Origin: Candidatus Aenigmatarchaeota archaeon
GTDB taxonomy: Archaea; Aenigmatarchaeota; Aenigmatarchaeia; Aenigmatarchaeales; JACQIB01
Direction of reading: 5' to 3'
Length of the DNA: 64,000 bases
Assembly (NCBI GenBank): GCA_016198755.1
Contig: JACQIB010000004.1
Span: forward strand, 170,913 to 234,912
Part shown: positions 1-64,000 of the stretch, in pieces
How positions within the stretch are numbered: the stretch's first letter is position 1
Layout of the letters: every line of letters begins with the position of its first letter
Notes under the pieces: model-generated
Told to the model about the DNA's origin: nothing
The model's database searches: none
What the model saw: the letters and a program-made list of their open reading frames with translations, nothing else
Position numbers and translations under genes: made by a program

Positions 1-251
1 TTGGAACACCAATTCCTGAGAGATACTTAACACTGTTCAACCAGAACCCAGTCTGCACAAACAAAATCGCGCCAACGATTTTGAACCAAACTCTGCGCCA
101 ACAGAGATATGGAAAAGTACTATTATAGTTTTACTCAGCCTATTTAAATAGTTTCTGACACGTCAAAATAGATTTTACAGTATATACTTCGTGCTTTTTT
201 ATTTTATTATAAAACTATTCTATCAAACTATTTATACAAAAAAAGAAATAT

Positions 252-2453
252 TTAGAAAAATTTGTGGAAAAATTCTATAATCAAAGATTGTATATTTATT
301 TCTTTTTCAAATTTTAATGTAAAGGCTCCTGTTGCGCTGGAAGTTCTTGCCTGCTGTGCTGCAGCCAGCATTTCCGGTGAAACCCCATCCACAGCAGGAG
401 CTCCTGAATTATACCAGGCTTCCCAGCTTGTAAATCCTGCTGGAGGAGCCGGTTGATTATAAGGCTGTGGGGCAGGCATTGGAAGTGTTGTTGGAACAAT
501 TATTGTTGTGGAAGTGGTTGTTGTAACTGAAGGCAATAAAGGCTGGATTTGCTGTGCAGAGTGTGCAGCATTTACCCAATCCTGCGGTATCCCATCTCCT
601 GCAGGTGCTCCAGCATTATACCATTCCTGCCAGCTTGAGAAACCAACAGGAGCCTCGGGGATAGTAGAAGGAACAACTGGAGGAACTGTTGTGGGAATTG
701 GTGTAAATATTGTTGTTGGAACAGTTTGAACATTGTTTGTAACAGGAATTAATGTAGTTTGTGTGGTTGCGATGGACTCCCTTGCTCTTGTAACAATATC
801 GCTTGAAACCCCCTCAACAGCAGGAGCTCCTGAACTATACCAATCCTGCCAGCTCGAGAAACCTGCTGGAGGAGCTGGTTCCTGTTGAGCTGGAATAACA
901 GCTTTGTCTGACGGACAACCTTGAACCCAGCCTTCAGGAAGGCAGTTGTTTGGGAATGTTGAACAAACTAAACTAACAGGATTATAAGCCTGTGTTATAA
1001 CCTGCATACATTTCTGTAATATAACAGTGGTTGTTGTTACAGGCGGAAGCCCATGTGCCATAGCATAGACTTCACTTGGTACATCTGGTAGGTTAGGAGA
1101 TCCTGCTGACTGCCAGTCCTGCCATGAAGAAAACCCTTTCGGAGGCTGAAGATTGATAGATTTCTGTGCAAGCGAACGTGCAAAGTTCTCATAATCTGTC
1201 CAGCTTGCAAACCCTTCAGGAGGGGTTTGAGGCGGGGAACCAGGGATATAGGGCTTTCCAGCAGCTTCCCAGTCTGCAACAGAACTATATGGGAAAGAAG
1301 GATTTCCAGTTTTTAATCCCTCTGAAGAAACCATATCAGAAGGCGTTGGGACCGCTGTTAAGGTAGGTTCTGAACGCCTCTCAGGCATACTTTCTAAGTA
1401 TTTTTGCATATCAGCAAGCATTGTTTTCTTTTGCTCCAAATCAAAAGAGCTTAAGCTCTCTTCTGGTATACTTTTTATAAGCTGGTATATATTTTCTGCC
1501 TCTCTTATACCAACTCCTGTTTCAGTCGGAGACATAACCATTCCAGAATTAGCAAAAATCCTTGAACATTCCTCAGCTGTCTTTCCAGAACATTCAACAG
1601 GCCTGTCTTTCTCATAAGCTTCTTTTGCAGCTTTCTGCACAATCTCCTTCAGTGAAACAGTCTGGAAAACAGCAAAAGGCGTTGGATTATCCACTATTTT
1701 CTTATCAAGATCCATACAGGCTTGCTGATCTCCCTGAAACCCGCATTTTAATGCATTTTCACTGTTATGTACGCAAATATCCCTATATTCTTTAACAAGT
1801 ATAGCAGAACAGTCACACTTCCCTGAAGATACACAGTTCTGTACAACTCCAGTAACAGCCTGTTCAGAATCCTTCTCAACTGCTTTTACTTCACTCTCAA
1901 CAAACCTTCTTACCCCATCACTTGCTTTAGTTCCAGAACAATATGGGTCTGATTTAACGGCTTCTATGCTCTGTTTAGCAAGAGAACCGCAATATTCAGC
2001 AGCTCTTACAGCAGCTTCAGCTGAAACCATCATTTTCTCAGATCCTGCAATAGCTCTCTCAGAAAGCTCTTCTGTTGGCAAAGAATCTCTATTTTTCTGA
2101 ACAAAACGTATTACTTGATTTGATAAATCCTTTGCATTTTCAGCCAGCTGCGGCGGCAGTTCCCTTTGCGCAATTTCCATAGTTTCAGTTGAGTGCTGGA
2201 GAGCAATTTCAGACTCTGCTGGCTTTCCAGCTTCACTCATCGCACTAGCTTCATACAACCTTTCTTTCGCTATATCCATTGCAAGCAAAGCTCTTTCATC
2301 CCCTGCTGCTATTGACATTGCAATATTGTCCATGAAAACGTCCATCCCATATAGTATATTGTCAGGAGCAATTCCCCCCCTATTCTCCTGTGCTAATACA
2401 GGCATTCCTAAAACAAGTAAACTAACTAAAATCCCAGCAACTGCTTTTTGCAT
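252..2453 (-). CDS. Secreted repeat protein (733 aa). It has an N-terminal signal peptide, a Cys-rich middle region, and about six copies of a W-rich motif PPxGF(S/A/T)SWQ(D/E)W(Y)xxGAP, separated by Thr/Pro/Val-rich linkers.
   Basis: Long ORF. N-terminus MQKAVAGILVSLLVLGMPVLAQ is a typical signal peptide. The internal repeats are visible at both protein and DNA level (about 330-1260). No recognisable enzymatic motif. Confidence 0.55.
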   Translation of the reverse strand: MQKAVAGILVSLLVLGMPVLAQENRGGIAPDNILYGMDVFMDNIAMSIAAGDERALLAMDIAKERLYEASAMSEAGKPAESEIALQHSTETMEIAQRELPPQLAENAKDLSNQVIRFVQKNRDSLPTEELSERAIAGSEKMMVSAEAAVRAAEYCGSLAKQSIEAVKSDPYCSGTKASDGVRRFVESEVKAVEKDSEQAVTGVVQNCVSSGKCDCSAILVKEYRDICVHNSENALKCGFQGDQQACMDLDKKIVDNPTPFAVFQTVSLKEIVQKAAKEAYEKDRPVECSGKTAEECSRIFANSGMVMSPTETGVGIREAENIYQLIKSIPEESLSSFDLEQKKTMLADMQKYLESMPERRSEPTLTAVPTPSDMVSSEGLKTGNPSFPYSSVADWEAAGKPYIPGSPPQTPPEGFASWTDYENFARSLAQKSINLQPPKGFSSWQDWQSAGSPNLPDVPSEVYAMAHGLPPVTTTTVILQKCMQVITQAYNPVSLVCSTFPNNCLPEGWVQGCPSDKAVIPAQQEPAPPAGFSSWQDWYSSGAPAVEGVSSDIVTRARESIATTQTTLIPVTNNVQTVPTTIFTPIPTTVPPVVPSTIPEAPVGFSSWQEWYNAGAPAGDGIPQDWVNAAHSAQQIQPLLPSVTTTTSTTIIVPTTLPMPAPQPYNQPAPPAGFTSWEAWYNSGAPAVDGVSPEMLAAAQQARTSSATGAFTLKFEKEINIQSLIIEFFHKFF

Positions 2454-2585
2454 ATAATATTTTGTTTCCAGCCTGAATAAAACATACCCCCATTAGACAG
2501 TCGTAGGTTTTGATTTGTCAGACATGTAAATGAAAAATTTGTCAAAATTAAGAAGGTTTAAATAAACTTCTTTCGAACCCTGAAT

Positions 2586-3491
2586 ATGGGAATGAAACAG
2601 GTTTGGAGCGGAGCAATTGGAAGAAAGCCGGATATGGATGCTCTTGCAAAAGAAATCGGAAATCCTCCTATGTACTGTTTTGTCCCGCGCTACATGATTT
2701 CCGGAGGTATGAAAGAGCTGTTCGGAAGCTATTCTCTTACCAATCCTTTTGAAATTTCAATACCTTGGGAGTTGTTTGCTGATCTTTTAGGTGATACAGA
2801 TTACAGAATTAATAAATCTGCTTTTTCTGATCCTATAAGAAACGGTGTTAATAGAGGCAACAATTTAGTTGGGATGTATTTTGTTGAGTATGATGGACTA
2901 TTGAGGGGAAGCGTTTCTGTTGTCAGCAAAGCAGAGACCAAATGGGGATCCCATTTAATTGCACTGAGCAAGCCACATACAATACCACTGACTCCTCATG
3001 AGAAAAAACAACTGGAAAAAATTGATGGTTATAGATCACATGCCAGAACGCAACTGGAAGTTATTGGTAGTCATAAATCACGTATAAGCAGAGAAGCTTT
3101 TAATAAATTATCTGGCAATGATAAGGATGGTCTGCTCATAGCTTTATTAGCATCCACACCCTCTGGAGCTGTTATTGAGGATGTTACTCCTATAGGTAAT
3201 GTTACTGGCTATGAAGAAGCTGTTAAGGCAGCAGAGTATAACAGAGTTCCTGTATCTGATATAGGAGAAAGGTTCAAAGAACTGGAAGCAGAGCTTGCAG
3301 AATTAAAAACCGCTTACAAAACAGACTTTCCAGATGTTGTTATGTTCAACGGTACTCTTCCAGAAAGATTAAAGGGCACTATTCCAAGCGAGTTTGGAAC
3401 AAGGAGAGAAAGGATTTTGGCCAGATTAGGTTCTGAAGCATTTATCAGAGAACTTCGCAGTCAGAAGCTTGCTGCCCCAGTACTTTTATAA
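2586..3491 (+). CDS. Hypothetical protein (301 aa), no recognisable motif
   Basis: Long ORF with an ATG start. A TATA-like tttaaataaa lies about 40 nt upstream. Confidence 0.45.
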   Translation: MGMKQVWSGAIGRKPDMDALAKEIGNPPMYCFVPRYMISGGMKELFGSYSLTNPFEISIPWELFADLLGDTDYRINKSAFSDPIRNGVNRGNNLVGMYFVEYDGLLRGSVSVVSKAETKWGSHLIALSKPHTIPLTPHEKKQLEKIDGYRSHARTQLEVIGSHKSRISREAFNKLSGNDKDGLLIALLASTPSGAVIEDVTPIGNVTGYEEAVKAAEYNRVPVSDIGERFKELEAELAELKTAYKTDFPDVVMFNGTLPERLKGTIPSEFGTRRERILARLGSEAFIRELRSQKLAAPVLL

Positions 3492-3518
3492 GCTTTCCAT
3501 ACACAAACTACAGCTTAT

Positions 3519-3604
3519 GCCCGGGTAGCTCAGCAGGAAGAGCGACTGGCTGTTAAATTGCGGAAACCAGTAGGTCGCAGGTTCGAGTCCTGCCTCGGGC
3601 GCCA
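3519..3604 (+). tRNA. tRNA-Asn(GTT) candidate with an insertion of about 10 nt (mini-intron) in the anticodon arm
   Basis: The sequence parses as acceptor GCCCGGG/CTCGGGC; D-arm GCTC-AGCAGGAA-GAGC; anticodon stem ACTGG/CCAGT enclosing 17 nt (CTGTTA A ATTGCGGAAA); T-arm GCAGG-TTCGAGT-CCTGC; G73 and an encoded CCA. If the intron sits at the canonical 37/38 site, the anticodon loop is CTGTTAA (GTT). Confidence 0.65.
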
Positions 3605-3605
3605 A

Positions 3606-4505
3606 TTATTCGTTTACGATAGCTCTATTTACCACGTTTAACCTGTCTGGATGGTTTCTTACTAAAGCTTTGCTGTAGGGATCTGAAACCCATATTATTG
3701 CAGTTCTGTCAGGAACATTTTCTATAGGGTAAAATTCCGGAGGTGCAAACCCTAACAATTCCAGTTGAGCGCTCATAGCTGTTTCAATCTCTCCTATATT
3801 ATAGTTGTCAGGATCCTTATCAAAGAACGGCTCACATATTTTCCTTGCACCTTTATATCCCTTATCGCCCATTTTTTTCCATCTCTCTGGCACTGTTTCT
3901 AAGAGTTCTGCACAAAGCCTGCTCTTGTCAGGCAGCCACCTATCAAAGGCAGCTTCGAGGACCCCTAACTTCATAAGTTCCTCAGCAACACTAAGATCTA
4001 TAACTTCTGTTCCAAACAAATCACTTACAGCTTTAACATCTTCTTTTTCACAAACCATCCTATAATGGGCGTCACTGCTTCTATTGAATGCAGTTAATTG
4101 AAGTTGAGCTGCGTTGTAAATGTCCAATAAGTCTTGCTCCCTTAATTCTACTCCGCCACTAATTCTGGGGTGCATCCTCCACAGATAGGCGTGTGATATA
4201 TTATCCTGTATACCTGTATTTAGCTGTACAAGCGCTTTTTGAAAGCTATCTTTAACATTATCTGTGAGTCCGCTGGGATTTTTGAAAGTGCATGGAACAA
4301 ACCAGGGAAACCCATTTTCTGCCATGTTTATGTGCAAATATTCATGGGAAATATTAGCTGATGTAGGGTTGTTTGTATAAATTACCCAATATCCCTGTTC
4401 GTATCTTGTATGTGTTTCTGAAACGCCCAAAGGATTTGCAGGCTTCCTTCTAATTTGTATATTTCCCCTAATGCCCAGTTCTTCTTTCCAGTTTACAGCT
4501 GTCAT
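3606..4505 (-). CDS. Putative zinc metallopeptidase (HExxH motif HEYLH), 299 aa
   Basis: Long ORF. A single HExxH (SHEYLHINM) lies near residue 55. No other family signature was recognised by eye. Confidence 0.45.
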   Translation of the reverse strand: MTAVNWKEELGIRGNIQIRRKPANPLGVSETHTRYEQGYWVIYTNNPTSANISHEYLHINMAENGFPWFVPCTFKNPSGLTDNVKDSFQKALVQLNTGIQDNISHAYLWRMHPRISGGVELREQDLLDIYNAAQLQLTAFNRSSDAHYRMVCEKEDVKAVSDLFGTEVIDLSVAEELMKLGVLEAAFDRWLPDKSRLCAELLETVPERWKKMGDKGYKGARKICEPFFDKDPDNYNIGEIETAMSAQLELLGFAPPEFYPIENVPDRTAIIWVSDPYSKALVRNHPDRLNVVNRAIVNE

Positions 4506-4595
4506 TTGGAAGACTAAACCACAAATCTTTAAATATGCACTGTTGTGTCGCAGGTACCATAAACATTAAATAGTCTGTTTTCCAGAGTTCTTAGC

Positions 4596-5279
4596 ATGGA
4601 TTCTGTAATATCCCTTGAGAACGTTGGAAAAGTTTACAGGAATGGAGGGGTTGATACGCCGGCACTTAGCAGTATAAACCTGAAAATAGGGAAGGGGGAT
4701 TTTGCTTCAATAATGGGTCCTTCTGGTTCAGGCAAATCTACATTATTGCACATTATAGGAGCATTAGACAAGCCAAGTTCGGGAAAAGTTATTATTGACG
4801 GGAAAGAAGTTTCAAAGTTAAAAGAGCCGGAAATAGCAAAACTGAGGGGGGAAAAGATAGGTTTTGTTTTTCAGTTTTTCAACCTTTACCCTACTTTAAC
4901 AGCCTTAGAGAACGTGGAACTGCCAATGGTTATAGCAGGAAAGGAAAAAAAAGAGAGAGTTAAACGAGCCAAGGAACTGTTGGAAATGGTTGGGTTAAAA
5001 GAAAAGGCAAACAGCTTCCCTTCCCAGCTTTCAGGCGGACAGAAACAGAGAGTTGCGATAGCAAGGGCGCTTGCAAATAATCCATTATTTGTGCTGGCTG
5101 ATGAACCAACTGGAAACCTTGACTCTAAAAGCGGAAAGGATATAATAGATATACTGGAAAATCTGAACAAGAAAGAAGGAAAAACTGTTGTGATTATAAC
5201 CCATGACCAGTCAATAGCTTCACATTCGAAACATATAATAAGGATAGAAGACGGAAGAATAGTGGGTGGTGCAAAATGA
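4596..5279 (+). CDS. ABC transporter ATP-binding protein (MacB/LolD-like)
   Basis: Walker [10 protein letters not shown]; ABC signature [15 protein letters not shown]; Walker [14 protein letters not shown]; H-loop ITHD. Confidence 0.9.
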
Positions 5280-6508
5280 CTGTATTAAAATCAATTATAA
5301 TTGCAATGTCAATAGTTTTAATTTTCTCTTCAGCTGCTATTGCAGCTGCACCTGTAGTCCAAATAACTCTTGTAACAAATCCAATAACAGCTTATCCGGG
5401 CGGAGACGGCTATATACAGGTAAACCTGAAAAACACTGGCACAGCTTCTGCACTAAATATTAAAGCAACAGTTACACCTCTTGATACAGGAATTGTTACA
5501 GACCAAACACCAATTAATATAGGAGGTTTAGCTGTAGGGGACAGTATTTCACAAACATTCAAGTTTTCAGTTCCTTCAACAACACCAGCAGGCCTTTACA
5601 GGATCCATATTGAAATAAGATATTGTCAGGATACTGGCTGCAGCGATACAGACCAGTATGCAATAATAAATGTGCAGTCGCAGCAAATATTGGAGCTGAC
5701 TTCTATAACTCCAAATATAGTTAGCATTGGAAGAAATACAACAACTAAATTCAGCGTTTATAACAGTGGTCAGACTGATATCAGCAACGTTGTTCTTACA
5801 TGGCAGGAACAGAACAATCTTATTCTCCCCCTAGGTTCTAGCAACAGGATAGTTCTTCCTATAATACATGCAAACCAGACATTTGAAATACCCATAGAAA
5901 TGGTTACAAGCCCAAGCATTACACCAGGAGCTTATGCACTGAACATAAAAATGGAGTATACAGACAAGAGCGGAATAAAACAAAATATCAGTTCAATTGC
6001 AGGGGTTATTGTTGGGGGAGCAGGTGATATTGATATTTCAATGCAGGAGTTTTCTGGCAGCACAATAACACTTTCAATAGCAAATATAGGCGTTAACCCA
6101 ACAACTTCGGTTTCTATAACTACCCAAGACCAGAAAGATTTTAGGATACTGGGTGCACAGACTGTTTTCCTTAGCAACATGAACCCTGGTGATTCAACGG
6201 TTGCAACTTTTAATGTTGTTCCTCTTGCAAACATAAGCCAAGGAAGTGGGGCAAATCAGGGAGGTAGAACAGGAGGGTTTAGAGAAGGTGCACAGACATT
6301 GCATGTGACACTCTCATATACAGACACATCAGGCTTCAGGCAGAGTGCAGAGAAAGATGTTAAAATAACAGCAGGTGCAGCAGTTTCAACGGGGCAAACA
6401 CAGAGGTTTGGAAGACAGGATAATACAGTATATTATTTTGTTGCAATATTGGTTGCTGTAGTTGTTATTGTTTATGCTTACGTAAGGTTTAGAAGGAAAA
6501 AGGAGTGA
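5276..6508 (+). CDS. Secreted accessory protein of the ABC exporter, with an N-terminal signal/anchor, Ig/CARDB-like beta-rich repeats and a C-terminal TM helix
   Basis: Its start overlaps the upstream stop (ATGA) and its stop overlaps the downstream start, which suggests translational coupling in one operon. N-terminal hydrophobic segment; C-terminal [22 protein letters not shown] anchor. Confidence 0.5.
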
Positions 6509-7779
6509 GCTATCCTATGCGGATAGAAGATATATTTAGGATGTCTTTGAACACAATTCTAAGCAGAAAACTAAGAAGCGGACTGACAATACTCGGAATT
6601 GTAATGGGTGTTGCAGCTGTTATAGCTCTTGTTTCTATTGGGCAGGGGTTGCAGGAGAGTGTTAACCAGCAGCTAAGCTCTCTGGGCGGAAACCTTGTAT
6701 TGATAACCCCAGGAAGTGAACGTGCAACACAGGGGTTTGGCTTTGCTGGTGGGTTTGGAGGGCAGAATTCAAAAACGCTTACTGATTCTGATTTGAGGAT
6801 AATAAAAATAATCCCTGGTATTTTGTATGCAACAGGGGTTGTTTCCGGATCTGTCTCACTCGAATATAACAGCCAGAAATCCGAATCAAGAGCACAGGGA
6901 GTTGAACCTGGTGTATGGGAACTTGTGCAGTCTGTTGACCTTGAATCCGGCAGGTTTCTTTCAAAGAGCGATCCAAATGGTGTTGTTATAGGCAACAGGG
7001 TTGCACACAGCCTTTTTAAAAAGGAAGTTGGAATAAACAGCCAGATAAAGATAAATAACAAAATTTTTCATGTTGTTGGTATATTGAAATCTACTGGAGG
7101 TTTTATTGGCGGTTCGGGAGATAACAGCGTAATAATATCCAAAACCAGCGCAGATGACATAAATCTTGTAAGTTCAGGGGAAAAGGACAGCTATTCTACA
7201 ATATATGTAAAAACCACAGAAGGTTCTGATACAGAGACAGTTTCAGGCTATATACAAGACAGGCTTAGGTCAAATCATCATGTTTCAGAGCAAAACCAAG
7301 ACTTTACAATTAACACTTCCAAAACAATACAGGCGCGCGTTGGTACGATAATAGGCACGATAACTCTTTTTCTTGGAGGTATAGCTGCAATTTCTCTGTT
7401 TGTTGGTGGGGTTGGGATAGCAAACACAATGTTCACATCAGTAATGGAAAGGACAAAGGAAATAGGCGTTCTTAAGTCCCTTGGAATGGCTAATTCTGAT
7501 ATTCTAAGGATGATACTTGTAGAGTCAGCTCTGTTAGGCCTTATGGGCGGTGCAATAGGAGTATTCTTCGGCACTCTTGCTTCTTCTATTATTTCCAGTA
7601 TAGGTGGTATTTCTCCTGCTGCAGGTCCGCTTGCAGGAAGGGCTGTAGGAACCTATGTATCTCTGGAAATGGTTTTGTTCGCTCTTTTATTTTCTGTTTG
7701 CGTGGGCGCTGTTTCAGGCTTGTTCCCAGCAAGGCGTGCAGCAAACTTACAGCCAGTTGAAGCTTTGAGATACGAGTAG
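6505..7779 (+). CDS. ABC transporter permease, FtsX/MacB family (periplasmic MacB-type domain plus 4 TM helices)
   Basis: N-terminal TM; large extracytoplasmic domain; C-terminal FtsX-like TM bundle (ITLFLGGIAAISLFVGGVGIANTMFTSVMERTKEIGVLKSLG). Confidence 0.85.
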   Translation: MSYPMRIEDIFRMSLNTILSRKLRSGLTILGIVMGVAAVIALVSIGQGLQESVNQQLSSLGGNLVLITPGSERATQGFGFAGGFGGQNSKTLTDSDLRIIKIIPGILYATGVVSGSVSLEYNSQKSESRAQGVEPGVWELVQSVDLESGRFLSKSDPNGVVIGNRVAHSLFKKEVGINSQIKINNKIFHVVGILKSTGGFIGGSGDNSVIISKTSADDINLVSSGEKDSYSTIYVKTTEGSDTETVSGYIQDRLRSNHHVSEQNQDFTINTSKTIQARVGTIIGTITLFLGGIAAISLFVGGVGIANTMFTSVMERTKEIGVLKSLGMANSDILRMILVESALLGLMGGAIGVFFGTLASSIISSIGGISPAAGPLAGRAVGTYVSLEMVLFALLFSVCVGAVSGLFPARRAANLQPVEALRYE

Positions 7780-7817
7780 GAGTATATACAACAAGCAAGT
7801 TTATATACTACCTAATA

Positions 7818-8156
7818 GTGATAATATATATGCATGAACTCTCTGGAACAGCTAATGGGATAGATGTTTTAAAAGCTGCAATTGATAGCGTTGGCGGGAA
7901 AAGTCAATATTTGGGAAAAGGCAATACTGGTTTCGGTTCCTCTATTTTACATTCTGGGGAGAAAACAACTTCCGTAGTTTGGAATATGAACGGCGGACAA
8001 TACAAAATCCGCGTTGAGGGTCCGCAGGAAGGGGAAGTATCAGGATCAATACAGCAAGCTTTGGAAGGCGCTGGAACAGTCTCTTCTTTAAAACCAAGAG
8101 AAATGAACGGACCTTATCTAGTAAACGAGCGCGGAACTCCATTGCTAGAGAGTTGA
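7818..8156 (+). CDS. Small hypothetical protein (112 aa)
   Basis: ORF only; Gly/Ser-rich; no motif. Confidence 0.3.
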   Translation: MIIYMHELSGTANGIDVLKAAIDSVGGKSQYLGKGNTGFGSSILHSGEKTTSVVWNMNGGQYKIRVEGPQEGEVSGSIQQALEGAGTVSSLKPREMNGPYLVNERGTPLLES

Positions 8157-8166
8157 AATATAAAAT

Positions 8167-9183
8167 TTACAATAGACCTTTTGGAAAGAAATTCAAGGTA
8201 AATTCTTCTGTTGTAATCATTGGTTCAATATCCGTTAAAACTCTGAAAAACTTGTTTTTAATATCTCTTACAAGAGCTTCAGCATTTTCCTGTTTATCTG
8301 TAGCATACCAGAAATATATTTCAGGCCTTCCAATAACTTTGAATGCCAGATGTATGTCATGTGTACTTTTGATATAATTTACAATTTCTGCTTCTATTTT
8401 CTTTGTCATATAACGAAAGTTCATTTGTACAAAATACTGTATAAGGCCTAATTTTTTATGGACAACAAAAGGGAAAAAAGTTCTGATAATACCATCATGT
8501 ACAAGCCTTCTGAAATGGTTTCTTGCTGTTTCCATTGAGCTTCCAGAAGCTTTCCCAAGCTCCTGATAGTTTGCTAGCCCATCCACAGTATTTAGATGGT
8601 GAAGAATCTTTTTGTCTATATCATCCAAAATATATATATTTTCTGTTGGAATCTCTTTATGTATTTTTTTATATGATTTTTTCCTTGTAAAAATCTGATG
8701 ATCGAGTTTTATATTTTCCATTAAAGTTTTCGAATCATAAGATTCCAAACTATCTCCAAGAAAAGTTAATACATCATCCAGTATATTTTCAAATTCTGCG
8801 GGTTTTTTAACAAGAAACTGCACAAATAGATCCCATCTGCCGAATATGCTTCCTGCCCAGACAACATTGGGGTGGTTTTTGAAGTACTCTTTTATTTCTT
8901 TTTCTCTTTCAGCAGAAGCTCTAAGTTTAATAAAAACATGATATTGATAAATATCTAATTTCTTATATTCAACAGGAGCGAAAAATTTCCATATAATTCC
9001 CCTTTCCTTGAGTTTTCGTATCCTATATAGTATGGCATTCTTGCTTAAACCGACTTCTTTTGCCATTATTCCGAGAGGAGTCCTTGAATTTTCAAGCAAA
9101 ACAGCTAAAAGCTGCTTATCCTTCTGATCAATATTATATATCATATATGGTATATTATTAAACTGTATATTTAAATCTTTCAT
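8167..9183 (-). CDS. Tandem Lrp/AsnC-family transcriptional regulator (two HTH-AsnC + RAM units)
   Basis: Two repeats of DxxDxxILxxLxxNxRxxxxELAxxVGLS...TPGxxD-like architecture (MIYNIDQKDKQLLAVLLENSRTPLGIMAKEVGLSKNAILYRIRKL and ILDDIDKKILHHLNTVDGLANYQELGKASGSSMETARNHFRRL). Confidence 0.8.
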   Translation of the reverse strand: MKDLNIQFNNIPYMIYNIDQKDKQLLAVLLENSRTPLGIMAKEVGLSKNAILYRIRKLKERGIIWKFFAPVEYKKLDIYQYHVFIKLRASAEREKEIKEYFKNHPNVVWAGSIFGRWDLFVQFLVKKPAEFENILDDVLTFLGDSLESYDSKTLMENIKLDHQIFTRKKSYKKIHKEIPTENIYILDDIDKKILHHLNTVDGLANYQELGKASGSSMETARNHFRRLVHDGIIRTFFPFVVHKKLGLIQYFVQMNFRYMTKKIEAEIVNYIKSTHDIHLAFKVIGRPEIYFWYATDKQENAEALVRDIKNKFFRVLTDIEPMITTEEFTLNFFPKGLL

Positions 9184-9251
9184 TTTATAACATAAATATA
9201 TCCAATGGCTTTATATAATGAACTGATATATCTACTGTAGAGTGATAAAAT

Positions 9252-9851
9252 ATGATAGAGAAAAAACCTGTTGAAGCAAGAAAAGTAGTTCCGTTTAGAA
9301 TAGTTCCAAACACTCCTGGAGGATTAGGTGTGTATGTTAACAGTTCAATAGATAATCCAGATGGAGCAGAAATATCTGGTGAATTTTCCACTCTTTTACT
9401 GCCCAATATACGAGTAGAATCCGGTTCTGTATACGCAGTAGAAGGAACTAAAGCAATTTCGATGCTTCTAACAGGTCATGTGCCAAAGGGTGTAGATCTT
9501 ACAGAAATGTACATTGAAAAAGAACTTGCTGCTCAAGGACTTGGAACATATTACTTAAAAGTAGGGGATGTAAGCGATCATATAGACGTTTCATGGGCAA
9601 AGATGGGTACTCTAGATTTAACCCTTTCTACATATTGTCCAAGCCTTGATATGAGAAGGGGAATTTTTGATACACTAGACTTTGGGTATGATGTGAACAG
9701 AAAAGTTCGCGGGCTTGACTTGAGAAGCACTACAATAAAGAATGTAGAAGGTGTGTTGCCAGCTGACACATCTGATATACAAATGGATAAAAATACGAAT
9801 GTTCCTGAAAACTTAAGAGCATATTTGAAAAGAATGAGCGCTGTTATATAA
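9252..9851 (+). CDS. Hypothetical protein (199 aa). Its C-terminus (GVLPADTSD) weakly resembles the 40485-41072 paralog family.
   Basis: ORF; no motif. Confidence 0.4.
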   Translation: MIEKKPVEARKVVPFRIVPNTPGGLGVYVNSSIDNPDGAEISGEFSTLLLPNIRVESGSVYAVEGTKAISMLLTGHVPKGVDLTEMYIEKELAAQGLGTYYLKVGDVSDHIDVSWAKMGTLDLTLSTYCPSLDMRRGIFDTLDFGYDVNRKVRGLDLRSTTIKNVEGVLPADTSDIQMDKNTNVPENLRAYLKRMSAVI

Positions 9852-9880
9852 ACACGTAGGTTAGAATTAGTCTTTACAAA

Positions 9881-10204
9881 TCAAGCAGTGGACATAGGAA
9901 TTATGTTTTGAGGACCAGAAATAAATCTTCTTCCCATATTCGTTGGATAATAAATTTTAGACTTTCCTGAAGTACGCTTACCCTCGCCGCGTCTGCGATA
10001 CACATAATGTCCGCTTTCCAACTTTCTAACAATCTTATAAGTATAGCTTGGATCTTTTCCTAAACCTCGGCAAATATCAGGAACAGAACTGCTAGGGTTA
10101 TTTACTATATACCCAAGAACCTGCATCTCAACAGTACCAGTCCTTGGAACATATTTTACCATGAAAATAATTCGATAGAAAACCTTATTAAGCCTCCTTA
10201 ACAT
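9881..10204 (-). CDS. Winged-helix transcriptional regulator (PadR/MarR-like)
   Basis: LGYIVNNPSSSVPDICRGLGKDPSYTYKIVRKLESGHYVYRR resembles a wHTH recognition helix plus wing. Confidence 0.5.
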   Translation of the reverse strand: MLRRLNKVFYRIIFMVKYVPRTGTVEMQVLGYIVNNPSSSVPDICRGLGKDPSYTYKIVRKLESGHYVYRRRGEGKRTSGKSKIYYPTNMGRRFISGPQNIIPMSTA

Positions 10205-10206
10205 GC

Positions 10207-10995
10207 CTAAATCAGATTCACATCAGCTGTCCTTCTGGGCTCATATACATCCTCTTCTGAATAACCTTCCTGTAGAAAATCTCTTTCCAGTCTCCCACTC
10301 CACTTGAATTCCCCCCCAGTGTTAAAGCCCAATTTCTTTATTTTAGCCCTAGTGCCTATAGGCACAAATTCTTTAGCAAGCGGATTGAAACCTTTCTTTC
10401 TAACTGCTTTATGCAAAACAACCACATCCTCCAGAATACACTCCATAGCAGTTGGTTCTGTTATGTTCCTTTCAATTCTATATCTATAGGGCAAAACCAG
10501 CAATGGCAGTTGCCTGCTCATCATAGAACTCAATATTCCTGGGAGAAAATCATGCGATTGGAAGCTTGTCTCGTACATATCTCTCAGCTCTACCAAAGCA
10601 CGTGTATGAGGATTTGCAACCCACGGGTCAAATTTCATTTTGTCTCTTGAAAAATCATTTGCACCCATAAAATCATCAACATAAAATGGACGTATAATAC
10701 CAGCATCGTCCAGAACAGCATACACGCCAGGATATCGTGTCATCTCATCCTGTATTCTCATCTCCCCAATAGCCAGAATAACACCCCTGTTAACCAGCAA
10801 GGGTACTCCAGTTATCTTAGCTGGTCTTGACGAGCCTCTGTAAACTAATGAACCCGAACCTGAAGAAGTTTCTAATGCAGGCCCCATATCAGGCACAACA
10901 CCAAAAGTTACATTATAACCTTTCTGCACACTATTCTGCAAAAATGTTCTCATTCCCTTAATATCCCTGCTGCTTATGTCTACCATGAAATTCAA
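10207..10995 (-). CDS. Hypothetical protein (262 aa)
   Basis: Long ORF immediately downstream of the wHTH regulator gene (a 2-nt gap). No motif recognised. Confidence 0.45.
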   Translation of the reverse strand: MNFMVDISSRDIKGMRTFLQNSVQKGYNVTFGVVPDMGPALETSSGSGSLVYRGSSRPAKITGVPLLVNRGVILAIGEMRIQDEMTRYPGVYAVLDDAGIIRPFYVDDFMGANDFSRDKMKFDPWVANPHTRALVELRDMYETSFQSHDFLPGILSSMMSRQLPLLVLPYRYRIERNITEPTAMECILEDVVVLHKAVRKKGFNPLAKEFVPIGTRAKIKKLGFNTGGEFKWSGRLERDFLQEGYSEEDVYEPRRTADVNLI

Positions 10996-11048
10996 ATTAT
11001 AATCTGTGGAGAAAAGGATAAATGTGTGTGTATTTGTATAGGATTCTG

Positions 11049-12194
11049 CTATTTTTTAGGAGATTGTTTTCTGGAAGCTAACTCGGCTTCCCTGAGTGTT
11101 GTTTCCATCGCATCCAAAGCTGTCTGGAATTTTGTCATATTCTTGTCAAATATCGAAAGCCTTTCATTCCATGCCGGTATAGAAAACTCTACATAAGGTT
11201 TTCCAAGAACTCCGAGTGCAGATTTCCTATTTGACCTTCCGGGGAAGCACAGGCTAGCATAATTTTCCACTTCCTCTCCAAGACCGAATGCAGTTGCATA
11301 CACAAGATATTTGTCCCAAATAATCAAAAATTTGGGTGGCCTCTCCTTTAATATGCTGAAATCTTTGATGAACATTTTCAACCCACTCCATTTTAGGAAA
11401 TGTTCAGTTCCAAGTTCTGTGTAACACATTAAATATTTCTTATATTTTGAAACAAGAATTCCATAAAATAGAGCTATAAAAAAGAGACTGAAAATTGAGA
11501 AACCTATAGTGGGGATAAATAAAAAGAAGGCAAGGATGAAGTTCAGAATAAAAATTATTTTGGTCCAATATACAAACCTTTCTAAGCCTGTAAAATCTAC
11601 TAGCTTCAGTTTTTTAACATCCTCTTCTACAAGTTTTTCCCAGTTTTCAATGAATAATTCATATTTTGGGTTCAAATACACCTTCAAAGCCAGTTGGCTC
11701 ATTTGTATACTATCGCTGACCATGTGTTCAGTATACAACTTATAGACAGCTTCCTCATAGGTCTTTAATCCCGGCTTTGAAGTCCTTTTCAGTCTAGTAA
11801 TTAAGTAGTCCTTCTCCTTTCCGAATATTTTCAAGTATTTCTTGTGCCCAATTTCCTCTATCTTAAAATACCCCCTTCTAACCAAATCCAGAAATGTAGC
11901 TGTTATATCATCCTCCTTCAAGTACATATCCAGAATAAAAGAAGCTATAGCAGGTCCATAATCATATGGTATTTCCCTAACATAAGCCGATTCCGTTATC
12001 TCTGGCTTTTTCCCATACTTCTTTGAAAGAGAAAAAAATAATAGTGTTTCCAAACCAGCAAAGATAAAAAACAAGGCCAACGCAAAAGAAAATGATAACA
12101 AGAATATTATTCCGAGACCTGAAGCAATAGCTCCTATACAAAAGAACATAAACCATAAAGAGAAGAACAACAGTACAAAAATCACTGGACGCAT
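11049..12194 (-). CDS. Polytopic membrane protein (DUF2207-like)
   Basis: Multiple TM segments flank a soluble loop. The C-terminal LIIWDKYLVYATAFGL motif resembles the DUF2207 family. Confidence 0.5.
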   Translation of the reverse strand: MRPVIFVLLFFSLWFMFFCIGAIASGLGIIFLLSFSFALALFFIFAGLETLLFFSLSKKYGKKPEITESAYVREIPYDYGPAIASFILDMYLKEDDITATFLDLVRRGYFKIEEIGHKKYLKIFGKEKDYLITRLKRTSKPGLKTYEEAVYKLYTEHMVSDSIQMSQLALKVYLNPKYELFIENWEKLVEEDVKKLKLVDFTGLERFVYWTKIIFILNFILAFFLFIPTIGFSIFSLFFIALFYGILVSKYKKYLMCYTELGTEHFLKWSGLKMFIKDFSILKERPPKFLIIWDKYLVYATAFGLGEEVENYASLCFPGRSNRKSALGVLGKPYVEFSIPAWNERLSIFDKNMTKFQTALDAMETTLREAELASRKQSPKK

Positions 12195-12212
12195 AAGTAT
12201 ATTTATGATTCC

Positions 12213-13955
12213 CTATAATAAAACCTTTGTACTCCTGAAAACCTTTTTCAGTTCTGTAAAAGGCAGGGTGTTTACAACATCCTTCTGCTCAAGCCAGCCT
12301 CTGCGCGCTGTTTTTATTCCCAGTTCAGTATACCAGAAAGTATTTTTATCATGTGAGTCTGTGTCAATTGCAAACTTGCAGTCGAATTCTCTTGCAAGCC
12401 TTATGTGATCATCCTTCAAGTCCAGCCTGTTTGGCTGCGAATCTATTTCTAAAACAACTCCCAGTTCAGCAGCTTTTGCAAAAACCTTTTTCAAATCCAA
12501 ATCAAAAGGCTTTCTCCGTGTTATTAACCTTCCTGTTGGGTGGCCCAAAATTGAAATTAATCCTGTTTCCATTGCTGCTAGCACGCGAGCAGTGATTTTT
12601 TCCTCCGGAGCTTTAAACCCTGAATGAATAGAACCAACAACAATATCCAGCTTTTTCAGCAAACTATCAGGATAGTCAAGAGATCCGTTTCCTTTAATGT
12701 CTACCTCACTTCCAGAAAGAATTTTTATTCCTTTAATTTTCTTCCTTGCCTCCTCTATTGCTTTCAGGTATTTTATCAGCCTCTCCTCGCTCATACCATG
12801 CGCTTGGTACTCTGATTTTGAATGGTCCGTTATTGCAATATACTCATACCCTAGGGATTTGGCTGCAAGAGCCATCTCCTCAATAGAATGGTTTCCATCA
12901 GACCAGTTTGTGTGCAAATGCAAATCCCCGCGGATATCGGAAAGTTTAACAAGTGCTGGCAGTTTTCCTGCAGCCGCAGCTTCAATCTCCCCATGATTCT
13001 CTCTCATCTCAGGCTCTATCCAGTGCAGCCCCAAAGTTTTGTAAACTTCCTCTTCTGTTTTTCCAGCCAATTGCTTTCCAGTTTTCCTGTCAAATAACCC
13101 ATATTCGGAGAGTTTATACCCCTTTGCAATAGCCATTGTCCTAAGCTCTACATTATGATCCATGTTTCCTGTAAAATACTGAAGAGCAGCTCCATAGCTT
13201 TCAGCTGGAAGTACCCTCAAGTCAGCCTGCAGCCCATTTTTCAGGACAACAGTGCTTTTTGTTGGCCCTTTAGAAAGAACCCTCCCAACTTCAGAAAGTG
13301 TTGTGAAAACTTCCATTACAGCAGCAGGCTTCCTGCTTATAACCAAAATATCCAAATCCCCCACAGTTTCCTTCCCCCTTCTTGTTGAACCAGCAATTTC
13401 CGCCTGTTCTACAGCCGGATTTTTCCTTAATTTTTCAACTATTTGCTTTGCAATCGGGAGCGCCTCGCCCAGCAAATAGCGTTCTTTGCTTTTCTTCAGC
13501 ATATCCACAGACTGCAGAATATTTTTTTCAGATTTTTCCCCGAAACCAGGCAAGTTTCTTAATTTCCCTGCTTTTGCAGCAGCAGCTAAATCCTGCACTG
13601 TTTTGACTTTTAGTTTCTTGTAAAGGAAAATAGCTTTCCTCGGCCCAATACCTTCCAGTTTCATTAGATTCATCAACCCTTCAGGTATCTTCTTTCCCAG
13701 CTGTTCTATCTTATTTATTCTTCCGGTTTTCAAATACTCCTCTATATTCGAGGAAATTGTTGCCCCAACCCCTGGTATCTCCTGCAGAGCTTTCACTCCC
13801 CCCTGCTTGTAAACTTCAGAAACCTCTGTAGGCAGGCTATCCAATACTCTGGCTACCTTCCTGTAAGCTATAGGCTCCCATTTTACTTCTAAAATATCCA
13901 GCATATCTGCTATTTCGTACAGCAGAGCAGCTATCTCTTTATTGGCTGAAGGCAT
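12213..13955 (-). CDS. polX: DNA polymerase X family protein with a C-terminal PHP phosphoesterase domain
   Basis: N-terminal HhH; nucleotidyltransferase motif GSTRRGKETVGDLDILV; C-terminal PHP motifs (LHLHTNWSDG, ITDHS). Confidence 0.9.
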   Translation of the reverse strand: MPSANKEIAALLYEIADMLDILEVKWEPIAYRKVARVLDSLPTEVSEVYKQGGVKALQEIPGVGATISSNIEEYLKTGRINKIEQLGKKIPEGLMNLMKLEGIGPRKAIFLYKKLKVKTVQDLAAAAKAGKLRNLPGFGEKSEKNILQSVDMLKKSKERYLLGEALPIAKQIVEKLRKNPAVEQAEIAGSTRRGKETVGDLDILVISRKPAAVMEVFTTLSEVGRVLSKGPTKSTVVLKNGLQADLRVLPAESYGAALQYFTGNMDHNVELRTMAIAKGYKLSEYGLFDRKTGKQLAGKTEEEVYKTLGLHWIEPEMRENHGEIEAAAAGKLPALVKLSDIRGDLHLHTNWSDGNHSIEEMALAAKSLGYEYIAITDHSKSEYQAHGMSEERLIKYLKAIEEARKKIKGIKILSGSEVDIKGNGSLDYPDSLLKKLDIVVGSIHSGFKAPEEKITARVLAAMETGLISILGHPTGRLITRRKPFDLDLKKVFAKAAELGVVLEIDSQPNRLDLKDDHIRLAREFDCKFAIDTDSHDKNTFWYTELGIKTARRGWLEQKDVVNTLPFTELKKVFRSTKVLL

Positions 13956-13957
13956 AA

Positions 13958-14215
13958 TTATCTATAAACCTCCTTTCTATGTTCAAACCTGAGCAATATT
14001 ATTTTATCTCCTTCAATAGAATAAATAAGCCTGTAGGGTTTAATGTATATTGTTCTCTCTCCCTTTAGATCATAACTAAGAGGTTTTCCAACTTCTGGCC
14101 TTTCGACAATCTTCTTTAACTGTTTTTTTATCTTCTCCTTAAGAGAACCATCCTTTATTTTTTTAATTTCTTCCTCAAATTTATCCGTTGGTATAATCAG
14201 CTTTATTTCTACCAT
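13958..14215 (-). CDS. RelE/ParE-family toxin
   Basis: 85 aa. C-terminal ILLRFEHRKEVY matches the RelE signature. Overlaps the upstream antitoxin gene by 7 nt. Confidence 0.7.
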   Translation of the reverse strand: MVEIKLIIPTDKFEEEIKKIKDGSLKEKIKKQLKKIVERPEVGKPLSYDLKGERTIYIKPYRLIYSIEGDKIILLRFEHRKEVYR

Positions 14216-14490
14216 TTTTCCAGCTCTTTAAAGAACTTTTCTTTAGTATAAATTTTATATCTGCCCTCTTCTATATCTTTCCATGCTTCCTCAACGAGCT
14301 TTAATGTTCTCAAATCTTCTTCTGTCATTTGTGTATTCAATTTTTTCAGAATAATAGTATCTTTTCTTGCGCTCACGGCAAATGAGCTACCTTCCCTTAT
14401 GCCAACCATCTTCCTTATATCACTTGGTATAACTATCTGTCCTTTTGAGCTGGCGCGTGTTATCTCAGGCAATATGCTCTGTTTTCTCAT
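14209..14490 (-). CDS. AbrB/MazE-type (SpoVT/AbrB swapped-hairpin) antitoxin
   Basis: GQIVIPSDIRKMVGIREGSSF is an AbrB-type DNA-binding motif. Genetically paired with the RelE gene. Confidence 0.65.
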   Translation of the reverse strand: MRKQSILPEITRASSKGQIVIPSDIRKMVGIREGSSFAVSARKDTIILKKLNTQMTEEDLRTLKLVEEAWKDIEEGRYKIYTKEKFFKELEKW

Positions 14491-14582
14491 ATATGTAAGA
14501 TATTCTTACTAGTATATAAATATATCCTATTAATATTAGAGAGGAACATAACTCTTATAAACCTTCCCTTCCCATTCTGCGC

Positions 14583-15008
14583 ATGGAAGAGCAATGCATA
14601 TTTTGTTCAATTGTAGAGGGAAAGATACCCGCCGCAATAATACATGAGGATGATGTTGGATTGGCTTTTCTGGATATAACTCCGGCAACAAAAGGGCATA
14701 CTGTACTTATTAGCAAAGAGCATTATGAGGATATTTTTTCTGTACCTTCTGAAAAACTTGAAAAACTTATTGTATTTGCAAAAGGGCTGATGGAGCATAT
14801 AAAAGAAAAACTTTCTGCCCAAGGATTCAATATGGAGAGTTTTATAGGGTCAGCCTCAGGTTCGATGATAAAGCATTTCTCTTTCCACTTAATACCCCGC
14901 TATGATGATGATGGACAGGAAAGGCCATTTGCAACGAGAATGAAGTTTGGGAGCAAAGAAGAGCTAACAAAGTATTTGGAAGAAACTGCTGAGAAAATAA
15001 CAGAATAA
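14583..15008 (+). CDS. HIT-family (histidine triad-like) hydrolase
   Basis: HIT-like fold signature KHFSFHLIPR, with the central His of the triad replaced by Ser; about 140 aa. Confidence 0.6.
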   Translation: MEEQCIFCSIVEGKIPAAIIHEDDVGLAFLDITPATKGHTVLISKEHYEDIFSVPSEKLEKLIVFAKGLMEHIKEKLSAQGFNMESFIGSASGSMIKHFSFHLIPRYDDDGQERPFATRMKFGSKEELTKYLEETAEKITE

Positions 15009-15026
15009 TTAATATTTTCAACACAT

Positions 15027-15434
15027 TTACAAGCTTTGTTGAGGTGCTTTTGGTATTAACAACTCTTCTAACTGTTCCCTGACAGCCAAAAGTCTAGCCC
15101 AATTATCAAGATATGTAACCTGTTCTGTCGGAACCCACTCTTTAGACTCTTTGGCTCCGTCAGCAAGAAGTTTTTTCCTGAAGGCATCATAATGATCACT
15201 ATCCACTCTTCTCGCCGTATAGATTGCAAATATATCTGAAGATGGAGGTGATGTTCTGGGACTTTCAACAGGTTTTACCAAAAGTTTCAGCGAAGGAATA
15301 TAAACAACACGTCTTGCACCATGTGACATAGATTTTCCATCAGGAAATTCTGTGCTAGTATCATAAGTAAAAACTATGGCCCGTATAGCAGATATTTCTG
15401 CAGGACTTCTGCCAGATAAAGAATCACTTTCCAT
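15027..15434 (-). CDS. Hypothetical protein (135 aa); paralog of 34058-34459
   Basis: Shares a DSDHYDAFRKKLLADG versus GDSAFYKEDAMRRAEEL block with the other ORF. Confidence 0.35.
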   Translation of the reverse strand: MESDSLSGRSPAEISAIRAIVFTYDTSTEFPDGKSMSHGARRVVYIPSLKLLVKPVESPRTSPPSSDIFAIYTARRVDSDHYDAFRKKLLADGAKESKEWVPTEQVTYLDNWARLLAVREQLEELLIPKAPQQSL

Positions 15435-15500
15435 AGAAACAATTAAGTATACATAAAGGATTTATAGGCTGTTGATATGTAAAATTCCTTTACCGAATAG

Positions 15501-16412
15501 TTATAAAACACATTTTTCTTCAATCAAAATTATTTTCTTGTCTGCATCTATTGAAACCTTAGCTCCGATGGGCAGGGTTGCAACAGGAGTATGGTGGCCA
15601 AAATCTTCTGTTTTCAGAATTGGAAAATCCTTTCCAGCTGTTAGCTCCAATAAACTTTGTTCCAGCTGCTTATCTTTGGGCCATTCTTTCTGCAGCCCAT
15701 AAATAAAACCCACAACAACACCCTTTACTTTATCAAAAACTCCCAACTCTTTCAATTTTTCCAGTGCTTTGTAAACGTCATCACACCTCATGTGGTAGTC
15801 TTCTAACATTAGGATAGAGTTTGAAAAATCAGGCCAGAATTCTGTTCCAGCCAATTTAAGCAGAGCCCTCAGGTTCCCTCCCAAAAACTTTCCCTGCGCA
15901 TGTCCTGCGCGGATTGTTTTTCTCTCTCTCAAAGCAGGAACCTCCCCTATTTTCCCTTTTACGAGCCTGTCTAGGAAAATTTTCCTGTCATAATCTGTAG
16001 AGTATAATCCAAAGCAGTGCCTTATTTCCGGTCCCTGAAAAGTTATAAGTCCTATTTTTACATAGATTGCATTCAACAAAGCTGCAACATCGCTGAAACC
16101 AACAAAAACTTTTGGATTTTTCTTTATTGTTTTCCAGTCTATAAATTCTAAAGTTTTTTGTATATTATTCCCCCCAACCGTAGAAACAATCCCTTTCACC
16201 TCAGGGTTCTGGAACAGCTCATTCAAGTCCTCAGCTTTCTTTTTTGGGTCTGTGCTGTTAAAGTTTTTGCTCAGTAAAACCTTAAACCCAAGCTTTTCCA
16301 GCTCTCCAACACCCTTCAAAAAGCGCGGATCATTTGGCCCACCCTCTACTGGGTCAGAAGGAGTGCAGGTTCCCAGTTTATCTCCAATTTTCAAACGCTT
16401 TGGTATAATCAT
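15501..16412 (-). CDS. LD-carboxypeptidase (peptidase S66, LdcA/MccF-like)
   Basis: About 300 aa with the S66 architecture. N-terminal IGDKLGTCTPSDPV; Ser-nucleophile region GFSDVAALLN. Confidence 0.75.
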   Translation of the reverse strand: MIIPKRLKIGDKLGTCTPSDPVEGGPNDPRFLKGVGELEKLGFKVLLSKNFNSTDPKKKAEDLNELFQNPEVKGIVSTVGGNNIQKTLEFIDWKTIKKNPKVFVGFSDVAALLNAIYVKIGLITFQGPEIRHCFGLYSTDYDRKIFLDRLVKGKIGEVPALRERKTIRAGHAQGKFLGGNLRALLKLAGTEFWPDFSNSILMLEDYHMRCDDVYKALEKLKELGVFDKVKGVVVGFIYGLQKEWPKDKQLEQSLLELTAGKDFPILKTEDFGHHTPVATLPIGAKVSIDADKKIILIEEKCVL

Positions 16413-16418
16413 AATGTC

Positions 16419-17117
16419 TCACTCAACAATCTTCTTTGATTCGCAGTTGTCTGTGCAGGGTTTTGGGATAAATTCCCTTAAAACCATTGTTTCACCCTTC
16501 ACTAGCTTTGAAAAATTTTCCTCAGCTTCGCGTGCCTTCTCTTTCAAAACCATTTTATAGTGCATTGGAATTGTAAGCTTTGCCTTAATAGTGTTAGCTG
16601 CCTCAGCAGCTTCCTCCACGCCCATTGTAAATTTTCCCCCCATTGGCAGGAGAGCAACATCTATGTTTTTCAATTCTCTCATCTCAGGGACAAAATCTGT
16701 GTCCCCAGCATGGTATAATCTGCCAGCAGGCAGGTTTAGAACAAACCCAACCCAGTTATTTGCACGTGGATGGAAGCTTAGCCTGTCTTCTTTAGTGTTG
16801 TAAGCAGGAATTGTCTCAACTTTAATACCGAAAATATTGTAGGTTTTTTGCGATTCAACTGGTATAAAACGTGCTGGAGAAACCAGTTCTTGCTGTAGGT
16901 TCGCAGGCCCAACCAGAACAGTCTCGGGCTTCAATATTCTTTTCAAATCCTGCTCACTAAAATGGTCATAGTGGGCATGGGTAATAAAAATCACATCAGC
17001 TTTCTCTTTTGTTTCAGGTATTTGAAACGGGTCTATATACAGGAAGTTTTTCTTGTTCAGGAAAATGGAAAAGGAAGCATGCCCAAACCAGCGCAGGTCG
17101 CGAAGTAAGTCTGACAT
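16419..17117 (-). CDS. Metallo-beta-lactamase-fold hydrolase
   Basis: HAHYDH metal-binding motif. Confidence 0.8.
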   Translation of the reverse strand: MSDLLRDLRWFGHASFSIFLNKKNFLYIDPFQIPETKEKADVIFITHAHYDHFSEQDLKRILKPETVLVGPANLQQELVSPARFIPVESQKTYNIFGIKVETIPAYNTKEDRLSFHPRANNWVGFVLNLPAGRLYHAGDTDFVPEMRELKNIDVALLPMGGKFTMGVEEAAEAANTIKAKLTIPMHYKMVLKEKAREAEENFSKLVKGETMVLREFIPKPCTDNCESKKIVE

Positions 17118-17164
17118 GAAACCTATTGGCGAAAAGGATATTTATAGGTTTGAACCTGCGCAAC

Positions 17165-17374
17165 TCAGCCGCTGCGGTTCATAACAAGTGATAAACTCTC
17201 ATTCAAAACACCCTTTACTGTTTCATTTACAGTGTGTGTTCCGAGAGTTGCTGTGTTCTGCAGGTTTAATGTTATCTGGGCGACAGCAACAAGCACAACA
17301 GCTGCAACCAAAAGCATTGCCAAGTACTTCAGAGGAAGGCCTTCTATTCCCTTTAAACGAAATACTTTCATCAT
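17165..17374 (-). CDS. Small pilin-like protein (possible class III signal peptide)
   Basis: MMKVFRLKGIEG followed by a hydrophobic stretch LAMLLVAAVVLVAVAQ. Immediately downstream of FlaJ. Confidence 0.4.
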   Translation of the reverse strand: MMKVFRLKGIEGLPLKYLAMLLVAAVVLVAVAQITLNLQNTATLGTHTVNETVKGVLNESLSLVMNRSG

Positions 17375-17379
17375 TTATA

Positions 17380-19173
17380 TCACGTCAAACTCTGCAGCAA
17401 TAGTATGCGCGTTGCCAATAATGTAACAGTAAAGACTATTAAAACCGCTGGAAATGATTCTGCCAGTTCAATACCGTTTGCAACAGGATCAGAACCCCAG
17501 CCTATCTTGCTAACATACCTTACAAGTACAAAGTTCAGTCCAATAGCATAAATCCCAACAATAAGTAAAAGTATATCAGGAGTTATGCTTGGTTTTGAAA
17601 TAAGTGTCGGACCTATGTTAGGAAGGTTCTGGGTTTGTATAGACTTTGTTATCATTTGAAAGAGCACAATTATAATTGAGGTTACAAGCGGGGAGAAAAC
17701 CAAAGCTGTTGCCTTCATCATTGTAAGGCTTTTTCTTAAAAGTTCTTTTATCCAGTCATCAACAGCATTCAACTTCTCTAGATAAGACAAAATAAGGGAA
17801 GCTGTGGAAGCTGCAGCAGCTGTTCCTCTGCTAAGGGAAGCTGCAATAAGTATAAGGAAAGACCTTATTAATTTTGAATCTATTTTCTCAAACTCAAGCG
17901 CTTTATTCAAAGGTAAGGAACCTGCACGCACTTTGTAAACAAGCCTGTCCAAAAGCCCTGCTATATCGCTCCCTTTGAGCAGTTTAGCTGTATAACTCAG
18001 AGCTTCTTCTATTGGCTTTCCCTCTGCAAGCTTGTTGCGTATATGGTAGAGAGCAGCAGGAAACTGTTCCTCTATCTTTCTAACCTCTTCCCGTTTTGCC
18101 TTGAACGGATAATAATTACTATAGTAGTAAACAAAAAACCCTATTCCAATACCCCATATTATAGGAAAAGTTGAGAGCGGCTTTACAGCAAGCAAAAACC
18201 ACTGGTTAATAATAACCCCAAAATAACCCAAAAGATAAACAAATCCCGGGAATGCAACCAGAAGGGAAAGCAAAATAGCAGCAGGCAAGCTTTTGTTTTC
18301 CAATTTGAACTCTATACCTCCCATTGAGGGGGGCCTTTTCCTGAGTATATGCTCTGAGTAAAGAAAGCTTGCAAAAAGCGTTGTAAAAAGGAAGAGAGAA
18401 GTTGGCAAAGGACCAACATCTGCCCCTAAAAACGATATTATTGGAAAGAGGGAGATTATCATTAGCGGGACGATTGTTCCTATACTGAAAAGCAAAAGTG
18501 TTGGTATATGCAGACCTGAAGCATACTCTTTTATTTTTGCTATCGTATCCTTCAAAAGCGTTTTTGTTGCCCTATCCAAATCCTTTATTTTAGCTTTTGG
18601 GTCAGACTCGCTGAAACTGGCTTCTATAAGAGAAACAGAAGACTGAAAAGCAGGGGAAAATTTCCCCCATTTCCTTCCAACTTTATCCAGTCCTTCCAAA
18701 GCATTCTTATACTTCCCAACAGCAACCTTCCAAACAGCTTTTTTCAGGTCATCAGCAACTAATCCAGTAGAATTCTCAGCTGCAAATTTCATTGCTCTCT
18801 CGGGTGAAGGGCTGCCTCTCAGGTATATGGAAAGCTGTGATAAAACTAAAGGAGCAGTACCCATGGCCTGCATAGCCTTGTCATTCGCAGCCATTTTAGG
18901 GTATTCTGTGAAAAGATAGAAAGTCAGGAAAGCTAAGGGAACTAAAAGTATAGTGTAGATTGGATTAAAGCCGAATAAAATAAATGAAAGAGACAATATT
19001 ATTGCTACTGTTGATAAAACAAGTAAATAAAAATAGCCGGCTCCTAATATTACCGCAGGCTCTGTTTTCAACTTTAACAATTTAGCAGCATTTATCAGTT
19101 CTTTGCTTGGCTCTGATTTTAACAGAGAACCTGGAAAACAGGCTTTATCAAAAAGGGAAATATAGTTAACCAA
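17380..19173 (-). CDS. FlaJ/TadC-like polytopic membrane platform protein of an archaeal type IV pilus
   Basis: 597 aa with two TM bundles separated by cytoplasmic domains. Overlaps the FlaI gene by 8 nt. Confidence 0.7.
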   Translation of the reverse strand: MVNYISLFDKACFPGSLLKSEPSKELINAAKLLKLKTEPAVILGAGYFYLLVLSTVAIILSLSFILFGFNPIYTILLVPLAFLTFYLFTEYPKMAANDKAMQAMGTAPLVLSQLSIYLRGSPSPERAMKFAAENSTGLVADDLKKAVWKVAVGKYKNALEGLDKVGRKWGKFSPAFQSSVSLIEASFSESDPKAKIKDLDRATKTLLKDTIAKIKEYASGLHIPTLLLFSIGTIVPLMIISLFPIISFLGADVGPLPTSLFLFTTLFASFLYSEHILRKRPPSMGGIEFKLENKSLPAAILLSLLVAFPGFVYLLGYFGVIINQWFLLAVKPLSTFPIIWGIGIGFFVYYYSNYYPFKAKREEVRKIEEQFPAALYHIRNKLAEGKPIEEALSYTAKLLKGSDIAGLLDRLVYKVRAGSLPLNKALEFEKIDSKLIRSFLILIAASLSRGTAAAASTASLILSYLEKLNAVDDWIKELLRKSLTMMKATALVFSPLVTSIIIVLFQMITKSIQTQNLPNIGPTLISKPSITPDILLLIVGIYAIGLNFVLVRYVSKIGWGSDPVANGIELAESFPAVLIVFTVTLLATRILLLQSLT

Positions 19174-21163
19174 GCTCTCCCCTCAGCCATTTCTTCCATC
19201 TCTGGAAGAGATTTTTCTTCCCTGATTCCAGAAGGGTATAATACATGCTGTTTGCACGCGCCAAAAAGTCGGCGCCCATGGCTTTAGGATTTTTCTTTGA
19301 AACTTTCAAAAGCTCAGCCTTCATTTTTCCCCTTAATTTAATATTTTTCAAAACATCTCTTATTCCTATTCCTTTGCTTTCTGCAATCTTTTTCAAAGTC
19401 TCAGACTTCTCAAGGCCGGAAACCCTCCATTTTCCTGTCTTCCTGTTATATTCCAGCAGTGTTTTGAAAACAGGCTCTCCCTTCCAATTCTTCCCAACCT
19501 CCTCTATGCTAAGTAGTTTCCTGTACCTTTTTAGGCTCTCCCCTTTCCTTATGCTTCCTGCAACAACCACAAAATCCACAGCCTTAAAGCTCGTGGAAGG
19601 AACCCCTAAATCATTTACAACCCTGTCCCATGTATCATATGCTGAAGAACCATGAATAGTTCCCATTACAGCATTTCCAGCTGCACCTATTCTCATTGCT
19701 TCAAACAATGCATGTGCTTCCTTCCCTCTTACCTCACCCATAACCAGCGTGCTTTCTCCCAGCCTTAAGCTCGTTCTGAGAGCATCTTCAGCGGAAATTT
19801 CAAACCCTTTTGCAAAAGCCTCCGTTTTCAAATGTTCAATCTTGTATCCTATGGTTTGCAAAGCACGCACAGGTATTTCAGCAGTATCCTCTATTGTTAC
19901 AATTCTTGTAGATTGTGGTATCTCTGCCATTAGAGAAGTTAGTATAGAGGTTTTACCTGAACCCCTCGAACCAGTAACCAGTATAGAGCTTTGTCCATCA
20001 ACTAAAAAGCTCAAAAAACCTGCAGCTGCACTATCTAACATTCCTGCATTCATGAACTCAACCAAAGTCCATGGGCTTGTTTTTCTCCTTCTGAAAGCAA
20101 ATCCTGTTCCTGAATAGGTAGAAGGCTGTGTTATACCACAAACCCTGATTCCCAGCTCCTCCAGCTCTGTATGTAAAACAGGGGTTGAAGCATCCAGCGG
20201 TCTGCCTGAAAGTTCCCTTAGTTTTGAGGAAATTTTCTCAGCACCCTCTTCAGTTAAAATAATGTTTGTTATGCATTCCCCGTGCTTTTCATGTACAATA
20301 TGCACTAATTTAGAACTTGAATCTATATACAAATCCTGTATTGCCTCATCCCTTAGCAAAGTATCCAGTGCTCCAAACCCTAAAGTATGGCGCAAAAGCA
20401 TACCTTTCATAACTTCCCTGTCTTCAGGCTCAGCTGCCATTGAAAGCTCTTCTACCCTTCTCCCAACTTCCTCTTTCAAAAGATCTGCTGAAAAGCTCCA
20501 GTCTGCCATTACAAGTTTTTTATAGGCTTCAGCAGCCTGCTTTGCAGCTTTTGCGGTCAAATCCAATTCAGGAAAATGAATAAAATAAAGTAAATCAGGC
20601 CTGTTTTCAATTTTGTGTATGCTAACCCTGATTTTGCTCACAGAATAGGAATCTATCTCTTCCCCTACTTTTTCTTTGTCCAAAAATGCTGAAACAAAAG
20701 AAGGATATCCCCATGCACTGAAAACTTTGTAAGCATCAGAAACTTTCCCAGCTCTTACAGCCTGCCTTATTAAAACCCAGCTTTTCAGTCTATCCTTTAT
20801 TTTATCCAATTCAGGATTGCACTGTTTACATGTTCTGTTATGAGCAAGCAGGAAGAAACGCACAGGATCTTCCCACCTGTTTCCTAAAGTTTGTTCACAT
20901 CTTGGACAGAGCACAAACTTTCCCAGTTCTTCCAAATACTTTTTATGCTTTTCCATTGAATAGAACTTGTAAAATCTCTTTTTCAGGGCAATCTGGTCTG
21001 CGCCCTTTTGCGCAAGCTGAAAAACCCATTTCCTGCATTGAGGGAGTTTTAGGCTTGATTTGAAAATACAGTCTTTACAGTCTATTTGTAAGACCTTCCC
21101 CTTTGGCAAAACCTGTAAAACCGAAGGGCATACCTCTTCCTGCCCATCCTTTGTGCGCAACAT
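19166..21163 (-). CDS. FlaI/VirB11/GspE-family secretion ATPase (archaeal type IV pilus assembly ATPase)
   Basis: Walker A GSRGSGKTS; Asp box TIEDTAEI; His box; N-terminal Cys-rich extension. Confidence 0.85.
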   Translation of the reverse strand: MLRTKDGQEEVCPSVLQVLPKGKVLQIDCKDCIFKSSLKLPQCRKWVFQLAQKGADQIALKKRFYKFYSMEKHKKYLEELGKFVLCPRCEQTLGNRWEDPVRFFLLAHNRTCKQCNPELDKIKDRLKSWVLIRQAVRAGKVSDAYKVFSAWGYPSFVSAFLDKEKVGEEIDSYSVSKIRVSIHKIENRPDLLYFIHFPELDLTAKAAKQAAEAYKKLVMADWSFSADLLKEEVGRRVEELSMAAEPEDREVMKGMLLRHTLGFGALDTLLRDEAIQDLYIDSSSKLVHIVHEKHGECITNIILTEEGAEKISSKLRELSGRPLDASTPVLHTELEELGIRVCGITQPSTYSGTGFAFRRRKTSPWTLVEFMNAGMLDSAAAGFLSFLVDGQSSILVTGSRGSGKTSILTSLMAEIPQSTRIVTIEDTAEIPVRALQTIGYKIEHLKTEAFAKGFEISAEDALRTSLRLGESTLVMGEVRGKEAHALFEAMRIGAAGNAVMGTIHGSSAYDTWDRVVNDLGVPSTSFKAVDFVVVAGSIRKGESLKRYRKLLSIEEVGKNWKGEPVFKTLLEYNRKTGKWRVSGLEKSETLKKIAESKGIGIRDVLKNIKLRGKMKAELLKVSKKNPKAMGADFLARANSMYYTLLESGKKNLFQRWKKWLRGELG

Positions 21164-21231
21164 GAAAAGTATTGGAACGAAAGCTTTTTAAACCCTGCTC
21201 AGGGGGATGTTTTCCACCACAATCTAGACCT

Positions 21232-21241
21232 CTTTATAAGC
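21232..21241 (+). promoter_or_regulatory. TATA-box-like element (ctttataagc) about 30 nt upstream of the pilin gene
   Basis: Archaeal TATA-like hexamer at the expected spacing from ATG 21270. Confidence 0.3.
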
Positions 21242-21269
21242 TTAAATTCATAGCCTGCAAATTTTCCAT

Positions 21270-21743
21270 GTGTTGCGCATGAAGGGGTTTTCAATAACAC
21301 CTGTTTTAGCTGTTGTACTGATACTTATAGCTGGCTTGACCCTGCTTACAATCTATACCATTGACAAAGAACAGGCTGCAGGAATACAGGCTGAGATAGA
21401 GGTAAACAGGCTTGGATATGAACTGGACCAGAACCGGACTTCAGAGCAGAATTTACTATTCCAGTTTGCTGCACAGGAGGCTGCTGATTCTAGTACAGAT
21501 ATAGCCACTTTCAAAACAGCTGTTGAGGGAGATTTGGACTTAAAGACAGGAACGCTGCTCTTGGATGGTTGCAGCAGCAAGTGGATAAATGTTTCCATTA
21601 ACTCAGCTTTTAACTATACTATAGGCAGAGCTGGAATAAACGCACCCTATTTTGCAAATGCCAGCATTAACTGCGATGCTGTTAAGCTATACGGTTCCAC
21701 AGCAAACATAAACTGCGGCGGTGAAACTTTCAGCTGCCCTTAA
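21270..21743 (+). CDS. Type IV pilin-like protein (class III signal peptide)
   Basis: MLRMKG|FSITPVLAVVLILIAGLTLL has a basic N-terminus, a KG cleavage-site-like motif, then a hydrophobic helix. Sits beside FlaI. Confidence 0.5.
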   Translation: MLRMKGFSITPVLAVVLILIAGLTLLTIYTIDKEQAAGIQAEIEVNRLGYELDQNRTSEQNLLFQFAAQEAADSSTDIATFKTAVEGDLDLKTGTLLLDGCSSKWINVSINSAFNYTIGRAGINAPYFANASINCDAVKLYGSTANINCGGETFSCP

Positions 21744-21749
21744 CAGAAT

Positions 21750-22832
21750 CTACCTGCGTTTCCAAGCCCTAGAGCCTTTAAGTCCGTGCGGAAATCCTGG
21801 GCGCGGGAAAGCTCTCCAAACACCCATTACACCATCCACTTTCCTTATCTCATTTCTGTGGAACCTGCTTACTTCCCTAGCTATTGCAGGTACATCACCA
21901 TTATACCAAGCATCCACAGCAGGTTGGAGCAAATATTTTGCTCTTCCAATTGAGCTTCTGCGTTGATGTGTAACGTTTGATAAAGAAACCCTGATAATTG
22001 GATTTTGTGATGCCATGATATTCGATCTTACTATCCAGCGATATGGTTTCACATTATCAACACGAATATGGTCAACATAACGCTGCATCATTCTGAGAGA
22101 AAAATGATCGAATATGTTGTATAGACTTCCCATTAAGTCCAGAAAAGTTCCGTTAGTGGAATATTCAACATTCTTTATATTGAGTCCTGTATTTAATCTC
22201 AAAAAATCTAATTCATCTTTTGCATCCATAGAAACGCTGGGGTGATAAATTGTTCTTTTTACGTCTTCACTGACAACTCCAACTTGTAACCTGTCGCTTG
22301 CATGTAAATCCCTGTTGCCAACCAACCCCAAGCTCCAAGCATAGGCAACAGCTTTTGTAAGATTGTCTATACTAAACTCTTTATCAGCAAAATCCTCTTC
22401 CATTGCTGGTAAAACATGGGTTTTTGCAGAACCTCCGCATGTATATTCTAACGGCCCACTAAAATCAACACCAGATGATTTACGTAATTCTATCTTGTAA
22501 ATCTCCGGATCACCGTTATGGAAATTGTTGCCTACAATTATTAGCGTACAGTGGAGATCTCTTTTTTTAGAGGCTTCTCCCCGCGCTATAGCCACAGCAG
22601 AAAAGTACGGTGACATCCCCTTACTGAAATATACCGGATTATTCAATAATTCTTGTATATAATCTACACTTCCAGAACTCACAACCAACGAACCGCCACA
22701 GTGATATAGTTTTTGTCTACCATTATACTTATGGTCAGAACCATTGGCCAAGTCATCTGCTACTACAACGGCATGTTTTGCCCTTGCATTTGTAGTTGGT
22801 ACAGTAAATGTAAATGCAGCTATATTAGTCAT
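21750..22832 (-). CDS. Proteasome-beta/HslV-like Ntn-hydrolase homolog (Thr2 directly after Met) with a roughly 170-aa C-terminal domain of unknown function
   Basis: MT-NIAAFTF; VVVADD..GS (Asp17-like); GRQKLYHCGG (Lys33-like); LIIVGNNFHNGDPEIYKI and CGGSAKT (GSG-loop-like). Paralog of 43736-44758. Confidence 0.5.
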   Translation of the reverse strand: MTNIAAFTFTVPTTNARAKHAVVVADDLANGSDHKYNGRQKLYHCGGSLVVSSGSVDYIQELLNNPVYFSKGMSPYFSAVAIARGEASKKRDLHCTLIIVGNNFHNGDPEIYKIELRKSSGVDFSGPLEYTCGGSAKTHVLPAMEEDFADKEFSIDNLTKAVAYAWSLGLVGNRDLHASDRLQVGVVSEDVKRTIYHPSVSMDAKDELDFLRLNTGLNIKNVEYSTNGTFLDLMGSLYNIFDHFSLRMMQRYVDHIRVDNVKPYRWIVRSNIMASQNPIIRVSLSNVTHQRRSSIGRAKYLLQPAVDAWYNGDVPAIAREVSRFHRNEIRKVDGVMGVWRAFPRPGFPHGLKGSRAWKRR

Positions 22833-22978
22833 ACAAAAAGCTAAGAATGAAACTTATTTAAACCCAACTTGCTCCCCTGTTAAAGAAAGTTTCAGCTGCT
22901 AAGTCTGCACTCATTTATATATGTTTCTAAAACGGAAACGATATGTTTACAAATAGGAAACACAATGTTTCTATTTTG

Positions 22979-23260
22979 TTACCCATGTCCCAGTTTCCAA
23001 GTCCTCTGCTGCACATCCACGTCCACAGAAATACCAATTTTCTTTAATTTTGATTCAATCTCCTTTACCATTGTCCCTATAGAACCGCAGGCTCCGCAAG
23101 CCATATCCGGCGGAATAAGTTTCATGTGCAGCATTTTCCCATCCAGCTTTAAGTCCTGCAACATTCCCATCTGCAACAGCCCCCCGCCTGTATCAGGATC
23201 TTCCACGCTGTCCAAAACAGCCAGTATACTTTCGGGTATCTCTTTAACAGCCTGTTCCAT
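22979..23260 (-). CDS. DUF59/MIP18-like small protein (Fe-S cluster assembly-associated)
   Basis: 93 aa with conserved Cys in LIPPDMACGACG; DPDTG motif. Confidence 0.5.
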   Translation of the reverse strand: MEQAVKEIPESILAVLDSVEDPDTGGGLLQMGMLQDLKLDGKMLHMKLIPPDMACGACGSIGTMVKEIESKLKKIGISVDVDVQQRTWKLGHG

Positions 23261-23285
23261 GTAAAACTATTTAACAGCGTCCTAT

Positions 23286-24041
23286 TTAAGCTTTTTGAGA
23301 AGCGTATTTTCCAGCTAAGCTGTTCAGTCTTATCTTAAGTATATCCAGAAACATTTTTGGCACATCCCTTATTACTGAAAGCTTGCTCTCTCCCTTATCA
23401 ACCCAGCGCACAGGAACCTCCTTTATTTTCATTTCCTTCTTTTTGGCTATAAACAATAACTCTGTATCAAAAGCAAACCCAAAAATACTCTGCTTTCTCA
23501 CTATATCTTTGGCAAGCTCTGTTTTAAACAGTTTAAACCCACACTGGGTATCTCTTATTCCAGGCAAAAGTAACAGCCTTACAATCAGTGGAAAGCTCTT
23601 CCCTGCAAACTGCCTGTGCAAAGGCTGTTTCACAACAATATCCGACTCCGGAAGGTTTCTTGAGGCTATAACAACATCATATTCCTTTGTATACTGCAAA
23701 AATTTTCCCAGCTCTTCTATTGAGGTTGCCAAATCAGCATCCATGAACAGAACAAACTGATATTTTGCCTCTAAAATACCTGTGTGTACAGCAAACCCCT
23801 TTCCCATGCGCTTTTCATTGTTAATTATTCTTACCCCCTTCCCAAATTCCTTGACAATTTCAGGTGTATGGTCCCCTGAATAATCGTTTACAACAATAAC
23901 CTCAAACTTTTCAAAATTCTTTTTACAAAAGGCTAGAACAGACTCTAAACAAGCCCTAATCCTTGTCTCTTCCCTGTAAGTCGGGATAACTATAGACATG
24001 TCCATAGAACTATAGGCTGGGAAAATAGCTATATAAACCAT
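23286..24041 (-). CDS. GT2 glycosyltransferase (dolichyl-phosphate mannose/glucose synthase-like)
   Basis: IVIPTYREE...VIVVNDYSGDHT...MDADL motifs of GT-A fold GT2 enzymes. Confidence 0.85.
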   Translation of the reverse strand: MVYIAIFPAYSSMDMSIVIPTYREETRIRACLESVLAFCKKNFEKFEVIVVNDYSGDHTPEIVKEFGKGVRIINNEKRMGKGFAVHTGILEAKYQFVLFMDADLATSIEELGKFLQYTKEYDVVIASRNLPESDIVVKQPLHRQFAGKSFPLIVRLLLLPGIRDTQCGFKLFKTELAKDIVRKQSIFGFAFDTELLFIAKKKEMKIKEVPVRWVDKGESKLSVIRDVPKMFLDILKIRLNSLAGKYASQKA

Positions 24042-24263
24042 TCAGAATTTCTGCGCTGCAGCCTGTATCCTCAGAAACTCTTCCACCGCGCTTTCTATAT
24101 CCTTGTCAGAGGCATTGCTTAATCCTCTATTCCTGAGAAACTCCATAAACATTGATAACAATAGCTTGTTATCATCCAGAGCTTTTCCAATCCTTTCCCT
24201 CTCCTCAGGCTCTGAAACCCCCAGTTCCAACAAAATTTGGTCTCCCCAGCTCATTTTAACCAC
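24042..24263 (-). CDS. Small hypothetical protein (73 aa)
   Basis: ORF directly downstream of the GT2 gene with no gap, which suggests an operon. Confidence 0.3.
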   Translation of the reverse strand: MVKMSWGDQILLELGVSEPEERERIGKALDDNKLLLSMFMEFLRNRGLSNASDKDIESAVEEFLRIQAAAQKF

Positions 24264-24305
24264 TAAGTATTAGAAGCTTTAATATATAGGCTTTCAAATA
24301 TTGTT

Positions 24306-24863
24306 ATGGTTGATCCAATTCTTTGGCTGAAAGTCCTGATAAAACCGAGGGAAACGTTTAGAAAAGCGAAAAATAAGGGGACTGTTGAAGGCATATTATT
24401 CAATATTGTTCCTGCGGTAATATCAGGAATTATTTTAGACCTATTGTCAAGGTTTGTTCTTGATCCCACTCGCGTAGGAACATCAGAAATTTACATAGCA
24501 AATTATTTGTTATCAGGCATTGCCACCACCATTATTTTATGGACACTTATTTCCTACATTACTTATTGGACATCAAAAATTTTCCATGGAAAAGGTACCA
24601 TTAAAATGCATCTCTGGTTAATCTCCCTGTTCACGGCTCCGATGTTCCTGTTATTAAATTTAGTCAGCTTCGTACCTTATATATATTACAGCAATGTTTC
24701 AAAGGCTATTATTGTTGTGTATTCACTGTATTTGTTGTTTTTGGCGCTTAAGGAAACACATGGTTATTCTAGTATAAAATCTATTGTAAATATTTTAATA
24801 CTGTGGATGTTTGCTATTGTTTTGGGTTTTATTATGACTATATTATATCCACCGTTGTATTAA
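24306..24863 (+). CDS. Membrane protein (Yip1-domain-like, 5 TM)
   Basis: Hydrophobicity pattern only. Confidence 0.45.
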   Translation: MVDPILWLKVLIKPRETFRKAKNKGTVEGILFNIVPAVISGIILDLLSRFVLDPTRVGTSEIYIANYLLSGIATTIILWTLISYITYWTSKIFHGKGTIKMHLWLISLFTAPMFLLLNLVSFVPYIYYSNVSKAIIVVYSLYLLFLALKETHGYSSIKSIVNILILWMFAIVLGFIMTILYPPLY

Positions 24864-24875
24864 CTAAATAAAAAT

Positions 24876-25005
24876 TGGTGGACTCGGTGGGATTTTCTCC
24901 AAACCCTTTTGGGGTTTGCAAAGACCTTTTCGGAAAAGGGATTTGCTTTGAACCCACAACCTCTTGCTTGCAAAGCAAGCGATCTTCCAGTTGATCTACG
25001 AGCCC
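24876..25005 (-). tRNA. tRNA-Ala(TGC) with a roughly 54-nt intron in the T-loop (non-canonical position about 59/60); CCA encoded
   Basis: The minus strand reads GGGCTCG TA GATC AACTGGAA GATC G CTTGC TTTGCAA GCAAG AGGTT GTGGG TTCAAA[G-intron-T] CCCAC CGAGTCC A CCA. The exons assemble into a perfect 76-nt cloverleaf. Confidence 0.8.
24904..24953. repeat. 50-nt sequence identical to 52268-52317 (core of the T-loop intron shared by tRNA-Ala and tRNA-Leu)
   Basis: Exact match: cccttttggggtttgcaaagaccttttcggaaaagggatttgctttgaac. Confidence 0.9.
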
Positions 25006-25090
25006 ATAAAGTTTGGGTAAATAGTGCTTAAATAGGTTTCATCTATACTTTTACATATAATATACAAAAATATATCGTATTTGAGAGACC

Positions 25091-25098
25091 TTTAAATA
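25091..25098 (+). promoter_or_regulatory. TATA-box-like element (tttaaata) about 34 nt upstream of ATG 25132
   Basis: Archaeal TATA consensus-like sequence at the expected spacing. Confidence 0.3.
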
Positions 25099-25131
25099 GG
25101 TTGCTGTTCCACATTTTATACAGGCTATTTG

Positions 25132-27945
25132 ATGAACAAATACATTAAAATTTTGTCTGCGGTTGTCGTTTTATTGCCATTGCTGTCTGTTGGAGCTTAT
25201 GCTATGGGCCAAACAGAAGTTACTAGTACAACAATTGATCCAACGAGATTCACTGGTATGTCAATTGCTCCGGCATTTGGATCTGATGGAATAACATATT
25301 TATCAGACACAACAGACATCTCAGCAGGCGTTTATGTTGGTGTAAATGGTGCTGACACAGAAAGCTGTAAATATAGTATAGATGGAGGGAATTCTTGGAA
25401 CGCTGCAAACTGGAATAGCGATACAGGAGAATGTTATGAAAACAATATTGACACAACCAATGCCCAGGAAGCTATACAAATGAGAATAAATGATAGTTCC
25501 GGAAATCCAGTTTCAATATCCACAGTTGGAGCAATAGTTGTGGATACTACAAAACCAACAACCACAGCCACTGCAGATGGATATGTTTTTGGTACATATG
25601 CAAATCAGGATGTTGGAGTTACACTCTCCTGTAATGATGGAGACGGAAGTGGATGTGATTTAGTAGGGTATAAAATAAGGTATTGCACAGATACTTCAGA
25701 TTTATGCTTTCCAGATTCACAATATGAAAATCCAGTTGTCATAAGCGATGAAGGTATTACGTACATAAGATTCTTTGGCAGAGATTATGTTAGTAATACA
25801 GAAGATGTGAAGAGCGAGAAAATAATAATAGACAAAACCATACCACAGGTATCAAGTGCAGAATCTTCAATGTCAACAATTACTGCAGATAATATTGGGA
25901 ATACTCTTACAATAACATTAACATACAATGAAGAGATGGATCAGGGCAGTTCGCCTGTTATAGAAGTGGCAAAAACAGGTGTTGAAGGACCATATTCTCT
26001 TGGACTTGAAAACCAGAGAGGCGGATGGACAGATTCTACACACTACGAGGCAGTTTATGACATTTCCTCTGTTGATGGGGAAGGAAATTATGATGTTAAT
26101 ATAGACTCGGCAAAAGACCTTGCAGGCAATACACAGGAATCAAGCTCAAATTCAAAATTATTCATGATAGATGCTGCTGCACCATCAACAACAGATGATA
26201 TGCCTATAGATTCTGGATGGACATCAGGTTCTGTAACTGTAATTTTAACAGCTACTGATGATGGTAGCGGTGTGTCTTCTATAAGATACTCAATTGATAA
26301 CGGGGAGTGGCAAATTGCAGATTTCTTAACTGGCAGAGACAGAGTTGAACAATCTATAAGCATAGAAGGAGACGGGAATCATTCTCTAACATACTATTCT
26401 GTTGATGTTTCAGGAAATCCTGAAGATCCGAAAACAATATATATTGGAATTGACTCTGCGACACCATCAACATCTGTAACAGGAAATGGGGGGGAATATA
26501 ATTTTGAGGATTGGAGCAATATACCTGTAACTGTTATGTTATCCTGTACAGACGAACCAAATGAGAACGGAAACTCAGGCTGCAACACAATATACTATAG
26601 GATGAATGAGGATGATGATGTTACAGAATATACTGGTCCTATATTATTTCCTGAAGATGGAACATACACACTATATTATTACAGTACAGACGGTGCTGGA
26701 AATTATGAGGATGAACAGGAGACTGATATATACGTAGATAGAACACCTCCTGTAATTTCTGTTTCAAGCCCAGCCAGCGGCACAACCTATACAGAGAATT
26801 CCGTTGAACTCAATTATGAAGTGTCAGATGATTTATCTGGTTTGAACCTAAGATCAGAAGTAAGTCCATGTTCATATTCATTGGATGATGGAGAAAATGT
26901 AAGTGCTACATGCGGCAAGTCAGTAACATTCTCTGAGCTTTCAAACGGTATGCATATGCTTACACTCTATGCAACAGATTATGTTGGAAATACAAACAAA
27001 AATCCTATATCATTCTATGTTATAGTTCCGCAGGGCAATCAGACAGTTCCATTCGATGAAAGCATGACTATAGATGGAGATATAAATCAAATAATATTCG
27101 CTGCCGGCAGCAATCTAAAAAATGTTATAGTGCCTTCAAACATAGCCGATGATAAAGAAATATTTATGGATTTCTCCTATATTATGAGCGATGGAAAGAT
27201 CACGCTCTCAAATGAATTTACTCTTGAGAGGAATTCAGATAACGATTATACTGTTACAATACCTTCAGGAACTGTTATAGATGGCGGGGCTTTATGGGAA
27301 GGAAATATGAATGTTCCAACTCTGAAGAGTATTTCAGACTATACAGCACCATCAGGATCCGTTGATATAGCAATAGATGTTGGAGCTGGGGTGTCTTTGA
27401 GTTTCTCAAAAGCAGTAAAGGTTGTAATAGGTGGAATGGCTGGCAAAAGAGCAGGATGGATTAGTGGAACAGGAGCATTGACAGACATAACAACTCTTTG
27501 TGACAGCGTGGATAATCCTACTAATATAGCAGCAGATGGAACAAGAGAATGCTATATAGATTCTGGTAGCGACCTTGTTATATGGACATATCACTTCACA
27601 ACATTTGCAGCTTACACTCCATCATCTACAACAACTTCAAATTCCAACAGCAATAGCGGAAGCGGTTCATATAATTACTTGGAATCTCCAACAACCACAA
27701 CACTTCCTCCAGTAGTTCCACCAACAGTACCCGAAACAACAACCACACAGGTATCTGAAACTCCAACAAACCCAAGCGAAACAACAACTACAACTTCTAC
27801 CACAACTACAATAAAACAGGGTCCATCTGGTCTTGCAACAGGATTGCCAACAAGTACTATAGTATCTGGCGCAGTGGTTTCTATTGCAGTATTACTTGGG
27901 TTGGTTTATTTTGGAAGAAATAGCATAAGAAAGAAATTCTTTTAA
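25132..27945 (+). CDS. Large cell-surface protein (about 937 aa) with a signal peptide, multiple Ig-like/beta-sandwich domains, a Thr/Ser/Pro-rich stalk and a C-terminal TM anchor
   Basis: Signal peptide ILSAVVVLLPLLSVGAYAMG; repeated D-x-S-G beta domains; TTTSNSNSNSGSG...TTTTSTTTT linker; C-terminal VVSIAVLLGLVYFGRNSIRKKFF. The tracked TTG at 25129 is probably not the true start. Confidence 0.7.
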   Translation: MNKYIKILSAVVVLLPLLSVGAYAMGQTEVTSTTIDPTRFTGMSIAPAFGSDGITYLSDTTDISAGVYVGVNGADTESCKYSIDGGNSWNAANWNSDTGECYENNIDTTNAQEAIQMRINDSSGNPVSISTVGAIVVDTTKPTTTATADGYVFGTYANQDVGVTLSCNDGDGSGCDLVGYKIRYCTDTSDLCFPDSQYENPVVISDEGITYIRFFGRDYVSNTEDVKSEKIIIDKTIPQVSSAESSMSTITADNIGNTLTITLTYNEEMDQGSSPVIEVAKTGVEGPYSLGLENQRGGWTDSTHYEAVYDISSVDGEGNYDVNIDSAKDLAGNTQESSSNSKLFMIDAAAPSTTDDMPIDSGWTSGSVTVILTATDDGSGVSSIRYSIDNGEWQIADFLTGRDRVEQSISIEGDGNHSLTYYSVDVSGNPEDPKTIYIGIDSATPSTSVTGNGGEYNFEDWSNIPVTVMLSCTDEPNENGNSGCNTIYYRMNEDDDVTEYTGPILFPEDGTYTLYYYSTDGAGNYEDEQETDIYVDRTPPVISVSSPASGTTYTENSVELNYEVSDDLSGLNLRSEVSPCSYSLDDGENVSATCGKSVTFSELSNGMHMLTLYATDYVGNTNKNPISFYVIVPQGNQTVPFDESMTIDGDINQIIFAAGSNLKNVIVPSNIADDKEIFMDFSYIMSDGKITLSNEFTLERNSDNDYTVTIPSGTVIDGGALWEGNMNVPTLKSISDYTAPSGSVDIAIDVGAGVSLSFSKAVKVVIGGMAGKRAGWISGTGALTDITTLCDSVDNPTNIAADGTRECYIDSGSDLVIWTYHFTTFAAYTPSSTTTSNSNSNSGSGSYNYLESPTTTTLPPVVPPTVPETTTTQVSETPTNPSETTTTTSTTTTIKQGPSGLATGLPTSTIVSGAVVSIAVLLGLVYFGRNSIRKKFF

Positions 27946-27947
27946 AT

Positions 27948-28271
27948 TTACTTCTGCCCGCGCGCCATAAGCTGTATTCTTATAGAATCTGGTCCAGTAA
28001 CAAACTCATTCACAACCTTATACCCTAGCGCCTCCATGCTTTTGTAGACCTCGTCCAAACTGGAAACCCTAAGAGCAATATGGTTCACAGACTGAGTTAT
28101 TGGAAGTTCTGTCTTGAACAGGGCTATTGTCTGGCTCCCAATAGAAAGGAAAACCTCCCCCTCATATCTGCCAGTTACTTTCAACCCCAGCCCTTTAGCA
28201 AAAAACTCTTCTGCTTTCTGTAAATCTGTTACATACAGGGCTATATGGTCTATCAATAAAGGCTCTGCCAT
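27948..28271 (-). CDS. VOC-family (glyoxalase I / bleomycin-resistance fold) protein
   Basis: IDHIALYVTDLQKAEEFF...VNHIALRVSSLDE are paired betaalphabetabetabeta modules. Confidence 0.7.
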   Translation of the reverse strand: MAEPLLIDHIALYVTDLQKAEEFFAKGLGLKVTGRYEGEVFLSIGSQTIALFKTELPITQSVNHIALRVSSLDEVYKSMEALGYKVVNEFVTGPDSIRIQLMARGQK

Positions 28272-28316
28272 AACCCTCCTATTATATAGGAGGAGGATTT
28301 AAACCTTGCTGGACTC

Positions 28317-29099
28317 CTATCTCATGTTCTTTCCCAAGAATTTGATACTGTTTATTTTTTTTCCATCCAGCTCAATCAGTGTATTAACATGCGAACCAAA
28401 TCCAGCATTCAGTGCAACCGCACCCTTTATTTTTATTTTTCCAAAGTGCTCATGTATATGCCCACCAACAGAGACCAACGGTTTGTTCCACTCTATAGCT
28501 TTTCTGACTAAAATTGAACCTGCATGTTTCCCATAAGCAGGTGAACGTTTATCCAGAACTTTGTCTAATTTTGTATTATACGGAACATTATGGGACAAAA
28601 AGATAACATGCCCCTTTGCTTTTTCAAACAGCCCCTTTAACTGGGAATAAGCTAAAACAAACTCTGCAGGCCCTTCAGGAGCTGTGGAAATTGCCCCTCC
28701 CCACACTGGATAACCTATAAGTGTATAGCCCATAAAAGTTTTTGATTCAAAACTAATATCCCTCAGATTTTTTAGTCCCTTTATCAGCTTTGAATATTCA
28801 TGGTCCCAGTTTCCCCGAACAATAAACACTGGCTTCCCAAGGGAATTCAGCTTCTTCAAAACTCTCCTCCCATCTGCAAAAGATTTTTTTATCAGCCCCT
28901 TTGCTTTTTTAACTCCAGTAATTTCAACCCAGCTTATTTCCCTTCCTTCCTTCAAACTTTTCCTATAGGAAATCCACTCATACTTTCTCATAGGATCCGA
29001 ACAAAAATCCCCCGGAGCTAACACAGCATCAAAATTCTTTACTCCAATTTTAGGAACCTGCCCATGCAAATCCCCTATCACTAAAAACCTGAATGCCAT
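28317..29099 (-). CDS. Calcineurin-like metallophosphoesterase
   Basis: GDLHG, GDF, GNWDH and GGHIHE motifs. Confidence 0.8.
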   Translation of the reverse strand: MAFRFLVIGDLHGQVPKIGVKNFDAVLAPGDFCSDPMRKYEWISYRKSLKEGREISWVEITGVKKAKGLIKKSFADGRRVLKKLNSLGKPVFIVRGNWDHEYSKLIKGLKNLRDISFESKTFMGYTLIGYPVWGGAISTAPEGPAEFVLAYSQLKGLFEKAKGHVIFLSHNVPYNTKLDKVLDKRSPAYGKHAGSILVRKAIEWNKPLVSVGGHIHEHFGKIKIKGAVALNAGFGSHVNTLIELDGKKINSIKFLGKNMR

Positions 29100-29148
29100 A
29101 CAAAAGATTAGCTATTTACCCATATTTAATAAACCACCTAACTTAATT

Positions 29149-29499
29149 ATGTGTATGAAAATTAGCATATTTCCTTTGGTAATTATCTTCCCCCTGATTG
29201 TTGCAGGCTGCACTTCCCAGAAACCAACAGAAACAACAACTAATACCCTAGTACAGCAGCTTTCAGAGCTCTGCATACAGGCCTGCAATAATGTTCTGGC
29301 TGCAGGCCAGCCTTTGGAAGAGGGGCCCTGTTTGTTGAATCCGATCCGTGAGGACAGAATATGGGTCTGCGATGTAGCACATAACCCACGGCAGCCCATA
29401 GACGATCTGCCTGAAAACCAGTGCTCTGCCTACATAAGCGGGGAAGCAAACCATTTTGTGGAAGTTACACCAGACTGTAAATTTATAAGAGCCAAGTAA
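29149..29499 (+). CDS. Small Cys-rich lipoprotein (lipobox IVAGC)
   Basis: Signal peptide plus lipobox; 8 Cys in the mature part. Confidence 0.45.
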   Translation: MCMKISIFPLVIIFPLIVAGCTSQKPTETTTNTLVQQLSELCIQACNNVLAAGQPLEEGPCLLNPIREDRIWVCDVAHNPRQPIDDLPENQCSAYISGEANHFVEVTPDCKFIRAK

Positions 29500-29912
29500 G
29501 TCGGTTGTTAGGAATTTTTGGAAATAGCTAAAGCTAAGCTGTAAAAATAGGTCGCGGCCGATGATATTAGCGCCCCGAATAAAAAATTTTGGAGGTGATC
29601 CAGCCCCACGTTCCCGTAGGGCTACCTTCTCATAGGAGTGCAGCCTGGCAAAATTATCCCTCTCAATTCACCTCAGTCCCCACTTGGGGCCCGCCTTTCT
29701 TTCTTTCATAGAGGAAAAATACAGACTACACTTCCTGTCTGTCAGTATTGCAGCTTTCACTGCAAAACATATGACTTAGCCTTTCTTGTAAGTCTCTGGC
29801 TCGACTCTTCCCATACCCATTGCTGGAAACGAAAAAAGCCTCGCCAAAGGCTCACTCAAATGGCTTGACAGGCGGTGTGTGCAAAGAACAGGGACGTATT
29901 CGGCGAACGAAT

Positions 29913-30701
29913 TCATGCTAGAAGCTTCGAAAAAGGTTTTATAATATTAATCAACTTATACACTGATTGATTAACAAGAACATCATTATATTCTTCCTTT
30001 ACAATATCTATAGCATCTTTTTGTATATTGCCTTCTAATATTGCTATCAATCTTACATAGGGATATTTTTGTCGAATTTTCATAGCTCTATAAGCAAGTT
30101 CTACGGCTTGCAAACGTTTCCTATAATTGAAATTCATTTGCTTTACCTCAATTATTATTTTGGGTATATTTTCAGAAGGCAAGGCAAAATCTACTACAAA
30201 ATTTCTATTGGTCCTCACTAGGGCATGAAACTTATGTGAAATGCCCAATTTCTGAAAGATTTCTATATATCTTTTTTCTTGTTCTGTAGGACCTTTTATT
30301 ATTGCACCTTTCAGAGATCTTTCTTTAGACGCCTTTAAACTCATTTTTCTTGCGCGTTCAGTATCTCTAAAAGTGCCGCGTTCGGAAATTTCATAATACC
30401 TGCGTATTAAGATTTCCCTAGAAGGAATTCTTTGCATGCATTTAATTTCTTCAAACACTTTGTTTATTACTTTTTCGTCTACACTTTTTCTAAATCCTTT
30501 CTCTATATTATAGACTGTGCCTTGACTCTTCCCTATAAACTTTGCTAATTGCCACTGACTCATATTCAATATTAAACGTAGAATCAGCAATCTCTGCGGT
30601 TTTGTATATATAATTTCAGGTTTCAGTTTCCTTAAACTGTCTGTTGTTCTATATACTTCATCACAGAGATTTTTTAATTTTAGCTTGTTTATGGTAATCA
30701 C
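29913..30701 (-). CDS. Intron-encoded putative homing endonuclease: N-terminal XRE-type HTH plus C-terminal PD-(D/E)XK nuclease-like domain (262 aa)
   Basis: HTH MSQWQLAKFIGKSQGTVYNIEKG; nuclease motif FVVDFALP...IIIEVKQ (D...E-x-K). Sits entirely inside the rRNA intron, with the stop overlapping the exon junction. Confidence 0.55.
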   Translation of the reverse strand: MITINKLKLKNLCDEVYRTTDSLRKLKPEIIYTKPQRLLILRLILNMSQWQLAKFIGKSQGTVYNIEKGFRKSVDEKVINKVFEEIKCMQRIPSREILIRRYYEISERGTFRDTERARKMSLKASKERSLKGAIIKGPTEQEKRYIEIFQKLGISHKFHALVRTNRNFVVDFALPSENIPKIIIEVKQMNFNYRKRLQAVELAYRAMKIRQKYPYVRLIAILEGNIQKDAIDIVKEEYNDVLVNQSVYKLINIIKPFSKLLA

Positions 30702-30757
30702 CGATATTATATTATATCGGTAACTACTATTTAACCCTTTACAGAGCTTCTAACTTT
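29916..30757 (-). mobile_element. 16S rRNA intron (about 840 nt) in the 3' domain, carrying an HTH + PD-(D/E)XK ORF
   Basis: Exon sequence ...GGCGAACGTCAT is interrupted and resumes ...GAATTCGTTCGCCGAATACGTCCCTG (the equivalent of E. coli position about 1360-1380). Confidence 0.7.
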
Positions 30758-31059
30758 ATGACGTTCGCCTACTATGAATTCCGGCTTCATGTGGGCGAGT
30801 TGCAGCCCACAATCTGGACTAAGATTGGGTTTAGGGGGTTAGCTTTGCCTTTCGGCATTGCATCCCATTGTCCCAACCATTGTAGGACGCGTGTAGCCCA
30901 GAGAATTCGGGCCGTACGGACCTACCGTCGCCCACTCCTTCCTCTGCTTTAGCAGCAGCGGTCCCGCCATTGTGCTCTCTCCCCGGAGGGAAAGGTGGCA
31001 AATGGCAGCGTGGGTCTCGCTCGTTAACGGACTTAACCGCACGCCTCAAGGTACGAGCT

Positions 31060-31219
31060 TTCTCGTCTTAGCAGCCCTCATACAAAACATTATCTTACTT
31101 TTCTCTATGTTTTACATAATTAGCATTCCACCAACGTCGTATCAGTATTAAGTTTGAATACTGGTTGCATATCGTTGTTGAAATTTTTCAATATCCCAAT
31201 TAAATTGAGACTGCCAAGA
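31060..31219 (-). other. Insertion of about 155 nt (ORF-less intron, likely BHB-type) in the 16S near the E. coli 1050-1070 region
   Basis: The conserved CATGGCCGTCGTCAGCTCGTACC is split: ...catggccatcgtca | 150 nt AT-rich | agctcgtaccttgagg. Flanking cttggcag/ctgctaag can pair to close the insert. Confidence 0.6.
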
Positions 31220-31763
31220 TGACGATGGCCATGCAACTCCTCTCAGCTTGTCTGGTAAACCCGTTAGGCTGACCCTCATTCTGCTGTCTTCTCTGGTAAG
31301 ATGTCCGGTGTTAAATCCAATTGAACCGCATCCTCCACTCATTGTGTGTTCCCCCGCCAATTCCTTTAAGTTTCAGCCTTGCGGCCGTACTCCCCAGGTG
31401 GCCCGCTTAACATCTACACTTCGGCACTGCATGTTCACGTAGAACGTGCAACACCAAGCGGGCATCGTTTACGGCTGGGACTACTGGGGTATCTAATCCC
31501 AATCGCTCCCCCAGCTGTCGCCCCTCACTGTCAGACTCGTTTTCGGTAGACGCCTTCGCCACAGGTGGTCCTCCACGGATTAAAGGATTTAACCCCTACA
31601 CGTGGAATACCTCTACCGTCTCCCGATCTCAAGGCTTGGAGTATCTCCAGCGCGCCTGACAGTTAGCTGCCAGATTTCACCAGAGACTTTCAAGCCCAGC
31701 TACGGGCGCTTTAGACCCAATAAACGCGATAGCCATTTGGACCGCGGGTATTACCGCGGCGGC

Positions 31764-31795
31764 GTGTGCGAACAAAGTCTACTGACTTTGAACAT
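31764..31795 (-). other. Hairpin insertion of about 30 nt inside the universal 515F/530-loop sequence of the 16S
   Basis: GTGCCA | tgttcaaagtc-agtag-gactttgttcgcaca | CGCCGCCGCGGTAATAC. The insert forms a 7-bp perfect stem, caaagtc/gactttg. Confidence 0.6.
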
Positions 31796-32249
31796 GGCAC
31801 CCGTCTTACCCAGTCCTTATTCGCCTAGGTTTTTAGCCTAAGCAAAAGCTCGTGCAAAGCACGAGCACTCGAGGTTCCCTTCTCACACGCTAATGCATTG
31901 GAAAGTTTTCGCTCCTGCTGCGACCCGTAGGCCCTGCGCTCATGTCTCAGAGCGCATCTGGAGGCTCACACTCTCATGTCCCCTACCCGTCACAGGCTTG
32001 TCAGTTTTATAAAGCAGGTAGCTTATGCTACCAAAAATTATTTTGGCAAACTAAGTTTGCCTATGCACTTTACACTGACAACAACCTGATAGGCCGCAGT
32101 CCCATTCTATGGCGCCGGAGCTTTCACTTTTGGTGCATTCCAGCATCCAAAAACTATGGGGCATTAGCCTCACTTTTGCGTTCACTTTCAAAAGAAAGTG
32201 GAATTCGCAAGATTATTCCCCACCATAGAGTAGGTTAACTACGTGTTAC

Positions 32250-32921
32250 TCAGCAGTGCGCCGAGGGCAAGAGCGGATTAAATAGAACCTTACCAGTCTT
32301 TTTACAATAAAAATAGTTTTTAAATTCCTTAGAAAGACATCTTACTTTTTCTAACTTTAGTGGATGTTTAAATTTTATTATTCTACAAAACTTTCTAAAA
32401 TTTTTAGCACCTTTTATTCGCCACCAATATACATCGTTTTTTCCATAAACTTTTGATACATGAATACCATATGTTTCTAATAATTCTTTACTCCATATGC
32501 AAAAATCCTTAGATTTAATTTGTAGTTCTATTACAGGATATTCATATATAGACATCATGGTCTTTCTCTTATACCTTTGGACTTCTTTGAATACGGAACA
32601 ATCACCATCAAAAAATCCTATAAGAAAATTCATCTTTTCTTTTCTATTTATGTGCACTGGTGGAGTGATGTCATGAGACTTTTTCCCTGGTTTTATATGA
32701 TAAAGTCTCTTAAATTTTTCGTATAGCTTACGATCACTTACCCTTATCTGAAATACTCTTTTTCTTAATTTGTAAGTAACCTTGTTTTTTGCAAATTTTT
32801 GAAGATTTTTTACTATATCATCTCTGAAGCGCTTGTTATTTGTGTAGACATAGACATACGGTCTATATTTTTCTAAATGACCATCTGCAGCTATTAAACC
32901 GGCCATATAAGAAAATTTCAT
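32250..32921 (-). CDS. LAGLIDADG-family homing endonuclease (double-motif, intron-encoded)
   Basis: Two LAGLIDADG motifs are present: MAGLIAADGHL and LIGFFDGDCSV. Confidence 0.85.
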   Translation of the reverse strand: MKFSYMAGLIAADGHLEKYRPYVYVYTNNKRFRDDIVKNLQKFAKNKVTYKLRKRVFQIRVSDRKLYEKFKRLYHIKPGKKSHDITPPVHINRKEKMNFLIGFFDGDCSVFKEVQRYKRKTMMSIYEYPVIELQIKSKDFCIWSKELLETYGIHVSKVYGKNDVYWWRIKGAKNFRKFCRIIKFKHPLKLEKVRCLSKEFKNYFYCKKTGKVLFNPLLPSAHC

Positions 32922-32992
32922 ATATTATTCTATGACGATATACAACTTATAGATTTCTATGTTTCGTTAGTAGTGTTCTACTTAATCCTTTA
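32277..32992 (-). mobile_element. 16S rRNA intron (about 715 nt) near the 5' end (after ...CATGCGAGCCGAGAGGGG), carrying a LAGLIDADG endonuclease ORF
   Basis: Exon resumes ...CCGCTCTTGCCCTCGGCGCACTGCTGAGTAACACGT. The ORF reads through the 3' junction to a TGA stop inside the exon. Confidence 0.75.
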
Positions 32993-33474
32993 CCCCTCTC
33001 GGCTCGCATGGATAAATCGAACCCCGATAACGGCTATCTCCGGCAGGATCAACCGGAATTAAATTAGGGGGGATTTCACAAACCTAATGGTTTGCGTTCC
33101 CTGTTTTCTTACTCGGAGTTTCGCTAACATCAGCCACGACTTCTAATCATGAACTCATCCGCACCCGCGCGCGCTTCCAAATTTCCCTCGCACTGGTCCG
33201 CTCATTGCTGCGTAAGCAGCTCGTTTGTATTTTTTCCCACAGGTTGGAACTGGGATGCTCATAGCGAGTTTACACTCTTGCTTGCAGCCCACACAGAAAG
33301 AGATGGAACAGCAGCGCCGTACCATTCATTTTGCCTGTGAGTACAGACTATAATAGCGTTATCGAAGGCTTTTAAAGGTTACTGCGGATGCCGTTGGCTG
33401 GGGTTTAAAAGGTTTTCTTACGACCACTTTCTTATGGCAACCTCAAAACCACAGCCACAATACATGTTTTTGCC

Positions 33475-33936
33475 CTAAAACCTGACAGCACCCTCCAAAA
33501 CTTTCAGCAAATTCACAGAGCGCATTTTGATTGTTTTTGTATGTAAACCTGGATTGAAAAAAACAAACTCGTTTTCCAGAACAGCATTGCTCAAATACGT
33601 TTTTAATTCCGTTTTCAAGCCAAAAGGCCCCACAGCCCCTATCTCCACTCCAGCTATCCTTTCAACTTCCTGCGGGTTTGCAAGCCCAATATTTTTGCAG
33701 TTTTCTAACAGGCACAGTATTTTGGTGTCTGCCCTGCTGTCTCCTGGAACTAAAACCAGAATAAACTTTCCAGCATCTGTTTTAAAAATTAAAGACTTAA
33801 CACCAGCGCGCGCAGATGGCAGGCCGCGCACACGAGATGCATCTTCTGATGTATAAACATGCTCATGCTCTGTCTCTTCGAATGGGATTTCTTTCTCTTT
33901 CAAAAGCTGTACTATTTTGTTGTATACAAAGAACAT
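33475..33936 (-). CDS. YbaK/ProX-type aminoacyl-tRNA deacylase
   Basis: 153 aa; YbaK-like pattern (GxxxKSLIFKTD...VLVLVPGDSR...). Confidence 0.75.
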   Translation of the reverse strand: MFFVYNKIVQLLKEKEIPFEETEHEHVYTSEDASRVRGLPSARAGVKSLIFKTDAGKFILVLVPGDSRADTKILCLLENCKNIGLANPQEVERIAGVEIGAVGPFGLKTELKTYLSNAVLENEFVFFNPGLHTKTIKMRSVNLLKVLEGAVRF

Positions 33937-34057
33937 TTTTAGAAGTATGCTGGGCAGGTATAAAAGCTTGGTGGGCTAAATTTTTAGCTGTATGATATAC
34001 AAGTGTAGGTATAACAGAAAAGTAAGCTTTATATACTACTTAATAGTAATAATTAAT

Positions 34058-34459
34058 ATGTCTGGAGATACATCTAATAGTCCTGAAAATGCTAGGAATA
34101 GATTTATAGTTGCACGTCATGTTCAGGGAGGAATAAGATCGCCTGTTCTACATGGTGATAGCGCATTCTATAAAGAAGATGCTATGAGAAGGGCTGAAGA
34201 GCTTAATCATGGAACCTGGCCTTTGGGAGATTCCGGCTGGGGAGTTTATAGTGTGAGGGAGGCTGGAAACAGAATTGCTGATTCTGTCAGAACTTTTTTA
34301 GGAGGCGGAAGCTATGCTATCGGAAATCCAACAGCATATGGAGGATTCTATTTACATAAAAAAGATGGTGCAGTACCTGTTTTTGGATGGAGATCACAGG
34401 TTGAAAAGGCTGCAGCCAGATCAGATCTTAGGGTACTTGTATTGACACCTGTTTTCTGA
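34058..34459 (+). CDS. Hypothetical protein (about 133 aa from ATG 34058); paralog of 15027-15434
   Basis: Shared motif block with 15027-15434. The upstream part of the tracked ORF (33992-) is AT-rich junk and probably not coding. Confidence 0.35.
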   Translation: MSGDTSNSPENARNRFIVARHVQGGIRSPVLHGDSAFYKEDAMRRAEELNHGTWPLGDSGWGVYSVREAGNRIADSVRTFLGGGSYAIGNPTAYGGFYLHKKDGAVPVFGWRSQVEKAAARSDLRVLVLTPVF

Positions 34460-34493
34460 TAGTAAGCAGTTTAAATATTTAGCTGTAAAATAC

Positions 34494-35369
34494 TTGTTTA
34501 GTGGACTTATGTTAAGCGAAACAGTCTGGAACAGTAACCTGAAAGAACTGAAAATAGACTATCTATACCATTTGGGGCTAGATAATACAGAAGATTTAAA
34601 AGGCACTTTCAAAGATACTAGATTTGTATGCATGTTCGGGAGCGCTCTAAGAGCTGAAATGTTTGCAAAAAAAGCAGGAAAACAACTTGGCTTTACTGTT
34701 GAGGGACCAATAGGAAAAACTGAGAGATTTTCACTTTACAAAATAGGGCCAGTTATTTCTGTTTCACATGGTATGGGCATGCCTTCTCTCCTGATTTTGC
34801 TTCATGAGATAACAAAATTGCTACAGTATGCTGAAGCCATAGATGTAGCCTATATAAGAATTGGAACCTGCGGGGGTGTTGGTATTGAACCGGGAACTGT
34901 TGTTATAACAACTGAAGCTGTGAATGAAAAATTGGAAGCTGTTTTTGAGCATATGGAACTGGGAAAAGTTCGCAGATATATAACAAAACTTGATAATAAG
35001 CTGGCTGAAAGTATTTTGAAGAGCGCAGGCGATATTAAGGCTGTGCTTGGAAAAACAATGGGCACTGATGATTTTTATGAGGGTCAGGGAAGGCTGGATG
35101 GAGCTTTACAACCTCGATATAAAGCAGAGGAGAAAATGGAATATCTGAAAAAAGCTGCTGAGATTGGGGTTTTGAATATAGAGATGGAAGCAACAGCTTT
35201 TGCTACCTTTTGCTCCAGAGCAGATATAACTGGAGCTATAGTGGATGCCGCATTGTTAGACAGGCTGAAAGTGGATCAGATTTATGTTGGGAAAGAAGAA
35301 CTGGCTGGATTTTCTGAAAAGGCACAGCAAGTTGTTCTGAACTATATAAAAAGCAAAATAAACGGCTGA
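34494..35369 (+). CDS. Nucleoside phosphorylase of the PNP/UDP family (uridine phosphorylase-like)
   Basis: About 290 aa; core GSALRAE...VISVSHGMGMPS...RIGTCGG...EMEA, typical of PNP_UDP_1. Confidence 0.7.
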   Translation: MFSGLMLSETVWNSNLKELKIDYLYHLGLDNTEDLKGTFKDTRFVCMFGSALRAEMFAKKAGKQLGFTVEGPIGKTERFSLYKIGPVISVSHGMGMPSLLILLHEITKLLQYAEAIDVAYIRIGTCGGVGIEPGTVVITTEAVNEKLEAVFEHMELGKVRRYITKLDNKLAESILKSAGDIKAVLGKTMGTDDFYEGQGRLDGALQPRYKAEEKMEYLKKAAEIGVLNIEMEATAFATFCSRADITGAIVDAALLDRLKVDQIYVGKEELAGFSEKAQQVVLNYIKSKING

Positions 35370-35456
35370 GCTGGCTAAGGCTTTTATTCTGCTTTCCCTA
35401 GGATTATGTATGGGAAAAACTATTAAAGTTTTTAACACCTCCAAAACCAAGAGGTT

Positions 35457-37277
35457 TTGATTGTGGCCAAGACACAGCTCTCGTTCTTTGAGATACTCTC
35501 GGTAACTATAGGCACTATACTTACAACAGCAGTGTTTTTGTTGCCAGGCCAGCTGGCTGCTGAGCATGGATTTTCCTCCCTATATATTTGGATTGCTATT
35601 GCTCTGTTAACAATACCAATAGGGCTTTCTTTTGCTGAATTGGCTGGTATGTTTTCACAGAGCGGAGGGCCTTTCATTTTTGTCAGGAAAGCTTTCGGAG
35701 ACTTTGCAGGATTTGTTGCAGGCTGGAGCACATGGGTTTACTCTACAATTGCTATTGCTGCACTTGCAAAAATCACTGGAAGTTATTTTTCCTTTCTTTT
35801 TCCACTTTCAGGATGGGGGATGGCTCTATTTTCTGTTGGGATTATAGGGATTTTTACCCTGATTAACCTGTTAGGGGCAAAACAGGGAGCTAAGGTAGAT
35901 ATGCTAATGATTTGGGTTTCAATTGGAATTGCGCTGCTTTTTGTTGTACTTGGCTTTGGAACAGTGGATATAACTAGGTTTTCAACTCTTCCTTCTGCTT
36001 CTTTGCCAGCGCTTGCTTTAGCTGGTATACTGGCTATGGAGCTGTTTATTGGCTGGGAATCTGCAACAATTATATCAGAAGAAGTTAAAAGTCCGAAAAG
36101 GCTCATACCTCGCGCTTTAGTATGGACAATTTTTATTGCAACAATAGTTTATCTTTCTGTTATTTTCGTTTTCCTTGGGAATGCTGATATTGGAAAAGTT
36201 TCTGAGAGCCTGAACCCGCTTGCTGAAACAGCAAAAAGCTTTGCTGGAGCTTTTGCGCCCGTGTTTTCAGTAGGAGCTGTAATAATAAGTCTTGCTGTTG
36301 TAAACAGCTGGATTCTGACTGTTGCCAGACTTCCATATGCAATGGCCAAAGGGAAGCTTTTCTTAAAATATTTTGAAAAAGAAAACAAGTACGGAGCTCC
36401 ATCTCATGCTCTGCTTCTGCAGTTCCTTTTTGCTTCTGCAGCTGTATTCTTCGATCTGGAGCATATTCTGCAGGTTTTGCTTTCAGTTGCCTTTATATTG
36501 TATATTGTAACCATGGCTGCCTTAATCAAATTGAGGAAAACAAATGAAAGCAGCTTTAAAGTCCCTAAAATACTTCCCTACATTGGAATTGCACTTCTGC
36601 TGGGAATGCTGATTTTTATTCCATGGGAAATACTTGCTGTGGGCTTGGTTTTGCTTTTTACTGGCCTTCCGGCTTTCTTTGTTGTCAAGCTTTTCACGGA
36701 CAGGGCTTTTGTGGAAGCTTACTGGGACAGGCTTGGAGGATTAATGGATGTCTATTTCCGCAGCCTGCTGGAAGGAGATATACTTGAAAAAGTTATATTA
36801 AATGCTGATATAAAGAAAAACCATACTGCACTGGATTATGGATGCGGTTCAGGGCATACAACAGATGATGTTGCAAAGCTGGCTGGGAAAGTTGTGGCCG
36901 CAGATCTATCTGTAAACCAGCTGCATAAAGCTGTTTCAAGCATACATAAAAAGGGTAATCTTACAAACATAATTTTTGTAAAACTCTCAAAACCAGCTCC
37001 TTTTGAAAAAGAAACCTTTGATAGAATTGTCTGCACACTTGCAACAAACTATTTTGTAAACCCTATAAAAGAATTTACAGCTCTTGCAAGGGTTTTGAAG
37101 CGGGGAGGAAAAGCCAGCTTTTTGTCTGTTCGCGCTGCAGGTATTCCGGAACATGATTTCCTGCACAAAGATGGCTCAATAAAATCTGTAATGATAAAAG
37201 CAGGATTTTCCAATATTGAAATAGAAAGGCTGAAAAAAGGACACAGGGAATATATGTTCATTGTTGCTGGCAAATAG
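35457..37277 (+). CDS. Fusion protein: APC-superfamily amino acid/polyamine permease (about 12 TM, residues 1-430) plus C-terminal class I SAM-dependent methyltransferase domain
   Basis: Hydrophobic N-terminal two-thirds with an APC-like GxxxAELA-type segment (FAELAGMFSQSGGPF). The C-terminus has SAM-binding motif I LDYGCGSGHTT and a post-I acidic residue. TTG/GTG start. Confidence 0.7.
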   Translation: MIVAKTQLSFFEILSVTIGTILTTAVFLLPGQLAAEHGFSSLYIWIAIALLTIPIGLSFAELAGMFSQSGGPFIFVRKAFGDFAGFVAGWSTWVYSTIAIAALAKITGSYFSFLFPLSGWGMALFSVGIIGIFTLINLLGAKQGAKVDMLMIWVSIGIALLFVVLGFGTVDITRFSTLPSASLPALALAGILAMELFIGWESATIISEEVKSPKRLIPRALVWTIFIATIVYLSVIFVFLGNADIGKVSESLNPLAETAKSFAGAFAPVFSVGAVIISLAVVNSWILTVARLPYAMAKGKLFLKYFEKENKYGAPSHALLLQFLFASAAVFFDLEHILQVLLSVAFILYIVTMAALIKLRKTNESSFKVPKILPYIGIALLLGMLIFIPWEILAVGLVLLFTGLPAFFVVKLFTDRAFVEAYWDRLGGLMDVYFRSLLEGDILEKVILNADIKKNHTALDYGCGSGHTTDDVAKLAGKVVAADLSVNQLHKAVSSIHKKGNLTNIIFVKLSKPAPFEKETFDRIVCTLATNYFVNPIKEFTALARVLKRGGKASFLSVRAAGIPEHDFLHKDGSIKSVMIKAGFSNIEIERLKKGHREYMFIVAGK

Positions 37278-37307
37278 GCTTATATTCTGGGCAGGCAAAA
37301 CATCTCT

Positions 37308-37781
37308 ATGCTTGTTAAAGACCATATGACTAAAAAGGTTATTACAGCAGAACCTGAGGAAAATCTGGGCTCTATTATAAGGAAGTTTGTAAAATATGAT
37401 ATTTCAGGGATTCCTGTTGTTGACGATAAAAAGAAGGTATTGGGAATTGTAACTGAAACAGATGTTGTGAAAGCAATAGACGTTTTCACACCTAAAATAC
37501 ACTTTGATACTGAAACTAGCTTTGCCTTAGTTCTGGCTTTTTTGAAAAAGGGGAAGGGTATGAAACCGTTTAAGGAAGAAGTAAGGAGGGGAGAATCCGT
37601 GAAAGTTAGGGAATTTATGACATCTCCTGTGCGTACTATAGATTCCCACAAAACAGTTCTGGAAGCTGCCCAAATGATGAACAACTATGGAATAAACAGG
37701 ATACCTGTTGTGGAAAGGGAAAAATTGGTTGGTATAATTGCCCGCGCAGATGTTATCAGAGCTTTCGGCAGCGGACAGTAG
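37308..37781 (+). CDS. CBS-domain pair protein
   Basis: Two CBS repeats (VKDHMTKKVITAEPEENL...IPVVDD and VREFMTSPVRTIDSHKTV...IPVVEREKLVGIIARADVIRA). Confidence 0.8.
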   Translation: MLVKDHMTKKVITAEPEENLGSIIRKFVKYDISGIPVVDDKKKVLGIVTETDVVKAIDVFTPKIHFDTETSFALVLAFLKKGKGMKPFKEEVRRGESVKVREFMTSPVRTIDSHKTVLEAAQMMNNYGINRIPVVEREKLVGIIARADVIRAFGSGQ

Positions 37782-37816
37782 ATGAGATTTTTATTCTGGT
37801 AATATAAGAATTTATA

Positions 37817-38380
37817 ATGGATATGAAAGGTTTCTGGAAACTTATTAAGAAAGAGGAAATGAAATATGGTAACCTGCTCCTGCTTTTAGTAAGCCTAATT
37901 GTTGCCTATATAATTCTAACCCCGTCACTTTTCGGCTCTCTGGTTGAAGGAATAAAAGAAACTAGGGAATATGGGCTGTTGGGAGTGTTTATAGCAGGAT
38001 TGTTTTTCTCATATGGATTGACAACGCCTGTTTCTATTGTTGTTTTGTATGCTTTTGGCTCTGTTTTTAACCCGCTTTCCGTAGCAGCCATTGGAGCTGC
38101 AGGCGCTGCCATATCAGACTATATAATTTACTATTTTGTAAAGAGGAGTTTTTCAAAAGAATTTGATAAAGGCTTGAAAAAATTTGGAAAACTATCAAAA
38201 TGGCTCCATTACTTTGCCCCTGTTATAGCAGGATTGATAATAGCCAGTCCCCTGCCGGACGAGCTTGGAGCAGCTTTTTTAGGGATTGTTAAGTTTGAGA
38301 AACGCAGGTTTTTTGTGTTCGCCTATTTTGCAAACTTCTTTGGAATACTTTTGCTGGCTTGGCTGGGAAGTGCTATCTAG
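37817..38380 (+). CDS. Small polytopic membrane protein (DedA/YqaA-like)
   Basis: Four to five TM segments; a Gly-rich re-entrant-like motif. Confidence 0.45.
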   Translation: MDMKGFWKLIKKEEMKYGNLLLLLVSLIVAYIILTPSLFGSLVEGIKETREYGLLGVFIAGLFFSYGLTTPVSIVVLYAFGSVFNPLSVAAIGAAGAAISDYIIYYFVKRSFSKEFDKGLKKFGKLSKWLHYFAPVIAGLIIASPLPDELGAAFLGIVKFEKRRFFVFAYFANFFGILLLAWLGSAI

Positions 38381-38388
38381 AATTAAAA

Positions 38389-38548
38389 TGGGGCCCGGAC
38401 CGAGATTTTCCCGCCCCACCTGAGGGGGTAGGGCTGTAGGGGGAAACTTCCCCCTGAGCTTTGAACTCGGGTCTAGGGCTGTCTGCTCCGCACGCCTTAA
38501 GCGCGCTGGGCCACAGGCCCACATGCTAACCACTACACCATCCGGGCC
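38389..38548 (-). tRNA. tRNA-His(GTG) with a genome-encoded G-1 and two introns (about 30 nt after position 37; about 54 nt in the T-loop); CCA encoded
   Basis: The minus strand reads G(-1) GCCCGGA TG GTGT AGTGGTTA GCAT G TGGGC CTGTGG [30-nt intron] A GCCCT AGAC CCGAG TTCAAAG [54-nt intron] CTCGG TCCGGGC C CCA. G-1:C73 is the hallmark of tRNA-His. Confidence 0.7.
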
Positions 38549-38553
38549 ATGGT

Positions 38554-39129
38554 TCAGAAATATCTAAGCAGAGGAGATTTAAAAGGTTGCGCGGGATGGA
38601 AAAAGTGCTTGGAAACTTCGAAAATGTTGTCTGTTGGAAGAAGTATTTTTCCTATATTGACAGCTTCGACCATTGGAATATCATTTGCTCCATCTCCAAA
38701 AGCCATAGTAATTTTGGCTTCGCAAAAGTCTGAAAAGAAGTGAATCCAGCTGTCTTTTACAGAAACGTTTACCTGAACATCAAAGAGCTTCCCGCTCCTG
38801 AACAAAAGTTTATTGCATGCCAAATAGTCTATTCCTAGCTCTTTGCAAACCAGTTTGGCCTGCAAATCAAATCCTCCTGTTATAACAGCTGTTGCAAAAT
38901 TATTTTTCTTAAACATCTTAACAGCTTCTTTTACTCCTTTTTTCAGTGTATACTTTTCTGATACTCTTAAAATATCCTTATACTCGATTCCCTCAAGGAT
39001 TTCAATTCTCCTTCTTAACCCATCTTCCCAGTTTATAACTCCGCACAGACCAAATTCTGTTATTTTCTTTATTTCCTTTTCTTTTCCTGTAAGTTTAGCA
39101 ATTTCAATTAACATTTCTTCCTCTATCAA
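38554..39129 (-). CDS. HAD-superfamily phosphatase (phosphoserine phosphatase SerB-like); annotated start is TTG
   Basis: Motifs II to IV are present (ITGG; K...GDGAND). The motif I sequence FDLEGTL lies immediately upstream of the first in-frame start codon; see findings. Confidence 0.65.
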   Translation of the reverse strand: MIEEEMLIEIAKLTGKEKEIKKITEFGLCGVINWEDGLRRRIEILEGIEYKDILRVSEKYTLKKGVKEAVKMFKKNNFATAVITGGFDLQAKLVCKELGIDYLACNKLLFRSGKLFDVQVNVSVKDSWIHFFSDFCEAKITMAFGDGANDIPMVEAVNIGKILLPTDNIFEVSKHFFHPAQPFKSPLLRYF

Positions 39130-39244
39130 AGTCCCTTCTAAATCAAAAACAACGAGTCCATTGATTGGCTGTACATCGCACTCAGAAAACTATATTGTAA
39201 CAAGTGCTTTTAAGCCTGTTAGGCAGAACCATTGACCAGTAGAA

Positions 39245-39343
39245 TCAAACTGGCTTTGCAGGGTATATTGCCACGTAAATCGCGCCAATAATTATAAGCG
39301 CAGCTAAAATAAACTGAACAATTCTTTTCAGGTTAATTACCAT
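39245..39343 (-). CDS. Hydrophobic 32-aa peptide MVINLKRIVQFILAALIIIGAIYVAIYPAKPV (single TM), 5 nt downstream of the Cys-rich peptide
   Basis: ATG...TGA. Tightly coupled to the upstream mini-ORF. Confidence 0.25.
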   Translation of the reverse strand: MVINLKRIVQFILAALIIIGAIYVAIYPAKPV

Positions 39344-39348
39344 TCAAA

Positions 39349-39429
39349 TCAACAGCAGCCACAGCCGCCCTTGCCTGAACAGTCCCCGCAACCGCAGGAA
39401 CTACCATGCTTTTTCTTTTCTTTTGCCAT
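39349..39429 (-). CDS. Cys-rich 26-aa peptide MAKEKKKHGSSCGCGDCSGKGGCGCC (metallothionein-like or RiPP-precursor-like); not in the ORF track (<60 aa)
   Basis: ATG start, TGA stop; 7 Cys in the last 15 residues. An AT-rich TATA-like stretch (ctttttatag) lies about 25 nt upstream on the coding strand. Confidence 0.35.
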   Translation of the reverse strand: MAKEKKKHGSSCGCGDCSGKGGCGCC

Positions 39430-39501
39430 TATAAAAATTAGATAATTAGCTATAAAAAGCTATATCAAAAACCTCTTATTTGTGTAAATACAATAATTTG
39501 T

Positions 39502-39957
39502 ATGGCTCTTTCAGCACAAAGGTTGATGCCACCAGAGCCCAGAAGGGTGGCACCTATCACACCTGCAGAGCTGACAGATAGAGAAAGATTTGGCTGGCTT
39601 TACTCACCTCCGCGTGGAAAAACAGTTGGATTTGAGTATATAGAAGGGGATAAGTTTTGTCTTGTAGTTGGTGAATTAAGTTACAGAAAACCGCCAAAAT
39701 ATTCTACAAGAAAACCATATTCTATAGATGTTACATTTGCAAAATACGAAGGTAGGGTACTTGGAGATGTGCTGGACAATACTTCTGCACGCATAGCTCC
39801 GGAAGGGCTTTTGTTCCGTTCGCATACCCCTGTTCATCTGTCCAGAGATACATTTTTGGAAAAGGTGCAGACTGTGAAGGGAATTATCAAAGGGACTAAT
39901 GAACAGATAGATTATTTTGAAGGTATAGTTGAGGGAGAAAGATTTGCAGCAGACTAA
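39502..39957 (+). CDS. Hypothetical protein, member 1 of a tandem three-gene paralog family (151 aa)
   Basis: Shares GK(T/N)VG(F/I)(E/A)Y, CL(V/L)xVG and ID(V/Y)x(F/L)(A/K)(K/F)(Y/A)(E/N)G blocks with 40485-41072. C-terminal DTFLEKV resembles 39992-40471 (ADFLREV). Confidence 0.5.
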   Translation: MALSAQRLMPPEPRRVAPITPAELTDRERFGWLYSPPRGKTVGFEYIEGDKFCLVVGELSYRKPPKYSTRKPYSIDVTFAKYEGRVLGDVLDNTSARIAPEGLLFRSHTPVHLSRDTFLEKVQTVKGIIKGTNEQIDYFEGIVEGERFAAD

Positions 39958-39991
39958 TGGTTTATTAACCTTTTCTATTGAATAGGATTCT

Positions 39992-40471
39992 ATGGGTATG
40001 GGAGGTTGGGGCATTTGGTTTGCCTTAAAAACTGCTGCAGAACAGGAAACAGCTACTAAGGCAAAATATGAAGTGGTGTTCCCTATAGCTGACATTTTAA
40101 GGCCAGCAGAATATGAGAGGTTCATAAATTGGGTAGGTCATAGGGCAGTTGGAGTTGGTTATGTTAATCCAGACCCTACTATGCCGCAGATGCAACTTGC
40201 AGTTGGTAAACTATCTACTATAGCTCCAACGGGAGGAAAACAGGACATTTCACTTAATTTTGATGGGGAAGGAACAGTGCTTTCAGCAGGTAGTATTTTT
40301 CACTCCGGAACAATGGAACTCCCTAAAAACACTCCTGTATATACGGGAAAGGCAGATTTTCTGCGAGAGGTAAGGAAACTGGACCCGCTTGTAAATTCTA
40401 GAAGGGTTGTGAGAGAACCTTATGAAGCGTTTATGAAAAAAGTGGAAGAGAGCAGGTTCCCGTTCCAGTAG
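39992..40471 (+). CDS. Hypothetical protein, member 2 of the tandem paralog family (159 aa)
   Basis: C-terminal similarity to member 1; same strand with a 35-nt spacing. Confidence 0.45.
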   Translation: MGMGGWGIWFALKTAAEQETATKAKYEVVFPIADILRPAEYERFINWVGHRAVGVGYVNPDPTMPQMQLAVGKLSTIAPTGGKQDISLNFDGEGTVLSAGSIFHSGTMELPKNTPVYTGKADFLREVRKLDPLVNSRRVVREPYEAFMKKVEESRFPFQ

Positions 40472-40484
40472 TTTCTGGAAAGTA

Positions 40485-41072
40485 ATGGGTTTTTATCCTT
40501 TCTTATATAATAACTTTCTTATGGGAATTCTTGGTTGGAGGAATGGAACGCGACACGAGCCTAGGACAAAGCCAACCAATGGACAGACAGCAGTCAATTA
40601 TCAGCAAAAACTTTATGTTAGCTCTCTGCTGGATCAAGCAAACCAACCAGCCTATAGGCAGCGGCTTGTTGGGAAAAATGTTGGAATTGCATACGAACAA
40701 CCTTCTGGAACAGAACCCTGTTTACTTTCTGTTGGAACAGTTATGACACCGCCAGAAGGTGTTATGCCTTGGAGACATATAAATAAAGATGGGATAGATT
40801 ATGTTGAACTAAAGTTTGCAAATGGTATTTCTGTAGATAGGAATAGACTGAAAGTTAATGTTACTGCAGTAAAGGCCGATACTGTTGGGGTAAATGCTGA
40901 TACTAGTGCAGAACCGTTCCTGCCAAGTGCTGTTATTTGTACTAGGAGAAAGGAATTCGCAGATTTAGCTGACAGAGTTGCTGGACTTATAATGCGAGAT
41001 ATGACTATGCAAGTTAGAATGGAGGATTATTATACTATACTGAATAAAGCCAATAAAGATCTGGAAATATAA
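40485..41072 (+). CDS. Hypothetical protein, member 3 of the tandem paralog family (195 aa)
   Basis: Motif similarity to member 1; 13-nt spacing from member 2. Confidence 0.5.
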   Translation: MGFYPFLYNNFLMGILGWRNGTRHEPRTKPTNGQTAVNYQQKLYVSSLLDQANQPAYRQRLVGKNVGIAYEQPSGTEPCLLSVGTVMTPPEGVMPWRHINKDGIDYVELKFANGISVDRNRLKVNVTAVKADTVGVNADTSAEPFLPSAVICTRRKEFADLADRVAGLIMRDMTMQVRMEDYYTILNKANKDLEI

Positions 41073-41115
41073 CAATAGAATAGAGTTTAAAAGCAGGCTT
41101 TTAGAATTAGTTTAT

Positions 41116-43710
41116 ATGCCTGAGGTCTGGGAAATAACTGCTGGTGAGGTTTTAAAAGAGTTAAATGGTTCTGAAGCTGGGTTAAGAACAGAAGAGGCGC
41201 AGCGCAGGCTGAAAAAATTTGGGCCAAACACAATAGAAAGAAAGCATGGACATGGCCCGTTAACAATTTTTGCAGAGCAGTTCAAGAGCTTTTTGGTTTT
41301 GCTTTTGGTTTTTGCAGCTGTAATTTCAGTTTTTTTCGGGGAGTTTATTGACTCTGCTGCTATAGCTATAATATTAGTTATAAATGCATTGTTAGGATTC
41401 TGGCAGGAATATAAGTCTGAAAAAGCCATAGAAGCCATTAAGAAAATGGTTGTTGAAAGAGCTATTGTTCTGAGGGATGGGACTAAATTGGAAATTCCAG
41501 CTGAAGAGCTTGTGCTGGGAGATATTGTTTTTATAGAAGCTGGTGAAAGAATACCAGCAGATATAAGGATTTTGCAGAGTTTTGGATTAAGGCTGGATGA
41601 ATCTATACTTACAGGAGAGTCTGTTTCTGTTGGAAAAATTACAGAAAAAGTACAGGGAAAACAACTGGGAGACAGAAAAAATATGCTTTACATGGGAACT
41701 TTGGCTGTTGAAGGTACAGGAAAAGGTGTTGTTGTAAGCACAGGTTCAGGAACAGAAATGGGAAAAATAGCAAAACTTATAGAAGAACCTGAGGAACCTA
41801 CAAAATTCCAGAAAGATATGGATAAGTTCGGGAAGAGAGTAGGCTATATAATAGTGGTTATTGCACTGGCTGTTTTCCTTTTGGATATGCTGCGCGGTGC
41901 TGGTCCAGTTAACTCTGCACTCATTGCAATAACTTTGGCTGTGGCAGCTGTGCCCGAAGGTTTGCCTGCTGTTGTAACAATAACCCTTGCAATAGGAATC
42001 CAAAAAATGGCAAAAAGAAACGCTTTCGTGCGCAGATTATCCTCAGTGGAAAGTTTGGGTATGATAACTGTTATTTGCGCTGACAAGACAGGCACAATGA
42101 CTTCTAACCAAATGACAGTCAGGAAAATATGGGCTAAAGGAAAGGAAATTGATATTACTGGTCTGGGCTATACTCCTGAAGGGAAATTTTTAGACGGGAA
42201 GAAAGAAACAACACTTGGAAAGGAAGAACTTTTGCTTTTGCGCACTGGTATGCTCTGTAATAATGCTGCACTCAGGCAAAATAAAGGCTGGGAAATTATT
42301 GGTGACCCGACTGAAGGGGCATTAATTGTAGCTGCTGAAAAAGCAGGTGTTAATGTGAAAGTGGAGAGAATATATGAAATACCCTTTAGCTCTGAAAGGA
42401 AGATGATGAGTGTTGTTTCTAAAGAAAAAGACGGTTTGTATGTGTATACAAAGGGAGCGCCGGAAATTATTCTTAATCATTGTATAAGAGAAATCGGAGG
42501 GCAGATGACATCAAGTAAAAAATACAATATACAGGAAGAGTTCAGGAAAATGGCTGAATCCGGTTTAAGGGTGCTTGCTCTGGCTTACAAACCTTTTGAT
42601 GGGAATCTGAAACGAGCAGAAGAAGGCTTGGTTTTCATTGGATTAGTAGGTATGATTGATCCTCCAACAGAAGAAACAAAACATTCTGTAGCTGTCTGTA
42701 AGGAAGCTGGTATAAGGCCAATAATGATAACAGGAGATCATTTGCTTACAGCAAAAGCAATATCAAAAGAAGTTGGTATAGAAGGAGAAGCTGTTACAGG
42801 GGAGGATTTGGAAAAGACAGATGAGGAATTGACAAAAACTCTGGATAATATTTCTATATTCGCAAGGGTTTCCCCGCTACAGAAGCTAAAAATTATAGAA
42901 GCTCTGCATAAGCGCGGAGAACTGGTTTCAATGACAGGAGATGGTGTGAATGATGCACCGGCTCTGAAAAAGGCTGATGTTGGAGTTGCTATGGGCAGGA
43001 GAGGAAGCGATGCAGCCAGAGAAGCTTCAGATATAGTGCTTGCTGATGATAATTTTTCAACTATTGTTTATGCTGTGGAAGAGGGGAGGGGAATTTTTGA
43101 CAATATAAAGAAATTTGTACATTATCTTATAGGAGCGAATATTGCAGAAGTTCTGGCTGTCCTTGGTTCCTTAGTATTTTTCCTTCCACTGCCCTTTACT
43201 CCATTGCAGCTTTTATGGATAAATCTTACAACAGATGGTTTGCCTGCATTGGCGCTGGGCTTTGAGAAAAAACAGAAAGAAATAATGAAAGAAAAGCCAA
43301 AAGGAACTGAATCTGGTATATTGAAAGGGAGCTGGAGTTTCCTGTTTGCTGTAGCTGTTGTAGGTGCTGCAGCAGTTCTTTTTAGCCTGTTCCTCACACT
43401 TCCTCAGGGAATTGAAAAAGCCCGCACCGTGGCGTTCACAACAATGACGTTTTTTGAGTTGTTCCTCGTTTTCAGCATACACGCTGGAAAAGATGGGCTG
43501 TTAAAAGCAAACCCATTCTCAAACACTAAGCTTGTGCTGGCTGTATTAACTTCAGTTTTGCTTCAACTCTTAGTTATTTATTTTGTTCCTCTACAGACAC
43601 TTTTCGATACAGTTCCACTCGCTTTAGGCGATTGGCTAACTATTTTGCTCTTGTCTGCGACAGGTCTATTTGTTTCTCCAAAGCTTTTCCTCGAGAAAAA
43701 TCAGGTTTAA
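41116..43710 (+). CDS. P-type ATPase, type IIA (Ca2+/cation-transporting)
   Basis: DKTGT(M)T phosphorylation site; PEGLP in TM4; TGDGVNDAPALKKADVGVAMG hinge; TGES actuator motif. Confidence 0.9.
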   Translation: MPEVWEITAGEVLKELNGSEAGLRTEEAQRRLKKFGPNTIERKHGHGPLTIFAEQFKSFLVLLLVFAAVISVFFGEFIDSAAIAIILVINALLGFWQEYKSEKAIEAIKKMVVERAIVLRDGTKLEIPAEELVLGDIVFIEAGERIPADIRILQSFGLRLDESILTGESVSVGKITEKVQGKQLGDRKNMLYMGTLAVEGTGKGVVVSTGSGTEMGKIAKLIEEPEEPTKFQKDMDKFGKRVGYIIVVIALAVFLLDMLRGAGPVNSALIAITLAVAAVPEGLPAVVTITLAIGIQKMAKRNAFVRRLSSVESLGMITVICADKTGTMTSNQMTVRKIWAKGKEIDITGLGYTPEGKFLDGKKETTLGKEELLLLRTGMLCNNAALRQNKGWEIIGDPTEGALIVAAEKAGVNVKVERIYEIPFSSERKMMSVVSKEKDGLYVYTKGAPEIILNHCIREIGGQMTSSKKYNIQEEFRKMAESGLRVLALAYKPFDGNLKRAEEGLVFIGLVGMIDPPTEETKHSVAVCKEAGIRPIMITGDHLLTAKAISKEVGIEGEAVTGEDLEKTDEELTKTLDNISIFARVSPLQKLKIIEALHKRGELVSMTGDGVNDAPALKKADVGVAMGRRGSDAAREASDIVLADDNFSTIVYAVEEGRGIFDNIKKFVHYLIGANIAEVLAVLGSLVFFLPLPFTPLQLLWINLTTDGLPALALGFEKKQKEIMKEKPKGTESGILKGSWSFLFAVAVVGAAAVLFSLFLTLPQGIEKARTVAFTTMTFFELFLVFSIHAGKDGLLKANPFSNTKLVLAVLTSVLLQLLVIYFVPLQTLFDTVPLALGDWLTILLLSATGLFVSPKLFLEKNQV

Positions 43711-43714
43711 ATAG
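43707..43714 (+). promoter_or_regulatory. TATA-like element (tttaaata) 22 nt upstream of ATG 43736
   Basis: Consistent with a leaderless archaeal transcript. Confidence 0.3.
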
Positions 43715-43735
43715 ATTTCTTTTTACAACCTAATT

Positions 43736-44758
43736 ATGACTTCGATATCAGCTCTGGCTGGCAGTAGGCAAGTAGGTGGGATGCTCGGCAACACTGAAAG
43801 GTTTGTAGTCACGCAAACAGACAGCCAGGAAACCTTTGTAGATAACCATGGTCCATACCAGAAGGATGGGAACGCACTTAAAACAAGGTATTTGGGCAGA
43901 TGCCTTGTAATGGGCACTGGCCAGGGATATCTTATTGAACATGCTACAGATAATTCACACATATTAGAACAGGATACACCAAAAGAGGTTGCAGAAAAAC
44001 TTTTTGAAACGACAAACGGGAGAGAATATGGAACAAAGGGTCTGTCTTTTATAGTTGCCGGGAATGATGGGAAAACCTCAGAAATCTACCATGTACACGC
44101 TTCCCCAAAGAAAAGCAGGAGGGTATCAGGACCAGTTGGTTGGATATTTGACGGGTCTGGGGCAAGGTTAATGAGGCCTGCATTTGAGAGAGATATAAAA
44201 AATGGAGCGCTTAATCTAAATATGGGCACCCTTCAGATGAGCATGGCAGATCTTATCTCATATCAGTGGAATCTTGGGGACAATGCAGCAAATGATATAG
44301 GTGTGAACGATAGGTGGGAAGTTGGATTGGTTACTCCTGATAAAATACGGACTCTTATAAGCCCAACAGTTCCTTTATGGAGCACAGCTCTTGAGGAGTA
44401 TATACAGCTTAATTTAGGTGTGAACGTAACAGATTCGGAAAAGATGGGTCCTTTCTGGGGGGTAATGAACGACCTGCACCATGCGATAGAAATAGGATGC
44501 AGGAGACTGGGTCAGGCAGATTATAGGCTAAATCAAACCTTCGGTAATCAAAAATACAGACCCGCTGGTAATAGGGTAGACGAACTGATTAAAAGCAAGC
44601 TCTCTGAGAGGGATGAAGAACGCAGAAAACTGGGTGTTCTGGTTGATGCATGGTATTCTGGAGAGTTGGAAACTGTTGTAACTGCTCTTGATATGTTTAG
44701 CGATGAAAGGAAAACTATGAGAACGAAGGCAGTGGAAATTGCAAGACAAGCTGCTTAA
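43736..44758 (+). CDS. Proteasome-beta/HslV-like Ntn-hydrolase homolog (Thr2 after Met) with a roughly 150-aa C-terminal extension; paralog of 21750-22832
   Basis: MT-SISALAG; RFVVTQTDSQ; LKTRYLGRCLVMGTGQG; GLSFIVAGNDGKTSEIYHVHASP...VSGPVGWIFDGSGA. This is a strong match to the proteasome beta pattern GLIVAGWD..GPQLY.IDPSG....A.GSGS. Confidence 0.55.
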   Translation: MTSISALAGSRQVGGMLGNTERFVVTQTDSQETFVDNHGPYQKDGNALKTRYLGRCLVMGTGQGYLIEHATDNSHILEQDTPKEVAEKLFETTNGREYGTKGLSFIVAGNDGKTSEIYHVHASPKKSRRVSGPVGWIFDGSGARLMRPAFERDIKNGALNLNMGTLQMSMADLISYQWNLGDNAANDIGVNDRWEVGLVTPDKIRTLISPTVPLWSTALEEYIQLNLGVNVTDSEKMGPFWGVMNDLHHAIEIGCRRLGQADYRLNQTFGNQKYRPAGNRVDELIKSKLSERDEERRKLGVLVDAWYSGELETVVTALDMFSDERKTMRTKAVEIARQAA

Positions 44759-45219
44759 GCCTGTTTAACCTGCTCAGCTAACAAAGGCTTTTTTCCGCCG
44801 AGCAAAACAATTATTTTGTCTGCAAAATCCTTAACTTCACTCTCTCCGGCAGATGTTAGAACTTTCTCACTGTCTTTTGGTATTCCGGCAGAATTTAACA
44901 GGGAAACTGCAGTACCGCTGGCTGCAACAATTTTCCCTGCATCAAAAAAATCCTTTGCCATTTTAACGGCTGCAGGGTTATTTTCCAGTCCTATAAAACC
45001 CGGAGAACAGCCAATAAAAACAACACCATCATACTCGTTTACCCTAACCTCTTCCAGCCTCATGTTAGGTAGATAGCTTTCCCCTTTCAAAGAAACAAGA
45101 GAAGTCTTCTGCGGCCCGCAAACAAGCTGCAGAATACCTGCGGCATCTATAAGCTTGCGCAGCTCAAAGAACTCTGCATCCGGAAACCCGCGCTGGGGGG
45201 TAATTTCTATTATTAGCAT
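44755..45219 (-). CDS. DJ-1/PfpI-family (class I glutamine amidotransferase-like fold) protein
   Basis: 154 aa with a DJ-1-like central beta-sheet pattern (DGVVFIGCSPG...AKDFFDAGKIVAASGTAVSLL). Confidence 0.65.
   Translation of the reverse strand: MLIIEITPQRGFPDAEFFELRKLIDAAGILQLVCGPQKTSLVSLKGESYLPNMRLEEVRVNEYDGVVFIGCSPGFIGLENNPAAVKMAKDFFDAGKIVAASGTAVSLLNSAGIPKDSEKVLTSAGESEVKDFADKIIVLLGGKKPLLAEQVKQA
45127..45187. repeat. Copy 1 of a 61-bp perfect direct repeat (lies inside the 5' end of the DJ-1 gene)
   Basis: ctgcagaatacctgcggcatctataagcttgcgcagctcaaagaactctgcatccggaaac is identical to 48854-48914. Confidence 0.95.
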
Positions 45220-45347
45220 TTACCACATTGGAAAAGAAGGTATAAAAAGGTATAGTTAACACTCATTGCTTTATTTACAATCTACTATATTATGATTGGG
45301 GGGAGAGTGTGAGAACCTTAAATAGTAGCGTCAAAATATTTATAAAT

Positions 45348-48300
45348 ATGTCAAAAAAACTCTCGCCTGCATCTGTTATCGTTGCTGTATTAATTGTTGC
45401 CGTTATTTTCCTGACATTTAGTGGGAATATTGTACTACATGCAGTAACTCCGGGACAGAATGTAACAGTCTGCGACGTGATAAATGCAGCAGGGAACTAC
45501 TATATGAATGCCAGTATAGGAAATAGCGGTTCTTCCACCTGCGTAGATATAACCCAGGGCAATGTGCTCTTGGACTGCAGGGGATTTGCAATAGATGGAA
45601 TCGATACTTCTGGCACAAACGGCATAAGAGCAGCAGCCACCAACAATGTAACAATAACAAACTGCACAGTTTCAGACTGGGGAACAGGAATAGACCTGTT
45701 AGATGTAAAAAACGGGACTGTAACAAATGTTACAGCAAGCTCAAACGGAAACGGTATATATATAGCTACGCTCGGTCCTGGATCACATAGCATTTTGGTT
45801 GAAAATTCTACTCTGAACTCAAATGTGGATGGTGTACATATAGAATCTGCACATAATGTTACAATAGCCAACAGCACTGTTTTTTCTAACACCGGCTATG
45901 GAATATATGATTTTGCAGGCAATAACACAACGATATTCAACAATACCATAAGCTTCTCTGCTCTGGATGGAATAGCCATTTTTGCCAATATAACAAACAT
46001 AACAAACAACACAATAAACTCCAACACAAGATACGGCATAAACATAACTACCACATCAGATACAAACGCTAGCATTATGGGTATGAATTTTATAAAAAAT
46101 AACACAAAAGCCGGCATACGTGCCTATGGATACGGTTACTATATAATTAACAACACTCTGCTATCAAATGGATGGGATGGCATAGAAGCGTATATAAACA
46201 CTAGTGCTGTATTGAACAATACAATAACCTCAAATTTCTACAGCGGAATTTTTCTCAATGCTTCCTATAACACAACAATACAAAACAATACATTGGCCTC
46301 TAATTCACAGGCAGGCCTGAATACCACAGACTCTAGGAACAATACAATAAGGGGAAACATTATAAAATCCAATTCCGCGGGCGGGGTTTTCCTGAACTTC
46401 TCTTCTAACAGCAGCATGGAAGGCAATATGATATTTTCCAATTCGGCGTCAGGCATACAATTTATATTCAACAGCACAAACAACACTGTTGTAAACAATA
46501 CAATACAGCTTAGCGGCCAGAATGGCATTTATATTTTAGGCAATTCCACGAACAACTCTGTGATAAACACACTGTTGCTACAAAACAGTATAGATGCCAT
46601 AAGAATAGAATCTGTTAGCAATTACACAAACATAACAGGCAACTTTATATCAGGCAACAACCGCGGCATTTATATTACAAATACAGGCGGAACAAGGCTG
46701 CATAACAATACTATGAGCTCAGATGGCACCGGAATGTATATACAAAACTCTGGGGGAGTAAACATGACAAACAACAGCATATCCAGTCTGAATGCAAGAT
46801 TTGATGTGAGAGGATCTGTTGTTGCCGATTTTGACAACTGGATAGACACCAGCAATAATATAGATTTCAACCCGATATACTACTGGGTAAGGCAGTATAA
46901 CCAGACAATGGATTCTGCTACAAATGCTGCCTATATAGCTGTGGTAAGCAGCAGCAACATAACTGTCAGAAATATTAACCTAAAAAATAATGCTCAGGGA
47001 ATTGTATTTGTAAATGCTTCAGATTCCATAATAAACAACACTAACACAACGTCCAGCAGCCAGTATGCGATATATATCCACCTCTCAAACAACAATAGTA
47101 TTGGAAATCTGTCTGCCGGTTCTAACAGCTTAGCTGATGGCATCTATATGTCAAACTCGACAAACAACACTATTAAAAATATAACAATAAACAGCAATTC
47201 GCGGGGAATGAATATTTATTATTCAAACAATAACACAATTTATAACAATACATTCAACTCTAACTCAGGCACCGGCGTAGACTTGGAAACTTCACATAAC
47301 AACACTGTATCAAACAACACTATACGTTCGGGTGGCGGCCATGGTATAATACTTGGTGGAGCGAGTAACAATACTGTCTCAAAAAATATTATCAGCCTTG
47401 TTAGAAACAGTGGTATACTTCTGCAGGTCTTCAGCAACGGCAATTATATAATAAACAATACACTTTCGAACAACACGCAGGAAGGGATTTTAATGACACA
47501 ATCCAACAACAATACTGTTAATAACAACACTATATCATCTAATATGCAAAACGGTATATACATAACTGGTGTGAATACTGTCGGACTGAATAGTATCAAC
47601 AACAGCATCAACTATAACACCATATTTTACAATGGTAACAACGGAATTTATGCAGATACTGCCAGTGATAATAACAGTTTTACAAACAGCACGGTCTCCC
47701 ACAATATCCTGAGTGGCATAAACCTTAGCCAGTCCAGTAATAATACTTTCCACAACATAATTCTCTCCAACAACACTCTATGGGACTTCTTTTCTGACAG
47801 CAATTCCATGAATAACAGCGCAACTTCAATGGCAGTTGGCTCGACAACATTAAGCTTTAGTGGAAGAGATATTGGTTTAAAGAACTCCAGCTCACCTGCT
47901 TCATCCCCTAGCGGATATACAGCTCTTGGCAAGTATGTTAATTTGAGCAATGCTACAACTTCCTCATGGTCTATATTGAACTTTTCCTATTCTGACTCTG
48001 ACATATCGGGCCTGACAGAAGGGAGTGCTATAATAGGTAGATATACTGAAAGTGCATGGGGAACTAATGTTTCTGCTTTTTCCTCGGGAGTTACAATAAA
48101 CACTGCAAACAATTACATATATACAAATGTAAGCAACTTCAGCATCTTCGGTGCGTTTGCCCCCACTACTACCACTACTCCGTCTTCCCCGTCATCTACG
48201 AGCAGCGGGGGTGGAGGAGGTGGTGGATACAGCCCTTACGTACCATCTTATGATATAAAAGTGCATGCCAGTGAAACTGTTTTTAAGCTGGAAAAGAACC

Positions 48301-48821
48301 AAAATAAAACAATAACAGTAACTTTGGAAAATAATGGTACAGATAATCTTACAGGCATAATTGTAAGGCTCATTGGGATTAACAATGCAACATATAGGGT
48401 AAATGGGCTGCCTGATTCTCTAAATGTAAATGAAAGTGTTGTCTTCACAATTACATTTACCTCAGCAGAAGAAGCGTACAATGTAAAGAGATTATTTATA
48501 AACACAACGCAGGGTGTGCATACTGAACTGTCCCTTTCAATAACACCTGATGGTGCAACAACAACCCTGCAAAAGCAGTGCTCTGTCTGCCCTGCTGTCG
48601 GGGAATTCGGTATATGTGAAAACTTCAAACAACAACGCACAATATACAAGTGCGGTCCTGATACAGACTATGTTTGCAAAGCAAATATAGAGGAAAGTGC
48701 ATGTATACCACTAACTCCAGAGGAAAGGAAATCTGTTTCTGTTATAGCCATACTATCGATATTCTCTATAGTAATACTATTCAAACTTAAAGTACACGCT
48801 ATAAGTTCCTTTGTAAAATAA
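45348..48821 (+). CDS. Giant surface protein (about 1,157 aa): signal/anchor, many parallel beta-helix (PbH1/NosD-like) repeats, an extremely high density of N-x-S/T sequons, a Cys-rich C-terminal module and a C-terminal TM helix
   Basis: Repeating 22-25-aa units (xNNTIxxNxxxGIxxxxSxN). C-terminal CSVCPAVGEFGICENF...C.C plus SVIAILSIFSIVILFKL. TATA-like ccttaaatag about 27 nt upstream of ATG 45348. The tracked GTG at 45309 is unlikely to be the start. Confidence 0.75.
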   Translation: MSKKLSPASVIVAVLIVAVIFLTFSGNIVLHAVTPGQNVTVCDVINAAGNYYMNASIGNSGSSTCVDITQGNVLLDCRGFAIDGIDTSGTNGIRAAATNNVTITNCTVSDWGTGIDLLDVKNGTVTNVTASSNGNGIYIATLGPGSHSILVENSTLNSNVDGVHIESAHNVTIANSTVFSNTGYGIYDFAGNNTTIFNNTISFSALDGIAIFANITNITNNTINSNTRYGINITTTSDTNASIMGMNFIKNNTKAGIRAYGYGYYIINNTLLSNGWDGIEAYINTSAVLNNTITSNFYSGIFLNASYNTTIQNNTLASNSQAGLNTTDSRNNTIRGNIIKSNSAGGVFLNFSSNSSMEGNMIFSNSASGIQFIFNSTNNTVVNNTIQLSGQNGIYILGNSTNNSVINTLLLQNSIDAIRIESVSNYTNITGNFISGNNRGIYITNTGGTRLHNNTMSSDGTGMYIQNSGGVNMTNNSISSLNARFDVRGSVVADFDNWIDTSNNIDFNPIYYWVRQYNQTMDSATNAAYIAVVSSSNITVRNINLKNNAQGIVFVNASDSIINNTNTTSSSQYAIYIHLSNNNSIGNLSAGSNSLADGIYMSNSTNNTIKNITINSNSRGMNIYYSNNNTIYNNTFNSNSGTGVDLETSHNNTVSNNTIRSGGGHGIILGGASNNTVSKNIISLVRNSGILLQVFSNGNYIINNTLSNNTQEGILMTQSNNNTVNNNTISSNMQNGIYITGVNTVGLNSINNSINYNTIFYNGNNGIYADTASDNNSFTNSTVSHNILSGINLSQSSNNTFHNIILSNNTLWDFFSDSNSMNNSATSMAVGSTTLSFSGRDIGLKNSSSPASSPSGYTALGKYVNLSNATTSSWSILNFSYSDSDISGLTEGSAIIGRYTESAWGTNVSAFSSGVTINTANNYIYTNVSNFSIFGAFAPTTTTTPSSPSSTSSGGGGGGGYSPYVPSYDIKVHASETVFKLEKNQNKTITVTLENNGTDNLTGIIVRLIGINNATYRVNGLPDSLNVNESVVFTITFTSAEEAYNVKRLFINTTQGVHTELSLSITPDGATTTLQKQCSVCPAVGEFGICENFKQQRTIYKCGPDTDYVCKANIEESACIPLTPEERKSVSVIAILSIFSIVILFKLKVHAISSFVK

Positions 48822-48853
48822 TGCTAAAATAACAATCAAAGAATGATATAATA

Positions 48854-48914
48854 CTGCAGAATACCTGCGGCATCTATAAGCTTGCGCAGCTCAAAGAACT
48901 CTGCATCCGGAAAC
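48854..48914. repeat. Copy 2 of the 61-bp perfect direct repeat
   Basis: Exact duplicate of 45127-45187, located between the beta-helix protein gene and the LmbE-like gene. Confidence 0.95.
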
Positions 48915-48953
48915 AAAAGAGTATTTATATGCAGGTTTTGTATAAGTGTATTC

Positions 48954-50144
48954 ATGCCAGAGAAATACCATGTAAAACTGCTTATACTTGCATTGTCTAT
49001 ATCCATAGCAATTAATCTAGTCAGTGCTTCACATTGGATTTATATTACTAGTGCAGAAATACTAGCTGGCCCCCCAAACTCCACGCTAGATGTTGAACAT
49101 ATAGTAGACAATAACTTCCATTTGGATTATAGCAATAGCACATGCGTAAACACGCATTTTTATATTGTTGCTCACATAGACGATGACTTCACTTTTTTGA
49201 ACCCAGATGAAGCAATAGATTTACAGAAAACAAATGACAATATAGTAATAATGTACCTGACTGCAGGGGACAAGGGAAGCGTATACCCAGACCCTGCAAC
49301 AAGCAAGTTTTTTTGGCAGTCAAGGGAACTGGGAGGCCAGAAGGTAATTGAAACTCTTTTAACTGAAGCAAATAAGTCATGGACAAAAATAAATGTCACA
49401 AGTATTATAGATGTGGGGGGGGCAAACAAAACATTATACAACATAAGATACACATCTGGGAAGAGGAATATCTATGTATACTACTTCAGGCTTCCTGATG
49501 GTTTCCCAAATGGATGCGGCAGGATAAACAACGGGTTCAATTCATTGCAAAAGTTGTATATAGGTGGTAACAATTCTATAGATAGATGCAGCTCAACTGG
49601 AACATATAGCATAAATACAGTAAAATCCTGCGACCCGGAAAGACCAAATGAATACTGCACAACGTGGAAAAAAGAGGAACTTACAACAGCAATAACCAGC
49701 ATACTTAACTATAATTCAGCTCCTCAAGCATGCGATAATATAGTAAATATTCCACATCCATTTGAAGATGAATGCTGGGCCCCTAATAATAAGCCTTATG
49801 CACATGCTGACCATGAATATACAGGCAAATTTGCATTCGATGCCTACAATAACTTTTACAAAAACCATAATAACACTCACTATGCTGCCTATAGAACTGA
49901 CACACTTGCATTCGTGCAACGCAATGTCACTAAACGGCAGAGGGATGCTGATTACTTGCTGTTTTGGAATGTTTATGCACCAGAAGTGCTTAAAAACTGG
50001 CCAAAATATGTGGATGATGAGGAGTATAAGAGCAGCGGCAGGATTTTTGAAACCTTCTACCTAAAGCAATGGAAAGCTGTTGATACTGTTTCATGCAATG
50101 CTCTACCATATCCCAATCTGGAAAATAACCCAGTATCAAAATAA
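48954..50144 (+). CDS. Membrane-anchored PIG-L/LmbE-family N-acetylglucosaminyl deacetylase-like protein
   Basis: IVAHIDDDF (the AHPDDE-like metal-binding motif) and HADHEY (the HxDH-like motif); N-terminal TM anchor KLLILALSISIAINLVSA. The tracked TTG at 48882 lies inside the direct repeat and is probably spurious. Confidence 0.55.
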   Translation: MPEKYHVKLLILALSISIAINLVSASHWIYITSAEILAGPPNSTLDVEHIVDNNFHLDYSNSTCVNTHFYIVAHIDDDFTFLNPDEAIDLQKTNDNIVIMYLTAGDKGSVYPDPATSKFFWQSRELGGQKVIETLLTEANKSWTKINVTSIIDVGGANKTLYNIRYTSGKRNIYVYYFRLPDGFPNGCGRINNGFNSLQKLYIGGNNSIDRCSSTGTYSINTVKSCDPERPNEYCTTWKKEELTTAITSILNYNSAPQACDNIVNIPHPFEDECWAPNNKPYAHADHEYTGKFAFDAYNNFYKNHNNTHYAAYRTDTLAFVQRNVTKRQRDADYLLFWNVYAPEVLKNWPKYVDDEEYKSSGRIFETFYLKQWKAVDTVSCNALPYPNLENNPVSK

Positions 50145-50213
50145 CAAAAGATATCCATGGAAGTTATAACTATAATACTTTGGTTTTTATACTTAATGCA
50201 TAAAGCTTCTCTT

Positions 50214-51212
50214 ATGATTGAAATTGATGGAAATGATGCTGGAGGGCAGCTTGTCAGAACCGCTGTTTCTCTGAGCGCCATAACAGGAAAGGCTTTTAGG
50301 ATTGTTAACATACGCGGGGCGCGACCCCAGCCTGGACTGAAAGCACAGCATATGGAAGGTATTGGAACTGTGGCAGAACTCTGTTCTGCAAAAGTTTCGG
50401 GGTTGGAGTTAGGCTCAAAAGAGCTGGAATTTATTCCTGGAAAGCTGGAACCAAAAAATTTGGAGGTTAAAATCTCTACAGCAGGTTCAATTGGATTAGT
50501 TTTGCAGTCTCTGTTAATTGATGCAACAAAGTTTGAAAAGCCTATTAATGTTAAGTTTTCAGGCGGTGGAACATGGGGAAAGTGGGCCCCACCCATGCTT
50601 TATCTGGAAAAGGTTTTTCTGCCCTGCTTATGTTCAGGTTTAAAAACAAAAGTTAAGAGAGAAGGTTTCTATCCTCGTGGTGGGGCAGAAGTAGAGGTTG
50701 AAATAACTCCAATTAAAGTAAAATCTATAGAGATTCTGGAGCATGGAAAGCTGCTGGAACTGAATATTTTCTCTGTTGCTGCCCAATTGGAAGGGAAAAA
50801 AGTAGCTGAGAGGCAGGCTGAGGCTGCGCGCAGTTTCCTAGAGGAGAGGATTGGGGTAAAGGTTTCTGTGAAAACAACCTATTCTGCAGCAGAAAATCCT
50901 GGCTCTGGTATTTTGATTGTTGGGAAGTGTGAAAATTCAGTGATTGGAGCTGACTCTATTGGAGAGCTAAATGTTCCAGCAGAGGAGGTTGGAAAGAGAG
51001 CTGGAAAGGATTTTTTTAATGAGTTTGCAAACGGGGCTGTAGACAGGCACTGCGCTGACATGCTTTTGCCCTATATTGCTCTGGCTGGAAAGGGAAGAAT
51101 AAAAACATCAGAGATAACCCAGCATATTGTTACCAGCATAGAACTAATAGAAAAGTTTCTGCCTGTAAAGTTTTCGATAGACAGGGAAAAGAAGATTATT
51201 TCTGTGCTATGA
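50214..51212 (+). CDS. rtcA: RNA 3'-terminal phosphate cyclase
   Basis: N-terminus MIEIDGNDAGGQLVRTAVSLSAITGKAFRI is the typical RtcA start. The conserved His-containing adenylylation region is consistent with RtcA (...GSGILIVGKCENSVIGADSIGE...DRHCADML). Confidence 0.8.
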   Translation: MIEIDGNDAGGQLVRTAVSLSAITGKAFRIVNIRGARPQPGLKAQHMEGIGTVAELCSAKVSGLELGSKELEFIPGKLEPKNLEVKISTAGSIGLVLQSLLIDATKFEKPINVKFSGGGTWGKWAPPMLYLEKVFLPCLCSGLKTKVKREGFYPRGGAEVEVEITPIKVKSIEILEHGKLLELNIFSVAAQLEGKKVAERQAEAARSFLEERIGVKVSVKTTYSAAENPGSGILIVGKCENSVIGADSIGELNVPAEEVGKRAGKDFFNEFANGAVDRHCADMLLPYIALAGKGRIKTSEITQHIVTSIELIEKFLPVKFSIDREKKIISVL

Positions 51213-51240
51213 AAGCTATTTAAAGTTTTCTTACTGTTTA

Positions 51241-52218
51241 TTGAACATGGAACTGTCAAGAGAATTCCAAAGACCTGCAACTGTAAAACATTTTATAGGG
51301 AAGGACGATATAACAGGCTTACAGGATGCAGTGAGAGGGAGATATGTTGGCATAACGCCTCCTCTCGGTAAACCTAAAACCGGAGCTTTTGCAATGGGAA
51401 GGTTAACAGGAAGAATTAATTCTTGGGAAGGAAATGTGGATTTAGGGCTTACTGATGGCTATCAAATTAGATGGAAAGATGGTAAGTACATTATTGAATC
51501 TCTTGCATCTGGTGTAAAAGTACCTGAAACTTCTATTCTGTATACAGATAGCACGCTTTACAGGCAGAATACTGCCCGCTTTTTGAGGGGATATGCTATT
51601 GGGAGAAGGTTTAACGAACAAATGGAAAGGGAAGAATTTGGCTGGACTTCAGAAAAAAAGAGAGTGGTTTTCCTTGGAGGAGTACATGGAGTTGGAAAAG
51701 GGACAGCACTCTCTAAAGCAGATACAAAAGGTCTGGTAGTTAAAGGGTTCAGCGATGTAATGAAAGGGCTAATTGCTGGTGAAAGTAAAGATTCACTTAA
51801 CAAAAAAAGCTATGAAGAAAGGAGAATAATGGTTGAAGGTGTATACAATATTTTGCTGGATATAGGATCTCCGGGTGTTATTATTGACAGCCACTTTACA
51901 ATGCCTATTAGAGATCCGCAGGGAATTGGAGTTGAAAGATGGGAGGTTGGACTGCCTGCACGCTATATACCGTATGTAACAGATTTTGTTGTGGTTACAG
52001 CTGATGAATCTCAGGTTTATTCCAGAAGGGCTGGAGATCCAGCTGGCAGGAGAATAACAACAAGACATTTAATTTCTGAGGAACTTGCAAACGAACTAAG
52101 CGGCGGAAGAGCAGCTGCAGGCCTTTCAGGCAGGTCACTGGTTGTTGTGGACAATAATCAAACTCCGGAAGAAGCCGGAGCACAGCTAACTGAAATATTT
52201 GCCTCTGCAGCAGACTAA
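51241..52218 (+). CDS. P-loop NTPase/kinase-like protein (Walker A GGVHGVGKGT) with a roughly 130-aa N-terminal domain
   Basis: Walker A VVFLGGVHGVGKGTALSK; Walker B-like VIIDSHF; 325 aa. Confidence 0.5.
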   Translation: MNMELSREFQRPATVKHFIGKDDITGLQDAVRGRYVGITPPLGKPKTGAFAMGRLTGRINSWEGNVDLGLTDGYQIRWKDGKYIIESLASGVKVPETSILYTDSTLYRQNTARFLRGYAIGRRFNEQMEREEFGWTSEKKRVVFLGGVHGVGKGTALSKADTKGLVVKGFSDVMKGLIAGESKDSLNKKSYEERRIMVEGVYNILLDIGSPGVIIDSHFTMPIRDPQGIGVERWEVGLPARYIPYVTDFVVVTADESQVYSRRAGDPAGRRITTRHLISEELANELSGGRAAAGLSGRSLVVVDNNQTPEEAGAQLTEIFASAAD

Positions 52219-52243
52219 GTTTGGTTTATTTTAGAAAATAGTT

Positions 52244-52427
52244 TGGTGCGGGAGGCAAGATTTTCAGCCCTTTTGGGGTTTGCAAAGACCTTTTCGGAAA
52301 AGGGATTTGCTTTGAACTTGCGTAGGGACTAACCCACTAGGTTTCTCATGCAGGTCTCTGAGCAACGCCTGCTCCTAAGCTTCGCTTAAATCATCTAGCG
52401 CCTTTGACCTGGCTGGGCCACTCCCGC
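52244..52427 (-). tRNA. Type II tRNA (Leu; anticodon TAG or GAG depending on intron parse) with at least two introns: one or two in the anticodon arm (about 44 nt total) and about 48 nt in the T-loop; CCA encoded
   Basis: Acceptor GCGGGAG/CTCCCGC with A73 plus CCA. D-arm TGGCCCAGCCAGGTCAAAGGCG is Leu-like. Long variable arm GGGTTAGTCCC. T-arm GCAAG-TTCAAAG[intron]-CTTGC. A CTTAGGA anticodon-loop-like heptamer is present in the interrupted anticodon region. Confidence 0.65.
52268..52317. repeat. 50-nt sequence identical to 24904-24953 (shared tRNA T-loop intron core)
   Basis: Exact match. Confidence 0.9.
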
Positions 52428-52460
52428 AAGAAAAGTATAGGGCAGAAGGTAATAAAAGCC

Positions 52461-52739
52461 TTACTCAGCCTTTCCAGGAGCCAGTTCTTCCCCTGTATCC
52501 ATGTTAATAACCTTAATAACACGCACAGGGCAGCCGTTTGCACCTGCAATAATCCTGTCAATATCATCTGTTTCAATCTCTTTAACCCACTTATCTCCTT
52601 CTACTGTTAGCTTTGTTCCCTCAACTAAATCAGCTTTAGCTTCATTATCATTCATTGCAAAGTTCTCAGAATCAATGGAAACACATGCCCAAGCTGCTAT
52701 GCAGCCTCCTCTATCATACTCTATTCTCAGCTTAACCAT
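52461..52739 (-). CDS. Small ferredoxin-like Cys-containing protein
   Basis: 92 aa; CIAAWAC...GCPV arrangement, suggestive of a single Fe-S or metal site. Confidence 0.35.
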   Translation of the reverse strand: MVKLRIEYDRGGCIAAWACVSIDSENFAMNDNEAKADLVEGTKLTVEGDKWVKEIETDDIDRIIAGANGCPVRVIKVINMDTGEELAPGKAE

Positions 52740-52780
52740 GCGGAAATAAGGGTAGAGAAGGTATAAAAGCGTTTTGCAGC

Positions 52781-53119
52781 TTAGGTTTTATTCTCTCTCA
52801 GCTCTCCCAAAACCTTTTCCAGATCCTGTTTTGTAAGCCCAAATCCTGGTATTCCATTTGCACGGGAGGTTTCTTTCCCTTCATTGAAAGCTACTATTGT
52901 AGGCAAAACGTCGACAGATATTGTATTATATAGGGGGTCATCTGGATCATCCAAAAAACACTGTGAAAACTTCAGGTTAGGATTCTCTTTTTCAGCCTTT
53001 TCAAACAAAGGAAAAAAAACCTTGCAAAAGCCGCACCAGTGTGCTGTAAACAAAACAATTGTTTTTTCTTTTTGCTTTATCTCTGTGCCTGAAAAATCTG
53101 CTTCTGAAAGGGTTATCAT
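52781..53119 (-). CDS. trx: Thioredoxin
   Basis: WCGFCK active site; 112 aa. Confidence 0.85.
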   Translation of the reverse strand: MITLSEADFSGTEIKQKEKTIVLFTAHWCGFCKVFFPLFEKAEKENPNLKFSQCFLDDPDDPLYNTISVDVLPTIVAFNEGKETSRANGIPGFGLTKQDLEKVLGELRENKT

Positions 53120-53156
53120 GTGAGAAGTTATGATATAAACAAGATAAATATGTGTC

Positions 53157-53927
53157 TCAAATGCTATCTGTAAGATTCTTTATTGTTTCAGCCTTGTCGA
53201 GGAAGCCAATTGAAGGAGAGCCTTTTTGCAGGGCGCGTAATAAAGTTGCCCGCAAAAGCGAATCAAGCGTACCAGAATCTGACCAGAACCCGTCAACTTT
53301 TATTGCTTTCAGCCTTCCCTGTTTTAGGTACCAGTTGTTCACATCAGTTATTTCCAGCTCGCCCCTGCCAGAAGGCTTAAGTGTTTTTATAAAATCAAAA
53401 ACATCTGCCGGGTAAATATACAGACCTGTTACAGCAAAGTTGGATTTTGGTTGGGCAGGCTTTTCCTCTATTTTTAGAATGTTTCCTGAAGAATCAAACA
53501 CAGGTACACCAAAGCGTTGGGGTTTTTTCATCTCTTTCAGGAAGATATAGGCATTGTCATCTGTAAACGCCTCTGGAGGTATGGAAACCCACTCGAAAAT
53601 ATTGTCCCCAAGAATTGTAATAATCTTCCCATTGTTGGAAAAGTTTTCTGTCTGCAGCAGGGCATGGGCTATTCCAAGAGCTCCATCCTGTATCTTGTAT
53701 GTCAGGTTAACTCCGAGATCTGAACCGCTCCCCAAAAACCTCATAAAATCTGCCATATACTCCCCGCCCGTTATAATACAAATATCATTTGCCCCAATAC
53801 TTTTCAGAGTTTCCAGCGGATGTATTATCATTGGGCGATCGAAAACTGGCAGTAAGTGTTTGTTAGTGACCAGTGTTAATGGTCTGAGCCTCGTTCCTTC
53901 ACCGCCTGCTAAAATAACTCCTTTCAT
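53157..53927 (-). CDS. rmlA: Sugar-phosphate nucleotidyltransferase (glucose-1-phosphate thymidylyltransferase-like)
   Basis: N-terminal MKGVILAGGEGTRLRPLT signature. Confidence 0.8.
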   Translation of the reverse strand: MKGVILAGGEGTRLRPLTLVTNKHLLPVFDRPMIIHPLETLKSIGANDICIITGGEYMADFMRFLGSGSDLGVNLTYKIQDGALGIAHALLQTENFSNNGKIITILGDNIFEWVSIPPEAFTDDNAYIFLKEMKKPQRFGVPVFDSSGNILKIEEKPAQPKSNFAVTGLYIYPADVFDFIKTLKPSGRGELEITDVNNWYLKQGRLKAIKVDGFWSDSGTLDSLLRATLLRALQKGSPSIGFLDKAETIKNLTDSI

Positions 53928-54000
53928 ACTATCACCAAAATCATAACATGATCTTATGATATTGTAATGTTTAAATACCTAACGGACCACTGTTCTAGAT

Positions 54001-54894
54001 ATGGAAAAATTGCTGGTTATAGGAGCCGGCGGGCTTTTGGGAGGCAGGGCGTTTGAGCTGGGAAAAGGTAGGTTTGAGGTTTTTGGGACGTATAATTTCC
54101 ATCCTGTAAAGGGGGAAAAAATGTTTCAGATGGATGTCACAAAAAGGCAGGAGGTTTTCAGAATTATTGAGAAAATAAAACCCAATATTATAATAGATAC
54201 ACACGCACTCCATCCTGTAGACTACTGTGAAACACATCCTGAAGAAACTTGGAATATTACAGTAAATGGAACAAAGAATGTTGCGGAAGCCAGTAAAAGA
54301 GTTGGAGCTAAATATGTATTTTTTTCTACTGATTATGTTTTTGACGGAAAAAGGCTTTCATATACAGAAAAAGACAAACCAAATCCCCTGAACTATTATG
54401 GAAAGACAAAATGGGCTGCTGAAATGGTTCTGGAAGCGCTGGGAGTGAATCATATTGTTGCCCGTGCAGCCGTTCTGTATGGCATGGGAGGACATGGAAA
54501 AGTGAGCTTTGTTTCTTGGGTAATTGAAGCACTGAGGAAAGGAGAGAAGATTAATATCGTTACAGATCAACATAACAACCCGACATTTGCTGACAACCTG
54601 ATTCAGATAGTGTTCAAGCTTTACGAGAAGGATTCTGAAGGACTGTTCCATATTACAGGTAAGGAGTGTTTGAGCAGATATGATTTTGCAAAACACATTG
54701 CAAAGGTGTTCGGACTGAACAGCAAGCTTATAGTACCCATAACCACACCGGATTTGGGTCAGATATCAACTAGGCCTGAAAAAATAAATATATCAACTAA
54801 AAAGGTTGAGAGAATATCTGGTATAAAAACGATGGGAATAGATGAGGGATTAAAAACATTAAAAATGCAACTGGAGGAGAATAAAAGTGATTGA
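54001..54894 (+). CDS. rmlD: dTDP-4-dehydrorhamnose reductase
   Basis: GAGGLLG Rossmann motif; FSTDYVFDG signature of RmlD. Confidence 0.8.
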   Translation: MEKLLVIGAGGLLGGRAFELGKGRFEVFGTYNFHPVKGEKMFQMDVTKRQEVFRIIEKIKPNIIIDTHALHPVDYCETHPEETWNITVNGTKNVAEASKRVGAKYVFFSTDYVFDGKRLSYTEKDKPNPLNYYGKTKWAAEMVLEALGVNHIVARAAVLYGMGGHGKVSFVSWVIEALRKGEKINIVTDQHNNPTFADNLIQIVFKLYEKDSEGLFHITGKECLSRYDFAKHIAKVFGLNSKLIVPITTPDLGQISTRPEKINISTKKVERISGIKTMGIDEGLKTLKMQLEENKSD

Positions 54895-55333
54895 TATAGA
54901 AAGGAAAGCACCTTTGGCTTCAGTGGAAATTATTATAGAAAAAGATGGAAAAATAGTTTTGATAAAAAGAGAGGGGCCACCATTTAAAGGGAAGTGGAAA
55001 CTGCCTGGGGGTATGGTAGAGTATGGGCAGACTGTGGAACAGGCCGCTGTACTTGAAGCAAAAGAAGAAACAAACTTGGATGTGGAACTGCTGGATATTT
55101 TAGGAGTATATTCCAACCCACAGAGGGATCCGCGCTTCCATTCTTTAGCTACGGTTTTTGTTGCAAAGCCCCTGAACGGAGAGTTGAAAGGTGATATTGT
55201 AGAGACAACTGATGCCAAATGGATCGATATAAAGTATCTAACAACAGATGATATGGGATTTGATCATGGAAAAATATTGGAAGATTTCAAAAAATGGCTT
55301 AGTGGAAAAAAAACATTTTGGACGGGGAGATAA
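54887..55333 (+). CDS. NUDIX hydrolase
   Basis: Nudix box GGMVEYGQTVEQAAVLEAKEETNL. Confidence 0.8.
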   Translation: MIDIERKAPLASVEIIIEKDGKIVLIKREGPPFKGKWKLPGGMVEYGQTVEQAAVLEAKEETNLDVELLDILGVYSNPQRDPRFHSLATVFVAKPLNGELKGDIVETTDAKWIDIKYLTTDDMGFDHGKILEDFKKWLSGKKTFWTGR

Positions 55334-55861
55334 ATGGAAACCGGAATTGAAGGACTGACAATAACGCTGAATAAAGTTGTAAATGACTGGCGTGGTTCAC
55401 TTTATGAACTGCTTCCGGGTGGATCTGGAAATCAATCAGTTTCCGATGGCATAGGCAACCTATATGTTTCTGTTGGGAAGAAAAAATTTGTATGCAGAGT
55501 AGGGCATTATCATAAGAATAATACAGAGAATTTCTTTACACTTGGAGGTGCTACTCTCTGGATTTTTTGCGATATGAGAAAGGGATCGAAAACAGAGGGA
55601 ACGGTTTTCGGTGGAATTTTCGGAGATGAATTCCAAAGTAAAACTTCCTTGCAGGTTATGACTATAGATAAGGGTACACTGGCAAAAGTGCGCGTTCCCA
55701 CGGGAGTTTGGCATGCATATTGGCCTATCACAGAAAAACCATCAATTATTATAGCTGTTGGATCTATCCCATACGAAAAGGAAGATAATGAAAAAGTTGA
55801 ATATTCTGACATTGATGATGTTGTCAAAATACTGAAAACTGAGGGTGTAATAGATGAATAA
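55334..55861 (+). CDS. RmlC-like cupin (dTDP-4-dehydrorhamnose 3,5-epimerase-like)
   Basis: Cupin beta-barrel pattern with His residues in HYHKNNTENFFTLGG...GVWHAY. Position between rmlD and rmlB. Confidence 0.6.
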   Translation: METGIEGLTITLNKVVNDWRGSLYELLPGGSGNQSVSDGIGNLYVSVGKKKFVCRVGHYHKNNTENFFTLGGATLWIFCDMRKGSKTEGTVFGGIFGDEFQSKTSLQVMTIDKGTLAKVRVPTGVWHAYWPITEKPSIIIAVGSIPYEKEDNEKVEYSDIDDVVKILKTEGVIDE

Positions 55862-56819
55862 AAAACTTCTGATAACAGGGGGGGCAGGTTTCATAGGAAG
55901 CAATTTTGTACACTACATACTCCAAAATCATCCTGACTATGATATTATTGTGCTGGATAAGCTGACTTACGCAGGCAACCTGAATAATCTGAAAGCTGTC
56001 ACAGACAAAATAAAATTTATCCGCGGGGATATATGCAACACTAAGGATGTTGAGATGGCAATGGAAGGTGTGGATTTTGTTGTTTCATTCGCAGCTGAGA
56101 CTCATGTAGACAGGAGTATATCTGGAGCAAAGGAGTTTGTAATGACAGAAGTTTTCGGGGCCAACACTCTCTTGGAAGTTGTGAATAGATTTGGGACAAA
56201 GAAGTTTGTTTTGGTTTCTACTGATGAGGTTTATGGGGAGATTGAAAAGGGCTCTTTTAATGAAACTGATCCTCTCCATCCAAGAAACCCTTATGCCGCC
56301 ACAAAAGCTGGGGCTGACCTGCTTGCGCTATCCTTCTTCGAAACTTATGGTCTTCCTGTTATGATAACGCGAACCACAAACAACTTCGGTCCTTACCAGC
56401 ATCCTGAAAAATTTATTCCGCGCGCCCTTACTTCTGTGATGTCTGGAAAACCAATACAAATATATGGGGATGGGAAGCAAATAAGAGACTGGATTTTTGT
56501 AAAGGACAATTGTGCAGCTATAGACACGGTTTTGCAGAAGGGTAATGTGGGGGAAGTTTATAATATCTGCGCAAAGAACGAGAAAACAAACATAGAGATT
56601 GCCACAAAGGTTTTGCAGCTTTTGGGAAAGCCTGTGGATTCTTTAAAGTTTGTGCCTGACAGGCCCGGACATGATAAACGATATTCTCTGGACCCATCCA
56701 AAATACATGCCCTAGGCTGGACATGTAAAGAGACTTTCGACTCTGGAATGAAAAATACTGTAGATTGGTATAAAGAAAATGAATGGTGGTGGAAGCCTCT
56801 TATTGAAAATATGGGCTGA
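55854..56819 (+). CDS. rmlB: dTDP-glucose 4,6-dehydratase
   Basis: TGGAGFIGSNF; catalytic YxxxK (YAATKAGAD); SDR-extended family. Confidence 0.9.
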   Translation: MNKKLLITGGAGFIGSNFVHYILQNHPDYDIIVLDKLTYAGNLNNLKAVTDKIKFIRGDICNTKDVEMAMEGVDFVVSFAAETHVDRSISGAKEFVMTEVFGANTLLEVVNRFGTKKFVLVSTDEVYGEIEKGSFNETDPLHPRNPYAATKAGADLLALSFFETYGLPVMITRTTNNFGPYQHPEKFIPRALTSVMSGKPIQIYGDGKQIRDWIFVKDNCAAIDTVLQKGNVGEVYNICAKNEKTNIEIATKVLQLLGKPVDSLKFVPDRPGHDKRYSLDPSKIHALGWTCKETFDSGMKNTVDWYKENEWWWKPLIENMG

Positions 56820-56852
56820 GGGTACGGTAAACTTATAAGCGTTCCACCATTT

Positions 56853-57812
56853 ATGAGTTGCATGAAAAATCCAAAAACCAGCATTATAATACTTAACTGG
56901 AACACGGCTGTAGATACTATAGAATGTTTGGAATCTTTGAAAAAACAGACTGAGAAGGATTTTGAGATTATATTGGTGGATAATGCCTCTGCACCTTCTG
57001 ATATCGAGAAGTTAAAATTTTATTGTGAAAAAGAGAGGCAAATGGGAATACAACTTCTATTTAACAAGGAAAACATGGGTTTTGCTGGTGGGAGTAATGC
57101 TGGCCTTAAACTTGCACGAGGGGAAATAATTATTTCTCTGAACAATGATACTGTTGTGACAGAAGATTGGCTGGAAAATCTTCTTATCCCGTTCAAAGAT
57201 CAGTCTGTGGGGGCTTCTGGATCCAAAGCTATTTACTTTTATGAAAGGGATAAAAAAATTGTACAATTTTCCGGGGGTAGGGTAACATTCTATGGTGCAG
57301 CAGTATGCGATGGTCAGGGAAAACCTGATGATAATATACCTTCTGATACGGTGGAATCGCAGTGGCTGATGGGAGCTGCATTTGCATTCAGGAGGACTAT
57401 AATAGAAAAAATGGGCGAGTGGTTTTGTGAGTATTTCTTTGCATATTATGATGAAGTTGATATCTGCTGGAGGATAAGATCTATGGGATATAGGGTAGTA
57501 TATTGCCCGAAATCCACACTTTACCATAAGGGTTCTGCCTCAGTTAAAATAAATAAATTCTCTTACATGCAGCAAAAACTTTCTTTTAGGAACAAATACC
57601 TGACTTTCTGGAGAAATTTGCCTGTGTATAAATTCTTGGTTGTTTTGCCTTTCCTTTGCTCATATGACCTGCTCAGGTGTATAAAATATTCTGTTAGGGG
57701 CGAATTTTATTTTGCTAAATCGTATCTAGAAGGCATGATTGGTTTTGTTCTATCCTTGAATAAAGTGCACAGAATGCGCCTTGGTAAACTGTCCGACCTA
57801 TCATTAAAATAA
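56853..57812 (+). CDS. GT2-family glycosyltransferase
   Basis: IIILNWNTAVDT...LVDNAS...NNDT...DxD-containing GT-A motifs. Confidence 0.8.
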   Translation: MSCMKNPKTSIIILNWNTAVDTIECLESLKKQTEKDFEIILVDNASAPSDIEKLKFYCEKERQMGIQLLFNKENMGFAGGSNAGLKLARGEIIISLNNDTVVTEDWLENLLIPFKDQSVGASGSKAIYFYERDKKIVQFSGGRVTFYGAAVCDGQGKPDDNIPSDTVESQWLMGAAFAFRRTIIEKMGEWFCEYFFAYYDEVDICWRIRSMGYRVVYCPKSTLYHKGSASVKINKFSYMQQKLSFRNKYLTFWRNLPVYKFLVVLPFLCSYDLLRCIKYSVRGEFYFAKSYLEGMIGFVLSLNKVHRMRLGKLSDLSLK

Positions 57813-57813
57813 A

Positions 57814-59046
57814 CTATACAATCCTTACATCTGGCACCGGAATTATGAATTTTCCCCCGCTTTTCCGGAATTTTCTTTCCTTTTCTATTATAACCGCGGC
57901 ATAATTCCATGACAAAAGAAGAGCATAATCTATATGTGATTTGTATAAGCTGTCTGGTGGCAGGATTTTTATATGTGTTCCGGGTGTGTACAATCCCTGT
58001 TTCATCGGTGTGGAATCAGTAACAAAATCTAGAATTTTGCCATCTATTCCGCAGTAATTCAGCAATGTGCTTCCCTTTGCAGGTGCACCATATCCTATTA
58101 TTGTCTTACCATCCCCTTTAAGGCTTAAAAGCAGCTCTACCAGGGCTTTTTTGTTTTTTTCAACCCTATCTGCAAATTTCATATATGTCTCAATTTTGTC
58201 AAGACCTAATTCCTTTTCAAGAGTAATCTGCCCAAGCACTGCTTCAGACTGCTCACGCCCTGCGGAAACAAATACTCTCAACGACTCCCCGTGTATGGGC
58301 ACTTTTTCTACATCGAAAATATCCAAGCCGACAGACTTCACTATGGTAGATAAAGCGTGGAGAGAAAAATATGAGAGATGCTCGTGATATATCTGATCGA
58401 ATCCTCCATCACCTATAAGATTTCCAACCCAATGTACTTCAAATACGAAAACTCCTTCTTTACCTACCAGAGCTTTTACACCGTTGAAAAGTCCCCTAAG
58501 GTCGTCTATATGCGCCACAACATTATTTGCAATAACAATCTTCGCATTTCCGTATTTTTTTATTATTTCTGCTGCCAGTCTCTCGCTGAAAAATTCTGGT
58601 ATGGTTTCTATACCCCGTGATACGGAAACTTTAGCCAGATTATCTGCCGGTTCTATACCGAGAGTTTTACACCTGTTATTTATCGCATACAGTAAAGCCC
58701 CGTCATTGCTTCCAATCTCAATAACCAGAGACGAAACCGAATTTACAAACTTATTGACAAGGTCTTCGCCCATTTTTCTAAAATGTTCCTCCAGCGGTTT
58801 GCTTGCTGATGTAGAATATGCATAATTATTGAACAGAATTTTAGGGTTAACAATATCAACGAGTTGGACAAGATAACAATCCATGCAAAAATAGACTTCC
58901 AGTGGAAACTTCTCATCCTCTTGATACGAATTTTTAACGAACGCATTTGCTAACGCCATTTTTCCAAGATTCAGAAACCTGTAGAGTTTTCGCCCTCCGC
59001 ATACTCTACATGTTTCTCTGTGAGAAAAATTGTCCATTTTAATCAA
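57814..59046 (-). CDS. Sugar C-methyltransferase (TylC3/NovU-like: N-terminal Zn-ribbon, class I SAM MTase core, C-terminal C-MT domain)
   Basis: CRVCGG...CMDC zinc ribbon; LVIEIGSNDGALL SAM motif; 410 aa, typical of NDP-hexose 3-C-methyltransferases. Convergent with the rml cluster. Confidence 0.65.
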   Translation of the reverse strand: MIKMDNFSHRETCRVCGGRKLYRFLNLGKMALANAFVKNSYQEDEKFPLEVYFCMDCYLVQLVDIVNPKILFNNYAYSTSASKPLEEHFRKMGEDLVNKFVNSVSSLVIEIGSNDGALLYAINNRCKTLGIEPADNLAKVSVSRGIETIPEFFSERLAAEIIKKYGNAKIVIANNVVAHIDDLRGLFNGVKALVGKEGVFVFEVHWVGNLIGDGGFDQIYHEHLSYFSLHALSTIVKSVGLDIFDVEKVPIHGESLRVFVSAGREQSEAVLGQITLEKELGLDKIETYMKFADRVEKNKKALVELLLSLKGDGKTIIGYGAPAKGSTLLNYCGIDGKILDFVTDSTPMKQGLYTPGTHIKILPPDSLYKSHIDYALLLSWNYAAVIIEKERKFRKSGGKFIIPVPDVRIV

Positions 59047-59157
59047 TCAACTGTTGTGCGGAACGTTTATAAATCATATACGTATACAACGGATTTCAGG
59101 CCAAGAACTTCTGACCTGTCATTATAGGTATTTATATTCTAGATATGGCTGATTGGA

Positions 59158-59622
59158 TTGATGGATTACAAAATACTTTCCTTTATAGTTGTTCTTGCAC
59201 TGCTTGCAGCAGGCTGCACAGGACAGGGGGAAAAGAAAGCTGTATCGGGGGATACTGTTTCAGTTTTTTATACAGGAAAATTGGATGGCGGGACTGTTTT
59301 TGACTCAAATGTAGGAAAGGAGGCATTAAAATTCAAAATCGGGGAGGGACAGGTTATAAAAGGGTTTGAGGATGCTGTTGTTGGACTGAAAGTCGGGGAA
59401 ACAAAAATAGTAAGAATACCAGCGGAAAAAGCATATGGAAACAGGGATGAAAAGCTTGTCATAGAACAGGAACTTGTGAATGGTACACAGATTGAATTGA
59501 AACTGCCGCGCCAGCCTTCTGCTGTGGAAAAGATAAACGATACTTATGTAAAGGTTGATTATAACCCAAAGTTTGCAGGGCAGGCGCTAAACTTCGAGAT
59601 TAGGTTATTCTCAATAGAGTAG
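59158..59622 (+). CDS. FKBP-type peptidyl-prolyl cis-trans isomerase, lipoprotein (lipobox LAAGC)
   Basis: GDTVSVFYTGKLDGGTVFDSN; FKBP fold signature. Confidence 0.8.
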   Translation: MMDYKILSFIVVLALLAAGCTGQGEKKAVSGDTVSVFYTGKLDGGTVFDSNVGKEALKFKIGEGQVIKGFEDAVVGLKVGETKIVRIPAEKAYGNRDEKLVIEQELVNGTQIELKLPRQPSAVEKINDTYVKVDYNPKFAGQALNFEIRLFSIE

Positions 59623-59663
59623 CAGTATTTATACTATCTGTTTTAATTGGTATTCTGACTTTT

Positions 59664-60893
59664 ATGCCAACATTAAAAGAGAATGCGCTAGTTTATCATA
59701 AGAAAGGAAAGCATGGTAAATTGGAAGTGCGGGGAACAAAGCCTGCGCGCACAATGAAAGATTTGAGCTTAGCTTACACTCCGGGAGTTGCTGAGGTTTG
59801 CAGGGCAATAGTTGAAAATCCTGAGAGAGTTTATGACTATACAATAAAGGGGAACTGCATAGCTATCCTAACTAATGGAACAAGAGTTTTGGGATTGGGA
59901 AATATTGGGCCCAGCGCAGGGCTGCCTGTAATGGAAGGGAAGGCGTTAATTTACAAACTGCTGGGGGGTGTAGATGCTTTCCCTGTTTGCATTAAAGCTG
60001 ATTCCGTGGAAGAATTTATTGCAGTTGCAAAAGCACTGGAACCTACTTTTGGTGGTTTTAATTTGGAGGATATACGCTCTCCAGACTGCTTTGATATTGA
60101 AAGAACACTGGAAAATGAGCTGGGTATACCAGTTTTCCATGATGACCAGCATGGGACTGCTGTTTCTGTCTGCGCTGCCCTGATAAATGCATTAAAAATT
60201 ATTGGAAAGGATTTTGCTGATGTGAAAATTGCAATAAGCGGAGCCGGAGCTGCAGGGTTGGCTGTTACAAAGCTTTTGAACTCTGGCTTTGGAGCCAGAA
60301 AAATTGTTGTATGTGACAGTAAGGGTATAATTTTTCCCGGAAGGGACAATTTAACAGAGGATAAGAATGAAATTGCTATACTTACTGCACCCAAAGAACG
60401 CGGTGGACTGAAAGAAGCCATGAAAGGAGCTGATGTTTTTATTGGTCTATCTTCCGGAGGCATTGTTTCTTCCCAGATGGTAATCTCTATGGCTTCACAG
60501 CCAATAATTTTTGCGCTTGCAAACCCTGTACCTGAGATTTCCCCAGAAGAAGCAAAAAAATCAGGAGCCTATATAGTTGGAACAGCAAGGGCTGATTATC
60601 CAAATCAAGTAAACAATTCTGTTGCTTTTCCAGGAATTATGAGAGGTCTGCTTGACTGTAATGCAAGAAAACTTAACATGGAAATAAAGGTAGCTGCTGC
60701 CCGCGCAATTGCTGGCTGTGTGAAGAAACCTACAGTAAATAATATTATTCCAACTTCTCTCGACAAAACTGTTGCTCCTAAAGTGGCTGCAGCTGTTGTA
60801 AGCGCAGCTCAGGATAGTGAGGTTGCGAGGAGAGGAATAAAAGATTTGAAACAATATGAAGCAGAAGTTAAGAAACGCATATCATCTGGCTAA
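59664..60893 (+). CDS. NAD(P)-dependent malic enzyme (short form)
   Basis: About 409 aa; LAYTPGVA, GxGxxG (ISGAGAAGLAV) and HDDQHGTA motifs of malic enzymes. Confidence 0.9.
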   Translation: MPTLKENALVYHKKGKHGKLEVRGTKPARTMKDLSLAYTPGVAEVCRAIVENPERVYDYTIKGNCIAILTNGTRVLGLGNIGPSAGLPVMEGKALIYKLLGGVDAFPVCIKADSVEEFIAVAKALEPTFGGFNLEDIRSPDCFDIERTLENELGIPVFHDDQHGTAVSVCAALINALKIIGKDFADVKIAISGAGAAGLAVTKLLNSGFGARKIVVCDSKGIIFPGRDNLTEDKNEIAILTAPKERGGLKEAMKGADVFIGLSSGGIVSSQMVISMASQPIIFALANPVPEISPEEAKKSGAYIVGTARADYPNQVNNSVAFPGIMRGLLDCNARKLNMEIKVAAARAIAGCVKKPTVNNIIPTSLDKTVAPKVAAAVVSAAQDSEVARRGIKDLKQYEAEVKKRISSG

Positions 60894-63130
60894 GCTATAA
60901 TTCCTTTGAAAAAGAAAGCTAACAGGAAAAGTATTGCCCCGAAAGATATTATTGCTGCACCAATATACTTTCCTTTTCCAGATTCCCCCCTTCTTATTTT
61001 AGTAACAAAACCAGCAAGCTGTAGAGCTATTACCAGTACTGTAACAGAAATTAACAAATAGCCTGGGGGAGTGAAAAGAGCCGGAGGGTTCATCCGTGTA
61101 TAGTGGAGTATAGAGAAAATATAGCCCACATAAATTAGGCGGTGGATTGCTTTCCAGCGGGCAAAGCCTAATTTTCGCACAGCCCAATCTGTTGAAGTGG
61201 AATAGAGAGGCAAGAAAATAGCGAAAGCAAAGACGCCGAACAAAACAGCATTTGCAAACGGATTCAGGGAAAAGAACAGTGCAGCAAAATCAAAACCATA
61301 TACATAAGCTATGGCTGACAGTGCATGTAAAATTATAATAGTAAACCCCCCGACTCCGAAAGTCCTTCTGTACTCTACAAAATTGTATTTTGGCTTGAGC
61401 AGAGATAAAGGCCCGAGCATTATCGCAATACCTATTAACGTTGCACCAGAGAATGATGAGGCACGAACAAGTGACAGAGAAAGGCTGCCATTGGAAAATG
61501 AGAAATACTGATAGACAAACTGCACAGCCCAGAACAAAATTAAAAGGGCTGCTGTTTTTGCTATATAGGCTTTTTTGCCCCATATTTCCTTTCCAAGGGA
61601 ATGTTGCTCTGCTTCAGGACTCTGCTTTTCTTGGTCTGCTTTTCCTGAAAGGTTTATTTCAATATTCTCTCCGGAAACACGGGTTTCGTATGCTTTAACA
61701 GGCATAGTGGCTGGCGGCCCTAAAACTTTCCCTGTAGTAACATCAAACTTTGCACCATGGTATGGACACTGGACTATTTGTCCTTTTATTTCACCCTCAG
61801 AAAGCGGCCCGCCCGCATGTGTACACATGTTGTCTATCGCATAAATTTTCCCTGAAACATTGAAAAGTGCGATCTTTCTACCGCCAGCAGACGCGCAGAA
61901 AGGCTTTCCTTCTACAACATCTTTTGTAGTTGCAACTTTTGTAAATCCGTGAACAACTTGGGCCTTTGGAATTTCAGGTAATTTAGAACCTGCGCGGGCA
62001 AAGGAAAAAATATCTGTATACTCATTGTTTTTCCCTGAAACTAAATCAGAAAGCAAATTAGCAGCAACAGCTGAAAAAACCAGCCCATTCCCTCCAAAAC
62101 CTGTCACCAGAAAAATCCTGTCTTTGAACGCTGGATGAGCTGAGATATAGGGAAGACCATCTGCTGTTTCAAAAAGGCTGCCAGACCACTTTTTCTGGAT
62201 TTCAAACTCTCCCGGCAAATAATCCTCCAGAAACTGCTTTAGTGTTTCATGCGGATCTCCCTCAGTCTTTACTCCAACTGCCCTGTCAGCTCCGCCCAAC
62301 ATTAGAGTTTTGTCATCAATCTTCCTGTAGTAATAATAAGGCCGGAAAGTATCTGCAAAAGTATTATCTGGTATTGTAAGGTTCTTGTACTTTGCTGTTA
62401 TTGCAAACGTTATTTTTGGCTCAATTATGTGGGAAAAATTCCCAATAAAAGCCGGTGGTGAGCCTGTTGTGAAAATAACTTTCTTTGCCTTTACTCTGCC
62501 TGAAGCTGTTTTTAAAATAACAGTGTGTCCAATATCCTCGAAGGATAAAACCTCAGAATTTTCAAAAACCTGAATTTTTGCCCTCTGTACAAGAGACAGG
62601 ACAAACTTGCGCGGGTTAAATCTTCCTTCATTTGGAAAAACTATAGCCTGCTTTATTTTTCCTATATCTTCAGAAACAAGCTTGGCAGAAGTGTCAGCTT
62701 CCCGCACAGTTTCCCATTCCTTTTTCAGGAAGCTGTCTGTTTTGGAGTAGGAACAGTAATAAAGTTTGCAGGGAGAAAAATCACATTCTATATTTTCCTT
62801 TTTTATCGTCTCAATAAAAACCTCCTGTGCGCGCGCAGTGCAAAAGAAAAGCCTGCGCAGGAAAGCTTTCCCATACTTTTTCTCAAGGGCTGATATATTT
62901 GTGTCTGGAACTCTCGTTAAAAAGCCTGTTGAGTAAGATGTATCACCGGAAGCTATTTCCTTTTTTTCCAAAAGGACAACTGAAAAACCTTTTTTAGCCA
63001 GTGTATATGCTGTGAAAACCCCTGCTATCCCGCCCCCTACAACGCAGACATCAGCTGAAATGTCTGAAGAAAGGCTTGGATAACCAATACTCTTTGCTGT
63101 AGGAATCCATGGGGAAGAGCTGCTTTCCAT
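60890..63130 (-). CDS. Fusion: FAD-dependent oxidoreductase (DAO-like) + Rieske [2Fe-2S] domain + C-terminal 6-TM membrane domain
   Basis: VVGGGIAGV dinucleotide motif; Rieske CTHAGGPL...CPYHGAKF; C-terminal hydrophobic helices containing conserved His. Confidence 0.7.
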   Translation of the reverse strand: MESSSSPWIPTAKSIGYPSLSSDISADVCVVGGGIAGVFTAYTLAKKGFSVVLLEKKEIASGDTSYSTGFLTRVPDTNISALEKKYGKAFLRRLFFCTARAQEVFIETIKKENIECDFSPCKLYYCSYSKTDSFLKKEWETVREADTSAKLVSEDIGKIKQAIVFPNEGRFNPRKFVLSLVQRAKIQVFENSEVLSFEDIGHTVILKTASGRVKAKKVIFTTGSPPAFIGNFSHIIEPKITFAITAKYKNLTIPDNTFADTFRPYYYYRKIDDKTLMLGGADRAVGVKTEGDPHETLKQFLEDYLPGEFEIQKKWSGSLFETADGLPYISAHPAFKDRIFLVTGFGGNGLVFSAVAANLLSDLVSGKNNEYTDIFSFARAGSKLPEIPKAQVVHGFTKVATTKDVVEGKPFCASAGGRKIALFNVSGKIYAIDNMCTHAGGPLSEGEIKGQIVQCPYHGAKFDVTTGKVLGPPATMPVKAYETRVSGENIEINLSGKADQEKQSPEAEQHSLGKEIWGKKAYIAKTAALLILFWAVQFVYQYFSFSNGSLSLSLVRASSFSGATLIGIAIMLGPLSLLKPKYNFVEYRRTFGVGGFTIIILHALSAIAYVYGFDFAALFFSLNPFANAVLFGVFAFAIFLPLYSTSTDWAVRKLGFARWKAIHRLIYVGYIFSILHYTRMNPPALFTPPGYLLISVTVLVIALQLAGFVTKIRRGESGKGKYIGAAIISFGAILFLLAFFFKGIIA

Positions 63131-63196
63131 ATACCAGAATTTGCTGTTTGGAATATAAGCTTTATATGACCGGTTTTTTCCTGTCTATTTTGACAT

Positions 63197-64000
63197 TTAC
63201 GTCTTGAACCATGTACTATGTTGGGTGGGAGGAGCAGCATTATCTGAAACCATTGTTACCACTAACCTTGTATCCACTTTTCTAGGCACATCCAGCGATA
63301 TTTTATACCAACCGCTTCCAGCAGACTCTATATCCAGCGGAGCGCTATATTTCTGGCTATATACCTTATTTGGATCTGAAGTTTCAAAAGCCACATAAAC
63401 CTTTGTGTTCAGAGCTGTTTCTGAGCCCTCATTTGATACATTGACAGTTATAAGATAGTTAACTTTTTTACTGTCATAACTCACTGACTTTGCAGTCCAT
63501 TCAAAAGTTAGATAGGGCTTGGCTATCAGAGGCAATACCTCAACCTTTTGGTCCTTGTATTCCTTTGGTATTTCCCCTATTTTCCAGTTATCTCCGGTTG
63601 TTTCAAGATAATAATATTTTTTTCCTTTGAACTCATAGTATGTTCCGGATTGGCTTTCTAAATTTACGCCGACAGCCATGTGTCTGGGCGGGGATATCAT
63701 AACAACATCATATCCCATTTCCTTGAGAAGTACAGATGTCAATATAGCAGTGTCCTCACAGTCCCCGCCATTATCCCAGAGTGTTTCATATGGATATCTC
63801 TGATATTCATCAAACCCTGTAGTTACATTGTCTGAAGTGTATGGCAGACTTTGAACAAAAGAAATTACAAAATTTATAGTATCGCGGTCATTATATCCTT
63901 CCCCTGAAGCTGACTGTTTAAATAATTCAACAATAGTCCGTATTAGTTCATCATCATAAGGGTCTGTTGCATATGTTGTATATTCATCTGTCCTTTTCTT
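63197..64000 (-). CDS. Transglutaminase-like cysteine-protease-domain protein, 5'-partial (N-terminus beyond the window end)
   Basis: GDCEDTAILTSVLLKEMGYDVVMI matches the transglutaminase-core Cys motif. The reading frame stays open to position 64000. Confidence 0.55.
   Translation of the reverse strand, partial: KKRTDEYTTYATDPYDDELIRTIVELFKQSASGEGYNDRDTINFVISFVQSLPYTSDNVTTGFDEYQRYPYETLWDNGGDCEDTAILTSVLLKEMGYDVVMISPPRHMAVGVNLESQSGTYYEFKGKKYYYLETTGDNWKIGEIPKEYKDQKVEVLPLIAKPYLTFEWTAKSVSYDSKKVNYLITVNVSNEGSETALNTKVYVAFETSDPNKVYSQKYSAPLDIESAGSGWYKISLDVPRKVDTRLVVTMVSDNAAPPTQHSTWFKT

Follow-up and report, generated by a model that had tools for sequence, protein, structure and literature searches.

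A candidate homing endonuclease gene with HTH and PD-(D/E)XK domains in a predicted BHB intron of an archaeal 16S rRNA gene

Results

Host 16S rRNA gene and its insertions

The window, i.e. the entire 64,000-nt stretch of Candidatus Aenigmatarchaeota DNA analysed here, contains an archaeal 16S rRNA gene that scored 1035 bits against the archaeal 16S model RF01959 (Rfam) and lies on the same strand as an open reading frame (ORF) of 262 aa. The locations of all features are given in Table 1. The alignment to RF01959 breaks off at about model position 1320 (window position 30747), and the match picks up again from about 29910 downward (CGUUCGCCGAAUACGUCCCUG...CACACACCGCC). A conserved 16S stretch is split by an insertion, and the ORF with its stop codon lies entirely inside it. 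The first-pass annotation had described both the split and the enclosed ORF correctly, but had put the length of the insertion at 840 nt instead of the 845 nt that follow from the BHB cleavage rule. The G+C content of the intron was 29–34%, versus 45–56% in the exons. The same 16S gene carries further short insertions of 30, 62 and 39 nt, as well as a second intron whose ORF (32250–32921) matches LAGLIDADG_3 (Pfam).

Table 1. Location of the features in the window (BHB strands and bulges are given as RNA).
Feature	Position	Strand	Basis or remark
Archaeal 16S rRNA gene incl. introns	29737..33059	-	RF01959 match; 3' end approximate
16S 5' end AUUCCGGUUGAUCCUGCCGGA	starts 33059	-	pattern match and sequence inspection
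BHB intron, 845 nt, 16S helix 43 loop	29911..30755	-	junctions, RNAfold, covariation
Exon 1, helix 43 5' strand GGCGAACG, outer BHB helix	30762..30769	-	folding and pair counts
BHB central 4-bp helix, exon strand UCAU	30758..30761	-	pairs with AUGA 29913-29916
5' 3-nt bulge AAA	30755..30757	-	RNAfold; predicted EndA cut between 30756/30755
BHB inner helix, 5' arm GUUAGAAGCU	30745..30754	-	pairs with 29917-29926
BHB inner helix, 3' arm AGCUUCUAGC	29917..29926	-	within ORF end
BHB central helix, intron strand AUGA	29913..29916	-	includes ORF stop UGA
3' 3-nt bulge AUU	29910..29912	-	RNAfold; predicted cut between 29911/29910
Exon 2, helix 43 3' strand CGUUCGCC	29902..29909	-	alignment and RNAfold
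TATA-like box TTAAATA	30728..30734	-	centred 30 nt upstream of start codon
Conserved 16-bp hairpin / inverted repeat	30691..30730	-	RNAalifold; GTG start (30701-30699) in 3' arm
Intron ORF, 262 aa, GTG start, candidate homing endonuclease	29913..30701	-	ORF list and homologues
HTH_3 (XRE-type) helix-turn-helix, aa 41-82	30456..30581	-	Pfam PF01381
PD-(D/E)XK-type nuclease domain, aa 136-262	29916..30296	-	motif conservation and structure model
Catalytic candidates	E142 30278-30276; D171 30191-30189; E185 30149-30147; K187 30143-30141	-	

BHB motif in helix 43

The intron is inserted between positions 1310 and 1311 of the RF01959 model, which by our own count corresponds to approximately E. coli 1363/1364. 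The minimum-free-energy fold of the junction (RNAfold) was an exact hBHBh' motif with a 4-bp helix and two 3-nt bulges, in the window as well as in the related locus L001. Archaeal splicing endonuclease cuts after the second bulge nucleotide, and this rule sets the intron length. All 15 BHB pairs were kept in four distinct sequences, with compensatory changes at seven pairs, versus at most 47% paired positions in slid controls. The central helix covaries in relatives (UCAA/UUGA, UCAC/GUGA), L001 and L002/L003 have compensatory changes in the inner helix, and the ORF stop codon lies in the same BHB helix in L001–L003. Metagenome-assembled genomes of Micrarchaeota and Nanoarchaeota have this motif at the identical site, as do members of a third protein clade. 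A group I or group II intron was rejected: an Rfam scan of 28800–34500 at E ≤ 0.01 returned SSU rRNA alone. The junction fold, its covariation and the lack of a ribozyme match agree with the earlier assignment to the archaeal BHB introns. The data support a BHB-type intron that, judging from its motif, would be excised by EndA and ligated by RtcB.

Intron-less alleles and candidate target

Ligation is predicted to restore the loop UCAUAAU, in agreement with the RF01959 consensus UCAacAu, with GUCAUAA joined to UCGUUCGCC in the mature 16S rRNA. Intron-less alleles, which the first-pass annotation had suggested as a way to define the homing site, were indeed found: 37 intron-less metagenomic 16S loci fit the predicted ligated pattern, and four of them (L017, L034, L044 and L046) contain the exact 33-mer of the window, GGCGAACGUCAUAA joined to UCGUUCGCC. 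The predicted spliced product is a natural helix-43 sequence. None of the intron-less alleles came from the same species, the best flanking 16S identities among them being 82–92%.

The intron-less site in the helix 43 region is centred on GGCGAACGTCATAATCGTTCGCCGAATACG. Because this sequence encodes a hairpin, the candidate target GGCGAACGTCATAA^TCGTTCGCC is an 8-bp inverted repeat with a 7-bp spacer, laid out as GGCGAACG-N7-CGTTCGCC. DPANN genomes usually have one rRNA operon, so that homing would require exchange of DNA between cells.

Intron ORF and its leader

Homologues of the 262-aa protein share 36–55% identity. Between two homologues the dN/dS ratio was 0.195 overall, with 0.13 in the nuclease domain and 0.30 in the N-terminal part. 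A chance ORF can be excluded, because an AT-rich intron should give frequent stop codons, homologues exist and the dN/dS is 0.195. At NCBI, the identical protein is labelled only 'helix-turn-helix domain-containing protein'.

The TATA-like box upstream of the ORF is kept as T(T/A)AAAT(A/G) at equal distance in L001, L002 and L003, and the leader of L053 has a similar TTTATAT. Its sequence and spacing make it a candidate internal archaeal promoter, from which a leaderless mRNA may be transcribed. The consensus of the hairpin in the leader comprises 16 pairs (RNAalifold), of which four show compensatory changes. In two lineages the arms of the repeat still pair via G-U wobbles, which would favour an RNA hairpin over a pure DNA operator.

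Protein domains

The translation places the helix-turn-helix segment MSQWQLAKFIGKSQGTVYNIEKG at aa 47–69 and FVVDFALP...IIIEVKQ at aa 168–188; coordinates, strand and both motifs are as first annotated. The XRE-type assignment of the N-terminal segment held as well, with a match to PF01381 (E = 1.7e-5) of 25.2 bits against a gathering cut-off of 23. No direct annotation of the C-terminal domain was obtained from Pfam, NCBIfam or PHROGs, which matched the HTH only, and neither the protein alone nor a 5-sequence profile gave a useful match among PDB sequences. A LAGLIDADG motif or domain is absent from the ORF, for which Pfam at E ≤ 1 gave HTH families only. Pfam DUF559 was not matched by the window protein, and its residues do not follow the E...D...ExDG..H or EDxHD active-site pattern.

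The structure model of the nuclease domain was very confident (pLDDT 93.1, pTM 0.87), with secondary structure elements in the order alpha-beta-beta-beta-alpha-beta. The top Foldseek matches were AF1548, Can2, BbvCI and NucS/EndoMS; type II restriction enzymes of the PspGI / NgoMIV / Cfr10I / Ecl18kI group also came out on top in the structural comparison. When a 43-sequence family profile was compared with PDB sequences, T7 endonuclease I ranked first, at a marginal E-value of 0.024. The family E, D and ExK positions align to its LE...PDF...VETK segment, which we take to be the catalytic tetrad of that enzyme. A DUF559 protein was also found by the family profile, and hhalign against one DUF559 protein gave a marginal probability of 88.7% over the T-x-x-E / VDF / IEV region. 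Across 126 family domains, E142 is present in all 120 that have no gap at its position, while D171 is kept in 122 of 125 and E185 in 121 of 125. The lysine of ExK is more variable (K in 54 and T in 39 of the 126 domains), and is a K in the clade of the window protein. The PD-(D/E)XK core noted in the first-pass annotation is borne out by the predicted restriction-endonuclease-like fold and the conserved E...D...ExK. Both support a C-terminal domain of this type, which would presumably cleave DNA.

Family and genomic context

The protein family comprises 106 cluster representatives, and HTH_3 was matched by 26 of 45 members. Among the 15 distinct members with known context, 13 are inside archaeal 16S introns: eight at helix 43 (occupied in the window, L001–L004, L048–L050 and L053/L054) and five at another site, within the 5' domain (occupied in L005–L010, L051 and L052), where the insertion follows GUAGUUAA. 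Related genes share one insertion site even where their hosts have diverged, different lineages are found at different sites, and protein lineages follow the insertion sites across several phyla. The first-pass annotation had considered that its proposal would fall if the fold proved not to be nuclease-like, or if the ORF were common outside introns as an ordinary regulator. The predicted fold is that of a nuclease, and reading the family as ordinary regulators fails because 13 of 15 members are inside 16S introns. Two distant family members are free-standing genes, and the L050 copy is truncated at its C-terminus.

Relatives that have two tandem nuclease domains retain E/D/E in both copies, a parallel to the dimer-to-monomer evolution of other homing endonucleases.

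Discussion

Comparison with known systems

Six families of homing endonucleases are recognised (PMC3943268). For archaeal introns, only LAGLIDADG enzymes were reported in the literature searched (PMC4496867, PMC6125680, PMC3943268), as the first-pass annotation had stated, and neither the helix-43 nor the 5'-domain insertion site was reported there. The 13 loci that PMC4496867 lists, from 374 to 1391, include neither of these two sites. ORFs of the HTH, DUF559 or PDDEXK type do not occur in the supplement of a paper on rRNA insertions in CPR bacteria. The combination of HTH and PD-(D/E)XK domains looks like a type of homing enzyme new to archaeal introns.

The intron resembles the LAGLIDADG BHB introns in that it interrupts a conserved rRNA element and is nearly filled by one ORF, and in that related ORFs occupy one site in diverged hosts (PMC4496867). 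In contrast, its enzyme combines HTH and PD-(D/E)XK domains and lacks the LAGLIDADG motif and fold, and its hosts belong to the DPANN-type archaea instead of the Thermoproteales. I-Ssp6803I from a cyanobacterial tRNA group I intron is likewise an intron-encoded homing endonuclease with a PD-(D/E)xK core (cited in PMC3943268); it was absent among the top structural matches listed. I-Bth0305I, the EDxHD prototype (PDB 3r3p), differs in that its group I intron interrupts a phage recA gene and in having an E-D-x-H-D/Vsr-type active site, whereas the window protein has E...D...E-x-K (PMC3239194).

T7 endonuclease I and DUF559/Vsr-like proteins share with the window protein the succession of E in the first helix, (P)DF in strand 2 and (I/V)E-x-K/D in strand 3. 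However, T7 endonuclease I is a junction-resolving enzyme, DUF559 proteins have ExDG...H, and neither is intron-borne or fused to HTH_3. The type II enzymes of the PspGI / NgoMIV / Cfr10I / Ecl18kI group have only 11–16% sequence identity with the window protein, whose gene, unlike theirs, has no partner methyltransferase and lies inside an rRNA intron.

A mobile intron with its own endonuclease gene

We consider it likely that the insertion is a mobile BHB intron carrying its own HTH-PD-(D/E)XK homing endonuclease gene, with splicing, cleavage and mobility as the predicted activities. According to the folding and covariation data, the junctions of the pre-16S rRNA would form a helix, a 3-nt bulge, a 4-bp helix, another 3-nt bulge and a second helix. 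Host EndA would cut both bulges and RtcB would join the exons, generating the consensus loop UCAUAAU. The template for translation of the ORF may be either the excised intron or a leaderless mRNA initiated at the internal TATA-like box, and the conserved hairpin would mask the start codon in precursor and intron RNA. The protein is probably a homodimer whose HTH domains would read the rDNA, and the metal site formed by E142, D171, E185 and K187 is predicted to cut both strands at or near GGCGAACGTCATAA^TCGTTCGCC. By analogy with all known homing endonucleases, recombinational repair from an intron-bearing copy would then insert the intron into the cut allele.

A more elaborate version, to which we give somewhat better than even chances, combines several of these elements. 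The protein would be a founding member of an HTH_3 + PD-(D/E)XK homing lineage confined to the BHB introns of 16S genes in archaea, mostly DPANN. Acting as a homodimer, it would take advantage of the inverted repeat imposed by the rRNA hairpin, and the tandem-domain relatives would be monomeric derivatives. Its internal promoter and start-codon hairpin would make its expression independent of rRNA transcription. Compact PD-(D/E)xK homing enzymes are known to multimerise on palindromic targets (PMC3943268).

Alternative explanations

The 845 nt might instead represent an rRNA expansion segment or an intervening sequence, either retained or removed without ligation, in line with the other short insertions in the same 16S. 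This is very improbable in view of the canonical hBHBh' junction with covariation, the predicted ligation product, which restores the consensus 7-nt loop and occurs in intron-less relatives, and an insert filled by a protein-coding ORF under selection. If the intron is spliced, its protein could act on RNA, as a maturase or chaperone that aids folding of the BHB motif or as an RNA nuclease. Some intron-encoded endonucleases are also maturases (PMC11270868), EndA itself is related to the PD-(D/E)XK fold (PMC3424549), and the ORF overlaps the BHB helices and the conserved leader hairpin. However, a short motif and host EndA suffice for BHB splicing, XRE-type HTH domains read double-stranded DNA, the nearest structural matches are DNA endonucleases, and the acidic metal-binding triad is nearly invariant. 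A role in RNA processing is thus quite unlikely.

A passenger gene, selfish or defensive, for which the intron is no more than a shelter and which encodes a restriction- or toxin-like nuclease with an autoregulatory HTH and no target in 16S, would fit the type II restriction enzymes among the top structural matches, the two distant free-standing relatives and the position of the inverted repeat between TATA-like box and start codon, where an autorepressor would bind. Moreover, the controller proteins of restriction-modification systems have the HTH_3 fold. We nevertheless regard this reading as unlikely: filled as it is by the ORF, the intron has no room for a methyltransferase or an antitoxin partner, and the tracking of insertion sites by protein lineages across several phyla is the signature of site-specific homing. 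Finally, the protein could be an ordinary XRE-family regulator with a decayed nuclease-like domain, the remnant of a dead homing gene kept by chance or for regulation, as its NCBI name, its direct Pfam matches to HTH families only and the truncated L050 copy might suggest. Yet it is the nuclease domain that is under the stronger purifying selection (dN/dS of 0.13 versus 0.30), its E/D/E residues are near-invariant and its model is very confident, all of which makes this reading highly improbable.

Implications

If the mobile-intron interpretation is correct, archaeal BHB introns have acquired nucleases of at least two unrelated folds. Like group I introns, protein-spliced BHB introns would then have been colonised repeatedly by different selfish nucleases, with consequences for our view of their spread. 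The family would also supply about 100 two-module nucleases, small, diverse and with long natural targets, and DPANN rRNA genes would be a source of unexplored compact sequence-specific nucleases. Specific, testable predictions follow from the tandem-domain relatives and from the palindromic target, which encodes a hairpin.

Two new intron sites would be added to 16S, one of them just upstream of the widely used 1390–1400 primer region, and these matter for 16S surveys and for the assembly of DPANN genomes. For the 5'-domain site, a BHB motif can be drawn with AGUU/GGCU as its central helix and AAC as a bulge; the 3' junction, as judged from intron-less relatives, lies 2 nt downstream of the position given by the canonical rule.

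The insertion in the 16S rRNA gene

An archaeal small-subunit rRNA gene was found on the same strand as the ORF (Rfam RF01959, 1035 bits). Scanned piecewise, the alignment reached model position ~1320 at window position 30747 and picked up again at ~29910 with CGUUCGCCGAAUACGUCCCUGUUCUUUGCACACACCGCC. Therefore, the conserved 16S stretch is split by an insertion that contains the entire ORF, as the first-pass annotation had proposed; the ORF starts with GTG, encodes 262 amino acids, and its translation contains both the helix-turn-helix (HTH) and the nuclease strings quoted there. G+C content is 29-34% in the insert versus 45-56% in the exons. The insertion point falls between RF01959 positions 1310 and 1311, which we take to be between 1363 and 1364 in E. 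coli (our own count, from the landmarks C1400 and A1408). Rfam models of group I and II introns gave no match in the 16S region.

The 845-nt insertion is a canonical bulge-helix-bulge (BHB) intron. Its outer helix is 16S helix 43, its central helix comprises 4 bp (UCAU/AUGA), the two bulges of 3 nt each lie on opposite strands, and the inner helix has 10 bp. The minimum free energy fold of the helix-43 junction (RNAfold) was exactly this structure, both in the window and in the homologous locus L001. We aligned the four distinct junction sequences (window, L001, L002 and L003/L004): standard pairs occupied 60 of the 60 pair cells (15 pairs in four sequences), and 7 of the 15 pairs had changed on both sides. 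When, as a control, the 3' partners were shifted by 1-3 columns, pairing fell to 21-47%.

The archaeal splicing endonuclease cuts each bulge after its second nucleotide. Applied to both bulges, this rule gives an intron length of 845 nt, so that the BHB-type insertion claimed earlier stands but its length of 840 nt does not. The predicted ligated loop, UCAUAAU, is consistent with the Rfam consensus UCAacAu. The search for intron-less alleles suggested in the first-pass annotation was carried out by scanning a metagenome collection with a degenerate form of the predicted ligated exon sequence. It yielded 37 intron-less 16S genes, four of which (L017, L034, L044 and L046) have a natural 33-nt junction identical to that of the window, GGCGAACGTCATAATCGTTCGCCGAATACGTCC. 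No within-species polymorphism for intron presence was found among the intron-less genes of this collection.

Features of the 16S rRNA gene, its introns and related loci
Feature	Position	Strand	Remarks
5' end of 16S rRNA	~33059	-	AUUCCGGUUGAUCCUGCCGGA; found in sequence
5'-domain insertion	~32290-32990	-	helix 6 region
LAGLIDADG_3 ORF	32250-32921	-	223 aa; Pfam E 1.8e-14
Three short 16S insertions	31100-32250	-	30, 62 and 39 nt relative to the archaeal model (Rfam alignment)
Helix-43 intron	30755-29911	-
5' junction		RNA strand	GGCGAACG-UCAU-AAA-GUUAGAAGCU...; read from sequence
3' junction		RNA strand	...AGCUUCUAGC-AUGA-AUU-CGUUCGCC; read from sequence
TATA-like TTAAATA	30734-30728	-	conserved; 30 nt upstream of start codon
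16-bp hairpin	30730-30691	-	conserved; between TATA-like box and start
ORF of this study	29913-30701	-
16S 3' end	29737-29800	-	atypical
Partial tRNA	24936-25005	-	Rfam 30.9 bits, model positions 8-63
Nanoarchaeota intron ORF	L050, 2477-3178		early stop
Second 16S break	L002, 973-1318
P0036, free-standing	L055, 3638-4843; L056, 2149-3354		outside rRNA genes

The ORF occupies 789 of the 845 nt. In the window as well as in L001-L003, its stop codon UGA forms part of the central BHB helix. The start codon is inside the 3' arm of the leader hairpin, four pairs of which show compensatory changes. This arrangement suggests that translation of the ORF may start from a separate leaderless transcript, and that in precursor or intron RNA the start codon is sequestered by the hairpin. 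Alternatively, the inverted repeat could serve as an operator for the HTH domain.

The same 16S gene holds a second ORF-bearing insertion, which is closed by a 14-bp terminal helix (GGAUUAAGUAGAAC/GUUCUAUUUAAUCC), as well as three short ones that could be mini-introns or expansion segments. At the 3' end, the sequence of the helix-45 region is UGCAGUGAAAGCUGCA, and the alignment does not include the canonical GGAUCACCUCC tail. Rfam detected no 23S rRNA gene within the 64-kb window.

The intron-encoded protein

The XRE-type HTH of the first-pass annotation was recovered as Pfam HTH_3 at residues 41-82 (25.2 bits, gathering score 23). The C-terminal 130 residues had no Pfam match, and searches of NCBIfam, PHROGs and PDB sequences with the whole protein returned nothing beyond HTH-type matches. 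A word-indexed protein search retrieved only five close relatives, among them the identical protein of a Candidatus Aenigmarchaeota MAG, which carries the NCBI name "helix-turn-helix domain-containing protein". An exhaustive HMMER search, for which the C-terminal domain was turned into a profile (E <= 1e-3), defined a family of 106 cluster representatives, mostly 200-290 amino acids long. The nuclease domain is C-terminal in most members and preceded by HTH_3 in 26 of the 45 scanned. Across 126 domain instances, E142 is kept at all 120 non-gap positions, and D171 and E185 at 122 and 121 of 125, respectively. Position 187 is more variable, with K in just 54 and T in 39 of the 126 domains, but the window's own clade always has K.

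An AlphaFold model of the domain, built on a 43-sequence alignment, had very high confidence (pLDDT of 93.1, pTM of 0.87). It is ordered as helix, three strands, helix, strand, helix-strand-helix; strand 2 carries D171 and strand 3 carries E185-x-K187. The top Foldseek matches in the PDB were all nucleases (AF1548, Can2, BbvCI, NucS/EndoMS, R.BspD6I). A separate structural comparison matched Bax1, BsoBI, BstEII, NgoMIV, Can2, BbvCI, Cfr10I and Ecl18kI, as well as a DUF559 protein. The best PDB sequence match of the 43-sequence profile was T7 endonuclease I (E 0.024), where the E, D and ExK positions align to the segment LE...PDF...VETK, the catalytic tetrad of that enzyme. The profile also matched a bona fide triple-DUF559 protein (hhalign probability 88.7%). 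From these sequence and model comparisons we conclude that the C-terminal domain is a PD-(D/E)XK nuclease, as first suggested from its motif, with an intact predicted metal-binding site, related to the DUF559/Vsr group but outside it. Selection acts on the protein: dN/dS between the L002 and L003 copies was 0.195 overall, with a lower value for the nuclease domain (0.13) than for the N-terminal part (0.30).

Six relatives of 350-510 amino acids (P0019, P0020, P0025, P0027, P0028, P0029) carry two nuclease domains in tandem. Both copies retain E, D and E in five of them; in the first copy of P0029 the helix-1 glutamate lies outside the alignment. These proteins are possibly monomeric pseudo-dimers, which would parallel the route from homodimer to pseudodimeric monomer known for LAGLIDADG enzymes (PMC3239194).

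Distribution of the family

The first-pass annotation would have been undermined if the ORF were commonly an ordinary regulator outside introns. The opposite was observed: 13 of the 15 distinct family proteins with known context reside in 16S introns, and their lineages track insertion sites, as would be expected for homing endonucleases. Eight distinct proteins occupy the helix-43 site. All close homologues with readable DNA (L001-L004) sit in this same loop of diverged archaeal 16S genes. Relatives with 41-43% identity were found there in two Micrarchaeota MAGs and one Nanoarchaeota MAG of GTDB, each with a canonical BHB (central helix UCAC/GUGA or UCAU/GUGA). A third clade (P0121; L053/L054) again uses the helix-43 loop, in a normal 16S-tRNA-23S operon.

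Five further proteins (P0112, P0113, P0114, P0116 and P0117) share 21-28% identity with the window protein. All of them occupy another 16S intron, in the 5' domain immediately 3' of GUAGUUAA. In L005 and L006 these introns adjoin LAGLIDADG-bearing introns. The two free-standing members are distant: P0119 is surrounded by translation genes, and P0036 (280 aa, with IIEATA in place of IIEVKQ) has an archaeal SRP RNA gene as its neighbour, 88 nt away on the opposite strand.

Several loci showed individual deviations. At the 5'-domain site (L005-L010, L051, L052), the 3' exon boundary from intron-less relatives is 2 nt downstream of that predicted from canonical 3-nt bulges, reflecting either a relaxed BHB or a mature sequence 2 nt longer in the hosts. 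The L050 intron has a leader hairpin near-identical to the window's; its ORF ends prematurely at 233 aa, following a poly-A run, and the conserved C-terminal motif carries on in another frame. The cause is either gene decay or an assembly error. In L002, the 16S is broken again directly after CUUGCACACACC (~position 1400), followed by unrelated sequence to the contig end, which probably belongs to a further intron close to the known locus 1391.

Known systems and proposed mechanism

Reviews distinguish six homing endonuclease families, of which LAGLIDADG is the archaeal one, whereas PD-(D/E)xK and EDxHD enzymes are represented by the cyanobacterial I-Ssp6803I and the phage enzyme I-Bth0305I, respectively (PMC3943268). 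A survey of archaeal 16S introns reported 13 loci, 374 to 1391, and counted homing endonuclease ORFs by LAGLIDADG motifs only (PMC4496867). Archaeal group I introns likewise carry LAGLIDADG genes only (PMC6125680). This literature bears out the earlier statement that archaeal rRNA intron endonucleases are otherwise LAGLIDADG enzymes, and the literature searched contained no report of non-LAGLIDADG endonucleases in DPANN rRNA introns. The window enzyme falls outside both the LAGLIDADG and the DUF559/EDxHD groups; structurally it belongs to the PD-(D/E)XK superfamily, with I-Ssp6803I considered here by description only. Functionally, it would resemble the homing endonucleases of BHB introns. We rate the enzyme architecture and insertion sites as new, and this type of mobile intron as already known.

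The ORF probably encodes a homing endonuclease. Two findings weaken this reading: the ExK lysine is variable in the wider family, and the search turned up no within-species polymorphism for the intron. In the mechanism we propose, EndA and RtcB would splice the intron, and the protein would bind as a dimer through its HTH domains and cut alleles that lack the intron, at or close to GGCGAACGTCATAA^TCGTTCGCC; repair would then copy the intron into the cut allele. Since the target encodes a hairpin, it forms an inverted repeat of two 8-bp arms around a 7-bp spacer, which suits a homodimeric HTH-nuclease. Such a homodimer would resemble that of I-Bth0305I, whose target is a pseudopalindrome beside its own insertion site (PMC3239194).

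Elsewhere in the window, the partial tRNA, which ARAGORN does not find, resembles the 5' part of tRNA-Ala(UGC) as far as the T-loop and then continues as a hairpin-like stretch. With no matching 3' acceptor strand anywhere in the window, it may be a split tRNA or a tRNA with an unusual intron.

Follow-up and report, generated by a model that had tools for sequence, protein, structure and literature searches.

A very probable hairpin-type bulge-helix-bulge intron at position 520 of the 16S rRNA gene of a DPANN archaeon

The 16S rRNA gene and its inserts

The 64-kb stretch of DNA analyzed here (the window), from an archaeon assigned by NCBI to Candidatus Aenigmarchaeota (DPANN), carries an archaeal 16S rRNA gene that is about 3.47 kb long instead of about 1.5 kb because it hosts multiple inserts (Table 1). 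The ends reported by Rfam were forced, and the true extent of the gene was taken from landmarks, i.e., the 5' sequence TCCGGTTGATCCTGCCGG at 33057 and the 3' sequence GGATCACCTCC at 29601..29591. A search of the window for a second 16S gene found none. Alignment to two other interrupted 16S genes, one on a metagenome contig (L036) and one in a related metagenome-assembled genome (L068), delimited inserts of 721, 29, 61, about 157, 845, and about 139 nt in addition to the 31-nt insert that is the subject of this study.

Several of these inserts have the features of archaeal bulge-helix-bulge (BHB) introns. The 845-nt insert, located in the loop of helix 43, is a textbook example, and it encodes a 262-aa protein (29913..30701) whose sole recognizable feature is an HTH_3 domain; since this protein is devoid of LAGLIDADG or any other known homing-endonuclease domain, it may belong to a novel class of proteins carried by introns. 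A BHB core is also present in the 721-, 61-, and 157-nt inserts. The first of these interrupts helix 6 (V1) and carries a LAGLIDADG_3 ORF, the last few codons and stop of which run about 19 nt beyond the predicted 3' splice site into the exon; a word-index search for homologs of the encoded protein matched only itself. The insert of about 157 nt (31062-31218, minus strand) follows GCAUGGCCAUCGUC and displays a BHB core of CGUC/GACG with a 10-bp inner helix. Canonical cuts would leave 2-3 extra bases there relative to the universal CGUCAGCUCG, and L068 has a variant of this insert. Unlike the introns, the 29-nt (32177..32205) and about 139-nt (29631..29769) inserts on the minus strand are without a BHB and extend hairpins in variable regions, and they are probably genuine retained expansion segments.

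BHB splicing also concerns tRNA in this window. In the tRNA-Asn(GUU) gene, the canonical 37/38 site is occupied by a BHB intron of 10 nt, the removal of which in the calibrated register (see below) yields a 76-nt cloverleaf. If functional, this tRNA must be spliced, which implies a splicing endonuclease. ARAGORN miscalls the gene as an 86-nt tRNA-Leu(taa). In addition, tRNA-Ala(UGC) (24880-25005, minus strand) contains an insert of about 55-60 nt within its T-loop; this insert has a long inner helix (CAAA(U)CCCUUUU / AAAAGGGUUUG), and a portion of the T-loop sequence is repeated in it. Because no canonical BHB register gives a normal T-loop, this insert is either a non-canonical intron or the mark of a disrupted gene.

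The 31-nt insert, UGUUCAAAGUCAGUAGACUUUGUUCGCACAC, occupies positions 31794..31764 of the minus strand between GGGUGCCA and GCCGCCGCGGUAA, so that the gene reads ...GGGUAAGACGGGUGCCA-UGUUCAAAGUCAGUAGACUUUGUUCGCACAC-GCCGCCGCGGUAAUACC... in this region. The insertion point corresponds to E. coli A520/G521, in the 530 loop of helix 18 (GUGCCAGCMGCCGCGGUAA, positions 515-533), and the Rfam alignment has 39 nt where the model has 8, right after GGUGCCA. The boundary is unique, as every other cut changes the mature sequence and removal of these 31 nt restores GUGCCA↓GCCGCCGCGGUAA exactly (the arrow marks the junction). The insert is AT-rich, in a window with a GC content of 40%. It folds into a perfect 7-bp stem, CAAAGUC/GACUUUG (31790..31784 paired with 31779..31773), closed by the 4-nt loop AGUA; perfect stems of at least 7 bp form in just 0.7% of shuffled 31-mers.

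A previous sequence-only reading had drawn attention to this site as a perfect 7-bp hairpin inside the 515F primer site and 530 loop. Both the hairpin and its location are borne out by the present analysis, and the flanking conserved blocks were correctly placed, as the alignment to the Rfam covariance model agrees with them. The range given for the insert, 31764-31795, captured its position and included one base too many, since 31795 is the exon base A520, and the loop had been misread as "agtag". That reading also regarded the 515F match as destroyed. The site GTGCCAGCMGCCGCGGTAA is indeed split 6 + 13 by the insert, and the statement is slightly overstated because the 13 bases at the 3' end of the primer still match contiguously. 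Look-ups of two spurious ORFs across the site (79 aa and 98 aa) gave no record, and the junction-spanning antisense "protein," used as a query for other interrupted 16S genes, returned zero candidates.

Table 1. Coordinates in the window of the 16S rRNA gene, of the predicted intron at position 520 with the elements of its BHB, and of further intron-bearing features
Feature	Coordinates	Strand	Basis or remarks
Archaeal 16S rRNA gene, about 3.47 kb	about 29591..33059	-	Rfam RF01959, 1035 bits; landmarks; L036/L068 alignments
Predicted 31-nt mini-intron	31764..31794	-	Rfam alignment, BHB fit; same insert in L068 at about 12533..12563
BHB outer helix, 5' strand, exon 1 CGG (3 bp with CCG 31760..31762)	31801..31803	-	
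BHB central 4-bp helix, 5' strand, exon 1 GUGC (E. coli 515-518)	31797..31800	-	In minimum-energy fold
5' 3-nt bulge CA↓U	31794..31796	-	Predicted 5' splice site 31795 (A520)/31794
Intron inner helix: G-C pair, 2x2 UU/UU internal loop, 7-bp stem, AGUA loop	31770..31793	-	
BHB central helix, 3' strand, intron GCAC pairing with exon GUGC	31766..31769	-	
3' 3-nt bulge AC↓G	31763..31765	-	Predicted 3' splice site 31764/31763 (G521)
BHB outer helix, 3' strand, exon 2 CCG	31760..31762	-	
845-nt textbook BHB intron, helix-43 loop	29911..30755	-	Outer helix 8 bp, central UCAU/AUGA, two 3-nt bulges, inner helix 10 bp
721-nt BHB-type intron, helix 6 (V1), LAGLIDADG_3 ORF 32250..32921	32269..32989	-	Absent from L068
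61-nt BHB mini-intron, outer helix 8 bp	32007..32067	-	Absent from L068, confirming junction
tRNA-Asn(GUU), 10-nt BHB intron 3556..3565 at canonical 37/38 site	3519..3604	+	

The BHB motif at position 520 and its recurrence

By definition, a BHB has a helix of 4 nt that is bordered on each side by a 3-nt bulge, and the splice sites are located within these bulges (PMC7714728). The 31-nt insert and its flanks form a canonical BHB whose register coincides exactly with the conserved junction (Table 1), and a minimal BHB at this fixed junction arises in about 1.1% of shuffled or random inserts. Cleavage was assumed to follow nucleotide 2 of each bulge, a register calibrated on the tRNA-Asn intron and on 11 junction-verified introns. 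The flanking helices, h and h', are both present and are weaker than in textbook cases, as the inner helix starts beside the 5' bulge with just one G-C pair, and a 2x2 UU/UU loop separates this pair from the 7-bp stem. An unconstrained fold keeps the central helix and the hairpin, while its outer exon-exon pairs shift register and its 3' bulge is smaller; the canonical BHB is 1.8-5.0 kcal/mol costlier than this fold in a context of 61-72 nt. A loose BHB scan of the whole locus that allowed introns of up to 1300 nt gave 1759 matches and was uninformative, so tests at fixed junctions were used instead.

The gene directly upstream of the 16S gene led to a syntenic contig of a close relative, L068 (GCA_053536735.1), the genome of which was assembled independently. 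Its upstream protein is 78% identical to that of the window and its 16S exons are 97.8% identical, and it carries the same 31-nt insert at the same place, differing at two bases only. These two bases are the partners of the pair that closes the stem, C31784-G31779, which has changed from C-G to U-A in a compensatory manner. The presence of the insert in L068 with such a change rules out an assembly artifact and shows selection on the hairpin. More distant homologs of the upstream neighbor (P0004, P0006) were found in non-syntenic contexts with no 16S gene close by.

Overall, the 16S gene of L068 (L068:12047-17708) is even longer, at 5.66 kb. Its inserts number at least 16; they contain five LAGLIDADG ORFs and include 9 or more mini-inserts of 30-38 nt. 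By landmark counting, its introns split the 341F (after about U343), 781, and 806R (after about U793) sites, and further split sites lie at 919, about 982, about 1093, about 1385, and about 1397. The insert sets of the window and L068 are almost disjoint, and therefore each genome supplies uninterrupted alleles for the other. At an exon identity of 97.8%, this near-disjointness implies very rapid intron gain and loss.

The uninterrupted alleles fix the junctions of 14 other inserts in the two 16S genes, and we scored these inserts for the BHB rule. All four pairs of the central helix were found in the exact BHB register in 11 of the 14, each at a level reached by no more than 1% of shuffles, and the remaining 3 had three of the four pairs. 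The inner helix starts directly after the bulge in every one of the 14, and the first base of the 3' bulge is A in 13. Many have little or no outer helix, which is why we describe their BHB as relaxed. Indeed, when a strict rule required 2 bp or more of outer helix, most of the verified mini-introns were missed (4 of 22), and scoring of the core in register was used in its place. The 520 insert fits the template of this family.

We also looked for inserts at the same junction in distant genomes. Among 185,579 species genomes (one per species), the pattern GGTGCCA-N(12-42)-GCCGCGGTAATAC, corresponding to inserts of 9-39 nt, gave 33 matches, which equals the chance expectation and includes no true insert: 30 were not rRNA, and 3 were Halorubrum 16S genes with a second GGTGCCA upstream. 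A scan of viral contigs gave 13 matches, all due to chance. A metagenome scan with a more specific pattern that admitted inserts of up to 44 nt gave 7 matches, 2 of which are genuine inserts in archaeal 16S genes. These two, on contigs L036 and L040, measure 40 nt and 42 nt, respectively, and interrupt the gene at the identical junction.

The 16S exons of L036 and L040 are 75.7% and 73.7% identical to those of the window and 81.5% identical to each other, and given these values (73.7-81.5%), the three sequences represent three distant lineages. The interiors of their inserts have no common sequence. A common core, CGG / GUGC / CA↓U - hairpin - GCA(C/U) / A(C/A)↓G / CCG, is nevertheless found in all three, with the 3' strand of the central helix reading GCAC in L068 and L040 and GCAU, with a G-U wobble, in L036. 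What is conserved at locus 520 across the four sequences (window, L068, L036, and L040) is thus the motif and not the sequence. In L036, the 16S gene belongs to a normal 16S-23S-5S operon and the 520 insert is the sole insert of the gene; as it is the only intron there, no neighboring homing intron is now present that could carry it by co-conversion. L040 has a second insert of 46 nt on the minus strand after GGUGGCGAA, near E. coli position 722 and thus at or near the published locus 722. It has a 5' bulge and a 9-bp helix, is without a 3' bulge at the junction defined by L036, and misses the strict BHB rule.

Predicted excision and alternative explanations

Considering the exact-register BHB in the window and in one close and two distant relatives, we regard the 520 insert as very likely to be a short, ORF-less, hairpin-type archaeal BHB intron that is excised by the endonuclease-ligase pathway. 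Before splicing, exon GUGC (515-518) would pair with intron GCAC near the 3' end of the intron to give the 4-bp central helix, exon CGG would pair with exon CCG to give the outer helix, and the intron hairpin would serve as the inner helix, leaving the bulges CA↓U and AC↓G. A tRNA-splicing endonuclease of the EndA family would then cut each bulge after nucleotide 2, and an RtcB-type ligase would join the exons into the universal GUGCCAGCCGCCGCGGUAA and probably circularize the 31-nt intron. The pseudoknotted decoding-site fold of helix 18 would become possible only after exon joining.

This order of events fits the function of the region. The decoding site contains the A520-G529 tertiary pair and the 524-526 pseudoknot, G530 touches the codon-anticodon helix, and EF-G contacts positions 515, 517, and G530 (PMC9014874). 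A hairpin retained between A520 and G521, inside this universally conserved compact fold, should be harmful. Because positions 515-518 and 522-524 serve as BHB partners, the BHB would exist in the precursor alone and would have to be undone for helix 18 to fold.

No gene for a splicing endonuclease or ligase was seen among the 30 ORFs scanned in the window, a result that carries no information, as just 64 kb of the genome are covered. The window does encode RtcA (RNA 3'-terminal phosphate cyclase) at 50157..51212. It is directly followed by a 325-aa P-loop protein with weak matches to AAA_17/AAA_18 (window 50157-52218, plus strand), and the two may form an RNA end-healing pair.

An alternative that shares the cleavage step is that the BHB is cut and the exons are not religated, so that the 16S rRNA works as two fragments in the manner of bacterial intervening sequences. 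The cleavage signal expected for such a process is identical to that of a spliced intron. The products of BHB cleavage, a 2',3'-cyclic phosphate and a 5'-OH, are nonetheless the normal substrates of RtcB, and in characterized archaeal rRNA introns the exons are ligated and the intron is circularized. A permanent break between A520 and G521 would also sever the A520-G529 pair and the pseudoknot network, and with at least 5 such introns in the window gene and at least 12 in L068, the rRNA would be left in many pieces. We therefore find this alternative very improbable.

The sequence-only reading had left two possibilities side by side, i.e., that the insert is spliced as a mini-intron or that it is tolerated as an expansion, and had suggested a search for a BHB fold and a comparison with related genomes. 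The former revealed the BHB in exact register with the junction, and the latter the shared insert of L068 and those of L036 and L040 at the same junction. Hence the mini-intron option gains support from a BHB that is shared with a close relative and with two distant ones, and the expansion option is disfavored. If the hairpin stayed in place, it would stick out of the mature small subunit at the 530 loop. A stable hairpin with a compensatory change would be expected of a retained structured element too, and the 29-nt and about 139-nt inserts of the same gene, which are BHB-less, resemble helix extensions. However, the 520 site belongs to the universally conserved core of the decoding site and not to a variable region (PMC9014874), and it bears a BHB splicing signal. 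Furthermore, three unrelated inserts keep a 4-nt complement of exon 515-518 followed by a 3-nt bulge at the junction, which counts against an expansion because an expansion has no reason to keep such a core, and the same splicing geometry is seen in 11 of the 14 other junction-verified inserts. On this evidence, retention of the hairpin in the mature rRNA is very improbable.

It is more improbable still that the insert stems from misassembly or that this rRNA copy is dead. The degree to which the gene is interrupted is unusual, and the site lies outside every independent assembly of this exact organism: Logan contigs retrieved via four window proteins end within the 16S exons in all cases, and 31379..31942 is covered by none of them. 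Against an artifact stand the same insert in the independently assembled L068 and the analogous inserts on two unrelated metagenome contigs. A pseudogene is at odds with exons that, although interrupted, reach 1035 bits with the archaeal SSU model and are 97.8% identical to those of L068, and with the lack of a second 16S gene in the window.

Finally, group I introns are known at position 516 of eukaryotic nuclear SSU rRNA, which would favor a self-splicing group I or group II intron. Group I introns occur in DPANN rRNA genes as well (PMC6125680), but a length of 31 nt is far below that of a catalytic core, whose conserved paired elements span hundreds of nucleotides, and a search with Rfam intron families of positions 26000..38000 gave no match at E <= 0.01, so that this explanation is effectively refuted by size.

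Implications and comparison with known systems

Taken as a spliced intron, the 520 insert defines a new insertion locus for archaeal rRNA introns inside the 530 loop of the decoding site, with a mechanism that is ordinary for archaea. We found no report of an intron at locus 520 in the DPANN, CPR, and archaeal rRNA-intron literature within a search that left most subscription journals outside. The locus is rare: the 185,579 species genomes gave no case and the metagenome scan gave two. In addition, it would widen the host range of short hairpin BHB introns beyond thermophilic Crenarchaeota, by a DPANN archaeon and two other uncultured lineages.

There are practical consequences as well. The 515F/519R site, which is used in most amplicon surveys, is split by the 520 intron, and together with the split 341F and 806R sites in L068 this means that such organisms would be under-counted or their amplicons discarded as chimeras. 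Automated 16S callers misplace the ends of such genes, as Rfam did here.

The window and L068 also make a useful pair for the study of intron gain and loss in nature. One conceivable reading, which we hold to be rather doubtful, is that ORF-less BHB mini-introns of 30-60 nt turn over rapidly in Aenigmarchaeota and spread without a homing endonuclease of their own, for example by reverse splicing or by arising anew wherever the exon provides half of a BHB. Consistent with it, mini-introns occur at about ten or more conserved 16S sites, exons that are 98% identical host nearly disjoint intron sets, and locus 520 holds unrelated sequences in three distant lineages and is the sole intron site of the gene in L036. 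Were this reading true, the 520 intron would represent convergent colonization of the site, and by pairing with 515-518 it might in addition hold back the 530 pseudoknot from folding before the endonuclease has cut.

A precedent in terms of location is the group I intron at position 516 of eukaryotic SSU rRNA. In both cases, the conserved 530-loop region is interrupted, and the site evidently tolerates an intron if it is spliced. Those introns are, however, self-splicing ribozymes of several hundred nucleotides that reside in another domain of life and 4 nt away.

With regard to the host, the 520 intron resembles the rRNA insertions of CPR and DPANN lineages, which are likewise numerous within a gene, occur in ultrasmall, probably symbiotic organisms, include some with LAGLIDADG ORFs, and affect primer-based surveys in a similar way (PMC11270868, PMC6125680, PMC7906910). 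CPR genomes carry group I or group II introns or intervening sequences of the RNase III type, whereas the 520 intron has a BHB and would depend on the archaeal protein splicing machinery.

In terms of motif, the counterpart is the pre-tRNA intron at 37/38, a canonical hBHBh' substrate of EndA to which the same definition of the BHB applies (PMC7714728). The cleavage register at 520 is that of the tRNA-Asn intron of the window. The difference is that the host of the 520 intron is an rRNA and that its outer helix has only 3 bp. As this outer helix is not native to the mature RNA, the BHB at 520 must be a transient fold of the precursor.

The best match overall is with the short (<50 nt) hairpin ("HP") BHB introns of archaeal 16S genes (Jay & Inskeep 2015, PMC4496867). 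These occupy 7 of the 13 known intron loci and come mainly from Thermoproteales, with Desulfurococcales and Aigarchaeota as further hosts. Like them, the 520 intron and its counterparts are ORF-less, 30-45 nt long, and built as a hairpin flanked by a BHB core that comes partly from the exon; they also lie in a conserved stretch used for "universal" primers, and the 520 intron co-occurs with homing-endonuclease-encoding introns in the same gene. Locus 520 is, however, outside the 13 published loci, namely 374, 548, 722, 781, 803, 901, 908, 919, 978, 1093, 1205, 1213, and 1391 (PMC4496867). Moreover, its hosts are a low-GC DPANN archaeon and two unclassified archaea and not thermophilic Crenarchaeota, and the 520 intron is rich in A and T, in contrast to the mean of 57% GC for the published introns.

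Follow-up and report, generated by a model that had tools for sequence, protein, structure and literature searches.

Two small open reading frames encoded 5 nt apart on the minus strand, ORF1 and ORF2, are best regarded as genuine, unannotated and co-transcribed small-protein genes of a Candidatus Aenigmatarchaeota archaeon, whose translation is predicted, as they are conserved in a second lineage, differ between the lineages in a codon-phased manner and are preceded by a characteristic promoter geometry. The reading we favor, with a probability of roughly 40%, is that they specify a co-translated pair, in which a cationic peptide would bind metal through six thiolates and a single-pass membrane peptide would be its anchor or partner; together the two would correspond to a PF12669-type protein split in two. 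In this case the module would be both split and reordered, as the parts of the family are here two polypeptides encoded in reverse order. The DNA analyzed, referred to below as the window, is the whole contig stretch of 64,000 nt. A preliminary description had proposed an unannotated micro-operon at this position, a proposal that the selection signature, the promoter geometry and the missing gene calls in the European Nucleotide Archive (ENA) and Logan assemblies all support, but had overlooked PF12669, to our reading the closest formal resemblance of the pair.

ORF1 (39349-39429, minus strand; ATG at 39429, TGA at 39349) would encode a peptide of 26 residues, MAKEKKKHGSSCGCGDCSGKGGCGCC, and ORF2 (39245-39343, minus strand; ATG at 39343, TGA at 39245) a predicted single-pass membrane peptide of 32 residues, MVINLKRIVQFILAALIIIGAIYVAIYPAKPV. 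Between them the sequence reads TTTGA, a 5-nt spacer at 39344-39348 on the same strand. Coordinates and sequences are as first described, with the exception that ORF1 contains six cysteines rather than seven. These six residues (23% of the peptide) lie at positions 12, 14, 17, 23, 25, and 26 in the pattern CxCxxCx5CxCC, forming CGC, CGDC, and CC motifs, and are accompanied by eight glycines and five lysines, with no aromatic residue (Phe, Tyr or Trp), making ORF1 both lysine-rich and cysteine-rich. Serine, glycine, and cysteine, all three of them serine-derived, account for 17 of its 26 codons. The hydrophobic core of ORF2 spans residues 8-27, with K6 and R7 ahead of it and K30 behind, and the two positive charges on the N-terminal side of the helix suggest an N-in topology. 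We considered a fusion of the two frames through read-through or a -1/+1 frameshift and were able to rule it out: the spacer places a TGA of the ORF2 frame immediately 5' of the ORF2 ATG, the ORF1 frame meets a TAA three codons past its own TGA, and stops are present in all frames.

Cysteine richness by itself is weak evidence that ORF1 is coding. The window contains three ORFs of at most 40 residues with at least six cysteines, compared with 0.12 on average across 100 mononucleotide shuffles, and its other cysteine-rich short ORFs lack the promoter and conservation evidence seen for ORF1 and ORF2. Neither ORF had been called by the gene callers of the ENA and Logan assemblies, where contigs identical to the window locus are present in four Logan runs (L006-L009).

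The second lineage was reached through the neighboring SerB-like protein (P0002) and comprises loci from three ENA metagenome assemblies (L001-L003). The preliminary description had named conservation in related genomes as a check, and both mini-ORFs, the identical 5-nt spacer and both TGA stops are indeed retained in all three loci. In L001 the pair occupies 7123-7203 (ORF1, MAKEKKKHGSSCGCGDCTGKGGCDCC) and 7209-7307 (ORF2, MVINLKRVVQFILAALIIIGAIYVAIYPAKPV), and it is identical in L002 and L003. Across the two ORFs there are 18 nucleotide differences between the window and L001, 15 of which fall at third codon positions (binomial p = 1.9e-5), corresponding to 14 synonymous and three non-synonymous codon changes. 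ORF1 accounts for six synonymous and two non-synonymous changes, with all six cysteines retained, while I8V is the only amino acid change in ORF2, alongside eight synonymous changes. None of the remaining five frames, on either strand, has more synonymous than non-synonymous changes, and each of them contains stops.

Estimated by NG86 between the window and the second lineage, dN/dS is 0.043 for ORF1 (dS 0.76), 0.030 for ORF2 (dS 0.46) and 0.040 for the two combined (dS 0.56), compared to 0.225 for the neighboring 151-aa gene (dS 0.57) and 0.117 for the adjacent P-type ATPase (dS 0.42). Both ORFs are thus under strong purifying selection at the protein level, stronger than that acting on the ATPase. 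The two lineages differ by only about 10% in DNA. The synonymous divergence of the pair is as high as that of its neighbors, so that its conservation does not merely reflect recent shared ancestry. Separately, codons 9-23 of ORF2 (39275-39319, minus strand) form a run of 15 consecutive codons without a synonymous change between the lineages, while the 17 flanking codons contain all eight. A rough estimate for such a gap (p about 0.1) is not significant and the run may be due to chance, although an additional constraint at the nucleotide level is conceivable here.

A TATA-like box, TTTTTATA, lies within GCTTTTTATAG at 39451-39458 (minus strand) and ends 21 nt 5' of the ORF1 ATG. The GCTTTTTATAG region is identical in both lineages, and the 21-nt distance is the same in the window and in L001. 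More broadly, a strict TTWAWA motif ending 19-24 nt before the ATG is found for 9 of 37 long window genes, against 2.1% of all ATGs. It is plausible that the box acts as the archaeal promoter of a leaderless mRNA starting at the ORF1 ATG. Many genes of the window likewise carry a TATA-like box (of the GTTTAAATA and CTTTTATA types) that ends 21-24 nt before the ATG, without a Shine-Dalgarno sequence, and a distance of 21-24 nt leaves no space for a 5' leader; leaderless mRNAs therefore seem common in this genome.

ORF2 has no promoter of its own. The hexamer GTTGAT (39348-39353, minus strand) matches the GGTGAT part of the Shine-Dalgarno consensus at five of six positions and stands 4 nt before the ORF2 ATG, making it a possible weak ribosome-binding site, with termination-reinitiation as the alternative. 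Given this motif, the missing promoter and an ORF1 stop only 5 nt upstream, the translation of ORF2 is probably coupled to that of ORF1. The corresponding anti-Shine-Dalgarno sequence, GGATCACCTCC, is located at the 3' end of the 16S rRNA gene within the window, and operon-internal genes of the window carry motifs of the GGTGAT/GGAGG type.

The 16S gene itself appears to have an unusual structure. It is an archaeal small-subunit (SSU) rRNA gene at 29590-32921 (minus strand) whose Rfam match ends at 30689, while its true 3' end, with helix 45 and the anti-Shine-Dalgarno sequence, lies at about 29591-29601, and a weak match to the 3' part of the SSU model is seen at 29745-30033. An ORF with an HTH domain (29913-30701) lies within this interval and the 5' end is overlapped by a LAGLIDADG ORF (32250-32921), so that large insertions or introns, bearing ORFs of the homing-endonuclease type, seem to interrupt the gene. 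Two further RNA genes may be present. A 155-nt intergenic patch at 38390-38548 (minus strand), with 62-67% GC compared to about 40% for the genome, has complementary ends (GCCCGGA ... TCCGGGC), a D-arm-like TGGTGTAGTGGTTAGCAT and a T-arm-like GAGTTCAAAGCTC, and probably represents a tRNA gene, interrupted by one or more introns, that neither ARAGORN nor Rfam detected. A second tRNA gene of unusual or interrupted form may lie at 24936-24998 (minus strand), where a partial Rfam tRNA match (model positions 8-63) reaches 30.9 bits against a cut-off of 29 and ARAGORN reports none.

The pair lies between a phosphatase-like gene and a divergent operon. The next gene downstream, encoded on the same strand, specifies a SerB-like HAD phosphatase (38554-39171; TIGR00338, E = 2.5e-29, below the cut-off). 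Upstream, across 72 bp of shared intergenic DNA, a divergent operon encodes orphan proteins of 151, 159, and 195 aa, a type IIA P-type ATPase (41116-43710) whose best NCBIfam matches are Ca-ATPases of the PMR1 and SERCA types, and an orphan of 340 aa. The SerB-like gene is cut off from the pair in L001-L003 by a convergent F420-oxidoreductase gene (615 nt), showing that the pair stays with the ATPase operon and not with serB. A Pfam scan of the ORFs of at least 120 aa across the 64 kb detected no feoB and no radical-SAM, YcaO or lanthipeptide enzymes, and the motif GxPNxGK[ST] occurs in no long ORF of the window.

Several features of these neighbors deserve mention in their own right. In the SerB-like gene (38554-39192, minus strand, when counted to the upstream stop) there is no ATG, GTG or TTG upstream of the catalytic FDLEGT motif, and an in-frame TAG stands at 39190-39192 where L001 reads TAT. 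The L001 copy (8001-8444) has a frame open to a GTG 30 codons upstream and is cut to 147 aa beside hicAB. Both copies appear to be decayed, unless the gene uses an unusual start or decodes TAG. The F420-dependent oxidoreductase gene of L001-L003 lies between the two copies of an imperfect direct repeat, about 13 nt long (GGTGTGATTCTGC / GGTGTGGATTTTGC; L001 7300-7330 and 7990-8025), which is present as a single copy in the window at 39215-39250; this arrangement suggests either an insertion that duplicated its target or the loss of DNA between the repeats. The 151-, 159-, and 195-aa genes (39502-41072, plus strand) are distant paralogues (BLASTP E about 0.003) whose products match no Pfam, NCBIfam or PADLOC family, and in L001 the second and third paralogue positions are occupied by ORFs of 80 and 64 aa. 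The 151-aa protein, the sole one of the three to be searched, is 100% identical to HY362_03285 of a "Candidatus Aenigmarchaeota archaeon" metagenome-assembled genome and has just two relatives among 5.8 billion protein clusters. Its AlphaFold2 models (best pLDDT 58.9, the others about 37) were too poor for a fold search.

The natural ORF1 and ORF2 peptides have no significant match in Pfam, NCBIfam or PADLOC, and for PF12669 (profile length 44) both fall below the gathering cut-off of 27 bits. The end of ORF2 reads ...YPAK-PV and the start of ORF1 M-AK-EKKK, and on this basis we designed an in silico permuted join of ORF2 residues 1-30 and ORF1 residues 4-26, placing the helix, a lysine-rich linker and the cysteine tail in that order. 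This join, and only this artificial join, matches PF12669 at 28.2 bits (E = 2e-6) over profile positions 3-44 of 44, and its L001 counterpart reaches 27.3 bits. ORF1 alone scores 9.4 bits (profile positions 21-44) and an untrimmed permuted join 7.9 bits, and neither ORF2 alone nor the natural-order ORF1-ORF2 concatenation yields a match.

The two halves of the join were then varied in turn. When the real helix is combined with a shuffled tail, or with a tail in which the cysteines are changed to serine, the match is lost. When the real tail is combined with other helices, that of a VTT-domain protein gives 13.1 bits, the reversed helix 7.9 bits, an ATPase helix no match, and five natural helix cores 8.6, none, none, 15.0, and 16.8 bits; a shuffle of the whole peptide gives 9.9 bits. 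Five composition-preserving shuffles of the helix core gave 25.0, 12.6, none, 24.1, and 14.9 bits. The real helix is therefore the top scorer among 15 variants, but since two of the five composition-preserving shuffles reach 24-25 bits, much of the helix signal is compositional, and the result speaks for a shared architecture rather than proven descent. In our reading, ORF1 and ORF2 taken jointly have the architectural and compositional features that serve to recognize PF12669.

The resemblance extends to an Ile/Ala/Val/Tyr-rich helix, a Lys-rich linker, a Cys/Gly-rich tail and a similar total of 53-58 aa. PF12669 ORFs are found downstream of feoB, at times fused to the C-terminus of FeoB, and predominantly in Firmicutes and Bacteroidetes; their cysteine motif, Cx3-5Cx2-3Cx6-8C, has been linked to iron binding (PMC8749426). 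Their translation is undemonstrated, and they are thought to be small, Cys-rich, FeoC-like metal-binding accessories (PMC8749426). As with our pair, these ORFs are very short and frequently overlooked, and their function is unproven (PMC8749426). Other features set the pair apart. In place of a single helix-linker-tail polypeptide there are two ORFs in both lineages, with the tail encoded first and the helix second, and the host is a DPANN archaeon. Basic residues follow the helix in typical PF12669 proteins, whereas those of ORF2 precede it. No four ORF1 cysteines fit the published spacing, neither a neighboring feoB nor a FeoB fusion is found among the scanned ORFs of at least 120 aa within the 64 kb, and NCBIfam has no match to the permuted join. 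For these reasons, namely the split and reordered arrangement, the cysteine spacing, the lack of a nearby feoB and the silence of NCBIfam, we refrain from assigning the pair to PF12669. It would be at most a variant of the family, a PF12669-like module in a novel split and reordered arrangement.

Among other known systems, ORF1 can be compared with the metallothioneins. With 26 aa, 23% Cys, CxC, CxxC, and CC motifs and no aromatic residues it falls within the operational definition of a metallothionein, resembling the bacterial examples SmtA/BmtA and MymT in these respects, and its motifs suggest that it may form a metal-thiolate cluster. The label "metallothionein-like" in the preliminary description is thus apt in this operational sense, but not as a family assignment, as ORF1 has no Pfam or NCBIfam match to described metallothionein families at E values up to 10. 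With only 26 aa and six cysteines it is also shorter than SmtA/BmtA and MymT, and differs from them in its probable translational coupling to a membrane peptide. We know of no characterized archaeal metallothionein. A C-terminal cysteine cluster with possible iron or Fe-S binding is shared with FeoC and the small Cys-rich Feo accessory peptides (PMC8749426). FeoC, however, has a winged-helix fold, a length of about 80 aa and a gene that belongs to feoABC, while our pair has neither that fold, nor nearby feo genes, nor sequence similarity. Finally, ORF2 recalls KdpF, MgtR, and sarcolipin/phospholamban in being a single helix of about 30 aa beside an operon for a SERCA/PMR1-type ATPase; it shares no sequence similarity with them, is transcribed divergently from outside the ATPase operon, and the comparison draws only on the adjacency seen in two lineages that are close relatives.

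The searches for additional relatives described here yielded none, nor any intact helix-linker-tail intermediate. The SerB-like neighbor had no match in GTDB genomes, none of 600 pattern matches to the fused peptide in JGI metagenomes was confirmed, and a word-indexed protein search with the permuted join gave no candidate. At 80 mostly DPANN ATPase loci (best identity 53%) there was no Cys-rich/helix pair beside the ATPase. A DNA pattern of the cysteine spacing (CGCx2Cx5CxCC plus stop) recovered nothing but simple repeats of TGC/TGT and frames interrupted by stops from JGI metagenomes and IMG/VR, an exhaustive HMMER search with the 36-aa stop-to-stop translation of ORF1 against 1.84 billion representatives gave one spurious 13-repeat protein, and tblastn found no relative among plasmids and only noise in all fetched loci. 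Given that the best GTDB relatives of the ATPase are only 53% identical, the lineage is poorly sampled and the absence of relatives says little. We also looked for vestiges of a tandem duplication, comparing the region upstream of ORF1 with ORF2 and the region downstream of ORF2 with ORF1, and rejected this idea as neither comparison rose above shuffles.

The strongest alternative to a split PF12669-type protein, although a rather unlikely one, is that the two peptides are unrelated orphans sharing a transcript, with ORF1 acting as a cytosolic metallothionein-like buffer and ORF2 as a regulatory micropeptide of the neighboring SERCA/PMR1-type ATPase. Single-pass peptides of about 30 aa that regulate P-type ATPases are well known, and this explanation would account for the metallothionein-type features of ORF1, for the largely compositional nature of the PF12669 signal and for the ATPase operon being the only gene cluster that adjoins the pair in both lineages. 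Such adjacency proves little, however, in lineages about 10% diverged in DNA, ORF2 matches neither the KdpF nor the sarcolipin families, no comparable Cys-rich peptide and no relative of either ORF was found beside the ATPase homologues of 80 other, mostly DPANN, genomes, and the conserved 5-nt coupling of the two ORFs suggests a joint function. The same coupling could be taken to mean that ORF2 is a hydrophobic peptide of the type I toxin kind, with ORF1 mainly delivering ribosomes to it as in mok/hok. A 32-aa single helix beginning 5 nt past the ORF1 stop, without a strong ribosome-binding site, would suit this role, and the L001 region borders mobile toxin-antitoxin genes (hicAB and a nucleotidyltransferase). 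A mere coupling ORF would not need the amino acid constraint seen for ORF1, where dN/dS is 0.043 and every cysteine is kept, and with no antisense promoter or RNA evident and no PADLOC match we regard a toxin as improbable.

Still less probable is the RiPP/transport pair considered in the preliminary description, in which ORF1 would be a RiPP precursor and ORF2 its immunity or export partner. The Cys-rich C-terminal core, the short charged N-terminus and the adjacent small membrane peptide are what such a system might look like, but the putative leader has only about 11 residues and the 64 kb (scanned ORFs of at least 120 aa) contain no radical-SAM, YcaO, lanthipeptide or other maturase, nor is there a peptidase-ABC exporter beside the pair; DPANN genomes are, moreover, small and poor in secondary metabolism. 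The abundance of Ser, Gly, and Cys codons in ORF1 (17 of 26) would also fit a leader peptide on which ribosomes stall to control the phosphoserine phosphatase-like gene, which follows on the same strand in the window and lacks its own canonical start near a promoter. That linkage is broken in L001 by the F420-oxidoreductase gene, yet both ORFs remain under purifying selection there; the SerB-like gene itself looks decayed, with its TAG in the window and its truncation in L001, ORF2 is left without an explanation, and to our knowledge leader-peptide attenuation has not been established in archaea. We consider this highly improbable, and to the same degree the notion that the region is non-coding, consisting of chance ORFs in a GC-rich patch or of a structured small RNA. 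In favor of this notion, the predicted fold of the 203-nt region is better than that of its shuffles (z = -3.05), Cys and Gly codons are self-complementary and the ORFs are too short for gene callers. The substitutions, however, are codon-phased and fit only the two proposed frames, while a predicted hairpin loses its closing pair in L001 and no Rfam model matches the region.

These comparisons, all drawn from sequence, enable us to propose a model for the split PF12669-like pair. Transcription would proceed from the TATA-like box, starting at or beside the ORF1 ATG 21 nt on, and produce a leaderless bicistronic mRNA. Translation of ORF1 would yield a soluble, positively charged peptide of 26 residues, whose six close-set cysteines most likely bind metal through their thiolates, be it iron, an Fe-S cluster, zinc or copper. 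ORF2 would then be begun 5 nt past the ORF1 stop, through reinitiation or the weak ribosome-binding site, and its product may serve as an anchor or partner that interacts with the metal-binding peptide and keeps it at the cytoplasmic face of the membrane. Under this model the pair may descend from a PF12669-type gene. A specific form of this history, which we consider doubtful but somewhat more probable than any of the rival explanations above, is that an ancestral membrane-anchored PF12669-type protein of about 55 aa was split and circularly reordered, its parts now being translated separately from one leaderless mRNA, reassembling at the membrane and functioning without FeoB.

If this history is correct, the PF12669 module would have a FeoB-independent function, and proteins this small could evolve by fission and permutation. 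The immediate impact of our findings is modest, as the evidence comes from two uncultivated lineages that are close relatives. Proteins of fewer than 50 aa are routinely missed, and ORF1 and ORF2 went uncalled despite dN/dS values below that of the adjacent P-type ATPase. Should the PF12669 interpretation hold, ORF1 and ORF2 would represent a natural "domain dissection" of a widespread, uncharacterized family of Cys-rich mini-proteins and would show this family not to be bound to FeoB. Should it fail, the locus would still provide a clean case of a lineage-restricted, strongly constrained metallothionein-like peptide in an archaeon.

What the first reader, a model, noticed from the sequence alone, without database searches (positions are those of the whole stretch)
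39502..41072. Tandem triplication of a small, relatively GC-rich protein family of unknown function
Three same-strand ORFs (151, 159 and 195 aa) with 13-35-nt spacers share sequence blocks. Members 1 and 3 share GK(T/N)VG(F/I)xY, CLxxVG and IDxx(F/L)xK(Y/F)xG. Members 1 and 2 share the C-terminal (D/A)(T/D)FL(E/R)(K/E)V. They are visibly richer in G/R/P codons than the flanking AT-rich genes and are wedged between a HAD phosphatase/tRNA-His and the P-type ATPase. 9252-9851 may be a distant relative (shared GV.ADTS block). Candidate explanations are an expanding lineage-specific family (surface or structural), an acquired cassette, or virus-derived structural genes.
Basis: partly seen in the sequence, partly recalled or inferred. 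Interest (0 to 1): 0.6.

Follow-up and report, generated by a model that had tools for sequence, protein, structure and literature searches.

The report
Orphan three-gene paralog family, Aenigmarchaeota
Three neighbouring small genes in this Aenigmarchaeota (DPANN archaeon) genome are real, very old duplicates of one another, found in only about three related genomes and matching no known protein or fold, so they are an ordinary lineage-restricted orphan family of unknown function and not foreign or viral DNA.

Summary
The three same-strand ORFs exist: M1 39502-39957, M2 39992-40471, and M3, whose true start is 40521, not 40485. They are distant paralogues at about 20-25% identity. M2 links the other two: Smith-Waterman shuffle P is about 7e-4 for M1-M2 and 6e-4 for M2-M3, while M1-M3 alone is not significant. 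Leave-one-family-out profile comparisons give E of 1e-4 or lower over about 105 collinear columns.

The window is a Candidatus Aenigmarchaeota MAG. An exhaustive HMM search of 1.84 billion representatives found only one cluster per paralogue, from about three related lineages. Nothing matched in Pfam, NCBIfam, PHROGs, PADLOC, PDB, BFVD or IMG/VR.

The "GC-rich" impression comes from amino-acid composition (high Gly+Arg+Pro). GC3, codon usage and tetranucleotide content are typical, and the genes sit in a conserved chromosomal backbone, always just upstream of a SERCA/PMR1-like P-type ATPase. One lineage has lost M2, and one of its variants carries a stop codon in M3.

The genes are under purifying selection (dN/dS 0.2-0.3). 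They encode soluble alpha+beta proteins with no conserved catalytic residues, and each has its own promoter-like box. ORF 9252-9851 is unrelated.

Function is unknown. The best guess is non-enzymatic, partly redundant oligomer subunits. Interest is modest.

The parts
39502..39957 (+). M1, 151 aa. It is the most conserved paralogue (78% and 63% identity to its two orthologues). It is soluble, with pI 7.8.
   Evidence: ORF. Orthologues. The start at MA(L/V/I)SAQR is conserved in all three lineages. dN/dS is 0.22. The AF2 model has pLDDT 81 and pTM 0.76.
39992..40471 (+). M2, 159 aa. It is the bridging paralogue, similar to both M1 and M3. It is absent from the third lineage.
   Evidence: Absence in L007-L013 is shown. 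The AF2 model has pLDDT 72 and pTM 0.62.
40521..41072 (+). M3, 183 aa.
   Evidence: dN/dS is 0.27 against L012.
39960..39971 (+). TATA-like box (GGTTTATTAACC) centred about 28 nt upstream of the M2 ATG.
   Evidence: Sequence. Across the window's genes, A/T content peaks at -28/-27 from start codons. Function as a promoter is inferred.
40487..40498 (+). TATA-like box (GGGTTTTTATCC) centred about 28 nt upstream of the M3 ATG at 40521. It is conserved in L001 and L008.
   Evidence: Function as a promoter is inferred.
41116..43710 (+). P2-type (SERCA/PMR1-like) cation ATPase, 864 aa. It is the invariable downstream neighbour of the family in all three lineages and has its own TATA-like box at 41086-41093. 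A functional link is inferred only.
   Evidence: NCBIfam TIGR01522 scores 700 bits and TIGR01116 679 bits, both below their curated cut-offs. Synteny. Upstream alignment.
39349..39429 (-). Conserved 26-aa Cys-rich micro-ORF (MAKEKKKHGSSCGCGDCSGKGGCGCC), divergent from M1. It is present next to M1 in all three lineages. It is context; a link to the trio is inferred only.
   Evidence: pN/pS is 0.07-0.18. PF12669 E is 1.7, not significant.
39245..39343 (-). Conserved 32-aa single-transmembrane micro-ORF (MVINLKRIVQFILAALIIIGAIYVAIYPAKPV), directly downstream of the Cys-rich micro-ORF. It is context.
   Evidence: pN/pS is 0.04-0.13. The Kyte-Doolittle 19-residue maximum is 2.75.

Best explanation
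M1, M2 and M3 are three anciently diverged tandem paralogues of a taxonomically restricted orphan protein family, inherited vertically in a small clade of Aenigmarchaeota.

**Shown**
- They are real protein-coding genes under purifying selection.
- They share one collinear architecture: one or two short N-terminal helices, a long beta-hairpin carrying the G(K/R)xVGxxY...LxVG signature, three or four further strands, and two C-terminal helices.
- They have native composition and lie in a conserved chromosomal neighbourhood.
- Copy number varies between close relatives: three genes in two lineages, and two in the third, where one variant has a stop codon in M3.

**Inferred**
- Each gene is transcribed from its own TATA box as a leaderless mRNA.
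- The products are soluble cytoplasmic proteins that are not enzymes. The only invariant residues are Gly, Pro, Val, Leu, Tyr, Phe and one Glu.
- They most likely act as partly interchangeable subunits of a homo- or hetero-oligomeric binding or scaffold assembly.

**My estimates**
- Paralogy by tandem duplication: about 0.9.
- Soluble, non-enzymatic, oligomer-forming: about 0.5.
- Working together with the adjacent cation-pump module (ATPase plus the two micro-proteins): about 0.2.
For: **Paralogy**
- Smith-Waterman shuffle tests.
- hhalign: M2 vs M3 E 7.8e-5 over 122 columns; M1 vs (M2+M3) 1.4e-4; M3 vs (M1+M2) 6.9e-5.
- A collinear six-sequence alignment with 11 invariant columns.
- A held-out orthologue scores 108 bits on the joint HMM, while unrelated window ORFs score below 6 bits.
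- The M1 and M2 AF2 models have the same order of secondary-structure elements. Both used the same alignment, so they are not independent.

**Real genes**
- dN/dS is 0.22 for M1, 0.27 for M3 and about 0.34 for M2.

**Restricted distribution**
-.

**Native origin and synteny**
-.

**Copy-number change**
-.

**Own promoters**
-.

**Soluble**
-.

**No known family or fold**
-.
Against: - The direct M1-M3 similarity is not significant.
- The profiles are shallow, at two or three sequences per subfamily.
- Nothing tests oligomerisation or any activity.
- Loss of M2 and a nonsense variant of M3 in one lineage, with an intact ATPase, argue against an obligatory role with the pump.
- The genomes are close relatives (ATPase 80-91% identical), so conserved adjacency is weak evidence of a functional link.
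Confidence: 0.6

Rival explanations
1. The three proteins are accessory or regulatory components of the adjacent SERCA/PMR1-like P2-type ATPase. They may act together with the conserved 32-aa transmembrane micro-protein and the 26-aa Cys-rich micro-protein, forming one cation-homeostasis module.
For: - In all three lineages the block has the same order: [Cys-rich ORF, TM ORF] divergent from [M1, (M2), M3], then the ATPase. This holds even though the genes further upstream differ: HAD in the window, an aminotransferase in L001, an F420-type oxidoreductase in L008.
- Between the window and L001 the micro-ORFs are more conserved than the ATPase at the protein level.
- From my own knowledge, not tested here: single-TM micro-proteins regulate P-type ATPases elsewhere (sarcolipin and phospholamban for SERCA, KdpF, MgtS/MgtR).
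Against: - Each gene, including the ATPase, has its own TATA-like box at the position typical for this genome, so an operon is not required.
- M2 is lost and M3 is interrupted in one variant of a lineage whose ATPase is intact and 91% identical.
- The three lineages are too closely related for synteny to be informative.
- The trio evolves 2-3 times faster than the pump.
- No soluble accessory subunit of a prokaryotic P2 ATPase is known to me.
Confidence: 0.2
2. They are a conflict-type array, for example immunity-like or anti-toxin-like proteins. Such arrays are small, fast-evolving tandem paralogues whose copy number varies between strains.
For: - Copy number differs between close relatives, and one variant is pseudogene-like.
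- dN/dS is higher than in the neighbours.
- The surrounding region is a hot spot for insertion of toxin-antitoxin pairs: HicAB in L008, and a nucleotidyltransferase pair downstream of the ATPase in L001.
- The taxonomic range is extremely narrow.
Against: - There is no toxin or effector gene next to the array in any lineage.
- There are no PADLOC hits.
- The orthologues are strictly one-to-one and positionally conserved, and selection is purifying, not diversifying.
Confidence: 0.08
3. They are an acquired cassette or virus-derived structural genes, as the first reader proposed as an alternative.
For: - A tRNA-His gene lies about 1 kb upstream; tRNA genes are common integration sites.
- The proteins have no cellular homologues.
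- Gene-level GC is slightly raised: M1 0.424 and M2 0.436, against a gene mean of 0.397.
Against: - GC3 is below the window's gene mean.
- Codon-usage distance (0.34, against 0.39 +/- 0.05 for other genes) and tetranucleotide distance (65th percentile) are typical.
- There is no integrase or repeat boundary.
- The same position is kept in three lineages, within a long syntenic backbone.
- There is nothing significant in PHROGs (best E 0.096), BFVD (best E 0.013, TM 0.32) or three IMG/VR scans.
Confidence: 0.04
4. The similarity is chance, and these are three unrelated orphan ORFs that merely sit side by side.
For: - M1-M3 is not significant directly.
- Identities are only 19-25%.
- The profiles are built from two or three sequences each.
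Against: - Six independent M2/M3 and M1/M2 pairings within and across genomes give P of 1e-4 to 8e-3, while all six control pairings with two unrelated window ORFs give P above 0.3.
- Leave-one-out profile E-values are about 1e-4 with more than 100 collinear columns.
- Length, orientation, adjacency and predicted order of secondary-structure elements all agree.
Confidence: 0.06

Closest known systems
Taxonomically restricted (orphan) gene families expanded by tandem duplication, as are common in DPANN archaeal genomes
   Same: - The phylogenetic range is very narrow.
- There is no hit to any curated family.
- The genes are small proteins arranged as same-strand tandem paralogues.
- Copy number differs between close relatives.
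   Different: This is a description of a phenomenon, not a functional family, so it says nothing about mechanism. Here the duplication is old (20-25% identity between copies) and the copies are kept under purifying selection.
Small-protein regulators of P-type ATPases (sarcolipin and phospholamban for SERCA; KdpF, MgtS and MgtR in bacteria); recalled from my own knowledge
   Same: A conserved 32-aa single-TM micro-ORF and the trio lie immediately beside a SERCA/PMR1-like ATPase in every lineage that has them.
   Different: - The trio proteins are soluble and 150-180 aa long, not membrane micro-peptides.
- No sequence similarity was tested or is expected.
- The link is positional only, and one lineage dispenses with M2.
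Sm-like / Pelota N-terminal domain fold (the top, non-significant Foldseek matches)
   Same: Both have an N-terminal helix followed by a bent antiparallel sheet. Sm proteins also form rings from paralogous subunits.
   Different: - Foldseek E is 0.057-1.0 and query TM-score 0.22-0.31.
- The family has two extra C-terminal helices.
- It is not a member on present evidence.
PF12669, FeoB-associated Cys-rich membrane protein (relevant to the neighbouring micro-ORFs only)
   Same: A Lys-rich stretch is followed by a CGC/GGC-type Cys cluster, with a single TM helix encoded nearby.
   Different: - E is 1.7 and the score 9.4 bits, against a 27-bit cut-off.
- Here the Cys-rich and TM parts are two separate ORFs in the opposite order.
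- No FeoB gene lies nearby.

Membership tests
One paralogous family comprising M1, M2 and M3 | Pairwise or profile similarity beyond chance, collinear over most of the length | tested here: met
   - M1-M2 P 7e-4 and M2-M3 P 6e-4.
- A2 vs A10 E 7.8e-5 over 122 columns.
- Leave-one-out E 1.4e-4 and 6.9e-5.
- Direct M1-M3 is not significant (P 0.3); that link is transitive only.
One paralogous family comprising M1, M2 and M3 | Same predicted fold | tested here: inconclusive
   The M1 and M2 AF2 models have the same order of elements: helix, hairpin, strands, then two helices. Both used the same joint alignment. M3 was not modelled, and the models could not be superposed.
   - Smith-Waterman P is 0.35-0.66.
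- The family HMM scores -0.6 bits.
- The shared block lies in a genome-specific insertion of M3.
Any curated protein family (Pfam-A, NCBIfam) | Profile HMM match at or near the curated threshold | tested here: not met
   There were no hits, even at E <= 10 for all six family members against Pfam and at E <= 1 against NCBIfam.
Virus or phage structural proteins | Homologues in viral protein families, viral structure predictions or viral contigs | tested here: not met
   - PHROGs best E is 0.096.
- BFVD best E is 0.013 with query TM-score 0.32, to unnamed phage proteins.
- Three IMG/VR scans found no locus.
Horizontally acquired cassette | Atypical composition or codon usage, and mobile-element boundaries | tested here: not met
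   - GC3 is at the 14th-40th percentile.
- Codon distance is 0.34 against 0.39 +/- 0.05.
- Tetranucleotide distance is at the 65th percentile.
- The backbone is syntenic in three lineages.
- There are no flanking repeats.
Known anti-phage defence systems | Match to a PADLOC-DB model | tested here: not met
   There were no hits at E <= 1.
Sm-like (LSm) proteins | Sm1/Sm2 sequence motifs or a significant fold match | tested here: not met
   hhalign E is 0.44 over 6 columns. Foldseek TM-scores are at most 0.31 and E at least 0.057.
Operon or accessory subunits of the P2-type ATPase | Co-transcription with, and conserved linkage to, the ATPase across divergent genomes | tested here: inconclusive
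   Linkage is conserved in all three lineages, but these are close relatives. The ATPase has its own TATA-like box at about -27. M2 is dispensable in one lineage. Transcript data are not available.
Secreted or surface proteins | Signal peptide or transmembrane segment | tested here: not met
   The maximum Kyte-Doolittle 19-residue window is 0.54-0.80. No dedicated signal-peptide predictor was available.

The most novel reading that the evidence does not exclude
The trio, the 32-aa transmembrane micro-protein and the 26-aa Cys-rich micro-protein form, with the SERCA/PMR1-like pump, a previously undescribed multi-component P2-type ATPase module in DPANN archaea. In it the soluble paralogues, which have a fold not seen in the PDB, would act as cytoplasmic regulators or metal/cation-handling partners of the pump.
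Probability: 0.1. Interest if true: 0.6.

Novelty: new member of a known kind. Interest (0 to 1): 0.3.

Why it matters
At the protein-family level this is new. There is no relative in 15 billion proteins outside about three Aenigmarchaeota lineages. Foldseek found no PDB match for a model with pTM 0.76. As a phenomenon it is ordinary: DPANN genomes are full of lineage-restricted hypothetical proteins, and tandem paralogues are common.

Its value is mainly practical. It gives a clean, well-delimited orphan family with defined starts, invariant residues, orthologues and a natural M2-loss variant, which could be taken to structure determination. Only if the positional link to the SERCA-like pump and the two conserved micro-proteins proved functional would it bear on a wider question, namely how prokaryotic P2-type ATPases are regulated.

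Tried and rejected
- **Link to 9252-9851 and to the 340-aa ORF 43736-44758.** No similarity was found.
- **Hits P0007 and P0009 from the exhaustive search.**
  - P0007 is a 2646-aa repeat protein matched in 15 stretches. P0009 is an 865-aa LPxTG-type repeat protein matched in 5 stretches.
  - Both match only the C-terminal helical part of the profile, and the scores are inflated by repeats. I treat them as not homologous.
- **Sm-like fold idea.** It came from the top Foldseek hits and was rejected by hhalign.
- **Spacers upstream of M2 and M3 as duplicated units.**
  - They share GGTTT(A/T)TTA(A/T)CC, which looked like a copied promoter plus gene.
  - The same box lies at about -27 before the ATPase, D340 and most genes of the window. 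It is therefore the organism's generic promoter and not evidence of duplication.
- **Genome collection scans.** GTDB species representatives returned nothing with either the M2 or the M1 patterns. The joint alignment was too divergent to seed a scan.
- **Look-ups with no record.** P0004 and the 32-aa micro-ORF product are not on record.
- **Literature.** A search for Aenigmarchaeota plus P-type ATPase gave nothing relevant.
- **Micro-ORFs against PF12669 and NCBIfam.** No match was significant.
Full report
**What is at the coordinates**

The window is from a Candidatus Aenigmarchaeota MAG. The three proteins are NCBI HY362_03285, HY362_03290 and HY362_03295. The window also carries an archaeal SSU rRNA gene.

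Three same-strand ORFs occupy 39502-39957 (M1, 151 aa), 39992-40471 (M2, 159 aa) and 40485/40521-41072 (M3).

- The M1 start at MA(L/V/I)SAQR is conserved in all three lineages that carry the gene.
- M3 begins at 40521 (MGILGW, 183 aa). In the closest relative the upstream 12 codons have no start codon, and NCBI also aa.
- The spacers are therefore 34 nt (M1-M2), 49 nt (M2-M3) and 43 nt (M3-ATPase).

**Are the three proteins related?**

Yes, but the evidence runs through M2.

- Smith-Waterman scores against 1000 shuffles give Gumbel P of 7e-4 for M1-M2 and 6e-4 for M2-M3.
- Cross-genome M2/M3 pairs give 1e-4 to 7e-4. M1-M3 gives 0.3.
- The six control pairings of M1-M3 with two unrelated ORFs of the window give P of 0.35-0.87.
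- Profile-profile comparison of the orthologue alignments gives:
  - M2 vs M3: E 7.8e-5 over 122 columns.
  - M1 vs M2: E 0.054.
  - M1 vs M3: E 0.15-0.4.
- Leave-one-family-out profiles give 1.4e-4 for M1 against M2+M3 (104 columns) and 6.9e-5 for M3 against M1+M2 (108 columns).
- A joint alignment is collinear from end to end. Its invariant columns are M1, V53, G54, Y57, L69, G72, P79, F90, G100, F123 and E142 in M2 numbering.
- An HMM built from that alignment scores a held-out orthologue at 108 bits. It scores nothing else in six-frame translations of the window and two related loci above 6 bits.
- AlphaFold2 models of M2 (pLDDT 72, pTM 0.62) and M1 (pLDDT 81, pTM 0.76) have the same order of elements: short N-terminal helices, a long beta-hairpin carrying the GxxVGxxY...LxVG signature, three or four further strands, and two C-terminal helices. 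Both used the same shallow alignment, and only one of five models was confident in each case.

The pair it leaned on most (M1-M3) is the weakest, and its third block is one residue out of register.

**Composition**

- The region is 41.0% GC against 39.8% for the window, which is the 75th percentile of equal-sized windows.
- M1 and M2 are at the 86th-94th percentile of gene GC, but their GC3 is at the 24th-40th percentile. M3's GC3 is at the 14th percentile.
- The Gly+Arg+Pro fraction is at the 88th-98th percentile.
- Codon-usage distance (0.34, against 0.39 +/- 0.05) and tetranucleotide distance (65th percentile) are unremarkable.

The 'GC-rich' look is an amino-acid effect, not a sign of foreign DNA.

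**Distribution**

- Word-indexed searches of 5.8 billion clusters found only the proteins themselves and one or two orthologues each.
- An exhaustive HMMER search of 1.84 billion representatives with the joint profile found one cluster per paralogue and a fragment. It also found two long repeat proteins that match only the C-terminal helices through many repeats, which I discount.
- Scans of GTDB species genomes found nothing.
- A metagenome scan found one further lineage.
- Three IMG/VR scans found nothing.
- There are no hits in Pfam, NCBIfam, PHROGs, PADLOC or PDB sequences.
- Foldseek against PDB and BFVD gave nothing at E < 1e-3, and TM-scores of at most 0.32.

**Comparative anatomy**

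Three lineages carry the family.

- **L001 (GCA_053536735.1).** It has M1-M2-M3 followed by the same 864-aa ATPase. Identities to the window are M1 63%, M2 51%, M3 56%, HAD 55%, DJ-1 75% and ATPase 80%.
- **L007-L013.** This lineage is seen in several ENA and JGI assemblies. Its M1 is 78% identical and its ATPase 91% identical to the window's. Its M1 is followed 35 nt later by M3, and then by the ATPase and DJ-1. M2 is cleanly absent.
  - One assembly has an AGA-to-TGA nonsense change in M3 that another lacks.
  - L001 is the more distant genome and has M2, so M2 was lost in this lineage.

The triplication is therefore old and is not expanding.

dN/dS is 0.22 (M1), 0.27 (M3) and about 0.34 (M2, with dS near saturation). 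The ATPase is at 0.08-0.12. These are real genes under moderate constraint.

The wider backbone is syntenic: HAD, trio, ATPase, DJ-1, a 1170-aa protein, then RtcA-like genes. Lineage-specific insertions lie between these blocks.

**Transcription (inferred)**

- Across 52 crude gene calls in the window, A/T content peaks at -28/-27 from the ATG (0.90 and 0.87). All-A/T octamers peak at -27.5 to -25.5. This is the pattern expected for archaeal TATA boxes driving leaderless mRNAs.
- M2, M3, the ATPase and the 340-aa ORF each have a GGTTT(A/T)(A/T)... box at that position.
- Each gene probably has its own promoter.
- The spacer similarity between M2 and M3 is generic to the organism. It is not evidence of duplication.

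**What the proteins probably are**

- They have no hydrophobic segment; the Kyte-Doolittle 19-residue maximum is 0.8 or lower.
- Their pI is 7.8-8.9.
- No His, Cys, Asp or Ser is conserved across the family. The only polar invariant residue is E142.

I read them as soluble, non-enzymatic alpha+beta proteins. Paralogous subunits kept side by side, one of which can be lost, fit partly redundant subunits of a homo- or hetero-oligomer. That step is inference.

The positional link to the ATPase is constant, but the three lineages are close relatives. The pump also has its own promoter-like box and stays intact where M2 is lost and M3 is interrupted. I give the pump-accessory reading about 0.2.

**Neighbours worth noting**

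- Two micro-ORFs lie divergent from M1, on the minus strand, in all three lineages. One is a 26-aa Cys-rich peptide and the other a 32-aa single-TM peptide. Their pN/pS is 0.04-0.18 at pS 0.34-0.81, so they are translated and strongly constrained. Their weak resemblance to PF12669 is not significant.
- The GC-rich block at 38389-38548 (-) is a tRNA-His(GTG) with genome-encoded G-1 and CCA and two introns. ARAGORN calls it only after both introns are removed.

**Verdict**

The 'lineage-specific family' reading is supported. The cassette, virus and 9252-9851 readings are not.
- The family is new at the level of protein classification, but it is an ordinary kind of thing for a DPANN genome.
- Interest: 0.3.

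Noticed in passing
window 39349-39429 (-) and 39245-39343 (-); L001 9340-9420 (-) and 9235-9330 (-); L007 2025-2105 (-) and 1921-2019 (-): Two micro-ORFs lie divergent from M1 and are conserved in all three lineages, although the genes further upstream differ. One is a 26-aa Cys-rich peptide (MAKEKKKHGxSCGCxDCxGKGGCxCC) and the other a 32-aa single-TM peptide (MVINLKRxVQFILAAxIIIGAIYVAxYPA). pN/pS is 0.04-0.18 with many synonymous changes, so they are real micro-proteins. The PF12669 (FeoB-associated Cys-rich) resemblance is not significant (E 1.7). They might be small partners of the neighbouring SERCA-like ATPase, but that is speculation.
   Followed up: partly
window 38389-38548 (-): This is a tRNA-His(GTG) gene with genome-encoded G-1 and CCA, interrupted by two introns. 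One is 30 nt at the canonical 37/38 site (38481-38510) and the other 54 nt in the T-arm (38405-38458). ARAGORN and Rfam miss the gene as it stands. ARAGORN calls it once both introns are removed.
   Followed up: yes
window 43736-44758 (+): This 340-aa ORF has no Pfam, NCBIfam, PHROG or PADLOC hit. It is inserted between the ATPase and DJ-1 only in this genome. L008 has nothing there, and L001 has a 132-aa ORF plus a nucleotidyltransferase gene. The site appears to be a hot spot for lineage-specific insertions.
   Followed up: partly
window 40857-40898 (within M3): A 14-codon insertion (KVNVTAVKADTVGV) is found only in this genome's M3. Its DNA partly repeats the upstream GKNVG-coding stretch (repeat D4, 40667-40683 and 40883-40899, 82% identical), which suggests a local duplication.
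   Followed up: no
window 30689-32314 (-): The archaeal SSU rRNA gene spans 1626 nt against a 1478-nt model, so it carries insertions. No LSU rRNA gene was found anywhere in the 64-kb window, so the rRNA genes are unlinked.
   Followed up: no
L008 3018-3457 and 3367-3810; L007 435-874 and 784-1227: In the third lineage a HicB/HicA toxin-antitoxin pair sits where the 3' part of the HAD hydrolase gene should be. That leaves a 147-aa truncated HAD ORF overlapping hicA.
   Followed up: no
window-wide, about -27 nt from start codons: A/T content peaks sharply at -28/-27 from ATG codons across about 50 genes. This implies that most genes of this Aenigmarchaeote are transcribed as leaderless mRNAs from GGTTT(A/T)(A/T)(A/T)-type boxes.
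   Followed up: partly
window 35457-37277 (+): This 606-aa ORF looks like an amino-acid permease-type membrane domain fused to a C-terminal methyltransferase-like domain (DYGCGSG motif). That is judged by eye from the translation only.
   Followed up: no
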